DNA of 64,000 nt from Longimicrobiales bacterium (GTDB taxonomy: Bacteria > Gemmatimonadota > Gemmatimonadetes > Longimicrobiales > RSA9), in contig JAWODW010000089.1 of NCBI GenBank assembly GCA_046483065.1, forward strand, positions 96,403-160,402, read 5' to 3'. Under the pieces are notes generated by a model. The model ran no database searches and had not been told where the DNA came from. It saw only the letters and a program-made list of their open reading frames with translations. How positions within the stretch are numbered: the first letter of the stretch is position 1; every line of letters starts with the position of its first letter. A program made the position numbers and the translations under genes. Shown here in pieces: positions 1 to 64,000 of this stretch.

Positions 1-69
1 ACTGCACCTCGGGTCGAGGTCCGTCCGCTCTCCGCCTATGAGCGCCGCCTGGTGGACGGTGTGGCATGA
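1..69 (+). CDS. istA: IS21-family transposase IstA, C-terminal fragment (5' part lies outside the window)
   Basis: Frame 1 is open from base 1 (TAPRVEVRPLSAYERRLVDGVA*). Its TGA (67-69) overlaps the istB ATG (66-68) as ATGA, the usual istA-istB junction. Too short for an independent family call. Confidence 0.45.
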   Translation, partial: TAPRVEVRPLSAYERRLVDGVA

Positions 70-842
70 GTACGGCCGTCAGTTACGAGCGGGTGCGCGA
101 TCAGCTTGAGCGCCTCAAGCTGGACGCCGCACTGGCGTCCCTGGACACGGTGCTCGAGCAGGGTCAGAAGCAGGAGCAGCTGCCGGTGGAAGTGCTCGAC
201 GAGCTACTGGGCCGCGAGCTGGCCACCCGCTTCGAGCGCCGGGTCAAAACCAACCTGAAGCTGAGCGGGATCCCGGCGCCCAAGACGCTCGAAGGCTTTG
301 ACTTCGAGGCTCAGCCCTCGGTACCAAAGGACGTGATCGAGGAGCTGGCCACGCTCCGCTTCCTCCACCAGGGTGAGAACGTGGTCTTCCTGGGCCCATC
401 CGGCGTGGGCAAAAGCCATCTGGCCGTGGCGCTCGCCATGAAGGCTATCGAGCGCGGCCACCGGGCCTACTTCCTCAGCCTCCACGAGCTCGTCACCCGC
501 TCCCGGGTGGCCCGCGAGAAGAACCGGCTCAACGTGCTCCTCCGTACGATCATGCGAGCCGATCTCTTCCTGCTCGACGAGGTCGGTTACCTCCCCCTCG
601 AGAGTCAGGACGCCACTTTTCTCTTCGAGGCCGTGAGCCGGCGCTACGAGGCCCAGAAGCCGATCCTCCTCACCAGCAACAAGAGCTACGGTCAGTGGGA
701 TGAGATCTTCCCGGACTCCGTCCTGGCCACCGCGCTCCTCGACCGGCTGCTCCACCACGCCACCACCATCAACATCCGCGGCGAGAGCTATCGGCTCCGC
801 AACCGCCGCGGCGCCGGCCTTACTCCACCCACCACTTCCTGA
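66..842 (+). CDS. istB: IS21-family helper ATPase IstB
   Basis: 258 aa with Walker A GPSGVGKSHLA and Walker B FLLDEVGY. The C-terminal LLDRLLHHATTINIRGESYR block is typical of IstB. Confidence 0.93.
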   Translation: MSTAVSYERVRDQLERLKLDAALASLDTVLEQGQKQEQLPVEVLDELLGRELATRFERRVKTNLKLSGIPAPKTLEGFDFEAQPSVPKDVIEELATLRFLHQGENVVFLGPSGVGKSHLAVALAMKAIERGHRAYFLSLHELVTRSRVAREKNRLNVLLRTIMRADLFLLDEVGYLPLESQDATFLFEAVSRRYEAQKPILLTSNKSYGQWDEIFPDSVLATALLDRLLHHATTINIRGESYRLRNRRGAGLTPPTTS

Positions 843-886
843 AAGAGGAGAACGCTATGCAGCCTTAGCTGTACCGCCGTCGGATG

Positions 887-927
887 TGTCCAATTCTAAA
901 CCGCTGAACCTGTCCACTTCTGAACCG
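887..927 (+). repeat. Two subterminal direct repeats TGTCCA[A/C]TTCT[A/G]AACCG (887-903 and 911-927)
   Basis: 15/17 identical, read directly. IS21-family ends are known to carry multiple repeated transposase-binding motifs. Confidence 0.55.
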
Positions 928-980
928 ACGTTGACACCATCTCGCGTTCCCGCAATCGCATCATTGTCGGACTTTCCGAC

Positions 981-2162
981 TTGAGTCTAAGAGCCGGTTT
1001 GGACGTTCTGCTGGTGGAAAACGGCATCCCTACGTCAGCGGTAGATTATGAGACAGATGCCATCAATCTCAATTCGGGAAACCGTTTGTGTGAGTATGAG
1101 CGGCCAATCGTTGGTGGTCTCTCGCTATTTCGAGAAAATGAGGCAGGCGTGGCTTGTGGGGTGCCCCCATACAGAAAAGGTTGCTCGGCCGGATTCCTGG
1201 CGCGGGACGGTGGGGTGTTGAAGTTGGTGACGAATTCGCACTGCAGTGATACGATGTGGGGCCACGACTACATGCAGTACTATCAGGATGTCTTCCTTGA
1301 GGACAGCCTCCACTATGTTGGCATCGAGACAGAGGATCCGGCGGGCTATCGGTGTGGGTGGACGAACGATTGGCGTGCCCAGTATTGCCGGTACTCCGAT
1401 GCGGCTCTAGTCACGGTTGGGCCCTACGTGGACACGAAGTTCGGCTACATTGCACGGACCACGGGGTCGTCCTCGACGTCAGAACATGGATCCGACACGA
1501 TTGACGTGGCGAATCCGTACTTCAGGATCGTTGGAACGGCAGAACCCCTTGAGGGTCAGCAGGTCCATAAGGTGGGACAGTATACTGGCTGGACAAACGG
1601 GCATGTCTCCACCCTCGACTATGACCATTACCTGGAAGGCGAAACGACAAAGCGGCTCCGGGATCAGGCTGTTGCGGACTACGTTTCTGGGGACGGGGAC
1701 AGCGGCGCTCCGGTGTTCAGCACCCCGAACGGAGCCGGGGACGTGTATCTCCTGGGCATTCATCACTCGAACGACGAGCCAGACGATTCGCGTTTCAGCA
1801 GGTTCGTGAACATAGAGGAGGACCTCGGCGCGTTGGACGTTGTGGCCCCGGAAGAGGTGTTGTCCGTGGAACTCCATGGAACAGACTATATTTCGACAGA
1901 TAGCACCTACACGTGGACCGCGAATGCGGAAAACGGAACCGGCACGTATTCGTACGAGTGGCAACGTCGAACGAATCACCAGACGAGTACGTGTGTATAT
2001 CAAACGGACTGGACCACCGTGGGGACCGGGCCGGAGTACGTGAGCCCGGAATCTCCCTTTGGCTACGATTTCCAGCTCAGAGTTACGGTCACTTCGGGGT
2101 CGGAAACGGCGAGCGACAACATATGGGTGTCCGTAGCGTACCCCGGGCTCTGTCCCAACTAG
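981..2162 (+). CDS. Chymotrypsin-fold (S1) serine protease with a repeated C-terminal beta-rich domain; probably 5'-truncated
   Basis: Catalytic triad contexts are VTNSHCS (His), YSDAALV (Asp) and GDGDSGAPVF (Ser). TTG start and no signal peptide. The frame stays open upstream to 924 inside the IS end. G+C is visibly lower than the surroundings. Confidence 0.75.
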   Translation: MSLRAGLDVLLVENGIPTSAVDYETDAINLNSGNRLCEYERPIVGGLSLFRENEAGVACGVPPYRKGCSAGFLARDGGVLKLVTNSHCSDTMWGHDYMQYYQDVFLEDSLHYVGIETEDPAGYRCGWTNDWRAQYCRYSDAALVTVGPYVDTKFGYIARTTGSSSTSEHGSDTIDVANPYFRIVGTAEPLEGQQVHKVGQYTGWTNGHVSTLDYDHYLEGETTKRLRDQAVADYVSGDGDSGAPVFSTPNGAGDVYLLGIHHSNDEPDDSRFSRFVNIEEDLGALDVVAPEEVLSVELHGTDYISTDSTYTWTANAENGTGTYSYEWQRRTNHQTSTCVYQTDWTTVGTGPEYVSPESPFGYDFQLRVTVTSGSETASDNIWVSVAYPGLCPN

Positions 2163-2196
2163 AAGAAGGCCGCCGCCGGAAGATGAGGAGGTACCG

Positions 2197-2817
2197 ATGA
2201 ACTCACGCATAGCATTCGTCGCGCTCGCCGTGGTTGGGCTGGCCGGCTTCGCCGGCTGCGACCTGATCCTGGGGACTGTGCCGGAGGGGCGGTTGGAGGC
2301 CACCGTCGCCGACGAGAGCCGGATCGGCACCGACACGTCGGTGGCCGGCGAGTACGTGGGTACGGGTCATTACGACATGCACCTCACGCCCACGGACCTC
2401 GACGCCATCAAGATCTACTCCGACGGGACCGGCGACTCCGAGGGCGACCGAGTCATCCTGGCCATCTACCAGCGCGGTTGGCCCGGCGAAGGGGAGTACG
2501 ACCTGAACATGAACCCGTGGTACGCGGCGCAAGGGAACCGGGTGGGGGCCTCCGGCCAATACTGGATTATCCGGCCCGACAGCGTGCTGGAGATCTACTG
2601 GGCCGACGCCGGGCAGTTCGTCATCTCTGAGGTCCACCGCCGGTACATGGAAGGCAGCTTCACCATGACGGGGAGGCTGTGTCTGGTCAAAACGCCCTTG
2701 CCCAACCGTACGTCTGCAGGGCCCTGCAACGAGCCGGTGCCCATCGTGATCCCCGATAGCGCCCGGACAACGGAGGTGTCGGGCACGTTCGTGGTGACGA
2801 AGCAGGAAGAACCGTAG
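2197..2817 (+). CDS. Hypothetical lipoprotein
   Basis: GGAGG 6 nt upstream of the ATG. Signal peptide with lipobox (ALAVVGLAGFAGC). No recognisable catalytic motif. Confidence 0.7.
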   Translation: MNSRIAFVALAVVGLAGFAGCDLILGTVPEGRLEATVADESRIGTDTSVAGEYVGTGHYDMHLTPTDLDAIKIYSDGTGDSEGDRVILAIYQRGWPGEGEYDLNMNPWYAAQGNRVGASGQYWIIRPDSVLEIYWADAGQFVISEVHRRYMEGSFTMTGRLCLVKTPLPNRTSAGPCNEPVPIVIPDSARTTEVSGTFVVTKQEEP

Positions 2818-2926
2818 GCCGGCCACCTGGGACCCGGGAGATCCGCCTCCCGCACGAGGCCGCCTGCCGCCTTTCCAGCCGCGGCCGCGGGCCGCCCGCC
2901 GCGGGCCGAACTCCGCGAGGCCCCCG

Positions 2927-3526
2927 CTACTGGCAGGTGCCGCCGGTGACCCGGGTCAGGAAGCACCGCATGATGTCCACGCCATCGGCCTCGGAGAGGA
3001 GCTCGAGGTCGAAGGTGCCGTTCTCGATGCTGCGGGTAGCCCCGGTGCCGTCGTCCCCGAGGACGAGACCGTCGAAGTGACCGACGATGTGGTCGTCGGT
3101 GAGCGTATCGACGGTGACGGTGCCGGACTCGATCTCCCAGTACGTCTGGACGCTCTGGAGGTCCGTGGCGTCGACGCCCTCGAGGATCCGGCCGTGACAG
3201 TTCTGGCCGACGCCGCAGGTGAAGGTCCCGGTGGCCCGCTGCACGAGCTGGATGATGAACAGGTCGCCGACCGTCCCCTCCTTGCGCTCGAAGCCGGACA
3301 CCACCAGCCCGCCCACGCTGTCCGGGAACGCGATGGCGAACGTCTCGGGCTCGATCTCCTGCCCGCTGAACGACGGCAAGCCGGCGGCGTGGTAGGTGCC
3401 GCCGTCCCAGGTGAAGTTCACGCCATCGTCAGGCCCCTCGGGCTCGCCGGGCCCCGAGGCGTCCGAGCAGCCGACCAGTCCCGTGGCAAACGCCAGTGTC
3501 GCGACCAGCGCAGTGATTCGTGTCAT
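2927..3526 (-). CDS. Hypothetical lipoprotein (start moved to internal ATG)
   Basis: MTRITALVATLAFATGLVGC lipobox signal begins at the ATG at 3526, preceded by GGAGG. The upstream 71 codons of the track ORF look non-coding. Confidence 0.7.
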   Translation of the reverse strand: MTRITALVATLAFATGLVGCSDASGPGEPEGPDDGVNFTWDGGTYHAAGLPSFSGQEIEPETFAIAFPDSVGGLVVSGFERKEGTVGDLFIIQLVQRATGTFTCGVGQNCHGRILEGVDATDLQSVQTYWEIESGTVTVDTLTDDHIVGHFDGLVLGDDGTGATRSIENGTFDLELLSEADGVDIMRCFLTRVTGGTCQ

Positions 3527-3845
3527 GCGACCTCCTTGGCTTCGTGATTCCCGTTCGCCCTCTCCGCCCCGCTCTCGTGGTATCCAACGCACGAGGGGGG
3601 GCGCCTTCTGTCGCACGGAGGCTCGATGGTGAAACGCGCGGTGGCGATTCCCGGCGCCCGCCGCGCTCAGCCGCCGCAGGCCACCCGCCCGGCTGAGCGC
3701 AGCGAGGCCCCCGCTAGTCATCCGCCCCTTCCCACGCAATATTGGGGGCAGGCCCCGACATGTTGGGTCCGCACAGTCGACGCGACCCTACATGTTGGGG
3801 GCCCCGAAGCCCCGAACCCCACCATCTAGTGGAGGCCATAGCAGT

Positions 3846-6371
3846 ATGGTGATGCCGCAGCGGCGCGAGCGAGTGCTCCCGCGCCTGATCGAAGAGGAGA
3901 TGCGGGAGTCCTTCCTGGACTACTCGATGAGCGTGATCGTGCAGCGAGCGCTGCCGGACGTGCGCGACGGTCTCAAGCCGGTCCACCGGCGGATCCTGTA
4001 CGCCATGAACGACCTGGGCCTGGGGCCCACGCGGCCGTACAAGAAGTCGGCGAACGTGGTGGGCGAGGTGCTGGGGAAGTACCACCCGCACGGTGACTCG
4101 GCCGTCTACGACACCATGGTCCGGATGGTCCAGGACTTCAGCCTCCGCTACCCGCTGGTGGACGGCCAGGGGAACTACGGGTCGATCGACGGCGACAGCG
4201 CGGCGGCGTACCGGTACACGGAAGCGAAGCTCACCGAGCTGGCCACCGAGCTGCTGGCGGACCTGGACAAGGACACCGTCGACTTCAGCGACACCTTCGA
4301 CAACCAGCGGCAGGAGCCGGTGGTGCTGCCGTCGAAGTTCCCGAACCTGCTCATCAATGGCTCGGCGGGGATCGCCGTGGGGATGGCCACGAACATCCCG
4401 CCCCACAACCTCCGGGAGGTGGCCGCGGCGCTGGACCTGATCACGGAGAAGCCGGACTGCAACGTGGACGACCTCCTCGGAGTCCTCCCCGGCCCCGACT
4501 TCCCCACCGGCGGCTACATCATCGGCACCGACGGGATCCGGGAAGCGTACGAGACGGGCCGGGGCCGGATGACCATGCGGGCCAAGGTGCAGCGGGAGGC
4601 CAAGCGGGGCGGGAAGGAGCAGCTCGTCGTCACGGAGCTGCCGTACGGGATCAGCAAGAGCAAGGTCATCGAGCAGATCGCCGACCTGGTCCGGAAGAAG
4701 AAGATGGAGGACGTGAGCGACCTCCGGGACGAGACCGACCGGGAGGGGATGCGGATCGTGGTGGAGTTGAAGCGAGGCGCCAAGGTCCAGCCGGTGCTGA
4801 ACAAGCTCTACAAGAAGACGTACATGCAGGCCACCTTCGGCGCCATCATGATCGCGCTGGACCACGGGGTCCCGCGGGAGATGACGCTGAAGGAGATGCT
4901 CCAGAAGTACCGGGACCACCGGATCGAGGTAATCCAGCGCCGGGCGGCGTACGACCTGGAGCAGGCCAAGGCCGAGGCCCACGTGACCGAGGGGCTCATC
5001 ACCGCCCTCGACAACATCGACGAGGTGATCCGGATCATCCGGGAGTCCAGGAGCAAGGACGAGGCGGCCGAGGGGCTGATCGAGGCGTTCGACCTGTCGA
5101 AGATCCAGGCGGACGCCATCCTGAACATGCGCCTCCACCGCCTCACGGAGCTGGAGACGAAGGAGCTGAAGGGGCGGCTGAAGGAGCTGAAGCAGGAGAT
5201 CGCGGCGCTGTTCGCGCTCCTGGACTCCGAGGAGCAGCAGCTCGAAGTCTTCCTCGCGGAGCTCGACGAGATGGTCGAGGCCTACGGCGACGGCCGGCGG
5301 ACCACCATCGTCGCCGGCGACGCCGACTTCAAGATGCAGGACATGGTGGCCCAGGAGGACGTGGTCATCACCGTCTCCCACCAGGGCTACGTCAAGCGCA
5401 TGCCCGTGTCTCTCTACCGGAGGCGGGTGACCAGCGGCAAGGCGCTGGCCGGGATGGAGAAGTACGACGAGGACTTCCTCGAGCACGTCTTCATCGCCTC
5501 CACCCACGATGTAGTCCTCGTCATTACCGGCGCCGGGCAGGCCCACGAGATCCCGGTGGTGGAGATCCCCGAGAGCGGCCGCTCGAGCCGCGGCAAGGCG
5601 CTGCACCAGCTCCTGGGCTTCGAGGCCGGCGCACACGTGGCCGCCCTCCTGCCCATCTCCGACTACGAGGAGGGCACCCAGCTGGTCTTCCTGACCCGGG
5701 GCGGGATCGTGAAGCGGACGGAGCTCTCCGAGTTCGCCAATATCCGGGCCGGCGGGATCAACGCCATCAACCTGAAGAAGGGCGACGAGCTCCTGGACGT
5801 CCGTCTCTCCGACGGGGTCAACGACGTGGTTCTCGCCACCGCCGCCGGCCGGGCCATCCGCTTTCCCGAGACCGACGTCCCCGAGGTGGGCCGGAACGCA
5901 CAGGGCGTCATCGGCGTCCGGATGAAGAAGGACGACAGCGTGGTCGGCATGGTCGTCGTCCGCCGCGAAGCGACCCTCGCCGTGGTCACCGCCAACGGCT
6001 ACGCCAAGCGCACCGAGATCGGCGAGTTCCGGGTCCAGGGCCGGGGCGGGCAGGGCACCGCCGCGCTGTCCGTGAGCGAGAAGACCGGGCCGCTCGTGGG
6101 CGCCAAGGAGATGCTCGATGGCGACGAGCTCATGGTCATCACCGCCGGTGGCAGAGCCGGCCGCCTCCAGGCCGCAGAGATCCCCGTCCAGGGCCGCACC
6201 ACCCAGGGCAAGCCGCTCGTGAACGTCGAGGCCGGCGACCGCGTGGTGGAGGTCAGCCGCGTGGCATCCGAGCGCGATACGCGCCAGAAGGCCGACGACG
6301 CCGACGCGGCCGACCGGAAGATGGGCGACCAGCTGGAGCTCGTCGCCGCCGCCGAGCCGGACGAGGAGTAG
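3846..6371 (+). CDS. gyrA: DNA gyrase subunit A
   Basis: [22 protein letters not shown], active-site Tyr context [11 protein letters not shown], and C-terminal beta-pinwheel repeats. Start set at MVMPQRR (3846). Confidence 0.97.
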
Positions 6372-6386
6372 GGACGGCTGCCGGTT

Positions 6387-6421
6387 GGGGACTTCTCTAC
6401 ACATATCGTATGGAAGTCCCC
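6387..6421 (+). terminator. Candidate hairpin 16 nt after the gyrA stop (GGGGACTTC / GAAGTCCCC, 17-nt loop)
   Basis: Perfect 9-bp inverted repeat read directly. No downstream T-tract, so terminator function is inferred only. Confidence 0.4.
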
Positions 6422-6983
6422 GGCCTCGGCGAATCGACCCGGTTGCTTGGGAGATGATCCCGACGCCAGCAGCCCAACGAGCCGGAAAGGCAGCTTCTGG
6501 TAGAAGACCGTCGAGTCGGCCGGCAGGCCGTTCAGCCCGTCGATCACCTTGTCCTTCCGCCTGCGTCCGTGCGCTTTCCGGTGGTACGAACTCTGGCTCT
6601 TCTCCGAGTTTGTTGATGCGTTTGCCCGACACATGCCGGCGGTTTCGCAGCTTTCGGAACGCAGCGCCGCGGAGAGTCCCACCCGGGAGGCTGCCCTCTT
6701 CCTCTTCGTCGCCGTCGGCCTGTACCTCGCCCTCCGCCTCGTACTTCGCCCTTTCCCTGGCGGACGGCGGGTTCGAGAGAGGGAGAAGTACGAAGTCGAG
6801 GAGAGCCCGAACTCTAACGCTAGTGGTCGACCGCTCCCGATGCGGTGGGAAGAGCCCCGGCGACGCCGATGTGGTGACTTTCCCCACGACCTAATCCGGT
6901 GTTTCCTCCCTTGTCGGCGGGCGCCAGAGTTGGCATCGTTCGGACACGGTTGAGAATGAGTCTCAAACCCGAACGACAACGCC

Positions 6984-9224
6984 ATGACACGACGCCTCGT
7001 CCTTTTCACATTCCTGCTCGGGCTGATGCTGACCGGTCCGGCCATGGTCACTGCGGCGGAGGCGGAAGCCGCGACCGACTCGATCCTGGAGCCCGCCCGG
7101 ATCCTGGGCACGGTCACCGCGAGCGGTGCGGCGGTGGGGTACGCGGACGTGGTGCTGCGAGGGTACGGGATCCGGGCGACGGCGGACAGCCGGGGACGTT
7201 TCGTGCTGGGTGGAGTGGAGCCGGGCTCGCACACCATTCTGGTCTCGTCGCTGGGGTACGGTACGGCGGAGGTGACGGTGGAGGTTGGCCCGGGTGCCAC
7301 GGCGGAGGTGGAGGTGGCGCTGGAGGAGGAGGCCATCGGTCTGAATCCCATCGTTGTGACGGCCACGCGGAAGCGGACGTTCGTGAGCGAGAGTCCCGTG
7401 AAGGTGGACGTGGTGCCGGCGCGGTTCCTCCAGAACATGGCCACGTCGAGCCTGACGGAGTCGATCCAGCACGTGAACGGGCTGTACCAGCAGGTGGACT
7501 GCGCGGTCTGCTACACGAACAACATCCGGATCAACGGGATGGAGGGCCCGTACACGTCGGTGCTCATCGACGGTCAGCCGATCATGAGCTCGTTGGCCAG
7601 CGTGTACGGTTTGAACGGGATCAACCCGTCGCTGATCGAGCGGATCGAGATCATCAAGGGTCCGAGCAGCACGCTGTACGGGTCGGACGCCATGGCGGGC
7701 GTGATCAACGTAATCACGAAGGACCCGCGGTTCGCGCCCCGGCTCTCGGTGGACGCCCGTCAGACCGACCACGGCGCGACGAGCGTGGACTTCGCCGTCG
7801 CGCCTTCGGTGGGTTCGACCCGGGGGCTGGTGAGTGGCACGTTCTACCGCCAGGGCGAGTTCCTGGATGACAACGGCGATGGCTACGCGGATGTGACGCT
7901 GGACACGCGGCTGTCGCTGTTCGGCAAAGTCCACCTGGAGGCGGAGCGTGGGGGCGGACTGTCGCTGGCGGGCAAGTACTACCACGAGGACCGGTTCGGC
8001 GGCGAGCGGGGCTGGACGAAAGAGGACCGGGGCAGCGACGAGGTCTACGGCGAGTCGATCTACACGGACCGGTTCGAGCTTCTGGGCGCGTGGGGGCTGC
8101 CGGTCCCGGCAGAGGACCTGAAGCTGGAGTTCTCGCTGACACACCACCGGCAGGACGCCATGTACGCCACGTCGCCGTACAACGCCGACCAGAACGTGGT
8201 GGCGGGGCACCTGCTCTGGGAGCCGGACCTGGGCCGTGGCCACGACGTGCTGCTGGGCGTCGGGGGCGAGTGGGAGTCGTTCGACGACGAGTCGCCGGCC
8301 ACCGTCGAGCCGGTCACCCACGTCACGCCGGGCTTCTTCGCGCAGGACGAGTACACCGCCGGCCGCGGCGTGAAGCTGCTGGGCGGGCTGCGGGTGGACC
8401 ACCACGGGGACCACGGCGTGATCCTGTCGCCCCGGGCCGCGCTGAAGCTCGAGCCGCTCCCGGCGACCGCGGTCCGGCTCAACGCCGGCACCGGGTTCCG
8501 GGTGGTGGACCTGTTCACCGAGGACTACGCGTCGCTGACGCACACCCGGCGGCTGGTCACCGCGCAGGACCTGGACCCGGAGCGGTCGTACAACCTGACG
8601 CTGAACGTGAACCAGGTGGTCGACTGGGGCAACAACCCCATGATGCTGGACGTGGACGCGTTCTACACCCACTTCACGAACCGGATTATCCCCGACTACG
8701 ACAGCGACCCCGGTCAGATCATCTACCACAACCTCGACGGCTTCGGTGTGACCCGGGGCGTGGGCGTGTCGCTGAACCAGAACATGACGGTGCTGCCCCT
8801 CTTCTACACGCTGGGGATCACCGTACAGGATGTCTTCTACGAGCACGAGGGCGCCCGGGAACGGGAGCTGTTCGCGGCTTCGTTCAAGGGCGTGTGGAGC
8901 GCCACGTACACCACGCCCTGGGACGTGGCCGTGGACTACACCGGCACGGTGGTGGGCCCGATGCGGCTGCCGGCCTATGACGAGCCGTTCAGCCGGCCCA
9001 CCAGCTCCGAGACGTACGCCGTCCACAACCTCATGGTCACCTGGGACGCCGGGGACGACGTGGAGGTCTACGCCGGCGCCCGCAACCTCTTCGATTACAC
9101 GCAGCCGAGCCCCATCGTCGACCCGGCCAACCCGTTCGGCGAGAACTTCGACACCGCCTGGGTCTACGGCCCGATCTATGGCCGCAACCTGGTGGTGGGC
9201 GGCCGGTACAGCCTGGGCCGGTGA
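6984..9224 (+). CDS. TonB-dependent receptor with N-terminal carboxypeptidase-regulatory-like domain
   Basis: Signal peptide, a CarboxypepD_reg-like segment (ARILGTVTASGAAVGYADVVLRG...SRGRFVLGGVEPG), a plug region (NPIVVTATRKRTFVSESPVKVDV) and about 550 aa of barrel-like sequence. Confidence 0.88.
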   Translation: MTRRLVLFTFLLGLMLTGPAMVTAAEAEAATDSILEPARILGTVTASGAAVGYADVVLRGYGIRATADSRGRFVLGGVEPGSHTILVSSLGYGTAEVTVEVGPGATAEVEVALEEEAIGLNPIVVTATRKRTFVSESPVKVDVVPARFLQNMATSSLTESIQHVNGLYQQVDCAVCYTNNIRINGMEGPYTSVLIDGQPIMSSLASVYGLNGINPSLIERIEIIKGPSSTLYGSDAMAGVINVITKDPRFAPRLSVDARQTDHGATSVDFAVAPSVGSTRGLVSGTFYRQGEFLDDNGDGYADVTLDTRLSLFGKVHLEAERGGGLSLAGKYYHEDRFGGERGWTKEDRGSDEVYGESIYTDRFELLGAWGLPVPAEDLKLEFSLTHHRQDAMYATSPYNADQNVVAGHLLWEPDLGRGHDVLLGVGGEWESFDDESPATVEPVTHVTPGFFAQDEYTAGRGVKLLGGLRVDHHGDHGVILSPRAALKLEPLPATAVRLNAGTGFRVVDLFTEDYASLTHTRRLVTAQDLDPERSYNLTLNVNQVVDWGNNPMMLDVDAFYTHFTNRIIPDYDSDPGQIIYHNLDGFGVTRGVGVSLNQNMTVLPLFYTLGITVQDVFYEHEGARERELFAASFKGVWSATYTTPWDVAVDYTGTVVGPMRLPAYDEPFSRPTSSETYAVHNLMVTWDAGDDVEVYAGARNLFDYTQPSPIVDPANPFGENFDTAWVYGPIYGRNLVVGGRYSLGR

Positions 9225-9231
9225 GGCGCGG

Positions 9232-9867
9232 GTGACCTCACGGCGCGACCCGTCCGACGGCTCGGCAGCCTGCGCGGCGCGACGCTCCGGGCCACGACGC
9301 TCCGGGCCACGACGCTCCGGGCCACGACGCTCCGGGGCGACGCTGGCGGCGGTCCTGGCTCTGGCCGGGGCCGCCACGGGCGTGGAGGCCAGCGTCCTCC
9401 CGGATACCGTCCCCGGAGCAGGCCTCGAAGTCCACGGGCAGGCCGACTACGAGTGGCGCCTCGAGGATCTCGACGGCGCGCCTCTCTCCCTCGCCGACTA
9501 CCGCGGCGAGGTGGTGGTCGTGAACATGTGGGCCACGTGGTGCGCGCCCTGTGTGCGGGAGCTGGCGTCGTTCCAGCGGCTCCGGGCCTCCCTCGGCGAC
9601 GCCCCCGTCCGCTTCCTCTTCGTCAGTCCCGAAGAGCGGGGTCATGTCCAGACGTTCGTTCGCCGCTACGGTTGGGACCTGCCGTTCGCCGTGGAAGCCG
9701 AGGAGATGCCCGACGCCTTCGGTCTCGAGGCGCTGCCCACGACGTACGTCATCGACCGGGCCGGCCGGACCGTACTGAAGCATCGGGGGGCGGCCGAATG
9801 GGACCGGGACCCGGTACGGCGCTTTCTCGACCATCTCGCCGCACCCGGCCGCTCCAGTGCCCGCTAG
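9232..9867 (+). CDS. TlpA/ResA-like thiol:disulfide oxidoreductase
   Basis: WATWCAPC thioredoxin motif. Hydrophobic signal segment ATLAAVLALAGAATGVEA. No ATG is available, so the GTG at 9232 just after the receptor stop is proposed and the start is uncertain. Confidence 0.75.
   Translation: MTSRRDPSDGSAACAARRSGPRRSGPRRSGPRRSGATLAAVLALAGAATGVEASVLPDTVPGAGLEVHGQADYEWRLEDLDGAPLSLADYRGEVVVVNMWATWCAPCVRELASFQRLRASLGDAPVRFLFVSPEERGHVQTFVRRYGWDLPFAVEAEEMPDAFGLEALPTTYVIDRAGRTVLKHRGAAEWDRDPVRRFLDHLAAPGRSSAR
9281..9337 (+). repeat. 15-bp tandem repeat GACGCTCCGGGCCAC, about 3.8 copies, inside the tlpA-like signal-peptide n-region
   Basis: Copies at 9281-9295, 9296-9310 and 9311-9325 are identical and a fourth is partial. 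They encode RRSGP x3 followed by RRSG. Confidence 0.9.
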
Positions 9868-10317
9868 GCTTTTCCAGGCGCGCATCTCCACGGGCCCATC
9901 TCGATGCCGTCGGAATGCCCGTCCAGCAGGTCGCGGCCCTCAGCAGGTCGCGGCCCTCAGGATGCTTGCCAACGTGTGCAGGGCTCGGCAGGGTGAGCGC
10001 AGAGCCAGTCGGGTCGCCCTCGAGAGCGGTAAGAAGTTCGGGAGAAGTCCCCACACTTCGCTCCCAACACCGATCCGGGGGAAGTTCTGAACAGTCCTTG
10101 TACACAACTCCCCACGGATCGAATCCCCGACGGCGATTCCTGGGGACTCCTGAACAAGGAGTGTATCGAAGGCCCCACACTTCCGGGTTCAGCTGGATGT
10201 TTGGGGGGTTGTCCCGCGGGATGTTACCGCCCGCGCCTCGGCTTTAGCCGCGCTGCAGCCTGGCCACCCGCGCTCTGCCTCACCCTCACCCTCGCGGCCG
10301 GCCGCCCCGGGCCCTTC

Positions 10318-11157
10318 TCAGATCCCGCCCAGGAAGCCGTTCAGCGCCGCATTGAACGCGGCCGGGTTCTCCAGGTTGCTCAGGTGGCCGGCGTCGGGGA
10401 TCACCACCAGCTCCGCCTCGGGGATGGCGTTGGTCATGGCTCGTGCGGTATCGGGCGGTGTGATGGCGTCGTGCTCGCCGACCACGACCAGCGTCCGGGC
10501 GGGGAGGGTGGCAAGGTCGGCGGTCCTGTCGTGGCGAGCGGCCATGCCGGCGAGGGCGGCCACGAGGGTCTCTGCCGGCGTCCCCAGGATCATGGACCGC
10601 ACCTTCTCCACGACTTCGGGCTTTTCCTCCCGGGTCCGTTCGGTCAGGAGGTCCGGGATCATGGCCTGGGCCACGGGGCGGGCGCCGACGGCGCGCACGG
10701 TCTGGGCCACGCGCATGCGGTTCTCCCGGCCTTCGTCGTCGTCGGCGGTGGCGCGGGTGTCGGCGAGGATCAGGCCGCGGACCAGCTCGGGGCGTCGTCG
10801 CACGAGTTCGAAGGCCACATAGCCGCCCATGGAGAGCCCGCAGACTACTGCGGGGCCGTCGGCCTCCCGCTCGATGAGAGCCGCCATGTCATCGGCGAGG
10901 CAGGTCATGGAGAGGACGGGCTCGTCGGGGCGGGCGATCCCGGCGCCCATCCGCTTGCCGGACGGGGTGCAGCCGTCGCCATCGATGGGCGAGCGACCGA
11001 AGCCCCGGAGGTCGGGCGCGAGGCCGCGCCAGCCCGCGGGGAGGGCGGCGAGCTGGGGCTCCCACATGGAGCCGTCGAAGGGAAACCCGTGGATGAAGAA
11101 GACGGAGCCCCCGGTGGCGTTCTCCCGGGGCCCCGACTCGTGCATATGGGGGTTCAT
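10318..11157 (-). CDS. Alpha/beta-fold hydrolase
   Basis: HGFPFDGSMW oxyanion region and nucleophile elbow GLSMGG. Start moved to MNPHMHE (11157), downstream of the stop of the preceding gene (11171). Confidence 0.8.
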   Translation of the reverse strand: MNPHMHESGPRENATGGSVFFIHGFPFDGSMWEPQLAALPAGWRGLAPDLRGFGRSPIDGDGCTPSGKRMGAGIARPDEPVLSMTCLADDMAALIEREADGPAVVCGLSMGGYVAFELVRRRPELVRGLILADTRATADDDEGRENRMRVAQTVRAVGARPVAQAMIPDLLTERTREEKPEVVEKVRSMILGTPAETLVAALAGMAARHDRTADLATLPARTLVVVGEHDAITPPDTARAMTNAIPEAELVVIPDAGHLSNLENPAAFNAALNGFLGGI

Positions 11158-11170
11158 GGACCGCGTGGGT

Positions 11171-11467
11171 TCAGAGTCCGAGGGACGAGCGGATGAGTGG
11201 GTCCATCTTCTCGGGGCTCCACGGCGGGTCGAAGGTGAGCTCGACATCGGCGTGGTCCACACCGTCGAGGGCCTCGACCTCGCGCTTCACGTCGGCCAGG
11301 ATCTGGTCGACTGCCGGGCACATCGGGGTGGTCAGCGACATGGTCACATGGACGTGGTCGCCCGTGACGTCCACGTCGTAGATCAGACCCAGGACCACCA
11401 GGTCCAGGTTGAGCTCCGGGTCCTTTACGTTCCGCAATGCCTGCTTGATCGTTGCTTCATCCACCAT
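11171..11467 (-). CDS. DUF59/MIP18-family (SufT-like) Fe-S assembly protein
   Basis: 98 aa with V(K)DPELNLDLV..LGLIYDV and the TTPMCP motif typical of the family. Confidence 0.8.
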   Translation of the reverse strand: MVDEATIKQALRNVKDPELNLDLVVLGLIYDVDVTGDHVHVTMSLTTPMCPAVDQILADVKREVEALDGVDHADVELTFDPPWSPEKMDPLIRSSLGL

Positions 11468-11630
11468 CGTTTCACCCTGCCCCGCCGTCCGGCCACCGGA
11501 CCGCGTTGAAGTCCCGTTTCACGTTGAAGTGGTTACCCCGAACCCCGCCCACCGTTTCGTCCGCCGCCTGCCCGCGTCCCGGCCTTCGGGCGCTCCCCGA
11601 CCCCGATCCCCCGACCCCGATCTCCCGACC

Positions 11631-12785
11631 TCAATCGACGCGTGTGACGACCACGAAGGAGACATCGGTCTCCGCACCTCGAGCCTGCACCTTCTGGAAG
11701 GCCGCCTGGAGGAGACGTGCGAGCTCTGCGGGCTCGGCGTCGGCCCGTCCCCTCACCAGTTCCACGGCGCCCTTCACGAGGCCTGTGGGCGCCTCGGAGA
11801 AGGCCAGGAGCGTGTCGCCGGGCGCGAGGTCGAGGGTGGTGACGTCGTAGTCGAAGTGGGGCAGGATCCCCAGTGGCGGGCCGTGGGTAGGGGCCTCCTC
11901 GGTGGTGCCATTGCCGCGGAGGATGACGGCGGGCTGGTCGCCGGCGCAGCTCCATGCCAGGGTGCCGTCCTGGATGTAGATCAGGGCGGCTTCCACGCAC
12001 TCGTCGAGCCCCTCGAAGAGGTTCTGGAAGGTGGCGCTGTTCAGGCGACGGAGGAGCGTCCCGGCCTCCTCGCCGGGCCCCAGCTCCCGGAGCAGCGCCC
12101 GGGTGATGGCGATGAGGTAGGCCGGCGGCAGCCCCGTGCCCTTCACGTCCATGAGGGTCAGGATGGTGCGGCCGTCCTCGGTGGTGAACCCGTCCCAGAG
12201 CGACCCTCCGCCCACCGCCTCGTCCCGGGCGGTGGCGCCGGCGATGTGGAACCCATCGGCCTGGGGTGCGCTGCGGGGCTCGAGCCCCTGGAGGACCAGG
12301 CGGCCGAACTCACGGAACGCGTCGCCGCCGCCGCCGGACTCCCGGGCGGCGAAGCGGACGTCCAGCGCCCGCAGCGCCCGAGCGAGGCCTCGCATCAAGC
12401 GCACCGCGATGGACTCGCCGCCCAGCAGCTCCTCGAACTCGATCTTGGCGACGGTCAGGAGCTGGGTGTCCTCCACGGCCCGGACGGATGCCGATCGGGG
12501 CGCGTCGTTCAGGAGCGACATCTCGCCGAAGGCCTCGCCACCCCGTTTCACCGCGAGCCGCTCGTGGTCGCCCAACGGCCGCTCCTTCAGGATCTCCACG
12601 GCGCCGTCGAACACGATGTAGAACTTGTCGCCGCGGTCACCCTCCCGGAAGAGGAACTCTCCTGCATTGATTTCCCTGGGGTTCACGAGATCAGCGATCC
12701 GCTCCAGGTCGGCGCGCGGGAGTCCCTGAAAGAGGGGGACGCGCCCCAGGACCTCGATGACGTGCTCGGCCGTCTCTGCGCTCAT
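11631..12785 (-). CDS. Cyclic-nucleotide-binding domain fused to a SpoIIE/PP2C-type phosphatase domain
   Basis: The N-terminal cNMP-binding domain carries the phosphate-binding cassette FGEMSLLNDAPRSASVRA. The C-terminal half resembles SpoIIE (GGSLWDGF...MDVKGTGLPPAYL...GDTLLAFSEA). Confidence 0.8.
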   Translation of the reverse strand: MSAETAEHVIEVLGRVPLFQGLPRADLERIADLVNPREINAGEFLFREGDRGDKFYIVFDGAVEILKERPLGDHERLAVKRGGEAFGEMSLLNDAPRSASVRAVEDTQLLTVAKIEFEELLGGESIAVRLMRGLARALRALDVRFAARESGGGGDAFREFGRLVLQGLEPRSAPQADGFHIAGATARDEAVGGGSLWDGFTTEDGRTILTLMDVKGTGLPPAYLIAITRALLRELGPGEEAGTLLRRLNSATFQNLFEGLDECVEAALIYIQDGTLAWSCAGDQPAVILRGNGTTEEAPTHGPPLGILPHFDYDVTTLDLAPGDTLLAFSEAPTGLVKGAVELVRGRADAEPAELARLLQAAFQKVQARGAETDVSFVVVTRVD

Positions 12786-12983
12786 GCGGGTGCCTCCACC
12801 GGCGAGTGCTGAATGAGGGAACGATGGAATCTAGGGCATGGGTGCCCTCCCGCAAAAGGGAATGAAAGACTTGCAGGGGGTCGGCGCGACGGCCATTTTG
12901 ACCTTTCGACCTGTGGGTACCGACTCCCGAGTCCCCGCATCCTCTCCCTGTTTCCTGCGGTCGCCAGCGCCCTTACGACGATT

Positions 12984-13922
12984 ATGCACGGTGAAGTGAA
13001 GTCAGACACGGTGGACACGCCGAGCGCATCACAGGCGGGCGCGGCGGGTTCGGTCCTGCGTGCCACCTGCTGGGGTACGCGCGGATCGATCCCGAGCCCG
13101 GGGCCGGCCACGGCGCGTTTCGGCGGGAACACGTCCTGCCTGGAGATCCGCACCGACGACGACCGGTGCCATATCTTCGACGCGGGCACCGGGATCCGGG
13201 TGCTGGGCAACCGTCTGGTCCAGGAGGACGGGCCCACGACCGTGAACCTGTTCGTGACCCATTTCCACTGGGACCACATTCAGGGGATCCCGTTCTTCGA
13301 TCCGCTGCACGCGGAGGGCAGCTTCATCCGGATCCACGCAGCCCGCCAGGGCGACCTGGACATCGAGACGCTGCTGAAGGCACAGATGGGGCCGGTCTAC
13401 TTCCCGGTGCCGTACGAGGCGCTGGCGGCGGACCTCTCCTTCGAACACCTGTCGGGCGAGCCGTGGCGCGACAATGGGACGGAGGTGGCGGCCTACCGGG
13501 CCCGCCACGCGGCCTATACGTACGGCTACCGGATCACCACCGGGGCCTCGGCGGTGGCGTACATCCCGGACAACGAGCTGGTGGGGTCGAGCTATCCGGT
13601 GGACGGTCCCGACTGGTACCCCGGCCTGCTCGATTTCCTGGACGGCGTGGACCTGCTCTTCCACGACGCCATGTTCACCGAGGAGGAGTACCCCAGCGTG
13701 GAAGGCTGGGGTCACAGCACGTTCAAGCAGGCCGTGGAGCTCGCCGAGGACGCGGGCGTGAAGCGGCTGTACTTCTTTCATCATGCGCCCGAGCGAACCG
13801 ATGCCGAGCTCCTGAACATCCTCGACCGGATGCGGGAGGACGTGGATCGGCGCGGGTCCGGCCTCGAGCTGGGCGTCGCGGCGGAGGGCGAAGAACTCCT
13901 GGTTCAGGGAGGCGAATCGTGA
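12984..13922 (+). CDS. MBL-fold metallo-hydrolase (possible cyclic-nucleotide phosphodiesterase)
   Basis: THFHWDH metal motif and a GTRGS...GGNTSC N-terminal pattern. Start set at the ATG at 12984. The PDE role is inferred from context only. Confidence 0.8.
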   Translation: MHGEVKSDTVDTPSASQAGAAGSVLRATCWGTRGSIPSPGPATARFGGNTSCLEIRTDDDRCHIFDAGTGIRVLGNRLVQEDGPTTVNLFVTHFHWDHIQGIPFFDPLHAEGSFIRIHAARQGDLDIETLLKAQMGPVYFPVPYEALAADLSFEHLSGEPWRDNGTEVAAYRARHAAYTYGYRITTGASAVAYIPDNELVGSSYPVDGPDWYPGLLDFLDGVDLLFHDAMFTEEEYPSVEGWGHSTFKQAVELAEDAGVKRLYFFHHAPERTDAELLNILDRMREDVDRRGSGLELGVAAEGEELLVQGGES

Positions 13923-15868
13923 GAATCCGACATTTCCTGGTCCTGGCGGCCGTCACCCTGTTCGTGGCGTTCGGGCCGCCGGAGCGGACTTCACCGGCGA
14001 AGTGGGCGCTGGTCGTCGGGATCAGCGACTACACCCACTTCGGCGACGAGGTCGGGGGCGACCTGCCGGGCGCGGCGAACGACGCCCGGGCCATCGCCGA
14101 TGTGCTGGTCAACAAGTACGACTTCGCGCCGGGGAACGTGAAGCTGATCCTCGATGGGGCCGCGACCCGTGCCCGGCTCGAATCGGAGTGGACCGAGTGG
14201 CTGCCGTCCGTGGCCCGGCCCGGAGATCTGGTCTGGTTCTACTTCGCCGGTCACGGCTCCCAGGCGTGGGACCTGGACGGCGACGAGGAGGACGGCCTCG
14301 ACGAGACCGTATGCCCGGCGGACGTGACCCGGGGCAACACGGACATGGACATCCTCGATGACGAGATCGGCCAGTGGCTGGACCAGCTCCCGACCGACAA
14401 CGTGATCGTGGTCTGGGACAAGTGCCACGCCAAGAGCAGCACCCGGGCGGTCACGCCGTTCGCGCGGCCCCGGTCGCTGGACCGGAACGTGAAGGAGGAT
14501 GTGGCCAAGCCGGAGGGCGCCACCGAGGGCCGGACCACGGCGGCCGCCGAGGACGGCGGGCCGTCCGGCTCCGGCGTGCTCGAGATCGCGTCGGCCCAGG
14601 CCGATGAAGTGGCCATCGACGCCGCGTTCCCCAGCAAGCAGGGCGGCGACCCGACGTACGGCGGCGCGTTCACCACGCCCTTCGTCCAGAACATGTGGAA
14701 CGCGACGGATGAAGCCACCTACGAGGAGGTCTTCAACCAGACCAAGGGCGCCATGCGGCGGAACCGGTTCCGGCAGGAACCGGCCATCGATGACAAATCG
14801 CTGAAGGATCGACCGCTCTTCTGGGTCGATGCCGAGGCGGAGGCGGGCGCGGACGAGCCGGAAGCGGTGCCCGGCGCGACCTCCGCAACGGCCCCGGTGA
14901 AGGGTACCGTTCGGATCCTCGAGCTGCCGTCGGAGACCCAAGCCATTCTGGCCGGCGGGTTCAACGCCGACATCACGGCCCGCTCCATCTATACCGCCGG
15001 CGACGAGGTGCTGGAAGTCACCCGCGTCGACCCGGATCGGGCCGAGGCTCGAGTGACTACCCGGGAGACCCGGGGGATCGGCGTGAGTCGGGAGGGCGAG
15101 ATGGCGGTCGGCTCCCGGGCGCGGCTGGTGGCGTACCGCTACCCGGACGCCATGCTGCAGGTGATGGTGGCGGATCTGCCGGGGCGGGTGCAGGCGGGGC
15201 TCCGCAGTGAGCTGGTCAGCGTGCCGTCGCTGGTCCTGGTCACGGACCCGACGGCGTTCTCGCACCTGCTGGTACGCCCCAGGAACGACCATTACGTGGT
15301 CCTGAACCTGGACGGCTTCCCCCGGGACTCAGTGGCCGCGTCCGACGAGGCGGCCGAAGAGCTGGCCTCGCTGCTGAAACGGGAGTTCGGCCAGTTCCAG
15401 CTCACGGAGCTGGAGAACCCGGGCCAGCCGTTCGACGTCGACTTCACGTTCGGCAGCGGCGGCAACGAGTTCCGCCTGGGTGAGACCGTCTCGTTCCGGG
15501 TGGTCTCCGATCGGGAAGGGTACCTGACCATCGTGGACCTGGCGCCCGACGGCACAGTGAGTGTGATCTTCCCCAATGAGTACGTGGCGGAGAACCGCGT
15601 GTACGCGAATCGGCCCACCGAGTTCCCGACGCCCGACATGAACCTCCAGTTCACGGCCATCGAGCCCGTGGGCCGCGGGGTGGTCCGGACGTTCGTGACG
15701 GAACGGCCGCTGGTCATGCCCTTCGCACAGGGTGCGGACGCCGCGGAGGCGGAGCGGATCTGGCAGGCGCTGCGGAACGCGGCGGGCCGATCGCCGATCC
15801 AGGGCAGTGACGCCATCCCGGTCCACAACTGGGCCACGTCGGCCATCGTCTACGAGATCCGGCGCTAG
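13919..15868 (+). CDS. Exported caspase-like (peptidase C14) protein with DUF4384-like C-terminal domain
   Basis: The GTG at 13919 overlaps the upstream TGA (GTGA). Hydrophobic N-terminus. Catalytic His in FYFAGHGSQ and Cys in WDKCHAKS. C-terminal GETVSFRVVSDREGYLTIVDLAPDGTVSVIFPNEY matches the DUF4384 pattern. Confidence 0.85.
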   Translation: MRIRHFLVLAAVTLFVAFGPPERTSPAKWALVVGISDYTHFGDEVGGDLPGAANDARAIADVLVNKYDFAPGNVKLILDGAATRARLESEWTEWLPSVARPGDLVWFYFAGHGSQAWDLDGDEEDGLDETVCPADVTRGNTDMDILDDEIGQWLDQLPTDNVIVVWDKCHAKSSTRAVTPFARPRSLDRNVKEDVAKPEGATEGRTTAAAEDGGPSGSGVLEIASAQADEVAIDAAFPSKQGGDPTYGGAFTTPFVQNMWNATDEATYEEVFNQTKGAMRRNRFRQEPAIDDKSLKDRPLFWVDAEAEAGADEPEAVPGATSATAPVKGTVRILELPSETQAILAGGFNADITARSIYTAGDEVLEVTRVDPDRAEARVTTRETRGIGVSREGEMAVGSRARLVAYRYPDAMLQVMVADLPGRVQAGLRSELVSVPSLVLVTDPTAFSHLLVRPRNDHYVVLNLDGFPRDSVAASDEAAEELASLLKREFGQFQLTELENPGQPFDVDFTFGSGGNEFRLGETVSFRVVSDREGYLTIVDLAPDGTVSVIFPNEYVAENRVYANRPTEFPTPDMNLQFTAIEPVGRGVVRTFVTERPLVMPFAQGADAAEAERIWQALRNAAGRSPIQGSDAIPVHNWATSAIVYEIRR

Positions 15869-15890
15869 CCCGGGGGAGGGGAAGCGCTGA

Positions 15891-18080
15891 ATGGAGCGGC
15901 AACGCTGGATCCTGGCAGGGGTGGCGGCGCTGCTGGCGGCAGGCGTGGCCCACGGCCTCACCCATATGCAGTTCTTCGACCCCATCTTCGGGCAGGCGGA
16001 GGACCGCACGCTGGCGTGGCGGCAGCGGTCGGTGGCCAGTGAGCCCCGGGACTCCAGCGAGATCCGCCTGGTCCTCCTGGATGAGGAGAGCGCGGAGAGC
16101 GCGCCGTACATCAGTCCGTTCCCACGGGGGGTGCTCGCCGATGTCATCGAAGTGGCGTCCGCCTTCGGCGCCGACGCCATCGGCCTCGACGTCTACCTCC
16201 AGCGCCGCTACCCGGAGCTGGACCCTGTGGGTGGCGGCGATGAACGGCTCCGGGCCGCCATCGAGAAGGCCGGCAACGTGATCCTGGCGGCGCCGCTGGC
16301 CCAGACTGACAGCGGGTGGGTCACGGAGCCGCCCGATCCCTACTTCGCCGAGGCGGCCGCCGGCGTGGGCTACGCCGAGATCCCCACGGCGTTCGACGTG
16401 GTCTCGGAGGCGACGCTGTTCACTCGAACGGTGAGCGACGGGTTGGTCCCGGGCTTCGCCCTGGCCACCTACGCCCAGGCCGAGGGGCTCGACGTCGACT
16501 CCCTCATGGCGTCCATCGAGGAGAAAGGGTACCTGGATCTGCCGGGGCTGCCCCGGGAGTTCGGCGGGCTGAAGGCGGACGTCCCCGTCCACAACATCCG
16601 GATCCTCTTCGCCGGCCCGCCGAGCCGACCCGCCCGGCTGGAGGTCGGCGCCGGGGGGCAGACCACGGGGACCGGCGCCGAGGGCGGCACGGGCGCGTTC
16701 ACGGCCTTCGCATCGGAGGCCGTAAGCCTCCTGAGCGACCTGGTGGCCATGAACCCGGACCTGGTCAGCGATTTCTACGGCTTCGGCGACAACGTGGTCA
16801 TGGTGGGGAGCGGGTTCCATCCGGAGGAGAAGTTCAAGACCCCGTTCTACGACGCGACCGATGAAGCCGGGAAGATCTACGGCTGGATGTTCGGGACGGA
16901 GGTCCACGCCAACGCGCTGCACGACCTCCTGACCGGGAAGTACGTCCGGCCCCTCAGCGACGCCCGGAACTTCTTCCTGCTCCTGATCCTCGCCGGGATC
17001 ACGGCAGGCGTCACCTTCTGGCGGGGCGTCACGTGGGGCGCCATCGCGGTGATCGGGCTGTTCCTGGCCGATGCCGTCACCGCCTGGATCGCCTTTGACG
17101 CCACCTTCCTCCATGTGCCCGTGGTGGGCCCGGCCCTGGCCGCCGGCTTCGCGTTCCTGGGCTCCACCTCCTACATCAGCATCATCGAGGGGAAAGAGAA
17201 GCGGGCCATCCGGAGCGCCTTCGGGAAGTACCTCTCGCCGGTGGTAGTGGACGAGCTGGTGGCCGACCCGTCGCGGCTGAAGCTGGGCGGTGAGAAGCGG
17301 GAGCTGAGCATCCTGTTCAGCGACCTGGCGGGCTTCACGAGCCTCTCCGAGTCGCTGGAGCCCGACCTGCTGGTGGGGCTGCTGAACGAATACCTCGATG
17401 ACATGGCGGACATCGTCATGAGCGAGGGCGGCACGCTGGACAAGTACATCGGTGACGCCATCATGGCGCTCTACGGCGCGCCGGCACCGCTCCCGGACCA
17501 CGCCGTCCGGGTGTGCCGCACCGCGCTCCGGATGCAGCGACGGCTGGAGCAGCTGAACAGCGGGTGGGCCGAGGCCGGTCGGCCGCAGCTCGGGATGCGC
17601 ATCGGGATCAACACCGGTCACCCCGTGGTGGGCAACATCGGCGGGGAGAAGCGGTTCGACTACACCGCCCTGGGCGACGCCGTGAACCTGGCCGCCCGGC
17701 TCGAGCCGGCGTGCAAGATCTACCGCGTGGACACCATGATCGCCCACGGCACGCGGGAGGCCGCCGGCGACGCCATCCGGACCCGGGAGCTGGACCTCCT
17801 GGCCGTGTACGGCAAGGAGGAGCCCGTCCCGGTGTACGAGCTGGTGGCGCTGGCCGGTGAGGAGCTGGGTGAGCGGGCGGAGTTGATCGAGCAGTTCGAG
17901 AAGGGGATCGAGGCCTATCGGAACCGCGACTTCGAGCTCGCGAAGACATACTTCGAGGCCGCACTCGAGATCGATGCGGAAGACGGGCCGTCCTTCCTGT
18001 ACGTGGAGCGATGCAACGAATACATGACCAACCCGCCGCCGGCCGAATGGGACGGTGTGGAGCGGCGGCAGGTGAAATGA
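15891..18080 (+). CDS. CHASE2 sensor domain / class III adenylate (or guanylate) cyclase
   Basis: N-terminal extracytoplasmic region followed by three or more TM helices. Cyclase core motifs LSILFSDLAGFT, DKYIGDAIMA and YTALGDAVNLAARLE. TPR-like tail. Confidence 0.88.
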   Translation: MERQRWILAGVAALLAAGVAHGLTHMQFFDPIFGQAEDRTLAWRQRSVASEPRDSSEIRLVLLDEESAESAPYISPFPRGVLADVIEVASAFGADAIGLDVYLQRRYPELDPVGGGDERLRAAIEKAGNVILAAPLAQTDSGWVTEPPDPYFAEAAAGVGYAEIPTAFDVVSEATLFTRTVSDGLVPGFALATYAQAEGLDVDSLMASIEEKGYLDLPGLPREFGGLKADVPVHNIRILFAGPPSRPARLEVGAGGQTTGTGAEGGTGAFTAFASEAVSLLSDLVAMNPDLVSDFYGFGDNVVMVGSGFHPEEKFKTPFYDATDEAGKIYGWMFGTEVHANALHDLLTGKYVRPLSDARNFFLLLILAGITAGVTFWRGVTWGAIAVIGLFLADAVTAWIAFDATFLHVPVVGPALAAGFAFLGSTSYISIIEGKEKRAIRSAFGKYLSPVVVDELVADPSRLKLGGEKRELSILFSDLAGFTSLSESLEPDLLVGLLNEYLDDMADIVMSEGGTLDKYIGDAIMALYGAPAPLPDHAVRVCRTALRMQRRLEQLNSGWAEAGRPQLGMRIGINTGHPVVGNIGGEKRFDYTALGDAVNLAARLEPACKIYRVDTMIAHGTREAAGDAIRTRELDLLAVYGKEEPVPVYELVALAGEELGERAELIEQFEKGIEAYRNRDFELAKTYFEAALEIDAEDGPSFLYVERCNEYMTNPPPAEWDGVERRQVK

Positions 18081-18097
18081 GGAAAGGGAGGGTCGCA

Positions 18098-19048
18098 ATG
18101 CGGTCCATACACACGCGAATGGGATCCATCGTCCTGGCGCTCATGCTCACCGCGGGCGTGGCCGCGGCCGCCGTGGTGCTGCCGGCGGAGCCGGTGGCGC
18201 TGCTGGTGAAGTTCGAGGGTGACGTCAACGTCCAGCGGGCGGACGCCGAAACGTCGGAGGCCGGCGCCGTCGGCATGCAGCTGGTGCCCGGTGACCAGGT
18301 GGTGGTGGCCGCCGGCTCCGAAGCCGTGGTCCTCTACAAGACCGGCCAGCTGGTGAAGGCCGCATCGACGGTGACCATCGAGGCGGTGGAAACCGAGGAG
18401 TCGAGCAGTCTGTTCACCAACACCCTGCGCACCCTCGGGCAGGTGGCGAGCACCGACGCCCGGACCCAGCCGAACCGCCAGGGAATGATCCGGCCCATCG
18501 CCGGCGCGCCCGTCCCCATCGCGCCCCGGAACCGGATCAAAGTCCTCGACGTCCGTCCTACCTTCACCTGGTTCAGCGTGGACGGCACGTCGGAGTACAT
18601 GATCCAGCTCCAGCGCCAGGGCGCCGACTCGCCGGCACCGGTCCGGTTCCAGGTGGGTGAGGACACCACGTGGACGCTCCCGTTGACCGAGCCGCCGCTG
18701 GTCCCCGGCGCCACCTACGTCTGGACCGTGGGCAGCCCCGCCGGCCGGGTGGCGGAGCCGAAGCGGTTCACCGTGGCCTCCGCCGAGGACATCGCCGCCG
18801 TACAGGAGGCCATGACAAACCTCATTGGCGCGGGGATCGACCCGGCCACCGATGGCCTCTTCCTCACCGCCCTCGCCTACCGCGACGCCGGGCTCTTCTA
18901 CGAGGCGCACCGGGCCATCGCCGAGATCGAGGAGAACGGCAACGGCACCGGCCGCGCCTTCTTCATGCTGAAGGGCGAGGTGCTGGATACCCTCGGTATG
19001 GTCGACGCGGCGGCCCGGGCGTTCGACAGGGCCGAGGACGCGCCGTAG
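18098..19048 (+). CDS. Exported FecR-like / DUF928-like / TPR protein
   Basis: GGGAGGG lies 5 nt before the ATG at 18098, and an alternative ATG at 18077 overlaps the cyclase stop. Signal peptide present. FecR-like pattern VKFEGDVNVQRA...GMQLVPGDQVVVAAGSEAVVLY. C-terminal TPR. Confidence 0.7.
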   Translation: MRSIHTRMGSIVLALMLTAGVAAAAVVLPAEPVALLVKFEGDVNVQRADAETSEAGAVGMQLVPGDQVVVAAGSEAVVLYKTGQLVKAASTVTIEAVETEESSSLFTNTLRTLGQVASTDARTQPNRQGMIRPIAGAPVPIAPRNRIKVLDVRPTFTWFSVDGTSEYMIQLQRQGADSPAPVRFQVGEDTTWTLPLTEPPLVPGATYVWTVGSPAGRVAEPKRFTVASAEDIAAVQEAMTNLIGAGIDPATDGLFLTALAYRDAGLFYEAHRAIAEIEENGNGTGRAFFMLKGEVLDTLGMVDAAARAFDRAEDAP

Positions 19049-19050
19049 CC

Positions 19051-21036
19051 TTGACCGCCGCCAGCGTGCCCACGGCCACCGCGGACCGGGCGGTCCTTCT
19101 CCACGGGACCGGCTTCGACGCCACCGGGATCGCCGACGCCCTCGAGGCCGAGGGCGTCGGCGTCCGGTCCGCCGCCGACCTGTCCGTTCAGGTCGACGAG
19201 GCCGCCCCCGCCGTGCTGATCCTCGACCGGCAGCACGTGGAGCAGGTCGATGACGTGGCCACCGCACTCGACGCCCTCCCCGTCGGTGTGGTGGTGGTGG
19301 CGTACGGCGAGGTCGCGGAACGCGCCACCGCCGACCATGACCGGTTCTTCCTCGCCGTCCCCGAGACGGCCGACGAACGGACCGTCCTCAAGGTGCTCCA
19401 GGGCGCGTTCCGTCACGCCGCCGTCCGGCAGGGTGCCGCCCGGATGGAGCTGGAGCTGGAGAAGAGCCGGGGCGAGCTCGAGGAGCTGAACCAGATCGGG
19501 ATGGCGCTCATGACCGAGCGCGACCCGGACCGGCTGCTCCGCAAGATCCTCGACCGGGCCATGTCCATGACCGGCTCCGATGGCGGCAGCCTCTACCTGG
19601 TGGAGGACGACCCCGAAGGCGACGGCCAGCGGCTCCGGTTCAAGCTGTCCGAGACCCAGTCGCTGCCGGACCTTCCGGCCATCGAGTTCACCCTGCCCAT
19701 CGACCAGGGCAGCATTGCCGGGTACGTGGCGGTGAACAACCAGGCGCTGGTCATCGAAGATGCGTACAGCATCCCCGAGAGCGCGCCCTACTCCTTCAAC
19801 CGCGGCTTCGACCAGGAGTACGGCTACCGGGCCAAGTCGATGCTGGTAGTCCCCATGGCCGACCACAGGGACGAGGTGGTGGGCGTGCTCCAGCTCATCA
19901 ACCGGAAGCGGGACCCGGAGGCCGTGATCCACGACGAGGACTCCGTCGCCGAGCACGTCCTCTCCTACGGCCGCCACGAGGTCGGTCTGGTCCGCGGCCT
20001 CGCCGGCCAGGCCGCCGTCTCCATCGAGAACGCGCGGCTCTACGAGCAGATCGAGGACATCTTCGAGGCCTTTGTCCGGGCCGCCGTGGCCGCCATCGAC
20101 CAGCGGGACCCGACCACCGCCGGTCACAGCGTGCGTGTGGCCGCCCTGACCACCCGCATCGCCGAGGTCCTGCCCCGGCTCTCGTCCGGCCGCTGGGCCG
20201 GGACCCGCATGAGCCGCGAGCAGATGAAGGAGCTCCGCTACGCCGCCCTCCTCCACGACTTCGGCAAGGTCGGCGTCCGCGAGCAGGTGCTGGTGAAGGC
20301 GAAGAAGCTGCCGCCCCACCTGTGGGAGCGGGTCGACGCGCGGTTCGACGTCATCCACCGGACCATCGAGCGGGAGTACCTGCGCCGGAAGCTTCGGGCC
20401 GTGGAGCAGGGTGAGCTGGAGGGGCTCGAGGCCGACCCCGACGCGCTGGACCAGGAGGTGCGCGAGAAGCTCCAGGAGCTCGAGGAGTGGCGCGAAGCCG
20501 TCCATCGGGCCAACGAGCCGTCGATCCTGCCCGAGGAGGGCGAGGCACTGCTCAACGTCATCGCCGGCGAGACCTTCGAGAACGTCCATGGGCAGGAGGA
20601 GCCCTTCCTCCACGACGAGGAGCACGCCTACCTCAGCATCCCCAAGGGCAGCCTGAACGAGCGAGAGCGGAAGGAGATCGAGTCCCACGTCACCCAGACG
20701 TACAATTTCCTGACCCAGATCCCGTGGACCGAGGAGCTGAGCGACGTGGCCACCATCGCCTACGGGCACCACGAGAAGCTCAGCGGCCGCGGCTACCCCC
20801 GGGGCGTCGGCGGCGACGAGCTCCCCGTCCAGACCCGGATGATGACCATCGCCGACATCTTCGACGCCCTCACCGCCTCCGACCGTCCGTACAAGAAAGC
20901 CCTCGGCGCCGACCGCGCCCTCGAGATCCTCGAAATGGAGGCCGGCGACGGCGACCTCGACCGCGACCTCGTGGGCCTGTTCATCGAGTCGAAGGTCTAC
21001 GAAGAGGTCCTGGAAAAGGACTGGCGAGAGCTGTAG
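19051..21036 (+). CDS. Receiver-like domain / GAF / HD-GYP phosphodiesterase
   Basis: HD-GYP signatures HSVRVA, LLHDFGKVGV and HHEKLSGRGYPRGV. A GAF-like segment precedes them. Start is TTG 19051 or GTG 19066 (uncertain). Confidence 0.85.
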   Translation: MTAASVPTATADRAVLLHGTGFDATGIADALEAEGVGVRSAADLSVQVDEAAPAVLILDRQHVEQVDDVATALDALPVGVVVVAYGEVAERATADHDRFFLAVPETADERTVLKVLQGAFRHAAVRQGAARMELELEKSRGELEELNQIGMALMTERDPDRLLRKILDRAMSMTGSDGGSLYLVEDDPEGDGQRLRFKLSETQSLPDLPAIEFTLPIDQGSIAGYVAVNNQALVIEDAYSIPESAPYSFNRGFDQEYGYRAKSMLVVPMADHRDEVVGVLQLINRKRDPEAVIHDEDSVAEHVLSYGRHEVGLVRGLAGQAAVSIENARLYEQIEDIFEAFVRAAVAAIDQRDPTTAGHSVRVAALTTRIAEVLPRLSSGRWAGTRMSREQMKELRYAALLHDFGKVGVREQVLVKAKKLPPHLWERVDARFDVIHRTIEREYLRRKLRAVEQGELEGLEADPDALDQEVREKLQELEEWREAVHRANEPSILPEEGEALLNVIAGETFENVHGQEEPFLHDEEHAYLSIPKGSLNERERKEIESHVTQTYNFLTQIPWTEELSDVATIAYGHHEKLSGRGYPRGVGGDELPVQTRMMTIADIFDALTASDRPYKKALGADRALEILEMEAGDGDLDRDLVGLFIESKVYEEVLEKDWREL

Positions 21037-21047
21037 GCGACGTGGCG

Positions 21048-21070
21048 GGGGCCGCGGTCGACTCGGCCCC
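21048..21070. terminator. Candidate hairpin between convergent genes (GGGGCCG / CGGCCCC, 9-nt loop)
   Basis: 7-bp perfect stem read directly, 12 nt after the HD-GYP stop. Function is inferred. Confidence 0.35.
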
Positions 21071-21214
21071 GGGGCTCCGGCCGGGTTCTTCCTTTCGGGC
21101 GCGCTCGATTCGCGACTGGGGGACTGGGGGTCTACGGCAACGTCACGGAGAGGCCGAGGGTCCAGTCCCGGGGGCGGGGGACGCGGTCGAAGAGCTCCCG
21201 GAAGCGGGGGTCGC

Positions 21215-21910
21215 TCAATGGGCGCGCTCGGTCACGCGGGCCGGGACCGCCCTGACCGAGTCCGGCTCCGTCGCGCCGATGGGGACCACGACCGTCGCCC
21301 GGATCAACGGTTTGCGTCGTTGGAACCGGTGGACCACCTCGTACGTCTCGAAGTCCAGGTACCGGATCTCGAACCCGAGCGAGGCGACCTCGACATCCAG
21401 CCCCCACCCGGAGCCCGACCGTCGGGTGCGCAGGAACGCGCCGTACCAGGCCGGCTCGGGACCCCGGCCGGTGAACCCATCGGCGGGGTCCAGCGGGCCG
21501 ATCAACCCGGCCGAGAGCCCGACCGTGACCGTGCGCGGCCCGAGCCCCATCGCCCGCCCGGCCCGGGCGCCCACCCGGTAGGCGGGCCCGAACGGCCCCG
21601 TCGGATCGACGATGGCGTCCCGGCCCTCCCACGTAGTTCCGATCAATGCGGTGGTGCAGAGGCCGCCCCCGGTGAAGAGCGCCTCGCCGCCGGCCGCCAG
21701 CAGCCACGGACCCCGGGTCCGGGCTTCCACGCCCAACGTCAGCCCGGGCGTCACGGTGCACTGCTCGTTCGCCGGCTCGTACCAGTCGAGCCCTACGGTG
21801 ATGGCGAGCGGCTCGCGGCCCGCCGCGTCCTGCCCGTGAAGGGGGATCGCCGCCACGCCGGAGAGCGCCAGGCCGCCCCCCAGGGCGATAGCGAGAATGC
21901 CATGGCGCAT
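21215..21910 (-). CDS. Hypothetical exported protein (possible small beta-barrel)
   Basis: GGAAGGAG RBS and signal peptide MRHGILAIALGGGLALSGVAAIP. No recognisable motif. Confidence 0.6.
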   Translation of the reverse strand: MRHGILAIALGGGLALSGVAAIPLHGQDAAGREPLAITVGLDWYEPANEQCTVTPGLTLGVEARTRGPWLLAAGGEALFTGGGLCTTALIGTTWEGRDAIVDPTGPFGPAYRVGARAGRAMGLGPRTVTVGLSAGLIGPLDPADGFTGRGPEPAWYGAFLRTRRSGSGWGLDVEVASLGFEIRYLDFETYEVVHRFQRRKPLIRATVVVPIGATEPDSVRAVPARVTERAH

Positions 21911-21926
21911 CGTGGCGCTCCTTCCC

Positions 21927-22307
21927 TCACGGAGACGTAGGGATCAGAACCGCCCGTACCCGCTGGCTGACTGCGTGACAATCGTCCTTCCGAACTCGCA
22001 CGCCTGCAGTGGACCACAGCCGGTATCCCGGGTGCGCGACGAACACTGTGTACGTCCCTTCGCGATCGAATGCCGCGGCTCGCGAGAAGAAGCCGTCCGA
22101 ATCCCCTTCGTACAGCACGAGCGAGTCCTGATAGGCGCCGTCGACCACCAGGCCTCGGGCCCCTTGCGCCAGCGGAGCGCCCGTCACGGAATCGTAGATC
22201 TCAGCTATCACGCTTGGTAGCGGCATATTGGTGCACGCCACGGGCCCCGTCGTGTCGCAGGCCGCGGCACTCGACACCGCCACGATGGCAGCTGCCAGGC
22301 GCACCAT
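21927..22307 (-). CDS. Hypothetical lipoprotein
   Basis: The internal ATG gives MVRLAAAIVAVSSAAAC with a lipobox. Start choice is uncertain (track start 22370). Confidence 0.55.
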   Translation of the reverse strand: MVRLAAAIVAVSSAAACDTTGPVACTNMPLPSVIAEIYDSVTGAPLAQGARGLVVDGAYQDSLVLYEGDSDGFFSRAAAFDREGTYTVFVAHPGYRLWSTAGVRVRKDDCHAVSQRVRAVLIPTSP

Positions 22308-22594
22308 CCTCCGTGCCGACGGCAAGCAGCCGCCGATACCCAGCTCGTGTGTCGGACGCATGGCGTTCATGGAAAGGAGATGTCAACGCGAAGCAAGTCC
22401 ACGGGCTCGCCAGGGGTCCATTCCTCCAGGGTCTCCGGCGTCCTCAGCCGCATTTCCAGCCTCTCACGAGATGAGCCCGGTGCTCTGTCCTGTATATGCT
22501 TCCGAGCCCGTTTTCTGTCAACGAATCCCGACCGTGCCCCTGCCCGGCGTGACGCAGCCGCGCTCGCATGTCACGATACTTCGGCATCACTAAA

Positions 22595-22994
22595 CTAGCT
22601 CCCGGCCCCGAACCCCGGGACCCGCCACTCCACGCAGGCGAAGTGGCAGTCACCGCCGCACGACTCGCTCCGCTCCCTGGTCCGGTACTCGGGCTGGAGC
22701 GTGTCCACCACCACGGTGTCCGCGGTGCGGAAGGTCAGGATCGGACGGGGCGGGACGAAGTACGGGAAGGAAGAGAGGTCGTCCTCGCACGGCGCCTCCA
22801 TCGTGTACTCCCGGACCCACAGCTCGGCGTGGTCCGCGCCGAGGACCTCGAGGGTGTACGCGTCGGGGATGTCACCCAGGAGCCGGGTCTGCAGCCCGTA
22901 CGGACACGGGTCGCTGGTACAGGTGATGGCGATGTCGGTGCAGCCGACCACAGAAAGCGCCGCGAGCGCGGCCCCGACGGTCGTTTTTCCGCAT
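22595..22994 (-). pseudogene. Cys-rich lipoprotein gene with an apparent frameshift in an A5 run inside the signal peptide
   Basis: The ATG at 22994 is followed by A5 (22988-22984). Removing one A gives MRKTTVGAALAALSVVGC joined in frame to the 22951 ORF (…VVGCTDIAITC…). As sequenced, the ATG is +1 out of frame. Confidence 0.55.
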
Positions 22995-23094
22995 GGCCCC
23001 CCTGATGAGTGGATTGCGTGAACCCTCCCGCGTCCACACGACGAATCCGGAGGGCCGGTTCTGTCGCGACGGTCCGGCGCCGGCGCCGGCCGGC

Positions 23095-23907
23095 TTAGCG
23101 GAGCACCAGCTCCACCACCACCGGCCGATGATCCGACGCCACCGGCTCATCCAGGAGCCTCCGGGTGACGACCTCCCACCGACCCTCCGGCCGGAACAGC
23201 ACGAAATCGATCTCCCGGTCCGGGGCGTAGGATGGGAACGTCAGATGGTCGGCGCCCTTGGGCACGATGGCCCACCCGCGCGAGAAGTGGATCATGACGT
23301 CGGAGTCCGGCGTGGAGTTGAAGTCGCCGGCCAGGAGGGTGGGGATCGTTTCGTCGCTGAGGTGCTCCTCGAGGCGAAGGGCCTGGGCGAGCCGCTCGTC
23401 GTCGGTCCGGTAGAAGTGGATGCCCACGAACCGGATCCTGCGCCCCGTGGTCGGCGACGCGACCGTGACCGCCAACGCCGTGCGCGGCTCAGCGCCCGCC
23501 GGGAGCCGAAGGTTCCTCGACTCCGCGATGGGCCACCGGGACAGCAGCGCCATCCCGTACGCGCCGCCCTGGTACGGCATGAACGCCCCGAACACGGGCT
23601 CGAGGCCGGTGAGGCGCCCCAGCTCCGCCGCCTGGTGGACGCCGTCCGTGCGCGTGGCCGCGCTGTCCACCTCCTGGAGCGCCACCAGGTCCGGATCCAC
23701 GGACCGTATGAGGTCGGCGATTCGCTCCAGGTCGACCACCTCGTCCACCCCCTCGCCGTGGTGGACGTTGTAGGCCAGCACCCGGATCGTGTCCCGGGCC
23801 GCGGGCACGGGGGACCCGGCGCCACCGTCCTCCACCATCCGCGAGGCGCCTCCACACGCCGCCGCGAGCGCCAGCATCATCAGGCCCGACCAGGCGGTGT
23901 TCCTCAT
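23095..23907 (-). CDS. Endonuclease/exonuclease/phosphatase (EEP) family protein, exported
   Basis: Signal peptide. Motifs IRVLAYNVHHG, LVALQEVD, AGDFNSTP and SDHRPVVVEL. Confidence 0.85.
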   Translation of the reverse strand: MRNTAWSGLMMLALAAACGGASRMVEDGGAGSPVPAARDTIRVLAYNVHHGEGVDEVVDLERIADLIRSVDPDLVALQEVDSAATRTDGVHQAAELGRLTGLEPVFGAFMPYQGGAYGMALLSRWPIAESRNLRLPAGAEPRTALAVTVASPTTGRRIRFVGIHFYRTDDERLAQALRLEEHLSDETIPTLLAGDFNSTPDSDVMIHFSRGWAIVPKGADHLTFPSYAPDREIDFVLFRPEGRWEVVTRRLLDEPVASDHRPVVVELVLR

Positions 23908-24052
23908 TCAGTGGCAGCCATATGACTCCGTACCTCGCAATCCGATCCCCCAGTCCCCCAATCCCGCCCAACGACGAAGGGGCCACCCACCGGCAAGGTC
24001 GCCTCGCCCGGGGGATGCCCCATATCGCCGCCCCGGCGCAGGAGCGGCTGTC

Positions 24053-25822
24053 CTACCGGTCCCTGTCCGGCCCCGCCTCGGCGGCCGCGCCCGCCACCGC
24101 CAGGGGCACATCCCCCAGCCCGGAGTACTGCGGGTTCTGGCGCCCGTCAGTGGCCTGGCTCACGCCCCCCTTCACGAAGGAGGCCACCTCGACGAAGGTG
24201 ACGATCCCGTTGCCGTCGGCGTCGGCGTCGCCGTTCAGGCCCTGGAGGATGTGGTGGGTGAATACGCCGTGGCCACCGCCCCAGCGTGCGTCCTCGAAGC
24301 TGAGCTCGTTGACGTCGGCGGCGGTCAGGGTGAGCCGGCGGGACGGGGTGAACAGGTCGTCGAAGGAGCCGCCGATGGGATTGCCCTGGGCGTCGGTCTC
24401 GCTCCCGCCGGTGCCGGCGGAGTGGCAGGCGTCGGCGATGACCACCACGCGCTCGGCGGAGATCTGGCGCCGCAGCGCGGTCTTCACGTCCCACATGGGG
24501 AACCCGGTGGAGGCCAGGGCGTCGATGTCGGTATCGACGGGGAAGAGGTACAGGTTGTCGGGCCGGTTCGGGTCGGGCGCGCCGTGGCCGGCGAAGTAGA
24601 TGACCACGAGGTCGTCCCAGTCGGCCTGCTGGAGGAAGACGAACATGGCCTCGCGCATGGCGGCGCCGGTGGCCTGCTCGTCGGTCAGCAGGAGGATGTG
24701 GTCCTCGTCGAACGGACCGGCGGCGTCGGAGCGGAGGAAGTCGTGGATCGCACGGGCGTCGTCATCGGCGTAGTCGAGGTCGGGGATGAGCCCGTCGTCG
24801 TAGTCACCGATCCCGATGACCACGGCCCAGCGCTCGTCGATGCGGGGCGACGCGAAGGCGGTGCGGGTATTGCCGGCGCCGTCCCGGGCCACCACGCGGA
24901 CCGAGTCCCGGTCCAGCGCCAGCGGGGTCTGGACGACGAACCGCGATGCCGGCCCCCGGGTGATCCCCAGCCGCTGGGCGTCGGCGGCGCTCAGCCGCTC
25001 GAGGGAGGCGGGCTCGCCCTCGACCTCCACGGCCACGTCAGCGCCGATGACCACGCCCTCGATCTCCACCAGGTTCGTGGCGTTCTGCTGCGCCTCGTGC
25101 TCCTCCCGGGAGATGACGCCGATCCCGCGGGTGGCCATGTCGCTGTCGGCCACGGGCTCGATCCGGGTCCCGAGGATGGCGAGGCCGGGGCCGCGGCTGC
25201 TGCCGCTCCGGCCCACTGCCTCCTCCACGGAGCCCGGGTCCGGCTGGAAGTAGCCCCGGGCGGCCCAGCCGTTGGCCTCCCAGTCATTCACGATGGCGCC
25301 GAGGAAGCCGGTCTCGGTGATCACTTCCTCGGCGGCGATCCGGATGGCGCCGGCCCGTGCGGCCTGGTCGGTGGCCTCCAGCTCCCGGCCGGAGCCGTGG
25401 GCCGTGGCCACTACGTTGCCCTGGTCGAGACGGAGCGCCCGGAGGCGGAGCTCGCTGGTGCCGGTGACGAGGGTGCCGGAGATGGGGTCCAGGTTCGTGC
25501 CCCACTCGGCCCGACCCAGGATCAGAACCTGAGCGCCGAAGTCGCGGCCGAGGCGGACGGCGGCGCCCTCGTCGCCATCGAGCGCCGCCTGGACCAGCTC
25601 GCGCTGCGCCGCGGTGTGGGCCAGCGCCGGGTCCACCAGCGGGAAGCCGGCCTCCAGCAGGAACGACGAGACCTCGCTCGCCGCCACGCCGGCGCTCCCG
25701 TTTTCGGGGACGAACACCAGCGTCCGGGGCAGCTCGCTCTCGAATCGGATCTCCTGGGCGTCGGCCGGGGCCGTCGCAAGAGCACCCACCAGTATCAGGC
25801 CCAGCGCTACCAGTCGCTTCAT
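24053..25822 (-). CDS. Exported caspase-like (C14) protein with N-terminal CsgG/LpoB-like domain and C-terminal EF-hand-like loop
   Basis: Signal peptide MKRLVALGLILVGALATAPADA. Catalytic His in IYFAGHGAP and Cys in IADACHSAG. DADGNGIVTFVE fits the 12-residue EF-hand loop. Confidence 0.85.
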   Translation of the reverse strand: MKRLVALGLILVGALATAPADAQEIRFESELPRTLVFVPENGSAGVAASEVSSFLLEAGFPLVDPALAHTAAQRELVQAALDGDEGAAVRLGRDFGAQVLILGRAEWGTNLDPISGTLVTGTSELRLRALRLDQGNVVATAHGSGRELEATDQAARAGAIRIAAEEVITETGFLGAIVNDWEANGWAARGYFQPDPGSVEEAVGRSGSSRGPGLAILGTRIEPVADSDMATRGIGVISREEHEAQQNATNLVEIEGVVIGADVAVEVEGEPASLERLSAADAQRLGITRGPASRFVVQTPLALDRDSVRVVARDGAGNTRTAFASPRIDERWAVVIGIGDYDDGLIPDLDYADDDARAIHDFLRSDAAGPFDEDHILLLTDEQATGAAMREAMFVFLQQADWDDLVVIYFAGHGAPDPNRPDNLYLFPVDTDIDALASTGFPMWDVKTALRRQISAERVVVIADACHSAGTGGSETDAQGNPIGGSFDDLFTPSRRLTLTAADVNELSFEDARWGGGHGVFTHHILQGLNGDADADGNGIVTFVEVASFVKGGVSQATDGRQNPQYSGLGDVPLAVAGAAAEAGPDRDR

Positions 25823-26499
25823 CAGCCTCCTCCTTCCACCCGCTCGAGGGCCGCCGCCGCGGCCCCGTGCCGTGGGAACAGCTCCAGGGCTCTCCTGTAC
25901 ATCTCCGCCGCCCGCGCGTCCTGGCCGTGTTCCTCGTAGGCCAGCCCGCGGGAGTAGGCGAGGACCGCCTCCACCGGCGGATCCGCGTCCCCGGCGGCCA
26001 CCCGGGTGGGCAGCTCCAGGCCGTCCAGGAAATCGTCGGCCAGCGCTGTCACCAGGTCGAGCATCCGGTCGCGCCCGCCCTGCTGCCGGCTCGCCTTCTC
26101 CACCGTGCCGCTGGCCACATCCAGGACCCGGAGATCGATGCGGGCGCGCTCCGGCTCCAGGGCCACGTTGCCGATCACGATGTACTGGGCGCCCAGCAGC
26201 CTGCCGAGCTCCAGCGCCCGGGACTCGTCCATCCGCCCGGACAGGGCGAGCTGCCGGCTCTCGATGAGCTGCTGGATCTGCTGCCGGTCGACCACGTGGA
26301 CCTGCGGCCGGTCCGCCAGCACCGTGGTGATCATGGTGGCGAGCCCGCGACCCACGGCGTCGGCGTCCTCACCGGTGAGGGAGAAAGCGTTGAAATCCAA
26401 TACGGCGATGGTCGGGACCCGGGGTCCCTCCGCATCCTGCGCCGCCGCCGAAACGGGCAGCAGGAGCGCGAGCATCAGTAGGGCAAGCGGTGGAAACAC
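25822..26499 (-). CDS. CsgG/LpoB-like domain plus TPR protein, exported
   Basis: The GTG at 26499 has GGAGG 5 nt upstream and a signal peptide follows. Domain sequence TIAVLDFNAFS...VHVVDRQQIQQLIESRQLALSG...LGRLLGAQYIVIGNV. The stop shares one base with the caspase ATG (TGATG). Confidence 0.7.
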   Translation of the reverse strand: MFPPLALLMLALLLPVSAAAQDAEGPRVPTIAVLDFNAFSLTGEDADAVGRGLATMITTVLADRPQVHVVDRQQIQQLIESRQLALSGRMDESRALELGRLLGAQYIVIGNVALEPERARIDLRVLDVASGTVEKASRQQGGRDRMLDLVTALADDFLDGLELPTRVAAGDADPPVEAVLAYSRGLAYEEHGQDARAAEMYRRALELFPRHGAAAAALERVEGGG

Positions 26500-26590
26500 G
26501 GGTACCTCCGCGTGACGCGCAGAACGAAGAAGGGAGAGCGCCCAAACGGGCAAGCCGTAAGGTAAAGCACCCGAGCGGATGGGAAAAGAA

Positions 26591-26646
26591 GAGCTAAGAG
26601 CTAAGATCTGAGATCTGAGAACTGAGATCTAAGGAATCGGATCTGC
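26591..26646 (+). repeat. Tandem heptamers GAKCTRA (about 8 units), AT-rich
   Basis: Read directly as GAGCTAA GAGCTAA GATCTGA GATCTGA GAACTGA GATCTAA GGAATCG GATCTGC. A related array lies at 56450-56477 in inverted orientation. Confidence 0.9.
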
Positions 26647-26726
26647 ACGTCTGGATGAACGGTTCTTGCCCCGAACTCATCGCGTGGCCAACCTAGGTGC
26701 AGACCATTGACCGGGAACAAGTAATC

Positions 26727-26948
26727 ATGCGCGTGACGATCGAATATTGCGGACTGTGAAACTATCTCCCTCGAGCCTCCAGGATGGCGGCACGGATCAC
26801 GGAGGAGTTCCCCGACGCCGAGGTCGAGCTCATCGAGTCCGGCGGCGGTGTCTTCGAGGTGGAACGCAACGGCGAGTTGATCTATTCGAAGAAGCGGACG
26901 GGCCGGCACGCCGAGTGGGAAGAGGTGCGGGACCGGCTGGCGGAATGA
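26727..26948 (+). CDS. SelW/Rdx-family redox protein with in-frame TGA (putative selenocysteine, CxxU)
   Basis: Translating through the TGA at 26757-26759 gives MRVTIEYCGLUNYLPRASRMAARITEEFPDAEVELIESGGGVFEVERNGELIYSKKRTGRHAEWEEVRDRLAE. This matches the Rdx pattern V.IEYC..U....RA......FP...V.L..G..G.FEV..NG.LI.SK...GR. Confidence 0.75.
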
Positions 26949-26990
26949 GATGATACCTCGACACGCTCGTCCAGTGAGGAGGCCGTACCC

Positions 26991-28076
26991 ATGAGCAAGC
27001 GAATCGCCATCAGCACAGGCGGCGGCGACGCCCCCGGGTTGAACGCCGTGATCCGGGCCACGGTACTCTCGGCGGTGAACCGTGGCTGGGAGGTCTACGG
27101 GATCCGGAAAGGGTATGGCGGGCTGCTGGGCGAGGACGAGATCGTGCGGCTGGACTCCCAGGCGGTCCGGGGAATCACCCATGTGGGCGGCACGATCCTG
27201 GGCACCACGAACCGGGGCAACCCGTTCGAATGGCCGGTGGAGGACGACGACGGGACCACCCGTGTCATCGACCGGAGCGACGAGGTCATCGAGAACTTCA
27301 AGCGCCGTGAGTTCGACGCCATGGTGGCCATCGGCGGCGACGGCTCGCTCCATATCGCCAACGAGCTGTGGAAAAAGGGGCTGCCGGTGGTGGGGGTCCC
27401 GAAGACCATCGACAACGACCTGGCCGCCACCCAGGTCACCTTCGGGTTCCACACCGCAGTGCAGACCGCGTCGGAGGCGCTGGACAAGCTCCACTCAACG
27501 GCCGAGAGCCACGAGCGAGTCATGGTGGTGGAGCTCATGGGCCGCCACACCGGCTGGATCGCGCTCTTCGCCGGCGTCAGCGCCACGGCCGACGTGATCC
27601 TGATCCCCGAGATCCCGTACGACGTCGCGAAGGTGTGCGACAAGATCCGGGAGCGGGACGCCACCGGCCGCCTCTTCTCCATCGTGGTGGTGGCCGAGGG
27701 CGCGAAGCCGGTGGAGGGCGGTGCGTCATTGGCCGAGGAGGCCGGGCCCGGCAAGGAGGCCCGCTACGGCGGGATCGCAGAGCAGATCGCCCACCAGATC
27801 GCAGAGCGCACGGGCAAGGAGACCCGGTCGCTGGTCCTGGGACACCTGCAGCGCGGCGGGTCGCCCATCGCCTACGACCGGTTGATCGCGCTCCGGTTCG
27901 GCGCCGCCGCCGTGCGCTACGTGGCCGACGGCGCCTACGGCACCATGGTGGCGCTGGACCCACCCGGCGTCCGGGCCGTCCCGCTCGTGGAGGCCACCCG
28001 CAGGACCAAGGCGGTACCGCTGGACTCGGACGTGGTGGAAACCGCCCGGGACCTGGGGATCTCCTTCGGCGACTGA
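26991..28076 (+). CDS. pfkA: ATP-dependent 6-phosphofructokinase
   Basis: Motifs GGGDAPGLNAVIRA, IGGDGSL (Gly, not Asp, which suggests the ATP type) and PKTIDNDL. Confidence 0.9.
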   Translation: MSKRIAISTGGGDAPGLNAVIRATVLSAVNRGWEVYGIRKGYGGLLGEDEIVRLDSQAVRGITHVGGTILGTTNRGNPFEWPVEDDDGTTRVIDRSDEVIENFKRREFDAMVAIGGDGSLHIANELWKKGLPVVGVPKTIDNDLAATQVTFGFHTAVQTASEALDKLHSTAESHERVMVVELMGRHTGWIALFAGVSATADVILIPEIPYDVAKVCDKIRERDATGRLFSIVVVAEGAKPVEGGASLAEEAGPGKEARYGGIAEQIAHQIAERTGKETRSLVLGHLQRGGSPIAYDRLIALRFGAAAVRYVADGAYGTMVALDPPGVRAVPLVEATRRTKAVPLDSDVVETARDLGISFGD

Positions 28077-28097
28077 CGCGGGCGGGCCGGCAGGCTC

Positions 28098-28448
28098 CTA
28101 GTTGAGCCGGACCTCCACCGTCTCGCCCGTCTGCAGTACCACCGTCCGCCGGACGGTATGGGTGTCCTCCTCGTCCCGGGCGATGATGGTGATGGTGGTG
28201 GAGAAGCTCCCGTCCAGGATGAAGCGCTCCTCCCGATCGGGGCCCACGGTGCCCAGGAGCCGGGTGTCGGCGCCGTCGTCGATGGAGACGATCATGGGGT
28301 GGGGCATCTCATTGACCACCGCCACGGCGTAGCGCTGGCCGAGGTCGGCGTCCCTGGACATGCCGGCGCAGGCGGCGCCCGCGAAGGCGAGGAACGCGGC
28401 GAGGGCCAGGAGGCGAAGTCGTCGCATAGGGATCGGGTGCTCCTTCAT
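28098..28448 (-). CDS. Hypothetical lipoprotein
   Basis: LALAAFLAFAGAAC lipobox. The ATG shares one base with the upstream stop. Confidence 0.6.
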   Translation of the reverse strand: MKEHPIPMRRLRLLALAAFLAFAGAACAGMSRDADLGQRYAVAVVNEMPHPMIVSIDDGADTRLLGTVGPDREERFILDGSFSTTITIIARDEEDTHTVRRTVVLQTGETVEVRLN

Positions 28449-29173
28449 CAGGGTCTGTTCCAGTCGAGGGCACGGAACCGCTCACCGGTCACGCCCTCCG
28501 ATTCGCCGCTGGCGAGCCAGAGGAATACGCCCGTGGCGTCCTCCGGCGGGGCCGGCCTTTTCGGGTCCTCGTCGGGGTACGCTGCCCGGCGCATTTCCGT
28601 CCGCAGGCGGCCCGGGTCCACGATGTTGACGCGGATCCCGGCGTCTTCTTCCTCCAGCGCCAGGTTCTTCGACAGCGCTTCCACGCCCCATTTGCTGATG
28701 GCGTAGGCGCCCCAGCGTTTCCGTGCGATGTTCCCCACGCCGCTGGAGACGTTGATTATGGAGCCCCGTCCCGCTTCGCGCATCCCCGGCAGCACCGCCT
28801 GGATGGGGAGCAGCGTGCCCGTGACGTTGACGTCAAGCACCTCCCGCCATGCGTCCAGGGGGTGTTCCCGGAGCGGGACCCGGGGCCCGAGGATCGACGC
28901 GTTGTTCACCAGCGTGTCGATGGGGCCGAACCGCTCGGTGGCCCGGGCCACCAGCGAGGCCACGTCGGCCGCGTCGGAGACGTCCACGGCGCCCCACTCG
29001 ACCTCGGTCTCATCACGGAGCGACGCCGCCGCCGCGGCCATGCGGTCCTCGCCACGGGCGCACAGCACCAGCCGGGCACCGGCGTCGGCGAAGGCGTCGG
29101 CCAGCGCCCGGCCGAGGCCGCGCGACGCGCCGGTGATGAAGGCGGTGTGGCCGGAGAGGTCGACGGCGCTCAT
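28448..29173 (-). CDS. Short-chain dehydrogenase/reductase (SDR)
   Basis: TGASRGLG cofactor motif and catalytic YAISK (YxxxK). Confidence 0.88.
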   Translation of the reverse strand: MSAVDLSGHTAFITGASRGLGRALADAFADAGARLVLCARGEDRMAAAAASLRDETEVEWGAVDVSDAADVASLVARATERFGPIDTLVNNASILGPRVPLREHPLDAWREVLDVNVTGTLLPIQAVLPGMREAGRGSIINVSSGVGNIARKRWGAYAISKWGVEALSKNLALEEEDAGIRVNIVDPGRLRTEMRRAAYPDEDPKRPAPPEDATGVFLWLASGESEGVTGERFRALDWNRP

Positions 29174-29571
29174 CCGTTCGAGTCCCCGGAGGCGTCATCG
29201 GGCCGCGCGTCCTCGATGACGTCGGCCACGGCCCGGAGCTCGCGGCCGACCCGGACGAGCCGGTCCCGGGCGGTGAGGACGTAGGCGTAATCGAAGTAGG
29301 CGTTCACGGGGTCGTCCGCCCCCACGTACTGCTCCAGGATGAGTGCGTCCATACGCTCTTTCAGGTGGCCGAGGACCACGTCGAGGGCCCGCAGCAGCCG
29401 GTCCTGCTCGGTCAGGGAGGCTACGGACACGTCGCCCTGGAGCGGGAGCCGTTCGTCCAGCGCCGCGAGCGCCTCCGGTGGCGCGGCCACGCCCCCACGA
29501 CCGGCGTCGAGCATCCGCTCCGCCGCCGAGTTCAGCGCCGTGATCTCTTCGTATGTCAGCTCCAGGATCAT
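29170..29571 (-). CDS. Hypothetical protein
   Basis: The ATG at 29571 is preceded by GGGAG. The stop overlaps the SDR start (ATGA). No recognisable motif. Confidence 0.5.
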   Translation of the reverse strand: MILELTYEEITALNSAAERMLDAGRGGVAAPPEALAALDERLPLQGDVSVASLTEQDRLLRALDVVLGHLKERMDALILEQYVGADDPVNAYFDYAYVLTARDRLVRVGRELRAVADVIEDARPDDASGDSNG

Positions 29572-29677
29572 CCCGCTCCCACGCACATCCGGTGTCTATG
29601 CCGTCTACCGTTCAGGATACATGCCAGTGTCCCGGGGGTTCCTTCCGCTCCGCGGTCTCCCGTCGACATTCTGCCTG

Positions 29678-30421
29678 TCAGTCGGGACCGGCACCGAGCC
29701 AGTCGGCCAGCACGAGGCCGGCCAGGAGGTCCAGGACCACGTGAGCGATCATGGATGGGTACACGCTGCCGGTGATGAGGAACGGGGCCGTCAGGATGAG
29801 GCCCAGGAGGATGACCCGGAGTACGCCGAGCAGGCCCTGGTAGGCGTGGGTCACGGCGAAGGCGGCCACGCTGATGACCACGGCGATCGTCAGGCTGCCG
29901 GAAGCCTGGTGAATCGCGGCGATGAGAAAGCTCCGGAAGACCAGCTCCTCGGCGATGCCCGCGGACACGGAGAGCCCGGCAAAGGCAATCTTCTCCGGGG
30001 TGGTCCGGGGGATCAGGTAGTCCACCAGCTCGCTCTCGGAGACGTCCAGCGCCCGGCCGGCGGCCATGATAGTGAGGCCGGCCAGCGTGGTCAGTCCTGC
30101 CGAGCCCAGGAGCACGGCTGAGGAGATGGCCTCGAGGCGCAGGTCGGTGCGGGTAAGCCCGCTGTGCTGCGCCGCCAGCATGGCCAGGATCGCCATGATC
30201 CAGACGGCGAGGGCCGACGAGAAGTATACGCCCTCCCGCTCCGCCTCGGCGGGCAGCTGGTCGAGGAGCCGGGCCTGGAGGATCATGAGCGCCGGGAGCG
30301 GCCCGAGGAGGAAGGTGGTCAGCGCGCGGACCGGCCACGCCAGTCCGTGAAGACTGAGCCAGATCCCGAGCGTAACCACCAGGACCAGGAGCCCGAGCGC
30401 CCGGCCCAGAGCCCGGTTCAT
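29678..30421 (-). CDS. CPBP-family intramembrane glutamic endopeptidase (CAAX protease-like)
   Basis: Multi-TM protein with motifs EELVFRSFL and HAYQG. The ATG at 30421 overlaps the upstream stop (ATGA). Confidence 0.8.
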   Translation of the reverse strand: MNRALGRALGLLVLVVTLGIWLSLHGLAWPVRALTTFLLGPLPALMILQARLLDQLPAEAEREGVYFSSALAVWIMAILAMLAAQHSGLTRTDLRLEAISSAVLLGSAGLTTLAGLTIMAAGRALDVSESELVDYLIPRTTPEKIAFAGLSVSAGIAEELVFRSFLIAAIHQASGSLTIAVVISVAAFAVTHAYQGLLGVLRVILLGLILTAPFLITGSVYPSMIAHVVLDLLAGLVLADWLGAGPD

Positions 30422-31308
30422 GAGAGCCACCTCCGGGCCGCCGGCGCCAGGAGCGCCAGGACGGTTCCCGTCACGAGCCCGAGACCGGTGTCGACGGCGT
30501 AATGGACACCGGCGTACACGGCGCCCACGGCGATGCCCAGGGTGGCGAGCGCCAGGATCGGCGCGCTGGCGGGCATCTGTCGCAGGGCGTTCCCCGTCTG
30601 CACGGCCGAGAGGGCCACGTGGGAGGACGGGAACGCCGTCCCCGCGCTGGCGCCGTGCCCGAGCACGAAATGGACGCCGGCATAGAACAGACCGTCCGAG
30701 ACCGGTTCCCCCGGGGCAGGGAAGACGAAGTACGGACCCTTGACCGGGAAATATACGAACACGGTGTAATGGATGGTGAAGGCCAGGAGCATGGCGAACA
30801 CGGTCTGGTGGAACGCTTCCCGCCCCCGTCGGATGTAGACCACGGCAGGGTACACGTAGAGGATGGCGAAATAGGACAGATACGCCAGGTGCAGCGGCTC
30901 CGACACCCACGGCGATGGCCAGCGCCGGGCCATGGTGACCGATGGCTGCCCGCCGAAGACGGTCTCCTCCCAGCCCTGCACCATGAGGTCGAAGTAATGG
31001 CCGCCCCAGGCGGCGGTGTTCAGGATCGGGAGCTCCAGGTAGAGGCAGGGCATCACCACGAGCGGATACCAGTCGATGAGCAGGCCCGTCCAGCGGCGCC
31101 GTCGCGATGTACCGGGCGCGGTGGCGTGGGCCGCGAACTGGTGGATGGGGTCCAGCTTGCCGGCCAGGAGAGCGGTGCCCACGCTCAGGTGGACGAGGAG
31201 GAGCAGGAGGCCTACGGGGGTGGTGTGGGGCGGGGCCAGGGCCAGCCCCGCAAGGATGAGGTACCCGCCGATTACGCGGTCGACGGGCCGTGCGATGGAG
31301 TCAGCCAA
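30418..31308 (-). CDS. PAP2_3 (Aur1/IPC-synthase-like) membrane phosphotransferase/phosphatase
   Basis: Multi-TM protein with PAP2 motifs FPSSHVA and GVHYAVD. Start is uncertain (TTG 31308 proposed, track start 31416). Confidence 0.65.
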   Translation of the reverse strand: MADSIARPVDRVIGGYLILAGLALAPPHTTPVGLLLLLVHLSVGTALLAGKLDPIHQFAAHATAPGTSRRRRWTGLLIDWYPLVVMPCLYLELPILNTAAWGGHYFDLMVQGWEETVFGGQPSVTMARRWPSPWVSEPLHLAYLSYFAILYVYPAVVYIRRGREAFHQTVFAMLLAFTIHYTVFVYFPVKGPYFVFPAPGEPVSDGLFYAGVHFVLGHGASAGTAFPSSHVALSAVQTGNALRQMPASAPILALATLGIAVGAVYAGVHYAVDTGLGLVTGTVLALLAPAARRWLS

Positions 31309-32425
31309 GCTCCTGGCCGTACACGCGGTACGTCTTGAAGACGTGCGCACCCATGCGCTCCATCCCCCGGCGCATCCCCCAGTTGTCCTCGAGGATCCAG
31401 CCGGCCTCCGCGCCATCGATCCCTACCTCCATCCCGTTTTCGAACATGCGGAGGTAGAAGAGCGCATCGATGCCCTTCCGCCGGTATTCGGGCTTCAGCC
31501 CCAGGGTGAAGACCCGGACCCGGTCGATCTTCCGGCGATACCAGAGCAGCTTGAAGATCCCGAAAGGGAAGAGGCGGCCGTTCACGTGCTTCAGCGCCTG
31601 GTTGTAGTCGGGCAGCCCCAGTGCAAAGCCCACCGGCCGGCCGTGGACCTCCGCCATGAAGGCAAACCGCTCGTCGATGATGGGCTTCAGCTCTTCGGCC
31701 AGGTGCCGGATCTCGGCGTCGGTCAGCGGCGCGAACCCCCAGTTCCTCTCCCACGCGCTGTTGTAGATTTCCTTGACCAGCTCCACCTCTTCATCCAGGC
31801 GCTTCAGCTCGACCTGTCGGACCACGAGGCCGTCGATACGGCTGGTCATCCGCTTCACGCCCTTCACCAGCCGCTCCGGCGGTGCAGTGGACTTGAGCCA
31901 GTAGGAGAGGAGGTCCCTGGCTTTCTCCCACCCCGCACCCTCGAACAGCGCGCGATAGTACGGCGGGTTGTGGCCCATGAGCAGGGCGGGCGGCTCGTGG
32001 TAGTTGTCCAGGAGCACGCCGGGGCTGTAGAGCTCGTCGTTGGTGGACAGGTTGAACGGCCCGATCGCGCGGGTCATCTGCCGCTCGCGGAGCCAGTCCG
32101 AGGCGGTCTCCAGAAGCAGGTCGGCCACGGCCTGATCGTCCATGGACTCGAACAGCCCGATGAAGCCCGTCCGGGTCTGGTGGAACTCGTTGTACCGGTG
32201 ATTCACGGCCGCGGCGATGCGGCCCACCACCTCGCCGTCCCGGACCGCTAAGAAGAACTCGGTGTCCGCGTGCTGCTGGAACGGGTGGTCCGCGTCCATG
32301 AGCTTGCGGACGTCGGACATCAGCGGTGGAACCCACGCGTCGTCGTTCGCGTAGACGTGCCAGGGGAACCGGATGAAGCGGTTCCGGCCGGCCCGGTCCC
32401 GGACGGGGACCACTACTGTGCTCAT
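31301..32425 (-). CDS. GNAT-fold acyltransferase (candidate N-acyltransferase of the lipid cluster)
   Basis: 374 aa starting at MSTVVVPV, 2 nt after the upstream stop. Acyl-CoA binding motif A-like YRRKGIDAL. Confidence 0.7.
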   Translation of the reverse strand: MSTVVVPVRDRAGRNRFIRFPWHVYANDDAWVPPLMSDVRKLMDADHPFQQHADTEFFLAVRDGEVVGRIAAAVNHRYNEFHQTRTGFIGLFESMDDQAVADLLLETASDWLRERQMTRAIGPFNLSTNDELYSPGVLLDNYHEPPALLMGHNPPYYRALFEGAGWEKARDLLSYWLKSTAPPERLVKGVKRMTSRIDGLVVRQVELKRLDEEVELVKEIYNSAWERNWGFAPLTDAEIRHLAEELKPIIDERFAFMAEVHGRPVGFALGLPDYNQALKHVNGRLFPFGIFKLLWYRRKIDRVRVFTLGLKPEYRRKGIDALFYLRMFENGMEVGIDGAEAGWILEDNWGMRRGMERMGAHVFKTYRVYGQELG

Positions 32426-32427
32426 GG

Positions 32428-33612
32428 CTATAGGACGGCCATCGCTTTCCCGACCTGGGCGAATGCCTCCAGGACCTGGTCGACATGGTGGTCCTCGTGG
32501 GTCGCCATGAGCGAGATCCGCAGCCGGCACGAGTCCTCGGGGACGGCCGGCGGCGTGACCGGGTTCGTGAAGACGCCGGCGTCGAAGATCTCCTTCCAGA
32601 AGACCAGCATCCGGTCGAGCTCGCCGATCACCACCGGGACCACCGGTGTCTCGCTAGTGCCTATGTCATAGCCCAGCGCCTTCAGCCCTTCCTGCATCCG
32701 GCGGGTATTGTGCCAGAGCTTCTCGACCCGTTCCGGCTCCGACCGGAGCACGTCCAGCGCCGCCTGCACCGTGGCCACGGCCGACGGTGGCATACTGGCG
32801 CTGAAAATCAGGGGTCGGGCGTGGTGCTTCAGGTAGTGGATCACGGGCTCCGGCCCCGCCACCACACCGCCGATGGAGGCCAGCGACTTGGAGAACGTGG
32901 TCACGATCAGGTCCACGTCGTCCACCAGCCCGTAGTGCTCGGCGGTGCCGGCGCCGCGGGCGCCCAGGACGCCGAAGGCGTGGGCGTCGTCCACCACCAC
33001 CTTGGCGTTGTACTTCTTGCCGAGCTCCGTGAGGCTCGGGAGATCGGCGATATCACCCTCCATGGAGAAAATGCCATCGGTGATGATCATCTTCCCGGCA
33101 TCCTCGGGCACCTTCTTCAGGAGCCGCTCCAGGTCCGCCATGTCGCTGTGGTGATACTTGTGGGTCTCGCCGTGCGAGAGCCGGCAGCCGTCCACGATGC
33201 TGGCGTGGTTCAACCGGTCGCTGAAGATGTGCTCGTTGCGCCCCACCAGCGCCCCGATCACGCCCAGGTTCGTCTGGAAGCCCGTGCTGAAGATCAGCGC
33301 GTCCTCCTTGCCCAGGAATTCCGCCAGGTCCTGTTCCAGCTGCTCGTGCAGGTCCAGCGTGCCGTTCAGGAACCGGCTGCCGGTACACCCGCTCCCGTAT
33401 TGACGCAGGGCAGCGTCGGCCGCGGCCATGACCTTCGGGTGGTGGGTCAGGCCCAGGTAGTTGTTGGACCCGACCATGATCTTCCGGTGGCCCTCCACCA
33501 CCACCTCGGTGTCATGGGAGTTCTCTATGGCCCGGAAATACGGGTAGTACCCGGACGCCTGGACCTCCCGGGCCTGCGTATAGTTACGGCACTTTTCGAA
33601 TAGACTCATCAA
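32428..33612 (-). CDS. spt: Serine palmitoyltransferase-like alpha-oxoamine synthase (PLP-dependent)
   Basis: GSGCTGSRFLNGT closely resembles the SPT GSGTNGSRMLNGT block. PLP-Lys context TFSKSLASIGG. Also VTPPAVP and RLRISLMATH. KBL, BioF or CapB-type activity cannot be excluded. Confidence 0.75.
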   Translation of the reverse strand: MMSLFEKCRNYTQAREVQASGYYPYFRAIENSHDTEVVVEGHRKIMVGSNNYLGLTHHPKVMAAADAALRQYGSGCTGSRFLNGTLDLHEQLEQDLAEFLGKEDALIFSTGFQTNLGVIGALVGRNEHIFSDRLNHASIVDGCRLSHGETHKYHHSDMADLERLLKKVPEDAGKMIITDGIFSMEGDIADLPSLTELGKKYNAKVVVDDAHAFGVLGARGAGTAEHYGLVDDVDLIVTTFSKSLASIGGVVAGPEPVIHYLKHHARPLIFSASMPPSAVATVQAALDVLRSEPERVEKLWHNTRRMQEGLKALGYDIGTSETPVVPVVIGELDRMLVFWKEIFDAGVFTNPVTPPAVPEDSCRLRISLMATHEDHHVDQVLEAFAQVGKAMAVL

Positions 33613-33638
33613 CCCCCCGATCTCATCACTTCAGCGAC

Positions 33639-34604
33639 TCACAGCCAGCCGTACGTTCGGTACCAGTCGGCGGTTTCCCGCAATCCGTCTGCCAGGACCA
33701 CCTCCGCCTCGAAGCCCAGCTCCTGTCGAGCCGTCTCTGTCTCGCATAGCCATTCCGCCATCAGTTCCTTCGCCTTGTCCCGGTCGAATATGACCGGCCG
33801 GCGCGTCAGCCGGGCCACGCCTTCCGACACCGCTGCCGCAGTCTTCACCACCGCGACGGGCACGCGAATCCGGCGCCCGCGTCGGCCCATCGTTTCGGCC
33901 ATCAGCCCCAGGATCTCGTCCCAGGCGTAGGCTCGGGGCTCCGCCACATGGTAGACGCCCGTGGCGCCCCGGACGTTCGCCGCCGCCACCATGGCCGCGG
34001 CCAGGTCCCCGGCGTGGACCAGCTGAACCCTCCGGTCCGGCGGCCCCACAACCGGGAGGATGCCGGAGCGGGCGAGCCGGAAGAAGGGCAGCAGGTCCCG
34101 ATCCCGGGGGCCGTAAACCGCCGGGGCGCGGATCACCGCGCCGCCCGCCGCCCGCTCGAGCACGGCTCGCTCCCCTGCCCGCTTGCTCCGGCCGTACGCG
34201 GTGAGCGGTCGGGGCTCGTCCCCCGGTCGGACCGGCCGGCCCTCCGCGGGTCCGACCGCCGCCAGAGAGCTGAGATAAACCAGTCGCTGGTCGCCGCCCT
34301 CCGCTTTGAGAGCAGCGACGAGATTCTCCGTCCCTTTCGCGTTGATCCTGTGAAACGTGTCCGCGTCGAGCGCTCGCGTCGCGGCGGCCATGTGGAGCAC
34401 CGTGCGGGTGCCCGCGACCGCCTTCCGGAGCGAGGCCTCGTCGCCCAGACTGCCCATCACCGTCTCGAACCCGTGCCTGTCCAGGAACGAGGTATCGCTG
34501 GTCTCGCGTACGAGGACCCGCGCTCGGGCGCCCTGTGCCGCCAGCGCTTCGACGAGGTGCGACCCGACGAACCCGGTCGCGCCGGTGATGAGAATATCCG
34601 TCAC
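33639..34604 (-). CDS. NAD(P)-dependent epimerase/dehydratase-family reductase
   Basis: ILITGATGFVGSHL Rossmann motif and catalytic YGRSK. GTG 34604 is proposed because the upstream 41 codons look non-coding. Confidence 0.78.
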   Translation of the reverse strand: MTDILITGATGFVGSHLVEALAAQGARARVLVRETSDTSFLDRHGFETVMGSLGDEASLRKAVAGTRTVLHMAAATRALDADTFHRINAKGTENLVAALKAEGGDQRLVYLSSLAAVGPAEGRPVRPGDEPRPLTAYGRSKRAGERAVLERAAGGAVIRAPAVYGPRDRDLLPFFRLARSGILPVVGPPDRRVQLVHAGDLAAAMVAAANVRGATGVYHVAEPRAYAWDEILGLMAETMGRRGRRIRVPVAVVKTAAAVSEGVARLTRRPVIFDRDKAKELMAEWLCETETARQELGFEAEVVLADGLRETADWYRTYGWL

Positions 34605-34741
34605 AACGTGCCGTTGAAGGTGGGCGCCCGATCCCAAAAAGGCAATGACGGGAGTGGCTCCCCGATGGGACGGGACTTGCACGCGCTGGGGGCTGCGACC
34701 AGCTTTCCCGACCCCGAACTCGCGCACCGAAGGAGGACCCC

Positions 34742-35020
34742 GTGGCGCTTCTCGATGAGCAGCAGATCCGCGCTGGACTCGACCACCTGCACGGCTGGAC
34801 CCGTGAGGGCGACGTGATCCGCAAGACGTTCACGCTGGACTCCTTCCCGGAGGCCATTGAATTCGTGAACCGGATCGCCGAGCGGGCCGAGGCGGCGGAC
34901 CATCATCCGGATATCGACATCCGGTACGACCGTGTGGCGTGCGCCCTGTCCACCCATAGTGAGGGAGGGCTCACGGTAAAGGACTTCGACATGGCGGCGG
35001 AGATCGACGAGCTCCGCTGA
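34742..35020 (+). CDS. phhB: Pterin-4-alpha-carbinolamine dehydratase
   Basis: 92 aa with the HHPDIDIRYDRV motif and W..(E/R)G..I.K.F context. Confidence 0.85.
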   Translation: MALLDEQQIRAGLDHLHGWTREGDVIRKTFTLDSFPEAIEFVNRIAERAEAADHHPDIDIRYDRVACALSTHSEGGLTVKDFDMAAEIDELR

Positions 35021-35027
35021 GGGCCCG

Positions 35028-36347
35028 TCACGACGCCACGTCCGCCAACAGCGTTGCCACCACGTCCACGGTGTGATCGAGCTGCGCCTCCGTGATGGTG
35101 AGCGGGGGCGTGAACGCCAGCGCCGCACCCTCGGGGAGGAGGATCACGCCTTCGCGAAGCGCCGCCGCGGCGAGCCGGGCGGCCGTGCCCTCGGGACCGG
35201 TCACCGACAGCGCCCGCATCAGCCCCAGGCCCCGGGCCGACCGCGCCGCCGGGTACCGGGCCACCAGCGTATCCAGCGCTTCGCCCAGCCGACGGCCGAG
35301 CCGGTCCGCGCGCTCCACCAGCCCCCGGCCCTCGATTTCGTCGAGGTGGGTCAGTGCCGCCGCACACGAGACCGGGTTCCCGAGGAACGTGCTCGTGTGG
35401 ATCGCCTCGCCGGCCGATGGCGGCCACGCGTCCATGGCCGCGGGCGAGCCCACCACGGCGCTCAGCGGGAGCCCACCGGCCAGCGACTTCCCCAGCACAA
35501 GCAGGTCGGGCACCACGTCCCAGTGCTGGCAGGCGAACCATCGCCCCGTACGGCCCAGCCCCGTGTAGACCTCGTCGGCGATCAGGAGCACGTCCTCGGC
35601 GTCGCACAGCTGTCGGAGCCCCGGGAGGAACGCCGGCGGCGGCACCACGATTCCGCCCCGTCCCTGCACCGGCTCCACGATCACGGCGCCCACCGGGTGT
35701 GGCCCCGACCGAGCGACCTCGATGGCGCCGCCCACGGCGTCCAGCGAGGCGTCGGTGCCGTCGGTCCCTGCCCCGGGGAACGGCGCGAACCGGACGCCGT
35801 CGAAGAGCTGGTCGGCGAAGGGCGCCCGGAACCGCTCGCCGGACGTGACGCTGAGAGCTCCGTAGCCGAGCCCGTGGTAACCGCCGTGGAACGCCACGAT
35901 GCCGGGCCGGCCCGTGGCCATGACGGCCGTCTTGAGCGCCGATTCCACGGCGTCGCTACCGTTGGCCGAGAGGATCGAGACCGAGAGGTCGCCGGGGGCC
36001 AGAGCCGCGAGCCGCTCCAGCAGCGTGACCTTCACGTCCGCGGGGTGCACGTCGCCCATGGCGTGGGGCAGGCGACGGAACTGGTCGGCGACCGCCCCGG
36101 CCACCGCCGGGTTCCCGTGGCCCGCAGCGCTCACCCCGAAGCCGGCGGTAAGGTCGATGTAGACGTTCCCGTCGGCGTCCTGCACGTTCGCGCCGGCGGC
36201 CTCCGCCCAGAAGATCGGCCCGGCGCCGCCCAGCGCGGTGATGTTCCGGCTCTCCACCGCGCCGAGCCGCTCCGCCAGCTCCCGGGATCGAGGGCCGGGG
36301 ATCGGGGTGTGGAGCCGGGGGAGCTCCTCGCCCGGCGCGTTCATCAT
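35028..36347 (-). CDS. Class III (omega) aminotransferase
   Basis: DEVYTGLGRTG...LVLGKSLAGGLP contains the PLP Lys. Length and N-terminal pattern fit the family. Confidence 0.85.
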   Translation of the reverse strand: MMNAPGEELPRLHTPIPGPRSRELAERLGAVESRNITALGGAGPIFWAEAAGANVQDADGNVYIDLTAGFGVSAAGHGNPAVAGAVADQFRRLPHAMGDVHPADVKVTLLERLAALAPGDLSVSILSANGSDAVESALKTAVMATGRPGIVAFHGGYHGLGYGALSVTSGERFRAPFADQLFDGVRFAPFPGAGTDGTDASLDAVGGAIEVARSGPHPVGAVIVEPVQGRGGIVVPPPAFLPGLRQLCDAEDVLLIADEVYTGLGRTGRWFACQHWDVVPDLLVLGKSLAGGLPLSAVVGSPAAMDAWPPSAGEAIHTSTFLGNPVSCAAALTHLDEIEGRGLVERADRLGRRLGEALDTLVARYPAARSARGLGLMRALSVTGPEGTAARLAAAALREGVILLPEGAALAFTPPLTITEAQLDHTVDVVATLLADVAS

Positions 36348-36351
36348 CCGG

Positions 36352-36762
36352 TCAGTAGCGCTCGGCCAGGTAGGTGATCACGGCGCCCAGGATCAGCCCG
36401 GCGATGAACGTGGCGCCCAGGACCGGGCCGCTACCGGCCTTGGGCAGCCGGCGCGCCGTGGCCGGCTCCGTCGGCCCCCCGGCCGTGGTCTCACCCTCGG
36501 CGGCGGCCTCGGCGGCGGCCTCGTCGAGCTCGGTCGCGAACTGGCACGCCGGGCATTCGGCCTCCTGGTTCTCCAGCGCCGTCCTGTTGCGGAAGCCCAG
36601 GGGCGCCCCACATTCCGGGCAGCGGTGTCCGGCGGGTCGGGGCTCGATCCCGTCGTAGAGGGCCCGACGAGAGATGTCGAGCTGATCGGCGATTTCGGAC
36701 ACTGACGCATCCGTCTCCCAGTAGAGGCGGTTGAGCTCAGCGGCCGTGTTTGAGTCCGCCAT
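36352..36762 (-). CDS. Hypothetical HTH / zinc-ribbon / C-terminal TM protein
   Basis: SVSEIADQLDISRRALY (HTH-like), CPEC...CPAC, and terminal TM segment VLGATFIAGLILGAVITYL. Confidence 0.55.
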   Translation of the reverse strand: MADSNTAAELNRLYWETDASVSEIADQLDISRRALYDGIEPRPAGHRCPECGAPLGFRNRTALENQEAECPACQFATELDEAAAEAAAEGETTAGGPTEPATARRLPKAGSGPVLGATFIAGLILGAVITYLAERY

Positions 36763-36945
36763 GGTTGGCTCCCGTACGGTGGATGGGTGCAGCGGTCAAG
36801 ATAGAAACGTCGCAAGGCGTGGACCAGAGGCCGGGCGTGGCGGGTCGGGGCGCCGACCGGGAAACCCTCTGTCTCCCACGCGCGTAGGGCACAGAGCGAG
36901 ACGAGTTCGACGAGGTCAGAGAGAAGGTAGGCAGCCATTTCATCC

Positions 36946-39099
36946 ATGTACGGTGCACTCCTGATCGCGGCGCTCCAGACGGTCAACGTCAACGTCGAGG
37001 TCAACGCCGGGCCATCGCCGGACACGCTCCGGCCCCAACCGGACTCCGCGGACTACGCCACGGCGTACGAGAGCGAGGCCGCCCGGGAGCTGGTCCGGCT
37101 CGCCCGGGGGCACCGGGGTGTGATCGATGCGTCCGTCTTCCACTACACGGCCACCTCCCACCAGCGGGTCTCCGTGGGGATCCGTGCGCTGCGGCGGGAG
37201 CGCATCCTCTACCGGCGGGAGACGGCCACCACGGTGGAATGGTGGCGGGACCGACCCAGCCGCGTCCGGGTCGAGGGCGCGCGGGAGGCCGTGCCGGTCG
37301 CCGTGCCCGGGTTGCACGTCCCCGAGGGGTTGGAGGAGTGGGCCCGGAGCTTCATGCCGAAGCCCGGCGACGATCGCCTCTTCGCCGCCACCACGGAGGG
37401 CGGCTTTTCCTGGCATCCGCTGGTGGAGGGCGGCGAGGCGCTGTACCGGTATGCCGTAGGGGACACCACAGTAATCCGGCTCCCGGACGGTGAGGAGGTC
37501 CGGCTGGTGGAGCTCCGGGCGATCCCGAGGGCGCGAGACGTCCGCGTGGTCACCGGGTCGTTCTGGATCGAGCTGGAGAACCACGCCATCGTCCAGGCGC
37601 TGTTCCGCCCCGCCCGGGAGTTCGACCTGGAGCGCGACCTGGCCCGATTCGATCCCGATGACGCGGGCGACCTGGACGATGTCCCCGCCGTCTTCAAGCC
37701 GATCATCTTCGAGATCGATTACGTGACCGTGGACTACGGGCTCTGGGAGATGCGGTGGTGGATGCCCCGGCACATGGGGTTCCACGGGTCGCTGCGGATG
37801 GGGGCGGCCACTTTCCCCGTGTCTCTGGAGATCCGCTACTCCGACTACACCGTGGAGGCCGACCGGTACGGGCTGCCGGAGCTGCCGCCGGTGATCCGGG
37901 AGCTGGCCGGCGACAGCACGGTCCGGCCCCGGCCGTACGAGCATGGCGTGATCGTGGAGGTGGCCGACTCCGCCGAGCTGATGGATAGCCCGCTGCTCCT
38001 GGAATCCTTCTACTCCCCGGCCCAGGCACTGATCTCCGCGGGCGAGCTCCGGGACCTGACCGACCGCCTGGGCCTGCTCCCGCCGGCGCCGTGGGAGGCC
38101 GGCCGGCCCCGCTTCACGCCGCCGTGGGTCCCGGGCCGGGGGCTCCTGCGCTACAACCGGGTGGAAGGACTCTCCGCCGGCGCACGTGTGGACTGGGACC
38201 TGGGCCGACTCCGCCTGGGCCTGACCGGCCGGCTCGGCGCCGCCGACCTGGAGCCCAATGCCGAGCTGGGCGTGGTGATCCCGACGCTGCGCCGGAGCTG
38301 GCGGGTGGCCGGCTACCGCCGGCTCGCGGTGGCCGACCCGTCGCTGCGGCCGTTGGGCCTCGGGAACTCGCTGACGGGTCTCCTCTTCGGCCGCGATGAC
38401 GGCAGCTACTTCCGGGCCGCCGGCGCCGAGGTCCGGGTGAGCCCCGCGGCCGGCACCGGCTACACCGCCCGGCTCTACGCCGAGCGACAGCGGGGCGCCA
38501 CCGTCCACACCGACTTCAGCCTCCCGCACCTCTTCGACGCCACCCGGGTCTTCCGCCCCAACGTCGCCGCGGACCCGGCCGATCAGCTCGGCCTGGCGGT
38601 CACGGTGGGCGGGGAGCGAGGGCTGAACCCCGCGGGCTTCCGCTGGGGCGGCTGGCTGGACGTGACCGCCGAGACCGGCACGTACACCTTCGTCCGGCCG
38701 GGCCTCACGCTCCGGGCCTCCGGCCCCGTTCTCGGCCTGCTGGTCGGCATGGAGCTGGCCGGCGGGACCACCCTCGCCGACGGCGACGCCTCCACCCAGG
38801 CGGCCTGGCTCCTGGGCGGGACCGGCACGCTCCGGGGCTTCCACGGCGGCGCCCTGGCGGGGCCCGACTACGGGAGGGCCCGGGCGGAGCTCGCCAACGT
38901 CTTCCCCGCCGTCCGGCTGGCCCTCTTCGCCGACGCCGGCTGGGCCGGCACCGCCGACGCGTTCGTGGAGGAAGACATCGCCCTCTCCGCGGGGATCGGC
39001 GCCAGCCTCCTGGATGGACTCCTCCGGGTGGACCTGGCCCGTCGGATCCAGCCCACGGTGGGAACCCGCCTCGAGCTCTATATCGACGCCCTCTTCTAG
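36946..39099 (+). CDS. Omp85/surface-antigen-like outer-membrane protein
   Basis: The C-terminal region resembles the bacterial surface antigen barrel (LRGF..G...G...A..E......L..F.D.G) and ends in ...LELYIDALF with a terminal Phe. Confidence 0.6.
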   Translation: MYGALLIAALQTVNVNVEVNAGPSPDTLRPQPDSADYATAYESEAARELVRLARGHRGVIDASVFHYTATSHQRVSVGIRALRRERILYRRETATTVEWWRDRPSRVRVEGAREAVPVAVPGLHVPEGLEEWARSFMPKPGDDRLFAATTEGGFSWHPLVEGGEALYRYAVGDTTVIRLPDGEEVRLVELRAIPRARDVRVVTGSFWIELENHAIVQALFRPAREFDLERDLARFDPDDAGDLDDVPAVFKPIIFEIDYVTVDYGLWEMRWWMPRHMGFHGSLRMGAATFPVSLEIRYSDYTVEADRYGLPELPPVIRELAGDSTVRPRPYEHGVIVEVADSAELMDSPLLLESFYSPAQALISAGELRDLTDRLGLLPPAPWEAGRPRFTPPWVPGRGLLRYNRVEGLSAGARVDWDLGRLRLGLTGRLGAADLEPNAELGVVIPTLRRSWRVAGYRRLAVADPSLRPLGLGNSLTGLLFGRDDGSYFRAAGAEVRVSPAAGTGYTARLYAERQRGATVHTDFSLPHLFDATRVFRPNVAADPADQLGLAVTVGGERGLNPAGFRWGGWLDVTAETGTYTFVRPGLTLRASGPVLGLLVGMELAGGTTLADGDASTQAAWLLGGTGTLRGFHGGALAGPDYGRARAELANVFPAVRLALFADAGWAGTADAFVEEDIALSAGIGASLLDGLLRVDLARRIQPTVGTRLELYIDALF

Positions 39100-39169
39100 C
39101 GGGTCGGCCGACGCACCGGTGCCGCCCCCCGGACTGGCGCGCCGGCCCTCGGGTCACCACCTTCGCCCT

Positions 39170-40180
39170 GTGATCTATCCACCGGCACTGCGCCCCGGGG
39201 ACCCGGTGGCGCTCATCGCGCCCGCGGGCCCCGTGGACGCGGCGACCATCGAGCGGGCCACCCGCCGCTGCCGGGAGTTGGGCCTCGAGCCCATCCCGGG
39301 GGCCGGCGTCCGGGCCCGAAAAGGGTACCTGGCCGGCTCAGACCGGGAGCGGGCCGACGACCTCACCCACGCCATCGAGGGGGAGGCCGCGGGCATCTGG
39401 GCGCTCCGGGGCGGCTACGGTACGCTCCGCACCCTGGAGCACGTGGACCTGACACCGCTCCGGGAGCGGCCGAAGTCCTTTATCGGGTTCAGCGACAACA
39501 CGGTGGTCCACCTGGCCCTTTTCCGGGAGGGGCTGGTCTCTTTCCACGGGCCCCACGCCGGCTACGAGTACTTCCCGCCGGCCACCGAGGCCGCGTTCCG
39601 GGCTGTGGTCATGAGCACGGGGCCGGCGGGCGCGCTGCCGGTCCCCGACTCGGCCCGACCCCGGGCCGTGGCGGCGGGCGCCGCCGAGGGTCCGCTGGTG
39701 GGCGGCAACCTATCGCTCCTGGCCGCCACGTGCGGGACCCGGTACCAGCCCGATGCCCGCGGCGCCATCCTCTTCATCGAGGACGTGGCCGAGCCCCTCT
39801 ACCGCATCGATCGGATGCTGACCCAGCTCCGGCTGGCAGGGCTGTTCGACGACGTGGCGGCGGTGGCCTTCGGCCAGTTCAGCCACATCGACGGTCTCGC
39901 CCGTCACGGCGTGCTGGACCCGGAAGCCGACGCCGGGGACGGGGACCCCGACGGCGGACGGTCCGGGGTCGCTTCCTCGCTCCATTCCCTGTTCACCGAG
40001 CTCACGGAGCCGCTGGGCGTGCCCGTGGCATTCGGTTTGCCCTTCGGTCACGGGCGGGAGAACTGGACACTGCCGCTGGGCGTGCCCGCCCGCCTCGACG
40101 CCGGGGCGGGGACCCTGGAGCTCCTGGAGGGCGCCACTACGGCCACCCACGAGAAGGCCGACGAGGAGGCCGACGGATGA
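39170..40180 (+). CDS. ldcA: LD-carboxypeptidase (peptidase S66)
   Basis: PGDPVALIAPAG, YLAGSDRERADDL and nucleophile context FIGFSDNT. The GTG start at 39170 is proposed. Confidence 0.8.
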   Translation: MIYPPALRPGDPVALIAPAGPVDAATIERATRRCRELGLEPIPGAGVRARKGYLAGSDRERADDLTHAIEGEAAGIWALRGGYGTLRTLEHVDLTPLRERPKSFIGFSDNTVVHLALFREGLVSFHGPHAGYEYFPPATEAAFRAVVMSTGPAGALPVPDSARPRAVAAGAAEGPLVGGNLSLLAATCGTRYQPDARGAILFIEDVAEPLYRIDRMLTQLRLAGLFDDVAAVAFGQFSHIDGLARHGVLDPEADAGDGDPDGGRSGVASSLHSLFTELTEPLGVPVAFGLPFGHGRENWTLPLGVPARLDAGAGTLELLEGATTATHEKADEEADG

Positions 40181-40722
40181 ACCGGATCTACACGCGCACG
40201 GGCGATGAGGGCGAGACGGCACTCTTCGGCGGCGGGCGCGTGCCCAAGTCCGACGTCCGGGTCGCGGCCTACGGGACGGTGGACGAGCTGAACGCCGTCA
40301 TCGGCTGGGTCCTGACCCGGTTGGACGACGCCGAGGTGGCCGAGCGGCTGACCGCCATCCAGCGCGACCTGTTCGCCCTCGGCGCGCACCTGGCCACCCC
40401 GCCCGACGCCCGATCCCGCGACCACCTCCCGGCGCTGCCCGAGGACCGGGTGGCCGAGTTCGAGGCGTGGATCGATGAGACCGACGACGAGCTGGAGCCG
40501 CTGAAGTCGTTCATCCTTCCCGGCGGCGTGGAGGCCGGTGCAGCGCTTCACCTGGCCCGGACCGTGTGCCGCCGGGCCGAGCGGGCGGTGGTCGAGCTGC
40601 CCGATGGCGCCGTGGACCCGGCGATCACCGTATACCTGAACCGCCTCTCCGATCTCCTCTTCGTCTGGGCCCGCCTGGTGAACCATCGGGCCGGCGCCCG
40701 GGAGACGCCCTGGCAGAAGTGA
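40177..40722 (+). CDS. pduO: PduO-type ATP:cob(I)alamin adenosyltransferase
   Basis: MNRIYTRTGDEGETALFGG N-terminus is typical. The ATG overlaps the upstream stop (ATGA). Confidence 0.88.
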   Translation: MNRIYTRTGDEGETALFGGGRVPKSDVRVAAYGTVDELNAVIGWVLTRLDDAEVAERLTAIQRDLFALGAHLATPPDARSRDHLPALPEDRVAEFEAWIDETDDELEPLKSFILPGGVEAGAALHLARTVCRRAERAVVELPDGAVDPAITVYLNRLSDLLFVWARLVNHRAGARETPWQK

Positions 40723-41369
40723 CGGACCCCGACCGGGAGGCGAGCACGGACCCCGACCCGGACGACCCGGACCGCATCGTGACCGGCGGCGTGGAGCCCG
40801 ACCGGGCCGAGGCCATGGGCCGGCGACTGATGCGCACGGCGGGCCGTCTCGGCATGGACGAGCCGGCCCGGGCGCTGGTCCTCGACGCCTTCAAGGTGGC
40901 CATGAAGCCCCGGCTGGCCCGGATCCAGGAGGACCACGACCCGGACTACCTGCACCCGGCGCGTACCGCGCTGATCCTCATGGATGATACCGGCGAGGCC
41001 GACACCGTCACCCTCGCCGCAGCGCTCTTCACCGAGACCCGGGACCCGACGTTCGCCGCCCGCCCCGATGCCATGGAGCGGGTCAGCCCCGACGCCGCCC
41101 GGCTCGCGGCGCAGATCCCGGTGCCGGACCACACCGACCGGCTGCTGGAAACGCTCCTGGCCCTGCCGGACCCGGGTATCCGGGTGGCCGCCGCCGAGCG
41201 CCTCGATCACGCGCGCCACCTCCACCTCCGGCCGGAAGGCGAATGGCCCGCCGGGCACGCGGTGACCCGGGACGCCTACGTACCCGTGACTCGCCGCGTG
41301 GACGCCACGCTGGCCGCCCGGCTGGAGTGGTGGTGCGACATGTTCGAGCGCCGGTTCCTGGAGGCGTGA
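40719..41369 (+). CDS. Hypothetical protein with a degenerate HD-like segment
   Basis: The GTG overlaps the upstream stop (GTGA). YLHPARTALILMD...AAALFTE only loosely resembles an HD domain. Confidence 0.45.
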   Translation: MTDPDREASTDPDPDDPDRIVTGGVEPDRAEAMGRRLMRTAGRLGMDEPARALVLDAFKVAMKPRLARIQEDHDPDYLHPARTALILMDDTGEADTVTLAAALFTETRDPTFAARPDAMERVSPDAARLAAQIPVPDHTDRLLETLLALPDPGIRVAAAERLDHARHLHLRPEGEWPAGHAVTRDAYVPVTRRVDATLAARLEWWCDMFERRFLEA

Positions 41370-41463
41370 CCGGGCTGGCACCATCGCCCGGGGGCTTGCA
41401 CGAGTCCGGAACCTCTTACACTATTCGGCCGCCCGCTAACGGACGAAGCCCGGAGGAAGCAGT

Positions 41464-41700
41464 ATGCCATATATCATTGCGGAACCGTGCATCGGGACCA
41501 AGGACGCCAGCTGCGTCGAAGTATGCCCCGTGGACTGCATCTACGAGGGCGAGGACCAGTTTTACATCCACCCGGATGAGTGCATCGACTGCGGCGCCTG
41601 TGAGCCCGAGTGCCCGGTGACGGCGATCTTCCCCGATACCGACGTCCCCCCGGAGTGGACCGACTACATTGAGAAGAACGCCAACTACGAGTACCCCTAG
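41464..41700 (+). CDS. fdxA: Ferredoxin (7Fe-type)
   Basis: [18 protein letters not shown] and [12 protein letters not shown] cluster motifs. GGAGGAAG RBS. Confidence 0.92.
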
Positions 41701-42163
41701 ACGACGGCGGGCTCTCCCTCTCCTCCTACTCGTCGTCGCCGCGGCCTGCGGCGCGCCGCCCGACCCCCCGCCCGACCCCGACACCGTGGCACAGGAGATC
41801 ACCGCCATGCTCCGCGCCTCCGCCGAGGCGTGGACCCGGGGCGATCTCGACGGCTTCCTCGATGATTACGCGCCCGACGCCACCTTTGTCGGCTCCTCGG
41901 GGCTGATCCGGGGACTCGACACCATCCGACAGGCCTATATCGATGGGTACTGGAGCACGGGGATGCCCGAGCACGGGCTCCGCTACGAGATGATGGAGGT
42001 CCGGCCGGAAGGCGCCACCACGGCGCTGGCTGTGGGCCGCTTCATCCTTTACGACCGGGAGACCGACGGAACCGGGGCCACCGGCGTCTTCTCCCTCACG
42101 CTCCGGGAGACCGAAGACGGCTGGAAGATCGTGCACGACCACTCCTCGGCCGACGGGGACTGA
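41669..42163 (+). CDS. SnoaL/DUF4440-like (NTF2-fold) lipoprotein
   Basis: [10 protein letters not shown] lipobox. C-terminal ...[11 protein letters not shown] is typical of DUF4440. The start (TTG 41669, overlapping fdx) is uncertain. Confidence 0.6.
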
Positions 42164-42196
42164 CGGCCGGTCGAGGGGGCCGGTCAGGGGGTGCGG

Positions 42197-42427
42197 CTAG
42201 AACCCGGCGCGGCGCAGAGATTCGAGCTGAACCGCGTTCTCGACCCCGTTGTCGGGACTGATCTCGGGGGTCGGGGCTGGTTGGCGGCTGCGGTTGAAGA
42301 AAACGCCCACTACCAGCGCGGCAATAGCCAGCAGACTGACACTCAACGTGCGAATCGTGCCTCCCGGGAAGAGAAGGATCCGGTGTGGAGTGGGGCAATG
42401 ATACAAGGAGCGGCGGAGCGGCGCCAT
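42197..42427 (-). CDS. Possible small membrane protein
   Basis: 76 codons from an ATG that overlaps the divergent M20 start (CCATGG). One TM segment (LSVSLLAIAALVVGVFF). No homology evidence, so this is weak. Confidence 0.3.
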   Translation of the reverse strand: MAPLRRSLYHCPTPHRILLFPGGTIRTLSVSLLAIAALVVGVFFNRSRQPAPTPEISPDNGVENAVQLESLRRAGF

Positions 42428-43601
42428 GGTTGAATCTGCGAGGAACGGACAGGACGGCATCAATTCGGGCGACGCTGTGGCCCTGGCCCGTGCGCTCGTG
42501 GCCACCCCATCGGTGAACCCGGCGCTCGACCCGGCGGGGGCGGGCGAGGCCGAGGTGGCCGGGCTGGCCGCGGGGTGGCTCCGGTCCTGGGGGTTCGCTG
42601 TGGAGCTTGTGGATGCCGCCCCCGGGCGGCCGAGCGTGCTGGCGTGGCTGGAGCGCGGCGAGGGTCGGTCGCTGATCCTGAACGGGCACCTGGACACGGT
42701 GGGGGTGGAGGGGATGGTCATCGACCCTTTCGACCCGGTGGTCCGTGACGGCCGGCTCCGGGGCCGGGGTTCGGCGGACATGAAGGGTGGCGTGGCTGCT
42801 GCGTTGGCCGCCGCCCGCGGCGCCGCAGCCGAGGGGTTTACCGGCACGCTGATCGTGGCGCTCACGGCGGACGAGGAGGAGGCAGGGCGGGGCGCTCGGC
42901 GGCTGGTGGAGGAGGGGCTTCGGGCGGATGGCGCCGTGGTCTGCGAGCCCACGAGCCTCGACATCATGCCCGCCCACAAGGGATTCACGTGGATCGAGCT
43001 GTTCTTCCGGGGCCGCGCGGCCCACGGCTCGCGGCCGGACCGGGGCGTGGACGCCATCCGCCACGCCGGCCTGTTCCTGGCGGGTCTCGGCGAGCTGGAG
43101 TCCACGCTGGCCGGGCGGGACCCCCATCCGCTCCTGGGCGCCGGCTCGGTGCACGCCGGGACGATCCGGGGCGGTACGGCACCTTCGGTCTACCCTGACG
43201 GGTGCACGCTCACCCTCGAGCGGCGCACGCTGCCGGGGGAGGCCGCGGAGGCGTTCCGGACGGAGGTGGAGCTCGCCCTGGGCCGGCTCCGGGCGGAGGT
43301 CCCGTCGCTGGACGCGTCGCTGGAGGTGACGCTGCACCGGAACGGGAGCGAGGTCGCGCCGGACCACCCGCTGGTCACCGCCGTGGCCGACGCGGCCCGT
43401 ACGGCCGGGCTCGACCCCGCCGTGGGAGGGATGACGGCGTGGGTGGAGGCGGCGACGTTCACCGAGGCCGGCACCCCGGCCCTCTGCTTCGGCCCCGGCA
43501 GCATCGATGCCGCTCACTCCGCCGATGAGTCCGTGGCCGTCGACGAGATCCGGGCCGCCCGGAGAACGCTCACGGCGCTGATCCGGGGGTTCCTGTCATG
43601 A
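42426..43601 (+). CDS. M20-family metallopeptidase (ArgE/DapE-like)
   Basis: LNGHLDTV and GRGSADMKGG motifs. Confidence 0.85.
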   Translation: MVESARNGQDGINSGDAVALARALVATPSVNPALDPAGAGEAEVAGLAAGWLRSWGFAVELVDAAPGRPSVLAWLERGEGRSLILNGHLDTVGVEGMVIDPFDPVVRDGRLRGRGSADMKGGVAAALAAARGAAAEGFTGTLIVALTADEEEAGRGARRLVEEGLRADGAVVCEPTSLDIMPAHKGFTWIELFFRGRAAHGSRPDRGVDAIRHAGLFLAGLGELESTLAGRDPHPLLGAGSVHAGTIRGGTAPSVYPDGCTLTLERRTLPGEAAEAFRTEVELALGRLRAEVPSLDASLEVTLHRNGSEVAPDHPLVTAVADAARTAGLDPAVGGMTAWVEAATFTEAGTPALCFGPGSIDAAHSADESVAVDEIRAARRTLTALIRGFLS

Positions 43602-44521
43602 CGGAGCGGGCGAGCCGTGCCGTGGAGGCGGCGCTGGCGTGGTTGAAGACCCGGGACGCGCCCGAGTCCGCCATCGCCGCCCACGAGGTTGGAAGGGACC
43701 CATCGCCCGAGGACGCCCGGCGCTGGGTCCGCTGGATCGTGGACCGGGAGCGGAACGGCGCCTGGGACACCGAGCTGCCGGCCACACTCCGGTCGCTCCA
43801 GGTCCTCCGGGAGCTGCGGGAGGCCGCCTCGTTGAAGGAGCAGGACCCGGCGATCGGCCGGGCGCTGGACTGGGTCCGGGACCGACAGGGGATGGCCGGC
43901 GCGTGGACCGATGGCTGCTCGCCGGCCCGGCATCGGCAGGGGTTCTGCCATCATTTCACCGCCGGCTTCTTCAGCCCCGCCGCGCCGGACGCCATCCTGG
44001 GGGGCCTGGACCTGCCGTCCGGCGTCCGTACGGCGGGCGAGGCAGAGACCCGGTTCGCCCTCTCGGCGGGGGCGCTCCGGTGCGTCCTTCTGTGGCGCGG
44101 CCCCGGCACCGATGATCGGCTGCACCTGGAGGCGCTCTGCAGGGTGCTGGCCGTGTGGCCCGAGGCGCGGCCGGAGGGGCTCACCACCAACGGGCTCCTG
44201 GCCGCCGTCCACGCGCTCCTGGCGTCTCCCGACGCGGCGGACCGGGACGCGGCGGTGCGCGGGCTCCGGACCGTGGCAGGGACGCAGCGCGGCGACGGGA
44301 GCTGGGTGGACGCGGACCCGTTCCATGCGCTGGAGGTCTTCGGCACGGCCGCCGCGGCCGGCGTGGGCGGGGAGCAGGTGCAGACCACACTGGATTACGG
44401 CGCACGTCTCCTGGTGGCCGCCCAGCACGGCGACGGGTCGTGGGGCCCGGAGCACGGGCCCCGGCGGGCGCTCATCGCCCTGAGAACGCTCCGCCGGTCG
44501 GGTCCGTCGACGGCGGGATGA
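43598..44521 (+). CDS. Prenyltransferase/squalene-oxidase-repeat-like (alpha/alpha toroid) protein
   Basis: Repeated ..Q..DG(S/A)W.. units (ERNGAWD, RQGMAGAWTD, QRGDGSWVD, QHGDGSWG). The ATG overlaps the M20 stop (ATGA). Confidence 0.6.
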   Translation: MTERASRAVEAALAWLKTRDAPESAIAAHEVGRDPSPEDARRWVRWIVDRERNGAWDTELPATLRSLQVLRELREAASLKEQDPAIGRALDWVRDRQGMAGAWTDGCSPARHRQGFCHHFTAGFFSPAAPDAILGGLDLPSGVRTAGEAETRFALSAGALRCVLLWRGPGTDDRLHLEALCRVLAVWPEARPEGLTTNGLLAAVHALLASPDAADRDAAVRGLRTVAGTQRGDGSWVDADPFHALEVFGTAAAAGVGGEQVQTTLDYGARLLVAAQHGDGSWGPEHGPRRALIALRTLRRSGPSTAG

Positions 44522-46829
44522 CCAGCGCGTCCCGGCCCAGGTAGTCCTTGGGGATCCCGCCCCAGCAGACCATGCGGCTGCCGTCCCACGCGCACGTCTC
44601 GCCGCCGCCCCCGACGATCGCCGTGGGCGCGAAGCCCAAGGGCACGGCCATGGGCGTGCGTGTCACCCGCGGCGACGCTCGCCCGAGCTGGAGCTGGTCG
44701 TTCCCGCCCCAGCAGTAGACGGCGCCGGCATCGCCCAGCGCACAGCCGTGGACCCACCCCAGGGTCAGGTCCGTCACCGTGATGGCCGTCGGGAACGTCA
44801 CCGCAGTGGGCGTGCTCACCACGAAGCCGCCGTCGCCGGTCCCGACCTGGCCGGCGGAGTTGTAGCCCCAGCACTCCACGTCGCCGTCTGCGGTGATGCC
44901 GCAGCTGTGGGCTGCACCGGCCACGATCTCTGTGAACGTCTGCCCGCCGCCGACCCGTACGGGCGTGGGGCTGTCGGTCAGGCCGCCATCGCCCAGCTGG
45001 CCCTCCTCGCCGCGGCCCCAGCACCATACCGTCTGGTCGCTCGCGAGCCCACACGTATGGGTCCACCCTGCGGCGAGCCGGATAAACGCGTGCCCGCCGG
45101 TTACGGCCACCGGCGCGGTGGCCGCCGTCCCGGTGCCGCCGCTGCCGAGCTGGCCGAAGTAGTTGGAGCCCCAGCAGTACGCGGCGCCGGCTCCGGTGAG
45201 GCCGCAGGTGTGGGCGCCGCCGGCCGCCAGGTCCACGAGGCCCGCCGGCAGGGCGCTGTCGTCCACCGGCGTGGGCCGGGTCCGGGTCGTGACCGTGCCA
45301 TCCCCGAGCTGCCCGAAGCGGTTGTCGCCCCAGCAGAAGGCCCGGCTCCCGCCGATGGTGTCCACCAGCGCACACGTGTGGAGCCCGCCGCTGTGCACCT
45401 GGGTATGGGCGTGCCCCGTAGACAGGTGCTGGTCGGTCACCGCCACCGCCGTGTCCCGGTTCAGCGTGAGCCCGTCACCGAGCTGGCCGAACTCGCCCTG
45501 CCCGCGGCAGTACACCGTGTTCCAGGTATTCTCGATCCAGCAGCTGTGGGCGTCGCCCACGCTCACGTCCGACGCCGGGCCGACGGTGGAGCCGTCGACC
45601 ACCTCGATCCACGCGTCGTAGCCTGCGCCATCGATCTCGCCGGTGACCCGGGCCGTCGAGAGCTGCCACGGGGCCGACTGCGCGGTGACCGTGCCGCCCG
45701 CGTCCACGTCGGCGATCTCGGGCCGGTTCGAGGTCCACACCGCCGGGTCCGCATCGAGCACGGGCGTACCGCCGGCGTCGAGAGCCACCACCGAGAGGGC
45801 TGCGGTGTCGCCCACTCCCAGTACGGCCCGCGTCGGGAACGGTGCCGCCGCCGTCACCACCTGGTGCACCACCACGAGCACGCTGTCCGCCGTGGGGCCC
45901 ACCGCGCCCACGAAGTACGTGGCGCCGTTGGTACGGGCGATCACGCCGGCCTGCGTGCCGACGTCGTAGCTCCCCTCGGACCGGACCACGCTCACGTCCC
46001 GCACCGTCCAGTTCACGTCCACGTTCCGGACCGTGTCACCGTCCACGCCCAGCGGTGTGGCCCGGACGATCTGGGGCCAGCCAATGGCCGTGATGCTGTC
46101 GGGCGACGCGCTCATGGCCAGCGTCTCCGGCACGACCGGGAGCGACAGCGTGTCCGCCAGCGTCCGGAACGCCACCCGTCCGACGATCTGGACAGTCCGG
46201 CCCCCGTCATGCTTGACCCGTACCCGACCGGCCGAGTCGACGGTGGCGGCCAGCGTGTCCAGCGAGGTCCAGACCATCAACGGGTCGACGATCTCGGTCC
46301 CGTCCCCTGCGGTGCCCACTGCCTCCAGCCGCACCGTGTCACCGGCCAGGAGGGCCTGCGCGGGGCCCTGGGCGTCGATGGCCTCGAGGGTGGCCTCCGG
46401 CCCGGCGTACTCCAGCACCGCTTGGGTCGGTGCGGGTGACGGGTCGTCGGAAGAGAGGGAGAGCGTCTGGCGGGCCTGGAACAGGACGGTGTCGCTTTCC
46501 CGGCCCTGGAGCGTGAAGTCGAACGCCTCCTGCCCCGTGACCTCGAGCGCCACCTCGACCCGGAGCGTGTCCTGGTCCAGCGGCCACTCCACGATCCGGT
46601 CGACCACGGTGTCGCCCGTCTCGTTCACGATCACTACGCGGATGTTGTCCACCAGGAGCGCCGGGTCCGTGCCGTTCACGCCGGCCTCGTGCTGCGCGAA
46701 CCGGGGCTGCACCGTAACGTGTACCCGGCCCCGGTCGGGGCCCAGGGCGTCATCGCACGCCGCGGCCAGGCCCGCCAGCGCGGCCAGGCCCAGGAGTCCG
46801 GGGAGCCAGCGTCGTATCACCGTTGCCAC
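44472..46829 (-). CDS. Lipoprotein with two Big_2-like Ig domains and seven or more RCC1 repeats
   Basis: The GTG at 46829 has GGAGG 7-8 nt upstream. Lipobox LAALAGLAAAC. Big_2-like segments present. Repeated CWG.N.(F/Y)GQLG.G and HTCGL motifs. Confidence 0.82.
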   Translation of the reverse strand: MATVIRRWLPGLLGLAALAGLAAACDDALGPDRGRVHVTVQPRFAQHEAGVNGTDPALLVDNIRVVIVNETGDTVVDRIVEWPLDQDTLRVEVALEVTGQEAFDFTLQGRESDTVLFQARQTLSLSSDDPSPAPTQAVLEYAGPEATLEAIDAQGPAQALLAGDTVRLEAVGTAGDGTEIVDPLMVWTSLDTLAATVDSAGRVRVKHDGGRTVQIVGRVAFRTLADTLSLPVVPETLAMSASPDSITAIGWPQIVRATPLGVDGDTVRNVDVNWTVRDVSVVRSEGSYDVGTQAGVIARTNGATYFVGAVGPTADSVLVVVHQVVTAAAPFPTRAVLGVGDTAALSVVALDAGGTPVLDADPAVWTSNRPEIADVDAGGTVTAQSAPWQLSTARVTGEIDGAGYDAWIEVVDGSTVGPASDVSVGDAHSCWIENTWNTVYCRGQGEFGQLGDGLTLNRDTAVAVTDQHLSTGHAHTQVHSGGLHTCALVDTIGGSRAFCWGDNRFGQLGDGTVTTRTRPTPVDDSALPAGLVDLAAGGAHTCGLTGAGAAYCWGSNYFGQLGSGGTGTAATAPVAVTGGHAFIRLAAGWTHTCGLASDQTVWCWGRGEEGQLGDGGLTDSPTPVRVGGGQTFTEIVAGAAHSCGITADGDVECWGYNSAGQVGTGDGGFVVSTPTAVTFPTAITVTDLTLGWVHGCALGDAGAVYCWGGNDQLQLGRASPRVTRTPMAVPLGFAPTAIVGGGGETCAWDGSRMVCWGGIPKDYLGRDALVIPPSTDPTGGAFSGR

Positions 46830-47911
46830 ATCACACCTCCGCGCAGGACCACTCCGAACACGCTCTCGCCTTCGAGGCTGCCCACCTGGGCCAGCGCCGC
46901 CGGCTCCAGCCGGAGCGACCCGACCCGATAGCTGGCGGCCGAGCCGACGCGGCTGATCCAGCCGCTCCCGGCGCCGAAGCCCGTCTCGCCGCTCTGGACC
47001 ATGAGCTCCGCCTTCGGTCGTAGCGTCAGCGCTCGGGTCAACGGGTAGCTCACGGATGCCCCCGTGCCGAGCAGGCTGCTCGACGGCGTGGGTTGGGGCG
47101 ATCCTCCCACCATCAGCTCGCTCTCCGATCGGTACAGGTTCCACGCGTAGACGCTGGCGGCGCCCCGGAGGAGCGGGAACTCGGCCACCGCCTCGGCCAT
47201 GAGGCGGTCGCCCCGTGCGAAGATCGCCTGGTTGTCCGTCTGGTCCTCGCCGAACCGGCTCCACGACCCCGCCAGACGGACCGTCACGCCCGACGTGCTC
47301 GGCCGCTCCAGCCCGAGCCGGAGCCGGAGCTCGGAGCCCGGCCGGAACTCGGCCGCCTCGGTCCCGGCCGTGGCCACCACCGGCTCGTAGGCCGATCCCA
47401 CCCGATAGACCATGACCCCGCCGGCCACCCAGTCGCCCACGGGCTGGGCCAGCGCGAACCCCGTGGTCACGCCCGCGCCGCTGCCGAAGCTCCGGACGGG
47501 CAGGGTCAGCAGGTCCGTGGTGATGACGCCCGCCACCGGGATCTCGTCGGCGCCCAGCGCGGCCGTGCCCGTGGGCACATTGCCCGCCACGATCAGCCGG
47601 CCGCGGCCGTCCATCATGGGGATCATGCCCCGGACCGTGACGTCCGTCAGCCCGGCCAGCTCGCTGGTCACGCCGCCGGCCTCGTAGCGGGCCGTAGCGT
47701 AGGCCGCGTTGGCATCGAACTGGACGCCGGCCGCCCGGAACGTGAGCCCGAAGGGCACCACCATCTCCGTAAGCGATGCGTCACCGATGGAGAGGGTATG
47801 GAGGCTGGCCTCGGCCACCGCCGTCTGGGCCCGGGCCGCCCCCGGCGCCATCCACGCCGCGAGCGTGAGCGCCGCCGCGACGATGGGCCCCGCCCGTTGT
47901 CGCATTCTCAT
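46817..47911 (-). CDS. Hypothetical exported (possibly outer-membrane barrel) protein
   Basis: Signal peptide ...LAAWMAPGAARAQ. Gly/Ala-rich sequence with alternating hydrophobicity. The ATG overlaps the upstream stop (ATGA). Confidence 0.6.
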   Translation of the reverse strand: MRMRQRAGPIVAAALTLAAWMAPGAARAQTAVAEASLHTLSIGDASLTEMVVPFGLTFRAAGVQFDANAAYATARYEAGGVTSELAGLTDVTVRGMIPMMDGRGRLIVAGNVPTGTAALGADEIPVAGVITTDLLTLPVRSFGSGAGVTTGFALAQPVGDWVAGGVMVYRVGSAYEPVVATAGTEAAEFRPGSELRLRLGLERPSTSGVTVRLAGSWSRFGEDQTDNQAIFARGDRLMAEAVAEFPLLRGAASVYAWNLYRSESELMVGGSPQPTPSSSLLGTGASVSYPLTRALTLRPKAELMVQSGETGFGAGSGWISRVGSAASYRVGSLRLEPAALAQVGSLEGESVFGVVLRGGVMWQR

Positions 47912-49272
47912 GGCACCCTCCAGAGCAGGATGAACGGCCGCGGTCGGGTCAGGACGATGGGGATCCGGACGACCTTGCCGACCCCGGTCCCCGCCGTGGT
48001 CTCGGTCGTCTCCACGGTGGTCGACCGGGTGGCGGTGCTGGCCGCGGTGGCACCGGTCTCCGTGGCCGTGGCCCCCGCCGGGACCGTGGCGTTCACGAGC
48101 TGATCGATCGGCGACCCGCGGGTCTCCGGCGCCACTGGCTCGCTCCCGCCCGGACCGATGGCGGAGGCCAGCTCCGTGGTGGCCTCCTGTGAGACCTGCG
48201 ATGTCTGCGTGGCCCCCGCCCGCCGGGACTGACCGGCCGCCTCCCGGGCCGCGTTGAAGCCCGGGTCGAGCGACGCGGCGTTCTCGAAGCGTGCGGCCGC
48301 CGCGTTGTACCGGCCGGCGTCCAGGAGCTGGAGCCCCTCGCTGTAGGCCAGGAACGCCTGGAGGTTGCGCGTCGGCTTGTCCTCCAGCCGGGCCACCTCG
48401 GCGTCGGTGAGCTCGATCCCGAGCTGGCGATAGATCTGGAGCGCGAGCTGCACCTCCAGCTCCATGAGCTGGTCGAGCACGCCGGACTCCGACGCTTCGC
48501 CGGCCGGCTCCGCCGCCTCGGCGTCCATGACCAGCGCCGTGACCTGCGTCGCATCCCCTGCGTCATCGATGGCGATCTGCCCCTGGACCAGACGGCCGGC
48601 CTGGAGCAGACGACCCACCCGCGACGCCGACTCGGTGTCGGTATAGCCGCCGAGCGCCAGCTCCATCTCGTCCACCAGCGCCGAGAGCTGGGCCCGCTCC
48701 AGCACGTTCAAGCGGTCCGTGAGGCTCAGGTCCGTGGTCAACAGCTCCGCCAGCCCCACGCCCAGCGGCTGGTATCGCTCCGGGGCGTCCACCGTCAGCG
48801 GCATCACGGCCACCGTGGTCGGGTCCAGCGCCCCGATCAGCGCCGATTCCCGGGCCAGCGCGTCCCGGGCCCGGCGCTCCAGCAGCTGCTGCCTCACCAC
48901 CGTGAGCCGTGCCTTCACCGATTCGGCGGCCTCCTCGCCCCCCTCCGCCAGGTAGCTGCGGTACGCCACCGCGGCGCCCTCGATATCGCCGGCCTCCTCC
49001 CGCCACGTGCCCAGGTGCGCCCACGCCGCCGCCGGCGTGCCGGGCAGCGCCACCGCCCGCTCCAGCGCCTTCCGGGCCTCGTACGGCTGGTCCGCAGCGC
49101 CGTACGCCACACCCAGCCGGGCCCACGCGGCCGCGTTGTTGGCGTCGTCGGAGACCACACGCTCGAGCTCCGGGATTTCGTCCGGCGAAACGGTGCCCAG
49201 ACCCATTCCGGCCGAGCACCCGCTCAGTGCCAGAGATACGCCGAGTATGAAGATGATCGCGCGGCTCGACAT
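47908..49272 (-). CDS. TPR / CsgG-LpoB-like / TPR lipoprotein
   Basis: The ATG at 49272 follows a GAGG RBS. Lipobox LALSGC. TPR segments at both ends. Central domain TVAVMPLTV...LNVLERAQLSALVDEMELALGG...VGRLLQAGRLVQGQI. Confidence 0.72.
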   Translation of the reverse strand: MSSRAIIFILGVSLALSGCSAGMGLGTVSPDEIPELERVVSDDANNAAAWARLGVAYGAADQPYEARKALERAVALPGTPAAAWAHLGTWREEAGDIEGAAVAYRSYLAEGGEEAAESVKARLTVVRQQLLERRARDALARESALIGALDPTTVAVMPLTVDAPERYQPLGVGLAELLTTDLSLTDRLNVLERAQLSALVDEMELALGGYTDTESASRVGRLLQAGRLVQGQIAIDDAGDATQVTALVMDAEAAEPAGEASESGVLDQLMELEVQLALQIYRQLGIELTDAEVARLEDKPTRNLQAFLAYSEGLQLLDAGRYNAAAARFENAASLDPGFNAAREAAGQSRRAGATQTSQVSQEATTELASAIGPGGSEPVAPETRGSPIDQLVNATVPAGATATETGATAASTATRSTTVETTETTAGTGVGKVVRIPIVLTRPRPFILLWRVP

Positions 49273-49390
49273 CGCTGCCTCGTGGTGCGCAGGGAGAGAC
49301 GGGGAGAGACGGAAAGATACGGGCAGGTTGTTGCGGCCGTCAACGAAGTGCGCGGCGCCCAACGCCGCGACCCCAGCCCCGCCCGGAACC

Positions 49391-50758
49391 TCAGCCTCGC
49401 TCGACCACCATGGCGAAGCCCAGCGCCCCCGCCGCGCACACGCTGATCAGCCCGAACCGCGCGTCGCGGCGCTTCATCTCGTTCAGCAGTGTGGTGGTGA
49501 CCCGGCCGCCGGTGGCGCCGAAGGGGTGGCCGATGGCGATGCTGCCGCCCATGACGTTGATCTTCTCCTCGGGCAGGATCCCGACCTTCTTCGACCGTCC
49601 GAGCCGCTCCCGCGCGAACTCGTCGGAATCGAGCCATTGGAGGTTGGAGAGCACCTGGGCGGCGAAGGCCTCGTGCATCTCCCAGAGGTCGATGTCGTCC
49701 ATGGTGAGCCCGGCCCGGTCCAGCGCCTGCGGCACCGCGAACGCCGGGCCCTGGAGCAGCTGCTCGGCGGGGTCCAGCGCGGCGTACGCCCAGCTCCGGA
49801 TGTAGCCCAGCGGCTCCCGGCCCTCGGCCTTCGCCCGCTCCTCGCTCATGAGGAGCACCGCCGAGGCGCCGTCCGTCAGCGGCGACGAGTTGCCCGCCGT
49901 CACGCTCCCGTACTTCCGGTCGAAAACCGGCCGCAGCCCGGCCAGCTTCTCCAGCGACGTGTCGTACCGGATGCCGTCGTCCCGGTCGACCACGTCGTCG
50001 TAGTCCGGGGGCAGGTAGACGGGCGTGATCTCGGCGGTGAGGCGGCCGTCTTCCGTGCCCTTCGCGGCCAGGTCGTGGCTCCGGAACGCCCACCGGTCCT
50101 GCTCATCCCGGCTGATGTCGTTCAGCTTCGCCATCTTCTCGCCGCCCTCGCCCATGGTCTCGCCCGTGCTGTACTCGGCGATGGCCGGCGGCTGCGGCGC
50201 CAGCTCACTCGGACGGATCCCCTTGAACGCCGCCAGCGTCTGGCCGATGGACTTGGCCTTCGACGCCGCCACCAGGCGGTCCCGCAGCCTGTCGGTCACC
50301 ATGATCGGGATGTCCGTCAGCGACTCGGCGCCGCCGGCCACCACCACGTCGCCCTGGCCCAGCGCGATCTTCTCCGCGCCCGACGTGATGGCCTGGTTCG
50401 AGCTGGCGCACGCACGGCTGACCGTGAACGCCGGCACACTCGCCGGGATGCCCGCCTCGAGCGCCACCTCGCGGGCGATGTTCGGCGCCTTCACCGAGTG
50501 GACCACCGTGCCGTAGATGACCTCGTCCAGCTCGCCGCCCTTCAGCTCCGCGCGGTTCAGGAGCTCGCGCACGGCTACTGTGCCCAGGTCGATGGCCGTG
50601 AGCCCCCTGAACACGCCGTTCGCGTTCACGAAAGGCGTCCGGACCCCTTCCATGATGGCGACCCGGCGCCCGACGCGACCGGCGGACTCCACGCCCCCGC
50701 CGCCCTCCGTTCGCTGCGTCTCGTCCCGGGGCCTGGCCCCCGTATCGTGCTCCGTCAT
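49391..50758 (-). CDS. Acetyl-CoA C-acyltransferase (thiolase)
   Basis: Motifs VSRACASSNQA (active Cys), GGSIAIGHPFGATGGR and SVCAAGALG. The true start may lie about 30 codons downstream, near RRVAIMEGVRTPF. Confidence 0.88.
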   Translation of the reverse strand: MTEHDTGARPRDETQRTEGGGGVESAGRVGRRVAIMEGVRTPFVNANGVFRGLTAIDLGTVAVRELLNRAELKGGELDEVIYGTVVHSVKAPNIAREVALEAGIPASVPAFTVSRACASSNQAITSGAEKIALGQGDVVVAGGAESLTDIPIMVTDRLRDRLVAASKAKSIGQTLAAFKGIRPSELAPQPPAIAEYSTGETMGEGGEKMAKLNDISRDEQDRWAFRSHDLAAKGTEDGRLTAEITPVYLPPDYDDVVDRDDGIRYDTSLEKLAGLRPVFDRKYGSVTAGNSSPLTDGASAVLLMSEERAKAEGREPLGYIRSWAYAALDPAEQLLQGPAFAVPQALDRAGLTMDDIDLWEMHEAFAAQVLSNLQWLDSDEFARERLGRSKKVGILPEEKINVMGGSIAIGHPFGATGGRVTTTLLNEMKRRDARFGLISVCAAGALGFAMVVERG

Positions 50759-50932
50759 CCTCGCCTCCGTGTGCGCTGCTCACCCTGCGCGTCAGGCAAT
50801 TCCCACACCACAGTCAAGCTGCCGTTGGGGTCTCCCGCCTGCAAGGACGCGCCGTTGACCCTCACCCCGGGGGTACGTAACGTGCCCGTCACGAGCCACC
50901 GTCGACTCACCCCCGTTCCCAGGACCGAACCC

Positions 50933-52255
50933 GTGACGGGTACCCAGACGTTCCAGATCCGGCCCGCGGAGCCCGATGACGTCCTCGCCATCGCCCGGCT
51001 CTGGGACGAGGCGTTCCCCGGCACGCACACCATCGAGCAGCGGGTCCGCATGATGGAGACCGGTGGCCGCTACGGCGGGATCGAGACCGTCCGCGTGGTC
51101 ACCGAGCCCGACCACGGTATCGTGGGCGCCGCCAAGCTCTACCGCATGACCGGGCACATCGCGGGAACGCCCATGCCCATGATGGGGCTCGCCGCCGTGG
51201 CCGTGACCCCATCCAGGCGACGACGGGGGCTGGCCGCCCGCCTCTGCACCCGGGCCGTCCGGGCCGCTGCAGAGCGCGGCGACGTCATCAGCGTCCTCTA
51301 CCCCTTCCGCCCCGACTACTACGAGCGCCTCGGCTGGGGACTCGTGGGCGCGCTCCAGGAGTACCGGTTCCACACCGGGGCGCTGGACATCGAACACGCC
51401 GGAGCCGCGGCCCGCGTCCGCGCCGCCGACCTCGAGCACGACGCCGACGCCATCGCCGCCTGCTACGCACGCGTAGCCGCCCGCTCCAACGGCCCCATCG
51501 AGCGCGACCGCCGGGTCTGGGCGTACCGGCTCACCGGCCTGGACCTGGGCGTGGTGCCCGTGGACGCCGAGGCCATCTGGACCGCACGCGCCGACCCGGA
51601 GATCCGGCCCGTGGTCTACGACGACGACGGCGCCATCACCGGCTACGCGCTGCTACGATACGTCCGGAAGGGCTCCCCCGAGGAGCACACACTCGAGGTC
51701 CGGGAGCTCATCGCCGGGGACGAGGCTGCCTACCGCGGACTGCTCGCCCATATCGGCGGCCAGGCCGACCGGTGGCCCCGGTGCACCCACTACGCCCGCC
51801 CCGACGAACGCTTCGGCGATTTCCTCACCGACCCGCGCCCGCCCGGGTTCCGCGACGCACGGTCGCTCTACTTCCCGACCGCCCGCATCGTCCGGGGCCC
51901 CATGCTCCGGGTACTCGACGTCCCCGGCTCGCTCCGCGCCCGCCGCTTCTTCGACGCCGGTGGCGACGAGCCCGCAACCATCGAGCTGGCGGTGCAGGAC
52001 CCCCAGCGCCCCGCCAACGCCGGGCCGTGGACCGTCCGCCTGGAGCACGGGGGCGCCGAGGTGGAGGCGGGCGAGCCGTCGTCGCCCGACGCCGTCCTCG
52101 AGACCGACGCCGCCACGTTCGGCCGTATCTTTGCCGGCGAGATCCCGGCCACGGTGGCCGCCGCCCAGCGCCGTGCACTGGTGGACGGCGACGCCGCGGT
52201 CCTCGACCGGGCGTTCGCCACGCGCCAGCGGTTCTGGCTGCTGGACGAGTTTTAG
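50933..52255 (+). CDS. Eis-like GNAT acetyltransferase with C-terminal SCP2-like domain
   Basis: FQIRPAEPDD...LAAVAVTPSRRRRGLA (GNAT motif A). Length and tail fit the Eis architecture. GTG 50933 is proposed. The upstream track ORF is antisense to the thiolase gene. Confidence 0.72.
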   Translation: MTGTQTFQIRPAEPDDVLAIARLWDEAFPGTHTIEQRVRMMETGGRYGGIETVRVVTEPDHGIVGAAKLYRMTGHIAGTPMPMMGLAAVAVTPSRRRRGLAARLCTRAVRAAAERGDVISVLYPFRPDYYERLGWGLVGALQEYRFHTGALDIEHAGAAARVRAADLEHDADAIAACYARVAARSNGPIERDRRVWAYRLTGLDLGVVPVDAEAIWTARADPEIRPVVYDDDGAITGYALLRYVRKGSPEEHTLEVRELIAGDEAAYRGLLAHIGGQADRWPRCTHYARPDERFGDFLTDPRPPGFRDARSLYFPTARIVRGPMLRVLDVPGSLRARRFFDAGGDEPATIELAVQDPQRPANAGPWTVRLEHGGAEVEAGEPSSPDAVLETDAATFGRIFAGEIPATVAAAQRRALVDGDAAVLDRAFATRQRFWLLDEF

Positions 52256-52294
52256 GCGCGGAGGCGCGGAGGGGGCGCGGAGGCGCGGAGGGTG
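52255..52294 (+). repeat. (GGCGCGGA)4 short tandem array abutting the stop codon
   Basis: CGCGGAG occurs at 52257, 52265, 52276 and 52284 (spacing 8/11/8). A near-identical array lies after the sufS stop at 57263-57297. Confidence 0.9.
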
Positions 52295-52665
52295 CCCGGC
52301 GGCTCGAGGGCGCCGGGCTCGGCAGCGTTCCCGGCGCGAGGGGTTCGCGCGGAAGCGCGGAACGAGCGGATGACGCGGAAGGTTCGCGGCGAGGCCCGAA
52401 TCCCGGCGGGAGCCTGGCTCCAACTCTTCCGTGTTGGGGGTTTGCCGGTGAGTCAGCGGGTTTCGCGATGGAGCTTCCTTGGATCCGCGTGAATTCCGTG
52501 TTTCCGCGTTTACCCCCGCGCCATTCAGGCGGTCGAGGGAGTGGGCGGTGGCCTTGCCATGTCGACGGCGGACAACGACCCTACAGAACACGCTCCACCT
52601 GTACCAGGAACCCCCACCGAGCGATCGCGGCACCGGGCTGACGATGACCTGCACCGCCTGATGAC

Positions 52666-54096
52666 ATGAACCGTTTCCGCCTGCTGTCCGCTACCGGAAT
52701 CGTCCTTTTCGCCACGCTGCCATCCACCGCGTGCGACACCGCTTCCGGCCCCGCCGTGGTCACCGCCACCGTCCTGGATGATGGCACGCCCGTGCCCGGC
52801 GCCACGGTCGAGCTCCGGCTCCTGAACGACAGCTCGGCCACGGCCGTCACCGACTCGGCGGGCCGGGTGCGCCTGGATCTGGCGGGCGCCGAGGGGCCGG
52901 GGATGGTCGAGGTCGCCCGGGACACGGCGCAGCCGCGGCCGCAGCGAGTGTACGCGCCGGTGCTCATCGCGCCGGGCGAGAGCGCCGACATGGTGCTGGA
53001 GGAGGGCGCCGGGTACGGGCATTACGCCCGGTACGCCGGCGTCGGGCGGATGGGGCGATGGGGGCGGGCGGTTCAGGCGCTGGACGCCGTCGAGCACCAC
53101 CACGCGGCCGCGATGCGCGAACAGGCCGCCGCCGGGCGCCGGGGCGAGCCGGTCGACTTCCGTGGCGCCGTGGACTCCGTCCGCGCGTGGCTCGACGGCG
53201 AACGCGACCCGGAGGTTCGGAGCGCCCTCTGGACGGCGCTCGTGTCCGCCGGGCTCCGTGGCGATTCGATCAGCGAGGCGGAGGCCGATCGCGCGTTGAC
53301 CGAGATCGAGGCGGATGCCGCGATATGGAGGTGGCGGCCGTCGACCGTTGCGTCTGCGATCCGGTACGCCGCCACGGTAGCCGAGGGCGTACCCCGGCAG
53401 CCGCGTCGCGCCGACGGCCAGGATGAGGCGGGCCGCCGGGCGCTGGCGGATCGTCGGGCCGCCACGTATCTCGACCGGGTCATCGAGGCCCAGGATGACA
53501 CCCTCGTCCAGCCGGTGGTCCTGCTGAACGCCATGCGCCTGGCGGACCGCGCCGGTCGCACCGAGGCCGCCGTCGCCTACTACGACCGGCTCCAAGCGGA
53601 CCACCCCGAGTCCTGGCCCGCGGAGCTGGCCCGAAGGGACGAGCCGGGGACCGGGCTCGATGTGGGCCGCCCCGTCCCCGACGTCCCGCTCCCGGCCCTC
53701 GACTCCACCGCCCCGCCCATCGCCCCCGCCGAGCTGGCCGGCCCCGCCACGCTGGTGGACTTCTGGGCCGCGTGGTGCACCCCGTGCGTGGCCGAGATGC
53801 CCGTGATCCACGACGCGTACGAGCGGTTCGCTGACCGGGGCTTCGACGTGGTCAGCATCTCCTACGACGCCTCCCGCGACGACGTCGCCCGGTTCCGGGA
53901 GCGCTACCCCATGCCCTGGCGCCACTCGTTCGTGGGCGCCGAGGCGCTCTCCGACGGCGAGGTGGCTGCGGCGTGGGGCGTGAACGGGCTCCCGTCCGCG
54001 TTCCTCGTCGGCCCCGACGGGACGATCATCGCCCTGGAGGGTGAGCTCCGGGGCGAGGCGCTGATGCAGACGCTGGAGCGGGTGCTCGGGGATTGA
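52666..54096 (+). CDS. Lipoprotein with CarboxypepD_reg-like domain, helical middle region and C-terminal TlpA-like thioredoxin domain
   Basis: Lipobox LPSTAC. Segment ATVLDDGTPVPGATVELRL...DSAGRVRL. FWAAWCTPC motif. Confidence 0.78.
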   Translation: MNRFRLLSATGIVLFATLPSTACDTASGPAVVTATVLDDGTPVPGATVELRLLNDSSATAVTDSAGRVRLDLAGAEGPGMVEVARDTAQPRPQRVYAPVLIAPGESADMVLEEGAGYGHYARYAGVGRMGRWGRAVQALDAVEHHHAAAMREQAAAGRRGEPVDFRGAVDSVRAWLDGERDPEVRSALWTALVSAGLRGDSISEAEADRALTEIEADAAIWRWRPSTVASAIRYAATVAEGVPRQPRRADGQDEAGRRALADRRAATYLDRVIEAQDDTLVQPVVLLNAMRLADRAGRTEAAVAYYDRLQADHPESWPAELARRDEPGTGLDVGRPVPDVPLPALDSTAPPIAPAELAGPATLVDFWAAWCTPCVAEMPVIHDAYERFADRGFDVVSISYDASRDDVARFRERYPMPWRHSFVGAEALSDGEVAAAWGVNGLPSAFLVGPDGTIIALEGELRGEALMQTLERVLGD

Positions 54097-54145
54097 GCCG
54101 CCCAGATTCCGCGTTTCCGCGTTGAACCCGAGCGTAAAGAGACTC

Positions 54146-55324
54146 ATGACTCGCAGACACAGCACGCCCTTCAGCATCCTCATCGCCTTCCTCGCGGCCG
54201 CATGCGGCGGCGACGCCGACGCCGGCTGGGCCGGCGCCATCGACACGCTGGAATCCGGCGTGGTGGTTGTGACGAACTCGCCGGAGGGCCTCTGGGCGCC
54301 CGGCGAGGCGTGGACGGTGACCGAGGAGCTGCGGATCGGGTCCGCCATGGCCGAGGGCGCCGAGCTCTTCGGGCAGGTGGCGGGCATCGTGGTGGACGAG
54401 GCCGGCCGGATCCACGTCCTCGATCGGCAGGCCAGGGAGGTCCGGACCTTCGACTCCGCCGGGGCCCACGTCCGGACGTTCGCCCGGGAGGGCGCCGGCC
54501 CCGGCGAGCTCCGCAACCCGCTGGGGATGACGCTGGGTCCCGACGGCCGGATCTGGGTGGCCGACCCACAGAACGCGCGTTACGCCGTGTTCACCACCGA
54601 CGGTGAGTACGTCACCGCCCATGTCCGGAAGCTGGCCGGTAGCGCGTCACCGTGGAACGGTGGCTTCGGGCCGGAGGGTAGACTCCACGAGAAGATCCCC
54701 ACGCCGAGCTTCACGGCCGTGGTGCGAATGGACAGCGCCCTCGAGCCGGTGGACACCGTCCCGTTCCCCGACTACGACGAGCCGCGGCTCGAGATCAACA
54801 ACGAGCAGATGCGGCTTCGGGCGAGCGTCCCGTTCGCAACCCGGCAGGACGAAACCTGGGACCCTCGCGGCTACCTGTGGACCGGCGTGACCGGGGCGTA
54901 CACACTCACGCAGATGGACATGGCGGCCGACACGCTTCGGGTAATCCACGGCCCGCCCGTGGAGCCGGTCCCCGTGACCGCCGAAGAGCGTCAGGACCGG
55001 CTCGACGGCCTCGACTGGTTCCGTCGCCAGGGCGGGAGGGTGGACCCGTCGGCGATCCCGTCGCACAAGCCGCCCATGGGCGGCTTCGAGGTGTCCGATG
55101 ATGGCCACCTCTGGATCCTCCTCACTCCCGACCCCCAGCGCGAGGGCGTCCGCTACCACGTCTTCGAGCCCGCCGGTCGGTTCCTGGGCGAGATGCCCGC
55201 CGGGCGGCCACTGGGCCTCTTCAACGTCTTCCGCGGCAATCGGATCTACGGCGTGGTCAGCGACTCGCTGGGCGTGCAGTACGTGGTGCGGTGGAGGGTG
55301 GACCGGGGCGGCGACGACGGCTGA
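54146..55324 (+). CDS. Beta-propeller (NHL/6-bladed-like) lipoprotein
   Basis: Lipobox IAFLAAAC. Contains GAGPGELRNPLGMTLGPDGRIWVADPQN and further blade-like repeats. ATG 54146 is preferred over TTG 54122. Confidence 0.68.
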   Translation: MTRRHSTPFSILIAFLAAACGGDADAGWAGAIDTLESGVVVVTNSPEGLWAPGEAWTVTEELRIGSAMAEGAELFGQVAGIVVDEAGRIHVLDRQAREVRTFDSAGAHVRTFAREGAGPGELRNPLGMTLGPDGRIWVADPQNARYAVFTTDGEYVTAHVRKLAGSASPWNGGFGPEGRLHEKIPTPSFTAVVRMDSALEPVDTVPFPDYDEPRLEINNEQMRLRASVPFATRQDETWDPRGYLWTGVTGAYTLTQMDMAADTLRVIHGPPVEPVPVTAEERQDRLDGLDWFRRQGGRVDPSAIPSHKPPMGGFEVSDDGHLWILLTPDPQREGVRYHVFEPAGRFLGEMPAGRPLGLFNVFRGNRIYGVVSDSLGVQYVVRWRVDRGGDDG

Positions 55325-55642
55325 CCGAACACGGCTGCCCCGCTGCCGCGGAACGGTCCCCGGCGCGGAGCCCTCACCGGCGGACCAGTGCATCCCGTGC
55401 GCTGACCGCGGCGGGATAAGTCCCCACGGATCGCTCCTGGGACGGATGTGTGGGAGGTTGTCCCGCAGGTGCCCGAGGGCCGAGTCGCTCGGATCTCGCC
55501 CGGAGCCGCAAACCTGACGAGCCAGGAGGCCATCCGCCCGCGAAGAATCTCCTGCGCTTCCGCGAAATCTCCCGCGGTTCCGCGTTGCCATTGCCGCGAA
55601 TCCCACCCATCCGGCGGGCCGGCTCACCCCACGAACCCGGCC

Positions 55643-56113
55643 CTACCCCTCGTCGCCAGCCAGCTCCGACGTGCAGTGCGGGCACCGCGTCGCCTCGATC
55701 GGCACCAGCATCAGGCAGTAGGGGCACTTCTCCTCGGTGGGCGGCGGCGGTGGCCCCTCCTCTGTCCGGCGGATCGAGTTGATGCCCCGGACCAGCATGA
55801 AGACCGCCGCGGCGATGATCAGGAACGTGGCGACCGAGTTCAGGAAGAGGCCGTAGTTCAGCGTCACCGCGCCCGCGTCCTGCGCCGTCTGGAGCGTAGC
55901 GTACGGCGGCGCGGTGGCCCCGTCCTTCAGCACGATGAAGAGGTCCCCGAAGGCGGCGTTCCCCAGCAGCAGTCCCACCACCGGCATGATCACGTCGTTC
56001 ACCAGCGACCGGGCGATGGCCCCGAACGCCGCGCCCACGGCGATTCCCACCGCCATGTCGATGACGCTCCCCCGCGCGATGAACTCCCGGAACTCGTCGA
56101 AGATCGATTTCAT
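55643..56113 (-). CDS. mscL: Large-conductance mechanosensitive channel with C-terminal zinc-ribbon extension
   Basis: MKSIFDEFREFIARGSVIDMAVGIAVGAAFG...DVIMP is the canonical MscL N-terminus and TM1. The tail carries CPYC...CPHC. Confidence 0.9.
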   Translation of the reverse strand: MKSIFDEFREFIARGSVIDMAVGIAVGAAFGAIARSLVNDVIMPVVGLLLGNAAFGDLFIVLKDGATAPPYATLQTAQDAGAVTLNYGLFLNSVATFLIIAAAVFMLVRGINSIRRTEEGPPPPPTEEKCPYCLMLVPIEATRCPHCTSELAGDEG

Positions 56114-56449
56114 AGTGTCTGGCTGGTCAGGTTGGAAGGTCCGGGGACGACGCTGCCACGATTCGTGGGGCAGGCAGCGTGCCGGGCGAGACACGATTCG
56201 CCAACCGCGGAATCCGCGGAGGACGCGGGGGTGCGCGGAAGACCTGGAGGCGTACCGCCGGCGTTCCGGCTGAACCCAGGACGAGTGCATGGTTCGTGGG
56301 GGTGAGCCGGGAGGTTGGCGGCTATCGCGACGGACGCTTCCGCGGCCCATTCCGCGTCTTCCGCGCCTTCCGGTGTGAAGTCAGTTCCGAACCCGGCCCC
56401 ACCGCGAAGCCCAGGTCCCGCTGGAAACCCGGCTTCCACCGGCCACCAC

Positions 56450-56477
56450 TTAGATCTCAGTTCTTAGATCTTAGATC
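56450..56477 (-). repeat. Tandem heptamers (GATCTAA GATCTAA GAACTGA GATCTAA on the minus strand)
   Basis: Read directly. Same unit family as 26591-26646. Lies 22 nt downstream of the sufU stop. Confidence 0.85.
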
Positions 56478-56499
56478 CCGCTGACGGGGGCAGAGACGC

Positions 56500-56958
56500 T
56501 CAACCCGCCTGGTCCTTTACCGCCTCCTCAAAGGCGTTCCACCCCAACAGCGCGCACTTCACCCGCGTCGGGAACTGGCTCACGCCCTGGAGCGCACGGG
56601 CGTCCTTGAGCTCCTTGCTCTTCGCCGCGTCGGGGTCGCCGTGCATCATCTGCTTGAAGACCTCCCCGATCCGGCGGCCCTCCTCCACGGGCTGACCCTT
56701 CAGGATCTGGGTCATCATGGAGATCGACGACTGCGAGATCGAGCACCCCTCGCCCTCGAACGCCACGTCCTCCACCACGCCGTCCGCCACCTTCAGGTAC
56801 AGGTGGACCGCGTCCCCGCACGTGGGGTTGTTCATGGTCACGTCCACGGTGAAGTCGTCCAGCGACCCCTTGTTCCGCGGGCGCTTGTAGTGCTCCAGGA
56901 TGATGTCCTGGAAGAGGTCGCCCAGGTCGGGCGTGGAGCGGTCGATAGGCTCGTTCAC
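56500..56958 (-). CDS. sufU: SufU/IscU-like Fe-S scaffold / sulfur acceptor
   Basis: HYKRPRNKG, NPTCGD and GEGCSISQSS motifs. Confidence 0.9.
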   Translation of the reverse strand: MNEPIDRSTPDLGDLFQDIILEHYKRPRNKGSLDDFTVDVTMNNPTCGDAVHLYLKVADGVVEDVAFEGEGCSISQSSISMMTQILKGQPVEEGRRIGEVFKQMMHGDPDAAKSKELKDARALQGVSQFPTRVKCALLGWNAFEEAVKDQAG

Positions 56959-57262
56959 GGTCTTTCCCGTCTTTCTCCGTATGCCTGCTCAGCCAAGCGA
57001 CGACCCCGCCGCCGGACTCCGAGGATGACGCACGCTCGTCCCGCGCGCAATCCGCCGGTGGAGTGTAACCCCGATGGGCGGGATGTGGTCCGCGGGGTGG
57101 GGGTGCGGTGAGACCCTGACCGCCTGGCGCGACCCCCGAGCCGTGAGCCGGAAGTTCCCGTCGGAACGGGATGGCGAGGGTGCAATACAAAGGCGCTGTT
57201 GGTCTTCATCAGGGAAGAACCCGGGACACGGTCCACGGCAGCGGTCACGACCCGCGGCGCTT

Positions 57263-57297
57263 CTCCGCGTCTCCGCGCTCCTCCGCGCCTCCGCGCC
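57263..57297 (-). repeat. (GCGCGGAG)4-type array immediately 3' of the sufS stop (read on the minus strand)
   Basis: CTCCGCG occurs at 57263, 57271, 57281 and 57289 (spacing 8/10/8). The reverse complement aligns with 52255-52294. Confidence 0.9.
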
Positions 57298-57303
57298 TGC
57301 CCC

Positions 57304-58596
57304 CTACCGAAAGATCGCGGCAGCCTTCTCGAGCCCGGCCGCCAGCCGGTCGATGTCCTCGGTGGTGTTGTAGACCCAGCAGCTGGCCCGCGTGGTGGCG
57401 GGCACGCCCAGCCTTCGCATCAGCGGCTGCGTGCAGTGGTGCCCAGCGCGGACGGCCACGTGGACGGAGTCCAGGATCGTGGCCACGTCGTGGGGGTGCA
57501 CGCCTTCGAGCTTGAAGCTGAACACGGCGATCCGGGCGGTGGGGTCGGGTGGGCCGAACAGGGTGAGTCCCGGCACGGCCGACAGCTGCTCCAGCCCGTA
57601 GCTGACCAGCGCGCTCTCGTGGGACTCCACGGCGTCGCGGCCGAGCTCCCGGAGGAAGTCCACGGCTGCGGCCATGCCCACGGCGCCGGCCACGTTCGGG
57701 GTGCCGGCCTCGAACTTGTGGGGCAGCTCGGCCCAGGTGGAGTGGTCGTCCTCGACCTGGTCGATCATCTCGCCGCCGCCCTGGTACGGCGGCATGGCGT
57801 CGAGCAGCTCCTTCCGGGCCCAGAGGGCGCCGATCCCCATGGGTCCGCCCATCTTGTGGCCGGAGAGAGCGTAGAAGTCGCAGCCCAGGGTCTGGACGTC
57901 CACGGGGAGGTGCGGCGCGCCCTGGGCGCCGTCCACGAGCACGAGCGCACCCACGGCGTGGGCGAGCTCGGCGATTTCCGCCACGGGGTTGATGGTGCCC
58001 AGCGCGTTGGACGCGTGGTTGAGGGCCACCAGCTTCGTGCGGCTGCCCAGGAGCTCGTGGTACTGGTCGAGCTGGAGGCGGCCGTCGTCGTCTACGTCCA
58101 CGTACCGGAGGACCGCGCCCGTCCGCTGGGCCAGGAGCTGCCAGGGGACGATGTTCGAGTGGTGGTCCAGCCGGGTCAGGACGATCTCGTCGCCCTCGCC
58201 GATGTGCTCGCTGCCCCACGTGGCCGCCACCAGGTTGATCGATTCGGTGGTGCCCCGGGTCCAGACCACCTCGGCGGGGTCGGCGGCGTTCAGGAACGCG
58301 GCCACGGTGGAGCGGGCCGCCTCGAAGCGCTCCGTGGCCCGGCGGGAGAGGTCGTAGATCCCCCGGTGGACGTTGGCGTTCTCGGTGCGGTAGAAGTTCG
58401 AGACGGCCTCGATGACGCTCGCGGGGCGCTGGGCCGTGGCGGCGCTGTCCAGGTAGACCAGGCGGTCGCCGTCCTCGTAGCTGGTCAGGACCGGGAACTG
58501 CTCCCGGACCCGCTCCGGATCGAACGAAGAAGGGCCACGGTCGACGGCTTCCGCCGCGACGGTGGCCCCGTCCCCATGCTGCCGCGTGTTGCTCAT
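57304..58596 (-). CDS. sufS: Cysteine desulfurase SufS
   Basis: PLP-Lys context LSGHKMGGP and catalytic Cys context RAGHHCTQPL. Confidence 0.93.
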   Translation of the reverse strand: MSNTRQHGDGATVAAEAVDRGPSSFDPERVREQFPVLTSYEDGDRLVYLDSAATAQRPASVIEAVSNFYRTENANVHRGIYDLSRRATERFEAARSTVAAFLNAADPAEVVWTRGTTESINLVAATWGSEHIGEGDEIVLTRLDHHSNIVPWQLLAQRTGAVLRYVDVDDDGRLQLDQYHELLGSRTKLVALNHASNALGTINPVAEIAELAHAVGALVLVDGAQGAPHLPVDVQTLGCDFYALSGHKMGGPMGIGALWARKELLDAMPPYQGGGEMIDQVEDDHSTWAELPHKFEAGTPNVAGAVGMAAAVDFLRELGRDAVESHESALVSYGLEQLSAVPGLTLFGPPDPTARIAVFSFKLEGVHPHDVATILDSVHVAVRAGHHCTQPLMRRLGVPATTRASCWVYNTTEDIDRLAAGLEKAAAIFR

Positions 58597-58597
58597 G

Positions 58598-58915
58598 TCA
58601 CCCCAGGTCTACCAGGATCTCGCCGTCCTCCACCTTCACCTCGTAGGACGGTACGGGCCGGATCGCCGGCAGCGCAACGGCCTTCCCGGTCTTCACGTTG
58701 AATTTCGCGCCGTGGTAGATGCACTCGACGCGCTCGTCGTCATCCATCAGCTCGCCATCGCTGAGCGGATAGTCCTCGTGGGAGCACTGGTCCTTCAGCG
58801 CGTAGTATCCGCCGTCACCGGTGGTGATCAGCACGATCTTCTCGCCCTCGACCTCCAGGTCGAGAAGGCCCCGCTTCGGGACCTCGTCGATGTTCGCCGC
58901 CTTCACGAACGCCAT
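58598..58915 (-). CDS. Rieske [2Fe-2S] ferredoxin-like protein
   Basis: CSH...CIYH Rieske ligand motifs. The ATG shares one base with the sufD stop. Confidence 0.82.
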   Translation of the reverse strand: MAFVKAANIDEVPKRGLLDLEVEGEKIVLITTGDGGYYALKDQCSHEDYPLSDGELMDDDERVECIYHGAKFNVKTGKAVALPAIRPVPSYEVKVEDGEILVDLG

Positions 58916-60231
58916 CAGCGGATCTTGGCTTCGATGGCGGTCTTCAGCTCCGCCACCACGCCGGGCAGCGGGAGCCGGTCCAGGACCTCGCCGAAGAAGC
59001 CGAAGATCACCAGCCGCTCCGCCGATTCCCGGTCCAGGCCGCGGCTCATGAGGTAGAACAGCTCCTCCTCGTCGAGCTGACCCACGGTGGCGCCGTGGGA
59101 GCACTTCACGTCGTCGGCCTCGATCTCCAGGTTCGGCAGGCTGACCGCTTCCGCGTCCTCGCTCAGGAGGATGTTCCGGTTGGTCTGGTACGCGTCCGTC
59201 CGCTGCGCGCCGGGGAAGACCCGGATCACGCCCCGGAAGACGGTCTTGGCCCGGTCGTAGAGCGTGCCCTTGTAGAGCAGGTCGCTCTCGGCCTGCCCGC
59301 TCACGTGGTCCTGGCGGGTGTTGTGGTCGAAGTGCTGGCCGCCCCGGGCGAAGTAGAGCCCGAGCATGTCGCTCCGGGCGCCGGGCCCCTCGAGCCGGGC
59401 GTTCAGGTCCACGCGGGCCACGCTCGCGCCCAGGTTCACCACCAGCGTGTCGAGGTTCGCGTCGCGCTGCGCCAGCGTGCGCTGGTACGACAGGTGCCGG
59501 ACGCCGTGCCCCCACTGCTGCATGGCCACGTACTGGACGTCGGCGCCGTCGCCGGCGATGACCTCCACCGCGCCCAGCGAGAGCGTGGGCTCGTCGAAGT
59601 CGGGGCTGCCGAACTCGTCCACGTAGGCCACGTGGCTGTTGGCGCCCGCCACGAGGAGCGTGCGCGGGAAAACGGCCCGGCCGCTCTCCGGGAGCCAGCG
59701 GGCCACGCGGATCGGCTTCTCCACTACCACGCCGTCGGGCACGTGGACGAACAGCCCGCCCGTCCACAGCGCGCCGTTCAGCGCCGCCAGCTTGTCGTGG
59801 TCCATGGCCACGGCGGTGCCCAGGTGCCGGCGGACCAGCTCCGGGTGCTCGGCCGCGGCCTGCGCCAGCTCCATGATGATCACGCCCTGGTCGGCGACGG
59901 CCGGATCGACCTCCAGCTCCATCACCGAGGAGCCGACCACCAGCACCTTCGCGGCGGCCTCGCGGTCCTCGAGCAGCGCCCGGGCTTCCGCCGGAGGGCT
60001 GCCCTCGAAGGCCGCGGCGCGGGTCACGTCATCGAGCTTCAGCTGCTCGACGTCTGTGTAGCGCCACTCCTCCAGCTTCCGTGTGGGCAGCGGCAGCGAC
60101 TCGAAGGCGTCCCACGCCTCCGTGCGCAGCGCGGCCAGCCAGTCGGGCTGGGTCTCCAGCCCCGCGAGTGCTTCCTCTCTCTCGATATTCATCAGGCCCT
60201 TAATCTGTGGGGCCGTTGCGACATCAGCCAA
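58915..60231 (-). CDS. sufD: Fe-S cluster assembly protein SufD
   Basis: 438 aa between sufB and sufS. Beta-helix SufBD-like C-terminal half (…[12 protein letters not shown]…[15 protein letters not shown]). Confidence 0.88.
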
Positions 60232-61639
60232 CGGAGCCCTCCATCTCCAGATCGATGAGTCGGTTCAGCTCCACCGCGTACTCCAGCGGGAGCTCCTTCG
60301 AGATCGGCTCGATGAAGCCGCGCACGATCAGCGCCGCTGCCTCCTCCTCTGCGAGCCCGCGGCTCATGAGGTAGAAGAGCTGCTCCTCGCCGATCTTCGA
60401 GACGCTCGCCTCGTGGCCGATGCTCGCCGTGTTCTCCTCGATCTCGATGTACGGGAACGTGTCGGTCCGGCTCGTCTCGTTCAACAGCAACGCGTCGCAC
60501 TCCACGTTGCTCTTCGCGTTCTCCGCACCCTCGTAGACCTTGGCCAGCCCACGGTACGTGCTGTGGCCCGTGCCCACGCTGATGCTCTTCGAGATGATCT
60601 GCGAGCTCGTGTTCGGCGCCGCATGGACCACCTTCCCGCCCGTGTCCTGGTGCTGGCCGTCGCCCGCGTAGGCGATGCTCAGGATCGAGCCGTGGGCACC
60701 CTCGCCCGTCAGGTAACAGCTCGGGTACTTCATTGTGGCCTTCGAGCCGAGGTTCCCGTCGATCCACTCCATGTGGCCGTTCCGGCCGACCATGGCCCGC
60801 TGCGTGACCAGGTTGTACATGTTGTTCGACCAGTTCTGGATCGTTACGTACCGGAACCGGGCGTTGTCCTTCACCACGATCTCGATCACGCCGCTGTGGA
60901 AGCTCTCGGTGCTGTAGACCGGCGCCGTGCACCCCTCGATGTACTGGGCGTCGGCGCCCTCCTCCACGATGATCAGCGTACGCTCGAACTGGCCCATCCG
61001 CTCCTGGTTGACCCGGAAGTAGGCCTGCAGCGGCGTCTCCACCTTCACGCCCTTCGGGATGTAGACGAACGAGCCGCCCGACCAGACCGCCGAGTTCAGC
61101 GCGCTGAACTTGTTGTCCGCCGTGGGGATCACCGTGCTGAAGTGCTCGCGGAAGAGGTCGGGGTATTTCCGGAGCCCGTCCTCGATGCTCTCGAAGACGA
61201 TCCCCTTCTCTTCCCACTCCTTCTTCAGCGAGTGGTAGACCATCTCCGACTCGTACTGGGCGCCCACCCCCGCCAGCACCTTCTGCTCCGCCTCCGGGAT
61301 CCCGAGCCGCTCGAACGTGGTCTTGATGTTCTCCGGCACGTCGTCCCACGACCGCTCCATCTTCTCCTGCGGCCGGACGTAGTAGTAGATGCTGTCCAGC
61401 GTCTCATCGAGGCCGCTCAGGTCCGCGCCCCACGTGGGCATCGGCTTCCGGTTGTAGACCTCCAGCGCCTTCAGCCGGAAGTCCAGCATCCACTCCGGCT
61501 CGTCCTTGTTCTCGGAGATCTTCCGGACCACGTCCTCGCTGAGACCCGGCTCCGCACGGAAGACCGGACGGTCCTCCGTCTTGAAATCGTACTTGTAGTC
61601 CTCGAGTCCGAGGTCGGCTACGGTTTCGTCGTGGGGCAC
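60224..61639 (-). CDS. sufB: Fe-S cluster assembly protein SufB
   Basis: 471 aa with highly conserved SufB sequence (…[13 protein letters not shown]…CDALLL…HEASVSKI…FYLMSRGL). Confidence 0.95.
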
Positions 61640-61725
61640 TGCGCCCTCCTGCCTTCAGTGTTTGCTTCCTGCTTCGTCTCTCTCGGTCCTGCGTTCGTCG
61701 CGGGATCAACGCCCCCACGACGAAA

Positions 61726-61878
61726 CTTGGTACTGGGGGTGGGGCTGGTATTGGGGGGGGCGCCCGGCCGACTTCGCGGCCCTTCCAACGCGCTGCCCGC
61801 CTTTCAGCCCCCCGGCGCCTTCAGCCCGCCGAGGCCCCTCCGTCGTTCCCCACCACCAGCCCCACTACCACTACCAAG
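61726..61878. repeat. Imperfect 31-nt inverted repeat (arms 61726-61756 and 61848-61878) in the sufC-sufB spacer
   Basis: CTTGGTACTGGGGGTGGGGCTGGTATTGGGG versus the reverse complement of the second arm, CTTGGTAGTGGTAGTGGGGCTGGTGGTGGGG. 26/31 match. Confidence 0.8.
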
Positions 61879-61935
61879 ATCGGCGCCCTGTCAGGCCAGG
61901 AGCGGTGGCCCGACCGATGAGCGGCGCCGATTGCG

Positions 61936-62718
61936 CTAGGCACCCGCCGCTGCGGCTGCTTCCTTTTCGCGCCACTCCTCGTATCCTTCCGCCTCCAGCC
62001 GCTCCGCCAGCTCCGGCCCGCCACTCTTCGCGATCCGACCGCCAATCATCACGTGCACGTGGTCGGGCTCGATGTAGTTCAGCAGACGCTGGTAGTGGGT
62101 GATCAGAAGAAAACCCATCTCGTCCGCGCGCTCGGCGTGGAGCTTGTTCACGCCCGCCGCTACCACCTGCAGCGCGTCGATGTCCAGCCCGGAGTCGGTC
62201 TCGTCCATCACCGCCAGCGTGGGCTCCAGCATGGCCAGCTGCAGAATCTCGTTGCGCTTCTTCTCACCGCCGCTGAACCCCTGGTTCACGCTCCGCTGCG
62301 CGAACGACGTGTCCATCTCCAGCAGCGCCATCCGGTCCATCAGCTTCTGCTGGAACTCGAAAAGGTCCACCTCCTCTTCGCCGGCCTTCGCCTGCACCGC
62401 CGTGCGCAGGAAGTTCGCGATGGAGACGCCGGGGATCTCCACAGGGTACTGGAACGCCAGGAACACGCCCGCCTGGGCACGCTCGTCCGCCTCCAGATCC
62501 AGCAAGTCCTCCCCCTGGAACTCCACGCTGCCCCGCGTCACCTCGTACGCCGGGTGGCCCGCCAACACCTTCGCCAGCGTGCTCTTGCCCGAGCCGTTCG
62601 GGCCCATGATCGCGTGGATCTTCCCCGCCTCGATCTCCAGGCTCACGCCCTTCAGGATCTCCGTCTCATCACCCTCCGCGACTCGCGCGTGAAGGTCCTC
62701 GATCTTCAAGATCGCCAT
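61936..62718 (-). CDS. sufC: Fe-S cluster assembly ATPase SufC
   Basis: MAILKIEDLH start, Walker A GPNGSGKST, ABC signature FSGGEKKR and Walker B LAVMDETDSGLD. Confidence 0.95.
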   Translation of the reverse strand: MAILKIEDLHARVAEGDETEILKGVSLEIEAGKIHAIMGPNGSGKSTLAKVLAGHPAYEVTRGSVEFQGEDLLDLEADERAQAGVFLAFQYPVEIPGVSIANFLRTAVQAKAGEEEVDLFEFQQKLMDRMALLEMDTSFAQRSVNQGFSGGEKKRNEILQLAMLEPTLAVMDETDSGLDIDALQVVAAGVNKLHAERADEMGFLLITHYQRLLNYIEPDHVHVMIGGRIAKSGGPELAERLEAEGYEEWREKEAAAAAGA

Positions 62719-62850
62719 GTGTCCACTGTCCGGTTCAATATCAGGGGCCGGTCCGTGCCCGACCCGTCGGAGCTCCCGCCCCACCGTTCGCGTCAATTCC
62801 CGTGCCCAGACAAAAATCAGCCCGCGGTGCCGACCGGCGGGCGCTGGGCC

Positions 62851-62867
62851 GAATCAAGAATGATTCT
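62851..62867. promoter_or_regulatory. AT-rich overlapping palindromes GAATCAAGAATGATTC / AGAATGATTCT in the sufC-patatin divergent region (Fur-box-like)
   Basis: Palindromes read directly. They lie 133-149 nt upstream of the sufC ATG. Regulator identity is inferred. Confidence 0.4.
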
Positions 62868-62953
62868 CGATCTCAACTATACCCCCGCCGCCCTCGGGAT
62901 GCAAGGGCCCGGGCTCCCTTTCTGGACCCCGCAGGCACCGCTACGTTCCGTTC

Positions 62954-63772
62954 ATGTCAGCGAACGGGCAGCGAGTCATTCTGGTACTGGGTGGCGGGGG
63001 CGTAAAGGGGGTTGCACACGCGGGGGCGTGGCGTGCCCTTGTGGAAGCGGGTGTGGAGGTGGCGGAGATCGTCGGCACGAGCATCGGCGCGTTGGTGGGT
63101 GCGAGCATTGCCGGCGGCACGAGTCCGGCGGCGCTGGGGGAGCAGGCGCGGTCGTTGAGCAAGGCGGACATCGTGGACATCAACCGGTGGGCGCTACTGC
63201 CCATGGGGATCCGCCAGCGGTCGATCTTCCGGGGTGAAGCGTTGCGGGAGTACATCGCCCGGGTGTTGCCGGAGACGGAATGGTCGCAGCTGTCGATCCC
63301 GTTGACGTTGAACGCGGTGGACCTGGAGACGGGCGACACCGTCTGGTTCGGTGCCGGCGGCCGCACCGACGTCCCATTGACGGAGGCGGTGTACGCCTCG
63401 GCGGCGCTCCCGGTCTTCTACCCGCCGGCGGAGCTGAACGGGATGCACCTGGTGGACGGCGGCGTCATGGACACGGTACCCATCACGAAGGCGTTGGACC
63501 GTGGTGCGGATCGGGTTATCGCGGTCCAGACGTCATCGGGTCGCGAGAAGGATGCGGCGGACACCATCGACAAGGGGATGGTGGCGATCCACCACCGGGT
63601 CATGGACATCATGGCCTACGCCCGTCGGGAAGTGGTGGAGGACAGCTGGCTCGGCCCGCCGATCCTGAAGGTGGAGCCGGACGTGGCCGGATACTCGACC
63701 TTCGATTTCGACGCGGTGGACCACTTCCTGGAGGAAGGGTACCGCGCCATGAAGGTGGCATTGCAGACGTGA
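62954..63772 (+). CDS. Patatin-like phospholipase
   Basis: GGGGVKG oxyanion motif, GTSIG nucleophile elbow and catalytic Asp in VDGGV. Confidence 0.9.
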   Translation: MSANGQRVILVLGGGGVKGVAHAGAWRALVEAGVEVAEIVGTSIGALVGASIAGGTSPAALGEQARSLSKADIVDINRWALLPMGIRQRSIFRGEALREYIARVLPETEWSQLSIPLTLNAVDLETGDTVWFGAGGRTDVPLTEAVYASAALPVFYPPAELNGMHLVDGGVMDTVPITKALDRGADRVIAVQTSSGREKDAADTIDKGMVAIHHRVMDIMAYARREVVEDSWLGPPILKVEPDVAGYSTFDFDAVDHFLEEGYRAMKVALQT

Positions 63773-63851
63773 TCGGGCCCGCCGGGAGGCGTGAGTGCAG
63801 CTGCTGCCCGTGAACCACCACTGAAGCGCGGTCCCGGCGGGCGCGGGCGCG

Positions 63852-64000
63852 TCAGCCCTGGGGTTCCATCTCCATCTCCATGGCGCCCGCCGTGTCGTCC
63901 GCAGCCCCGGCTTCAGGCCGTTCCATGTCCGGCGCGGGGCCGAGCTCTTCTTCGAGCCCCGCCACGTTGCGGAACCGGTCGAGCATCCCGTAGAGGACGT
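63852..64000 (-). CDS. 3' end of an unidentified CDS continuing beyond the window
   Basis: Open minus-strand frame ...VLYGMLDRFRNVAGLEEELGPAPDMERPEAGAADDTAGAMEMEMEPQG* ends at the TGA (63854-63852). No functional assignment is possible. Confidence 0.3.
   Translation of the reverse strand, partial: VLYGMLDRFRNVAGLEEELGPAPDMERPEAGAADDTAGAMEMEMEPQG

Follow-up and report, generated by a model that had tools for sequence, protein, structure and literature searches.

A probable selenocysteine-encoding selW-like gene and its conserved downstream hairpin in a Longimicrobiales genome

SelW-like proteins, which carry a CXXU motif, outnumbered every other selenoprotein family in the Sargasso Sea data. 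Surveys of complete bacterial genomes in 2005-2006 listed them too, and found few Cys homologues in organisms that use selenocysteine (Sec) (PMC1088965, PMC1794560). The components of the bacterial Sec pathway are SelA, SelB, SelC and SelD, and the bacterial SECIS consensus is a stem-loop that closely follows the UGA and has a small apical loop containing G (PMC1088965). In Escherichia coli fdhF, for example, the SECIS is a 17-nt hairpin located 11 nt after the UGA, with a bulged U17 and a loop containing G23-U24 (PMC8659212). Mammalian SelW relies on a different mechanism, with the SECIS located in the 3'-UTR (PMC1088965). No mention of Gemmatimonadota for the SelW-like family, and nothing specific on Sec use in this phylum, was found in the searchable literature.

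The stretch of DNA analyzed here (64 kb, 69.8% GC, hereafter the window) contains a locus that is very probably a Sec-decoded SelW-like gene of the Rdx family, predicted from its sequence to encode a Cys-x-x-Sec centre near the N-terminus. The gene and its main coding features are as follows.

26727-26948, + strand: predicted selenoprotein gene of the selW-like type (Rdx family), with 73 codons, one of them for Sec, followed by the stop codon TGA at 26946-26948 (based on translation, HMM matches and 80 orthologous loci, the best 80 of 563, with the same architecture)
26727-26729, + strand: start codon ATG, 10 codons 5' of the predicted Sec codon (a start codon is kept at the aligned position)
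26748-26759, + strand: C-G-L-U redox motif, with the Cys codon (C8) at 26748-26750 and the predicted Sec codon TGA (U11) at 26757-26759 (based on invariance and the CxxC alignment)

From the ATG at 26727, the reading frame runs to an in-frame TGA at 26757-26759, which is followed by 62 codons and the terminal TGA. Re-translation yielded MRVTIEYCGL*NYLPRASRMAARITEEFPDAEVELIESGGGVFEVERNGELIYSKKRTGRHAEWEEVRDRLAE, a product of 73 residues when the forward strand is read through the first TGA, in agreement with a preliminary description of this DNA. The same description gave an Arg-rich ORF of 68 aa (26747-26953) as the sole open reading frame at the locus. This ORF does lie in another frame, and had zero Pfam matches at E ≤ 1. 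It is not strictly the only one, however, as an in-frame 54-aa ORF starting at ATG 26784 was also present in the ORF list (minimum length 40 aa).

Membership of the read-through product in the Rdx family is far beyond chance. In HMM searches with the Sec residue (U) entered as C, the product matched Pfam Rdx (PF10262) over profile positions 1-72 of 74 (E = 4.2e-21, 75.4 bits versus a cutoff of 22.6), the NCBIfam equivalog NF041051 "SelT/SelW/SelH family (seleno)protein" (97.2 bits versus a cutoff of 88), and TIGR02174 CXXU_selWTH (63.0 bits versus a cutoff of 34.2). All three matches exceed their cutoffs and bear out the full-length fit to the family, with a CGLU motif, that had been proposed from the letters of the sequence. 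The 54-aa truncation scored only 42.9 bits against Pfam Rdx; hence, the 19 residues around the TGA contribute approximately 32 bits.

Alignment with Cys-containing Rdx homologues had been suggested as a check, and places a Cys on the TGA position. For example, in Atu0228 (PDB 2fa8, E = 3e-10), one of the solved Cys homologues, the motif is CTQC, and C8-G-L-U11 lines up gap-free with this motif and with CEPC of 2ljk, N-terminally and after the first beta-strand. Full-length homology (E = 3e-10 to 4e-4), with CxxC or CxxU at the same aligned position, was found to the solved bacterial Rdx proteins Atu0228 (2fa8), SAV_2001 (3dex), 2ojl, 2oka, 2obk and 2p0g, and to mammalian SelW (2npb, from mouse) and MIEN1 (2ljk). 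The solved bacterial homologues differ in their use of Cys and are approximately 30 residues longer. Homology to these eight solved chains points to a thioredoxin-like fold for the 73-residue protein. In comparison with known bacterial SelW-like selenoproteins, we found no substantive difference: the gene product is alike in size (~70-75 aa), in its N-terminal beta1-CxxU and in its GGxFEV and SKK blocks, and the gene is alike in that a hairpin comes directly after an in-frame UGA and carries a G in its small apical loop. Sec forms also outnumber Cys forms in both (PMC1088965, PMC1794560). Members of the Gemmatimonadota clade are, in addition, often located directly 5' of a phosphofructokinase gene (pfk).

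Among ~5.8 billion public proteins, a search identified 98 relatives. Nearly all of them are 53-58 aa long and have as their first residue the Met equivalent to ATG 26784. These records, which include about 90 public protein clusters (within P0002-P0098) beginning after the Sec codon, speak for a reading in which translation genuinely ends at TGA 26757 and the functional gene is the 54-aa ORF from ATG 26784, encoding an Rdx fragment without the redox motif. The score of this ORF alone, which is above the Pfam cutoff, speaks for it as well. Homologues that start at the downstream ATG had been named in the preliminary description as evidence against recoding, and because the protein records appeared to show exactly this, the underlying DNA of the relatives was inspected. 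When DNA from GTDB genomes, one per species, was scanned, 563 matches were confirmed; the best 80 of these, almost all from Gemmatimonadota MAGs, were kept and aligned with the window (81 sequences in total).

The DNA of these relatives tells against a stop. TGA occupies the aligned position in all of the best 80 of 563 loci, and in the window (81/81). Throughout this alignment M-x-[VIL]-x-I-E-Y-C-x-x stands before the TGA and N-Y-x-P-R-A after it, so that the block earlier seen to continue on both sides of the TGA is borne out in 81/81 sequences. The Cys of the redox motif is invariant (81/81). Codon -10 is a start codon in 79/81 sequences (ATG in 69, GTG in 8 and TTG in 2), and conservation, measured as codon-position entropy, is gone at codon -11. 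Moreover, the residues at codons -6 (Ile) and -3 (Cys) never change, yet the third bases of these codons do (0.83 and 0.47 bits, respectively). The ten codons 5' of the TGA hence evolve as coding sequence. At the position of ATG 26784, CTG is present in 58 sequences and TCG in 2, leaving 60 of the 81 (best 80 of 563 plus the window) without a canonical start codon there. Starts at the downstream ATG thus belong to the protein records, and the DNA of each such locus encodes the upstream block. The truncated protein would also be without beta-strand 1 and the catalytic motif. Taken together, it is very unlikely that the TGA at 26757 terminates the functional gene.

The 53-58 aa annotations of the homologues are a gene-calling artefact, as gene callers stop at the TGA. 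A few database entries are "full-length," with W or R at the Sec position. W is found in P0081, P0086 and P0088, and the W of P0088 corresponds to an in-frame stop under translation table 11 that the caller read through. The R reflects a genuine AGA (Arg) codon in one locus (L081, protein P0001; NCBI GCA_046128415.1; L081 557-562), where all others have the Sec TGA. In L081, the SECIS hairpin is perfect (GCUUCC-AGUCU-GGAAGC) and the downstream pfk is kept despite the AGA, which is explained by a recent mutation that inactivated the gene or by an assembly error.

Two hairpins downstream of the TGA were considered.

26775-26791, + strand: putative conserved bacterial SECIS core, 17 nt, with the 5' arm at 26775-26781, the triloop GGA at 26782-26784 and the 3' arm at 26785-26791 (based on covariation and RNAalifold)
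26766-26807, + strand: outer stem of the preliminary description, 26766-26773 with 26800-26807, enclosing the SECIS core (window- or lineage-specific)

The outer stem, proposed earlier as a possible SECIS, pairs CUCCCUCG (26766-26773) with CGGAGGAG (26800-26807). It exists as drawn, with six Watson-Crick pairs, one G.U pair and one C.A mismatch, and part of it is present in the minimum free energy (MFE) fold. As a conserved SECIS it was ruled out, being paired in 31.9% of cells of the 81-sequence alignment (best 80 of 563 plus the window), compared with 95.7% for the inner helix at 26775-26791. Folding of 26757-26830, recommended in the preliminary description, gave an MFE of -21.8 kcal/mol, which is no better than shuffled sequences (z = +0.76). 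As a single-sequence fold is uninformative in a 70% GC genome, a comparative analysis was undertaken instead.

Using the alignment of the best 80 of 563 loci plus the window (80 distinct sequences), RNAalifold predicted one helix only, at columns 22-28/32-38, corresponding to 26775-26781/26785-26791 in the window. Its 7 bp account for the 95.7% of paired cells given above, and double substitutions occur at three of the seven pairs (G-C/U-A, C-G/G-C/A-U and C-G/U-A). None of 500 shuffles and none of the slid controls reached this level of covariation. The first loop base (column 29, window 26782) is an invariant G. In addition, third-position entropy is 0.00 at codons +7 and +9 (third positions 26780 and 26786) versus ~0.7-1.8 bits at other nearby codons, and such frozen synonymous sites inside the helix indicate that the RNA itself is constrained, in addition to the coding sequence. 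Amino-acid covariation at residues 18 and 21 (26778-26780/26787-26789; columns 25-27/34-36) is a further consequence of the helix, these residues occurring as Ser(UCC)/Glu(GAG), Ala(GCC)/Ala(GCG) and Val(GUC)/Thr(ACG). The window, with Ser/Ala at these residues, represents the mismatched state: its core contains a U.C mismatch at 26778/26788, common to 7/81 sequences, with A.C at this pair in 10 more. The core of the window has a dG of -6.2 kcal/mol, where the family spans -3.8 to -12.0 with its median at -10.7 (best 80 of 563). Two extensions of the core helix were rejected, as they are found in a subset of the 81 sequences only (19-40/21-39 with a bulged G, ~60%; 19-41/20-40, ~15%). No Rfam family reached the gathering threshold over the whole window, and none was detected at E ≤ 10 on 26700-26900.

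These results support the inner hairpin at 26775-26791 as the SECIS, which corrects the earlier assignment to the outer stem. It fits the bacterial consensus in its location immediately downstream of the UGA, its small apical loop and its invariant G. As in E. coli fdhF, it is a 17-nt stem-loop with a G-rich helix within the coding region just 3' of the UGA. The base after the loop G is U in most relatives (67/81), as in G23-U24 of fdhF, and G in the other 14/81, the window among them (loop GGUCU, AGUCU or AGUUU in 64/81; best 80 of 563 plus the window). The fdhF element differs in other respects. In all 81 sequences the spacing is 15 nt rather than 11, and the invariant G is at +26 rather than +23. 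Moreover, the helix is a continuous 7 bp without the bulged U17 (among the same 81, pair 25/35 is mismatched in 17 and a bulged U is present in none), the loop of the window is GGA rather than GUC, and the lower stem is not conserved.

We searched for further signs of Sec decoding around the locus. ARAGORN detected no tRNA gene in the 64-kb window and no tRNA-Sec in 60 related loci, and a Pfam scan of 40 window ORFs gave no SelA, SelB or SelD-type domains. Likewise, tblastn with E. coli SelA, SelB and SelD, which were imperfect probes as the query sequences were approximate, gave no match in the window or in 81 related loci. Two low-sensitivity scans for a second selenoprotein gene in the window, one for a coding signal across an in-frame TGA and one for a SECIS-like motif, yielded only alternative-frame matches that are not credible. 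The SECIS-motif scan missed the selW hairpin because of its mismatch; hence, both scans are regarded as having low sensitivity. An AhpC/TSA-domain protein (52648-54093) was rejected as a second selenoprotein, as its motif is an ordinary WCTPC.

That Sec machinery was not found in the window or related loci, and that L081/P0001 combines AGA with an intact hairpin, would be in keeping with read-through of the UGA without Sec. Such read-through could result from a reassigned code, with UGA meaning Trp or Gly, or from hairpin-stimulated near-cognate suppression, and would place Trp, Cys or another amino acid at residue 11. We regard such decoding as highly improbable. TGA terminates most Pfam-supported ORFs in the window, including the selW-like gene itself, which indicates that the genetic code is standard. 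Moreover, the catalytic Cys occupies this position in CxxC homologues, and no residue other than Sec or Cys would be chemically sensible there; both the hairpin size and the apical-loop G are as expected of a SelB-binding SECIS. The least likely alternative, a pseudogene or a sequencing or assembly error in which a Cys codon (TGC/TGT) was mutated to or misread as TGA, would take only a single-base change in what is apparently a metagenome-type assembly, but is effectively refuted by the presence of the same TGA in 80 independent assemblies (best 80 of 563) at 51-86% protein identity, and of TGC/TGT in 0/80.

Decoding of the UGA as Sec offers the best explanation of the locus, given the family membership, the conserved UGA and flanks, and the conserved and covarying hairpin. 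Weighing against it are the failure to find selA, selB, selD or tRNA-Sec genes in the window and the related loci searched, the mismatch and low stability of the window's SECIS core, a single-sequence fold on a par with shuffles, the missing Rfam match, and the departures from fdhF in spacing and bulge. Translation would begin at ATG 26727, and the ribosome would arrive at the UGA at 26757-26759. Based on knowledge of bacterial Sec decoding, the hairpin at 26775-26791, which starts 15 nt 3' of the UGA, would then recruit SelB-GTP-Sec-tRNASec, and selenocysteine would be inserted instead of termination taking place. Reading would go on to the second TGA (26946-26948), which has no conserved hairpin motif downstream and so would terminate translation. 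The CXXU motif and the Rdx/thioredoxin-like family suggest that the mature protein may cycle between selenolate/thiol and selenenylsulfide forms, acting as a small thiol-dependent oxidoreductase.

The selW-like gene belongs to a kind already known, which is systematically mis-annotated as fragments of 53-58 aa; JGI tags several truncated homologues as "selenoprotein W-related protein." Since standard gene callers truncate a gene in which UGA is read as Sec, the chief value of the result concerns annotation: a predicted 73-aa selenoprotein is invisible to ORF-based calling, and is represented in databases by fragments without the active site. Mildly new are the systematic truncation of the Gemmatimonadota SelW-like clade in public databases, its apparent ubiquity, always in the Sec form, across the best 80 of 563 loci (almost all Gemmatimonadota), and its frequent coupling to pfk. 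Recognition of the gene would imply that this Longimicrobiales-like organism, and most of its sampled relatives, use selenocysteine. It also provides a clean, covariation-supported SECIS alignment for a phylum not mentioned in searchable selenoproteome papers. Knowledge of Sec decoding, and of how Rdx proteins work, is unchanged by it.

The gene following the selW-like gene on the same strand is pfk.

26991-28076, + strand: 6-phosphofructokinase gene, starting 42 nt 3' of the selW-like stop (based on the ORF and the Pfam PFK annotation of the downstream gene in L081)

A PFK homologue is located directly downstream on the same strand in 43/80 loci (best 80 of 563), with an estimated median gap of ~0 nt, and this adjacency is also present in L081 and the window. 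Adjacency with near-zero gaps suggests a conserved two-gene operon in Gemmatimonadota. In the window, no terminator-like site was detected between the two genes, and they are probably co-transcribed. The closest DNA relative, a 'Candidatus Longimicrobiales' MAG, shares 82% nucleotide identity over selW-pfk and 79% beyond. A more speculative reading, which we consider unlikely, is that the SelW-like protein is dedicated to PFK as its redox partner or regulator, and links glycolytic flux to the thiol/selenol redox state. If true, this would be the first physiological role for a bacterial SelW. On a more modest version of this idea, the triloop hairpin, with its 15-nt spacing and no bulge, may represent a distinct SelB-recognition class.

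Upstream of the selW-like gene, the opposite strand carries a CsgG-like lipoprotein gene that adjoins a gene for a caspase-domain (Peptidase_C14) protein (24053-26553). The CsgG-like gene (- strand) and the selW-like gene diverge from an intergenic region in which an AT-richer stretch contains a 7-nt tandem repeat (26589-26633, consensus AAGATCT, 6.4 copies, 86% matches) that could be a promoter or regulatory region. A second CsgG-like lipoprotein gene adjoins a gene for a large RCC1-repeat protein (44475-49446). An IstB-like IS21 helper ATPase (PF01695, E = 6e-75) is encoded at the start of the window (42-839), and probably belongs to an IS21-family element that runs off the window edge. A cyclic-nucleotide signalling cluster is located at 11634-21033, and includes a cNMP-binding and SpoIIE phosphatase protein, a CHASE2 and adenylate/guanylate cyclase protein, and a GAF and HD/HD_5 protein. 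Towards the other end of the window, the - strand carries a complete-looking suf Fe-S operon (56503-62853), comprising an ABC ATPase (SufC-like), two SufB/D proteins, a class-V aminotransferase (SufS-like) and a NifU_N/SufU-like scaffold.

What the first reader, a model, noticed from the sequence alone, without database searches (positions are those of the whole stretch)
29678..34604. Compact sphingoid- or capnoid-type lipid biosynthesis operon with a PAP2_3 head-group enzyme and a CPBP protease
Five minus-strand genes sit with overlaps or gaps of 26 nt or less. In order they encode a NAD(P)-dependent epimerase-family reductase, an SPT-like alpha-oxoamine synthase, a 374-aa GNAT-fold acyltransferase, a PAP2_3 (Aur1/IPC-synthase-like) membrane enzyme and a CPBP intramembrane protease. 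The SPT-like protein's GSGCTGSRFLNGT block closely resembles the Sphingomonas SPT block GSGTNGSRMLNGT.

The first three match the enzyme classes reported for bacterial ceramide synthesis in Caulobacter: Spt, a GNAT-type bCerS and an epimerase-like CerR. The same classes also fit capnine/sulfonolipid synthesis (CapB-type synthase plus CapC-type reductase), so the amino-acid substrate is undetermined.

No ACP gene is present in the cluster. The PAP2_3 gene suggests a phospho-head-group transfer step (IPC or sphingomyelin-synthase-like) that is poorly defined in bacteria. The linked CPBP protease is unexplained.
Basis: partly seen in the sequence, partly recalled or inferred. Interest (0 to 1): 0.6.

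Follow-up and report, generated by a model that had tools for sequence, protein, structure and literature searches.

The report
Phosphosphingolipid synthesis operon in Gemmatimonadota
A soil/sediment bacterium of the phylum Gemmatimonadota carries a tight operon with the three known bacterial ceramide-synthesis enzymes plus a membrane enzyme shaped like yeast inositol-phosphorylceramide synthase, so it probably makes phosphate-headed sphingolipids; this is a predictable extension of a known pathway, with an unexplained membrane protease attached.

Summary
Five tightly packed minus-strand genes (29678-34604) encode an extended-SDR reductase, an alpha-oxoamine synthase, a tandem-GNAT acyltransferase, a PAP2_3 membrane enzyme and a CPBP protease.

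- **Source.** The window is from a Longimicrobiales (Gemmatimonadota) MAG.
- **Synthase.** It groups with characterised serine palmitoyltransferases: 51% identity and 441 bits to the Sphingobacterium multivorum SPT. KBL scores 287 bits and the cysteate acyltransferases 252 and 244 bits.
- **GNAT and reductase.** Both are full-length homologues of the acyltransferase and reductase in the Sphingomonas sphingolipid locus. That locus has the layout of the Caulobacter Spt/CerR/bCerS region. The GNAT family also includes E. coli YghO.
- **Conservation.** The synthase lies within 10 kb of the GNAT, usually adjacent, in 63 of 83 loci from more than 20 phyla. In two protein clusters the synthase and GNAT are fused.
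- **PAP2_3.** Its closest solved relative is yeast Aur1, by both fold and sequence profile. It travels with the triad in Gemmatimonadota and Eisenbacteria.
- **CPBP.** It is a faithful companion only within Longimicrobiales, and its role is unexplained.
- **Extension.** Three further genes (28098-29586) are conserved downstream.

Verdict: a new variant of the known bacterial ceramide pathway. A capnine pathway is unlikely. No lipid product has been shown.

The parts
33639..34604 (-). Extended-SDR (NAD-dependent epimerase/dehydratase family) reductase, CerR-like; first gene of the operon. An alternative TTG start lies at 34637.
   Evidence: Pfam Epimerase 113 bits. The best NCBIfam match, HpnA, is far below its cutoff. 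TGATGFVG and YGRSK motifs are present. It is 30% identical, E 4e-34, to the NAD(P)H-binding protein upstream of ACP-Spt in Sphingomonas. NDUFA9 is among its PDB hits. It lies near the GNAT in 53 of 83 loci.
32428..33612 (-). Serine palmitoyltransferase-like alpha-oxoamine synthase (Spt), of the Sphingobacterium/CFB type
   Evidence: NCBIfam SerpalmtaseCFB is the top match at 550 bits, below its cutoff of 640. PDB scores: S. multivorum SPT 441 bits, KBL 287, cysteate acyltransferases 252 and 244, BioF 229. The alignment to SmSPT is gapless over 386 residues, with 51% identity. In the NJ tree it groups with SPTs.
31301..32425 (-). Tandem-GNAT N-acyltransferase of the YghO/bCerS family (predicted bacterial ceramide synthase)
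   Evidence: Pfam Acetyltransf_1. AF2 model pLDDT 85.9; tandem-GNAT fold. It is 35% identical over its full length to the Sphingomonas sphingolipid-locus acyltransferase and 33% to E. coli YghO. AOS-GNAT fusions P0126 and P0211 exist. The family has 8362 clusters at 50% identity.
30418..31308 (-). PAP2_3 (Aur1-like) integral membrane enzyme; predicted ceramide phospho-head-group transferase. Its TTG start overlaps the GNAT stop by 8 nt.
   Evidence: Pfam PAP2_3 45.5 bits, cutoff 27. AF2 pLDDT 92.7. The Foldseek PDB top two hits are yeast Aur1 9ivc_A and 9vj4_A, E 2.6e-4, ahead of PgpB, LpxE and SMSr. The family profile's best PDB hit is AUR1, E 5e-6, over AFPSSH...HYAxD. H230, H269 and D273 are invariant. 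It is linked to the triad in 25 loci and in L088-L090.
29678..30421 (-). CPBP (Rce1-like) glutamic-type intramembrane protease; ATGA-coupled to PAP2_3; role unknown
   Evidence: Pfam Rce1-like 61 bits. Motifs EELVFR, FAVTH and HVVLD are intact, and there are 7 hydrophobic segments. The subfamily is confined to Gemmatimonadota/Longimicrobiales, with the best 120 hits 58-95% identical. It is present next to the triad in L001-L005 and L089, including L001, which lacks PAP2_3.
29170..29586 (-). Acidic soluble protein of 133-138 aa with no known family ('U138'); syntenic companion after a gap of about 100 nt
   Evidence: No Pfam, NCBIfam or PDB match. pI 4.3. Orthologues sit at the same position in L001-L003 and L089.
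28448..29173 (-). Classical SDR (YciK/FabG-like); ATGA-coupled to U138; variable companion
   Evidence: Pfam adh_short 185 bits. The best NCBIfam match, YciK, scores 190, below its cutoff of 269. TGASRGLG, NNA and YAISK motifs are present. It is present in L001-L003 and absent in L004, L005 and L089.
28098..28448 (-). Small predicted lipoprotein (116 aa); its start overlaps the SDR stop
   Evidence: Signal peptide with lipobox LAFAGAAC, read from the sequence. No family match. Orthologues are in L001-L004.

Best explanation
The region is a biosynthetic operon for a phosphate-headed sphingolipid.

Steps inferred from homology to characterised enzymes:
1. The SPT-like synthase condenses L-serine with a long-chain acyl thioester to give 3-ketosphinganine. 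The donor is probably acyl-CoA, because this is the Sphingobacterium type and no ACP or acyl-ACP synthetase gene is linked.
2. The tandem-GNAT (YghO/bCerS family) N-acylates the long-chain base.
3. The extended-SDR (CerR-like) reduces the 3-keto group, giving dihydroceramide. The order of steps 2 and 3 is assumed from Caulobacter.

Step inferred from fold, motifs and gene linkage:
4. The Aur1-like PAP2_3 enzyme acts at the periplasmic face. The positive-inside rule places its His-His-Asp site there. It transfers a phospho-alcohol head group from a glycerophospholipid onto the C1 hydroxyl of ceramide and releases diacylglycerol. The head group could be ethanolamine, glycerol or inositol and is undetermined.

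Not explained: the CPBP protease, which has intact catalytic motifs, is translationally coupled and is a constant companion of the triad in Longimicrobiales. The downstream U138, SDR and lipoprotein genes are lineage-specific accessories. My guess is that these act in maturation, regulation or export of the lipid.
For: **Synthase.**
- NCBIfam: SerpalmtaseCFB is the best model at 550 bits.
- PDB ranking: SPT 441 bits, then KBL 287, then cysteate acyltransferase 252 and 244.
- Identity to SmSPT is 51%, with a gapless alignment.

**GNAT and reductase.**
- They are homologous over their full length to the N-acetyltransferase and the NAD(P)H-binding protein of the S. parapaucimobilis locus.
- That locus reads reductase, ACP, Spt, LptF, LptG, desaturase, acyltransferase.
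- This is the layout described for Caulobacter CC_1165-CC_1154 in PMC11324152.
- The same GNAT family is E. coli YghO. YghO sits beside genes that RefSeq names spt, ACP, epimerase and fatty acyl-AMP ligase.

**Linkage.**
- The synthase is found within 10 kb of the GNAT, usually adjacent, in 63 of 83 loci, and the reductase in 53 of 83, across more than 20 phyla.
- AOS-GNAT fusion proteins are seen on several independent contigs.

**PAP2_3.**
- PF14378 above its cutoff.
- High-confidence model.
- Aur1 is the top hit by fold and by profile.
- The catalytic His, His and Asp are invariant.
- It is linked to the triad in three different gene orders.

An Aur1-type transferase needs a C1 hydroxyl. 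This argues for a serine-derived base (inference).
Against: - No lipid data exist for this organism or, to my knowledge, for the phylum.
- The synthase is below NCBI's equivalog cutoff (550 against 640), so the amino-acid substrate is not proven.
- I could not obtain the Caulobacter CCNA_01212/01222 or B. fragilis BF9343_4218/4240 sequences. The link to experimentally tested bCerS and CerR rests on positional orthology in Sphingomonas.
- Foldseek similarity of PAP2_3 to Aur1 is modest (E 2.6e-4, TM 0.50-0.59). PAP2 phosphatases share the same core.
- A close relative (L001) has the triad and the CPBP without PAP2_3, so PAP2_3 is dispensable for the core function.
- The window's PAP2_3 subclade has lost an otherwise conserved Arg (GPRY to GPYF).
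Confidence: 0.65

Rival explanations
1. The triad makes ceramide, but the PAP2_3 protein is a lipid phosphatase rather than a head-group transferase. Possible substrates are ceramide-1-phosphate, sphingoid-base phosphate, undecaprenyl-PP or lipid A.
For: PF01569 (PAP2) also matches, at 22.8 bits. PgpB, LpxE and acid phosphatases share the C2/C3 core and appear as the next fold and profile hits. NCBI names the protein 'phosphatase PAP2 family protein'. Caulobacter uses a ceramide kinase route to phosphosphingolipids (PMC10331486, listed).
Against: Aur1 outranks every phosphatase by both fold and profile. The whole-protein architecture of about 8 helices aligns to Aur1 over 275-305 columns. The canonical C1 motif KxxxxxxRP of phosphatases is not evident. 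No ceramide kinase gene is in the cluster.
Confidence: 0.2
2. The cluster makes a capnine-type sulfonolipid: cysteate plus acyl thioester gives dehydrocapnine, which is reduced and then N-acylated.
For: The enzyme classes are the same (alpha-oxoamine synthase, NAD(P) reductase, N-acyltransferase). The synthase does hit cysteate acyltransferases (28eh 252 bits, 7u7h 244 bits).
Against: SPTs score far higher (441 bits). The best NCBIfam model is an SPT. No cysteate synthase gene is linked. The GNAT and reductase are homologous to those of sphingolipid loci in Sphingomonas and E. coli. Capnine has no C1 hydroxyl for an Aur1-type enzyme to modify.
Confidence: 0.04
3. The AOS-GNAT-reductase triad makes a different N-acyl amino-ketone or amino-alcohol. 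Examples are 1-deoxy (alanine- or glycine-derived) ceramide-like lipids or a small signalling molecule. The membrane genes are unrelated neighbours.
For: The substrate is not proven. The synthase is below the equivalog cutoff. The GNAT family is huge (8362 clusters) and occurs in organisms with no reported sphingolipids, including E. coli. 1-deoxy ceramides are reported from environmental bacteria (PMC11334938).
Against: Overlap coupling of GNAT, PAP2_3 and CPBP. PAP2_3 is repeatedly linked to the triad in different gene orders and phyla. The synthase aligns gaplessly at 51% identity to a crystallographically characterised SPT.
Confidence: 0.1

Closest known systems
Bacterial ceramide pathway Spt / bCerS (CerS) / CerR of Caulobacter crescentus (CCNA_01220/01212/01222 = CC_1162/1154/1164), also found in Sphingomonas, Bacteroides and others
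   Same: The same three enzyme families, all homologous over their full length to the Sphingomonas locus proteins. The genes are clustered.
   Different: Here the three genes are contiguous in the order reductase, Spt, GNAT. There is no dedicated ACP, no acyl-ACP synthetase and no LptF/G paralogues. The Spt is of the Sphingobacterium/CFB type rather than the alphaproteobacterial type (38% identity to the Sphingomonas Spt, 51% to SmSPT). The host phylum has no reported sphingolipids.
Aur1-type inositol phosphorylceramide synthases: yeast Aur1 (PDB 9ivc, 9vj3/9vj4) and Bacteroides thetaiotaomicron BT_1522 (PI-dihydroceramide synthase, PMC9246714)
   Same: PF14378 family. The C2 (PSxH) and C3 (HYxxD) catalytic motifs are present. 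Aur1 is the best hit by fold and by profile. The predicted job is to put a phospho-head group on ceramide.
   Different: Sequence similarity is low (14-16% identity in the fold alignment; the profile hit covers only the C2-C3 region). There is no Kei1-like partner. No inositol-synthesis genes are linked, so the head group may not be inositol. A direct comparison with BT_1522 was not possible.
Caulobacter ceramide phosphoglycerate route (ceramide kinase CpgB, CpgA/C/D)
   Same: It would also yield an anionic phosphosphingolipid for the outer membrane of a diderm bacterium.
   Different: The chemistry and the enzymes are entirely different (kinase plus cytidylyltransferase route). None of those genes is in this cluster. 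They are present in the Roseomonas locus L085.
CPBP/Rce1-like intramembrane proteases, including the Mrt sorting proteases (MrtS, MrtJ, PEP-CTERM-linked CAAX protease)
   Same: Pfam family and all three catalytic motifs.
   Different: Scores against the Mrt and pepcterm NCBIfam models are far below their cutoffs (22-25 bits against 75-130). No sorting-signal substrate was identified. I am not aware of a described link between a CPBP protease and sphingolipid genes.

Membership tests
Serine palmitoyltransferase (alpha-oxoamine synthase subfamily) | Closer in sequence to characterised SPTs than to KBL, BioF, ALAS, CqsA or cysteate acyltransferases | tested here: met
   PDB phmmer scores: SmSPT 441 bits, Sphingomonas SPTs 305-319, KBL 287, cysteate acyltransferases 252 and 244, BioF 229, ALAS 198. 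In the NJ tree it groups with SmSPT, apart from Kbl and BioF.
Serine palmitoyltransferase (alpha-oxoamine synthase subfamily) | Reaches the curated NCBIfam equivalog score for an SPT model | tested here: not met
   NF047600 SerpalmtaseCFB scores 550 bits against a cutoff of 640. It is still the top model.
Serine palmitoyltransferase (alpha-oxoamine synthase subfamily) | PLP-binding Lys and catalytic His and Asp conserved; L-serine used as substrate | tested here: inconclusive
   TFSKSLAS, NHASI and DDAH align identically with SmSPT. Substrate choice cannot be read from the sequence.
Bacterial ceramide synthase bCerS/CerS (CCNA_01212 / CC_1154 / BF9343_4218) | Homology to the N-acyltransferase of an established bacterial sphingolipid locus | tested here: met
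   35% identity over 374 of 383 aa, E 3e-77, to the N-acetyltransferase that follows LptF-LptG in the S. parapaucimobilis Spt locus. That is the position of CC_1154 in Caulobacter (PMC11324152).
Bacterial ceramide synthase bCerS/CerS (CCNA_01212 / CC_1154 / BF9343_4218) | Direct sequence comparison with the experimentally tested proteins (Caulobacter, B. fragilis) | not tested
   The sequences were not obtainable. PMC8891067 is not held, and AFDB fold libraries were unavailable.
Bacterial ceramide synthase bCerS/CerS (CCNA_01212 / CC_1154 / BF9343_4218) | Genomic linkage to Spt | tested here: met
   AOS homologue within 10 kb of the GNAT, usually adjacent, in 63 of 83 loci. AOS-GNAT fusions P0126 and P0211.
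Ceramide reductase CerR (CCNA_01222 / CC_1164) | Extended-SDR homologous to the reductase encoded beside ACP-Spt in sphingolipid producers; NAD(P) and YxxxK motifs | tested here: met
   30% identity, E 4e-34, to the Sphingomonas NAD(P)H-binding protein and 31% to the epimerase of the E. coli cluster. TGATGFVG and YGRSK motifs.
Ceramide reductase CerR (CCNA_01222 / CC_1164) | Periplasmic location, acting after N-acylation (Caulobacter model, PMC11087976) | not testable with these tools
   No signal peptide is evident. Caulobacter CerR is also reported to lack an obvious one.
Aur1/IPC-synthase-type phosphotransferase (Pfam PAP2_3) | PF14378 match above the gathering score | tested here: met
   45.5 bits against a cutoff of 27. 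The homologues also carry PF14378.
Aur1/IPC-synthase-type phosphotransferase (Pfam PAP2_3) | Catalytic His (C2, PSxH) and His...Asp (C3, HxxxD) conserved | tested here: met
   FPSSH at 226-230 and HYAVD at 269-273. These residues are invariant in 39 homologues and align with Aur1 AFPSLH...HHYFVD.
Aur1/IPC-synthase-type phosphotransferase (Pfam PAP2_3) | Overall fold closer to Aur1 than to PAP2 phosphatases or SMS-family enzymes | tested here: met
   Foldseek: 9ivc_A and 9vj4_A at E 2.6e-4 (TM 0.50-0.59). Next are PgpB 5jki at 3e-2, LpxE 6ebu at 5e-2 and SMSr 8ijq at 0.28.
Aur1/IPC-synthase-type phosphotransferase (Pfam PAP2_3) | Transfers phosphoinositol (or another phospho-alcohol) from a glycerophospholipid to ceramide | not testable with these tools
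   Requires biochemistry or lipidomics. No MIPS or PI-synthesis gene was seen in the parts of the window that were annotated.
Capnine/sulfonolipid pathway (CapA/CapB/CapC; SulA) | Synthase closest to cysteate acyltransferases; linked cysteate synthase | tested here: not met
   Cysteate acyltransferases score 252 and 244 bits against 441 for SPT. No cysteate synthase-like gene is in the cluster.
CPBP (Rce1-like) glutamic intramembrane protease | PF02517 match and the three motifs EExxxR, FxxxH and HxxxN/D | tested here: met
   61 bits against a cutoff of 22.4. EELVFR at 158, FAVTH at 188 and HVVLD at 227.
Mrt-type C-terminal sorting proteases (MrtS, MrtJ, PEP-CTERM CAAX) | Score at or above the curated NCBIfam cutoffs | tested here: not met
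   22-25 bits against cutoffs of 75-130.

The most novel reading that the evidence does not exclude
The CPBP protease is not a bystander but works on the product of the operon. One reading is that it cleaves a C-terminal signal of envelope proteins and helps to attach them to the phosphosphingolipid, a bacterial analogue of GPI or ceramide anchoring. The other is that it is an obligatory partner or regulator of the Aur1-like synthase, as Kei1 is for yeast Aur1. Either would be a first functional link between a CPBP protease and sphingolipids.
Probability: 0.06. Interest if true: 0.8.

Novelty: new variant of a known kind. Interest (0 to 1): 0.42.

Why it matters
It extends predicted sphingolipid synthesis to Gemmatimonadota, an abundant soil phylum for which I know of no reported sphingolipids.

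It also gives a compact four-gene candidate for a complete phosphosphingolipid pathway: reductase, Spt, bCerS and an Aur1-like transferase.

Apart from the Bacteroides inositol enzyme BT_1522, I know of no identified bacterial enzyme that puts phosphoethanolamine or phosphoglycerol on ceramide. The PAP2_3 clade found here is linked to the triad in Gemmatimonadota, Eisenbacteria and other lineages. It is a concrete, testable candidate for that missing step.

The constant CPBP partner in Longimicrobiales is an unexplained lead.

As a by-product, E. coli YghO is placed in the bCerS family.

Tried and rejected
- **Reference sequences.** I could not fetch the Caulobacter bCerS and CerR sequences.
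  - The Stankeviciute 2022 paper is not held.
  - The supplements of PMC11334938 held nothing useful.
  - I substituted positional orthologues from a Sphingomonas chromid, E. coli and Streptomyces.
- **Genome scan.** A 20-sequence subset worked.
- **Source contig.** Looking it up by P0001 failed.
- **Low-GC GNAT representatives.** They turned out to be Ignavibacteria and WOR-3, not Bacteroides.
- **GNAT, U138 and PAP2_3 (as a single sequence).** They have no PDB sequence relatives.
- **HpnA (hopanoid epimerase) for the reductase.** Rejected: 150 bits against a cutoff of 368.
- **Regulatory signals.** No Rfam family was found in the window, and no convincing sigma-70 promoter or intrinsic terminator in 27900-35100.
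- **Genes downstream of PAP2_3 outside Longimicrobiales.** Nothing is conserved there, so the CPBP is a lineage-specific addition.
- **The exo/endo/phosphatase-family gene at 23095-23907.** Its fold family, from my own knowledge, includes sphingomyelinases. It lies in a block absent from relative L001, so it is not treated as part of the system.

Full report
**What is there.** The window is about 70% G+C. It comes from a Longimicrobiales (Gemmatimonadota) metagenome-assembled genome: the GNAT protein is identical to an NCBI MAG protein on a 169-kb contig.

| Gene | Coordinates | Size | Family |
|---|---|---|---|
| Reductase | 33639-34604 | 321 aa | extended-SDR, 'epimerase' family |
| Synthase | 32428-33612 | 393-394 aa | alpha-oxoamine synthase |
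| GNAT | 31301-32425 | 374 aa | tandem GNAT |
| PAP2_3 | 30418-31308 | 296 aa | PAP2_3 membrane protein |
| CPBP | 29678-30421 | 247 aa | CPBP/Rce1-like protease |

Reading the junctions gives a 26-nt gap, a 2-nt gap, an 8-nt overlap and a 4-nt ATGA overlap. The 296-aa PAP2_3 model with a TTG start matches the NCBI model P0301. The longer 332-aa ORF is not the gene.

**The unit is longer than reported.** In relatives whose flanks differ (L002, L003), the same order continues after the CPBP gene. It runs on with a 138-139 aa protein that has no Pfam match, a classical SDR and a protein of about 116 aa.

In the window these are 29170-29586, 28448-29173 and 28098-28448. They are overlap-coupled to each other and separated from the CPBP gene by about 100 nt.
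- The 116-aa protein has a lipoprotein signal, LAFAGAAC.
- The SDR is YciK/FabG-like, below any equivalog cutoff.
- The SDR is absent from L004, L005 and L089, and PAP2_3 is absent from L001. These two are therefore variable parts.
- The 138-aa protein and the lipoprotein recur more often.

**The synthase is an SPT.**
- Its best NCBIfam model is the Cytophaga-Flavobacterium-Bacteroides serine palmitoyltransferase, at 550 bits. That is below the strict cutoff of 640.
- Against all PDB sequences the ranking is: Sphingobacterium multivorum SPT 441 bits, Sphingomonas SPTs 305-319, a Thermus KBL/BioF-like enzyme 315, KBL 287, cysteate acyltransferases 252 and 244, BioF 229, ALAS about 198.
- The alignment to the S. 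multivorum enzyme is gapless over 386 residues. It shares the PLP-lysine, His and Asp motifs, and identity is 51%.
- In a neighbour-joining tree it sits with that SPT and with all synthases that lie next to a GNAT of this family. It is apart from E. coli Kbl (36%) and BioF (33%). Deep bootstrap values are modest.

So the refutation test 'clades with KBL or BioF' fails, and the capnine reading is disfavoured.

**The GNAT and reductase are the bCerS and CerR families.** I could not obtain the Caulobacter or Bacteroides reference sequences. Instead I searched plasmid and chromid records with the GNAT.

In Sphingomonas parapaucimobilis the hit lies in a locus that reads: NAD(P)H-binding protein, acyl carrier protein, class I/II aminotransferase, ATP-binding protein, LptF, LptG, desaturase, N-acetyltransferase.

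That is the layout published for Caulobacter. There CC_1164 is cerR, CC_1163 acpR, CC_1162 spt, CC_1156 and CC_1155 are second copies of LptF and LptG, and CC_1154 is cerS (PMC11324152).

Pairwise comparisons of the window proteins with this locus:

| Window protein | Identity | E-value |
|---|---|---|
| GNAT (full length) | 35% | 3e-77 |
| Reductase | 30% | 4e-34 |
| Synthase | 38% | 6e-100 |

Further support:
- The same GNAT family includes E. coli YghO. YghO lies beside genes that RefSeq annotates as spt, acyl carrier protein, epimerase-family protein and fatty acyl-AMP ligase, plus LptF/G paralogues.
- A Streptomyces plasmid has synthase, GNAT and epimerase in a row.
- The AlphaFold model of the GNAT (pLDDT 85.9) is a tandem-GNAT fold like MshD. 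No solved structure belongs to the family itself.

**Linkage across phyla.** The GNAT family is very large: 8362 clusters at 50% identity. A scan of one genome per species returned 80 loci from more than 20 phyla.

A tblastn search with the eight window proteins against all 83 loci found:

| Window protein | Loci with a hit |
|---|---|
| Synthase (usually adjacent, 45-77% identity) | 63 |
| Reductase | 53 |
| PAP2_3 | 25 |
| CPBP | 5 |

Two protein clusters are synthase-GNAT fusions of 777-780 aa. They are seen on several independent contigs. This is the Spt/bCerS/CerR co-localisation described in PMC11334938.

**The PAP2_3 protein is Aur1-like.**
- It matches PF14378 above its cutoff.
- In 39 homologues the C2 (AFPSSH) and C3 (HYAxD) residues are invariant.
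- The AlphaFold model is confident (pLDDT 92.7).
- In the PDB its only two matches with E below 0.001 are yeast Aur1 structures, 9ivc_A and 9vj4_A (TM 0.50-0.59). They rank ahead of PgpB, LpxE and SMSr.
- The family profile also hits AUR1 best, at E 5e-6 over C2-C3.
- Basic clusters lie at the N-terminus, at RRRR 69-72, at RRGR 158-161 and at the C-terminal RR. They alternate with the loops that carry the conserved acidic and catalytic residues. By the positive-inside rule the active site is then periplasmic. This is an inference.

The gene is linked to the triad in three different arrangements:
- reductase-Spt-GNAT-PAP2 in Longimicrobiales;
- Spt-GNAT-reductase-PAP2 in Gemmatimonadales and Eisenbacteria;
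- a cluster with a ligase-ACP-synthase fusion, in which the GNAT and PAP2_3 genes lie adjacent on opposite strands next to Mla genes.

Bacteroides BT_1522, an AUR1 homologue, is a genetically shown PI-dihydroceramide synthase (PMC9246714). The step therefore has a bacterial precedent. The head group made here is unknown. An Aur1-type reaction needs a C1 hydroxyl, which argues for a serine-derived base (inference).

**The CPBP protease.**
- Its three catalytic motifs are intact.
- Its subfamily appears confined to Gemmatimonadota. The best 120 hits are 58-95% identical, more conserved than the PAP2_3 protein in the same relatives.
- Many contig lengths recur in the GNAT, PAP2_3 and CPBP hit lists, consistent with shared contigs.
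- It accompanies the triad even where PAP2_3 is missing (L001).
- It does not reach the cutoffs of the known Mrt sorting-protease models.
- Outside Longimicrobiales nothing is conserved in its place.

Its role is unexplained.

**Mechanism proposed.** Spt, then bCerS, then CerR give dihydroceramide. This is shown only by homology, and the order is taken from Caulobacter. The Aur1-like enzyme then adds a phospho-head group at the outer face of the inner membrane, inferred from fold, motifs and linkage. The CPBP and the three downstream genes are lineage-specific accessories of unknown function. No RNA family, promoter or terminator signal helped to define the transcription unit.

**Verdict.** This is a new variant of the known bacterial ceramide pathway, in a phylum without reported sphingolipids. 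It carries an in-operon candidate phospho-ceramide synthase and an unexplained protease partner. Interest is moderate. The main value is a testable candidate for a bacterial head-group transferase other than BT_1522.

Noticed in passing
L086 (E. coli plasmid record NZ_MG591698.1, 846-19922); E. coli chromosomes: E. coli YghO belongs to the same tandem-GNAT (bCerS) family: 33% identity over 95-98% of the query. It sits by glcC, next to a fatty acyl-AMP ligase, an epimerase-family reductase, an ACP, a gene RefSeq names 'spt', and LptF/LptG paralogues. At least 80% of this 5.6-kb block is present in 4068 of 5426 complete E. coli genomes. E. coli is not generally regarded as a sphingolipid producer.
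   Followed up: partly
P0126 (780 aa) and P0211 (777 aa): Natural fusion proteins with an N-terminal alpha-oxoamine synthase and a C-terminal GNAT of this family. P0126 is seen as 780 aa on at least three contigs, including one of 819 kb, and split in two on another.
   Followed up: partly
L088 1-7978 (GCA_964537775.1 contig CAZICQ010000001.1): A differently built cluster. It holds an AMP-ligase/ACP/alpha-oxoamine-synthase tri-domain protein of more than 1096 aa, a DAO oxidoreductase, a polysaccharide deacetylase, an LPG_synthase_TM protein, a GT4 glycosyltransferase, a bCerS-family GNAT (41% identity, no Pfam hit on record) and a PAP2_3 homologue (42%). MlaE/F/D genes follow. It may make a glycosylated or aminoacylated sphingolipid.
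   Followed up: partly
window 30742-30762 (PAP2_3 residues about 183-189); alignment A4 columns about 310-320: The conserved motif FPVQGPRY reads FPVKGPYF in the window and its six closest homologues. This is a correlated Gln-to-Lys and Arg-to-Tyr swap that keeps one basic residue near the predicted active-site loop.
   Followed up: no
window 15891-26553: A block absent from the otherwise syntenic relative L001. It holds a CHASE2-adenylate/guanylate cyclase, a GAF/HD-GYP-type protein, an exo/endo/phosphatase-family protein (23095-23907), and a caspase-domain (Peptidase_C14) protein of 589 aa directly following a CsgG/LpoB-like TPR lipoprotein. A second CsgG-like TPR protein lies at 47908-49362.
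   Followed up: no
window 66-842: An IstB-like IS21 helper ATPase lies at the left edge of the window, where G+C drops to about 60%. This suggests a mobile element at that end.
   Followed up: no
L085 (Roseomonas gilardii pRo-1, 1-23240): The bCerS-family GNAT is annotated 'dATP pyrophosphohydrolase', probably a misnomer. Its neighbours are LptF/G-family permeases, a sterol-desaturase-family protein, a nucleotidyltransferase, an acylglycerol-kinase-family protein and a CDP-alcohol phosphatidyltransferase. This resembles the Caulobacter phosphosphingolipid region, carried on a 424-kb replicon.
   Followed up: no
window 44472-47264: A 930-aa protein with RCC1-repeat/RLD domains, an unusual eukaryote-like repeat protein. 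It is unrelated to the finding.
   Followed up: no
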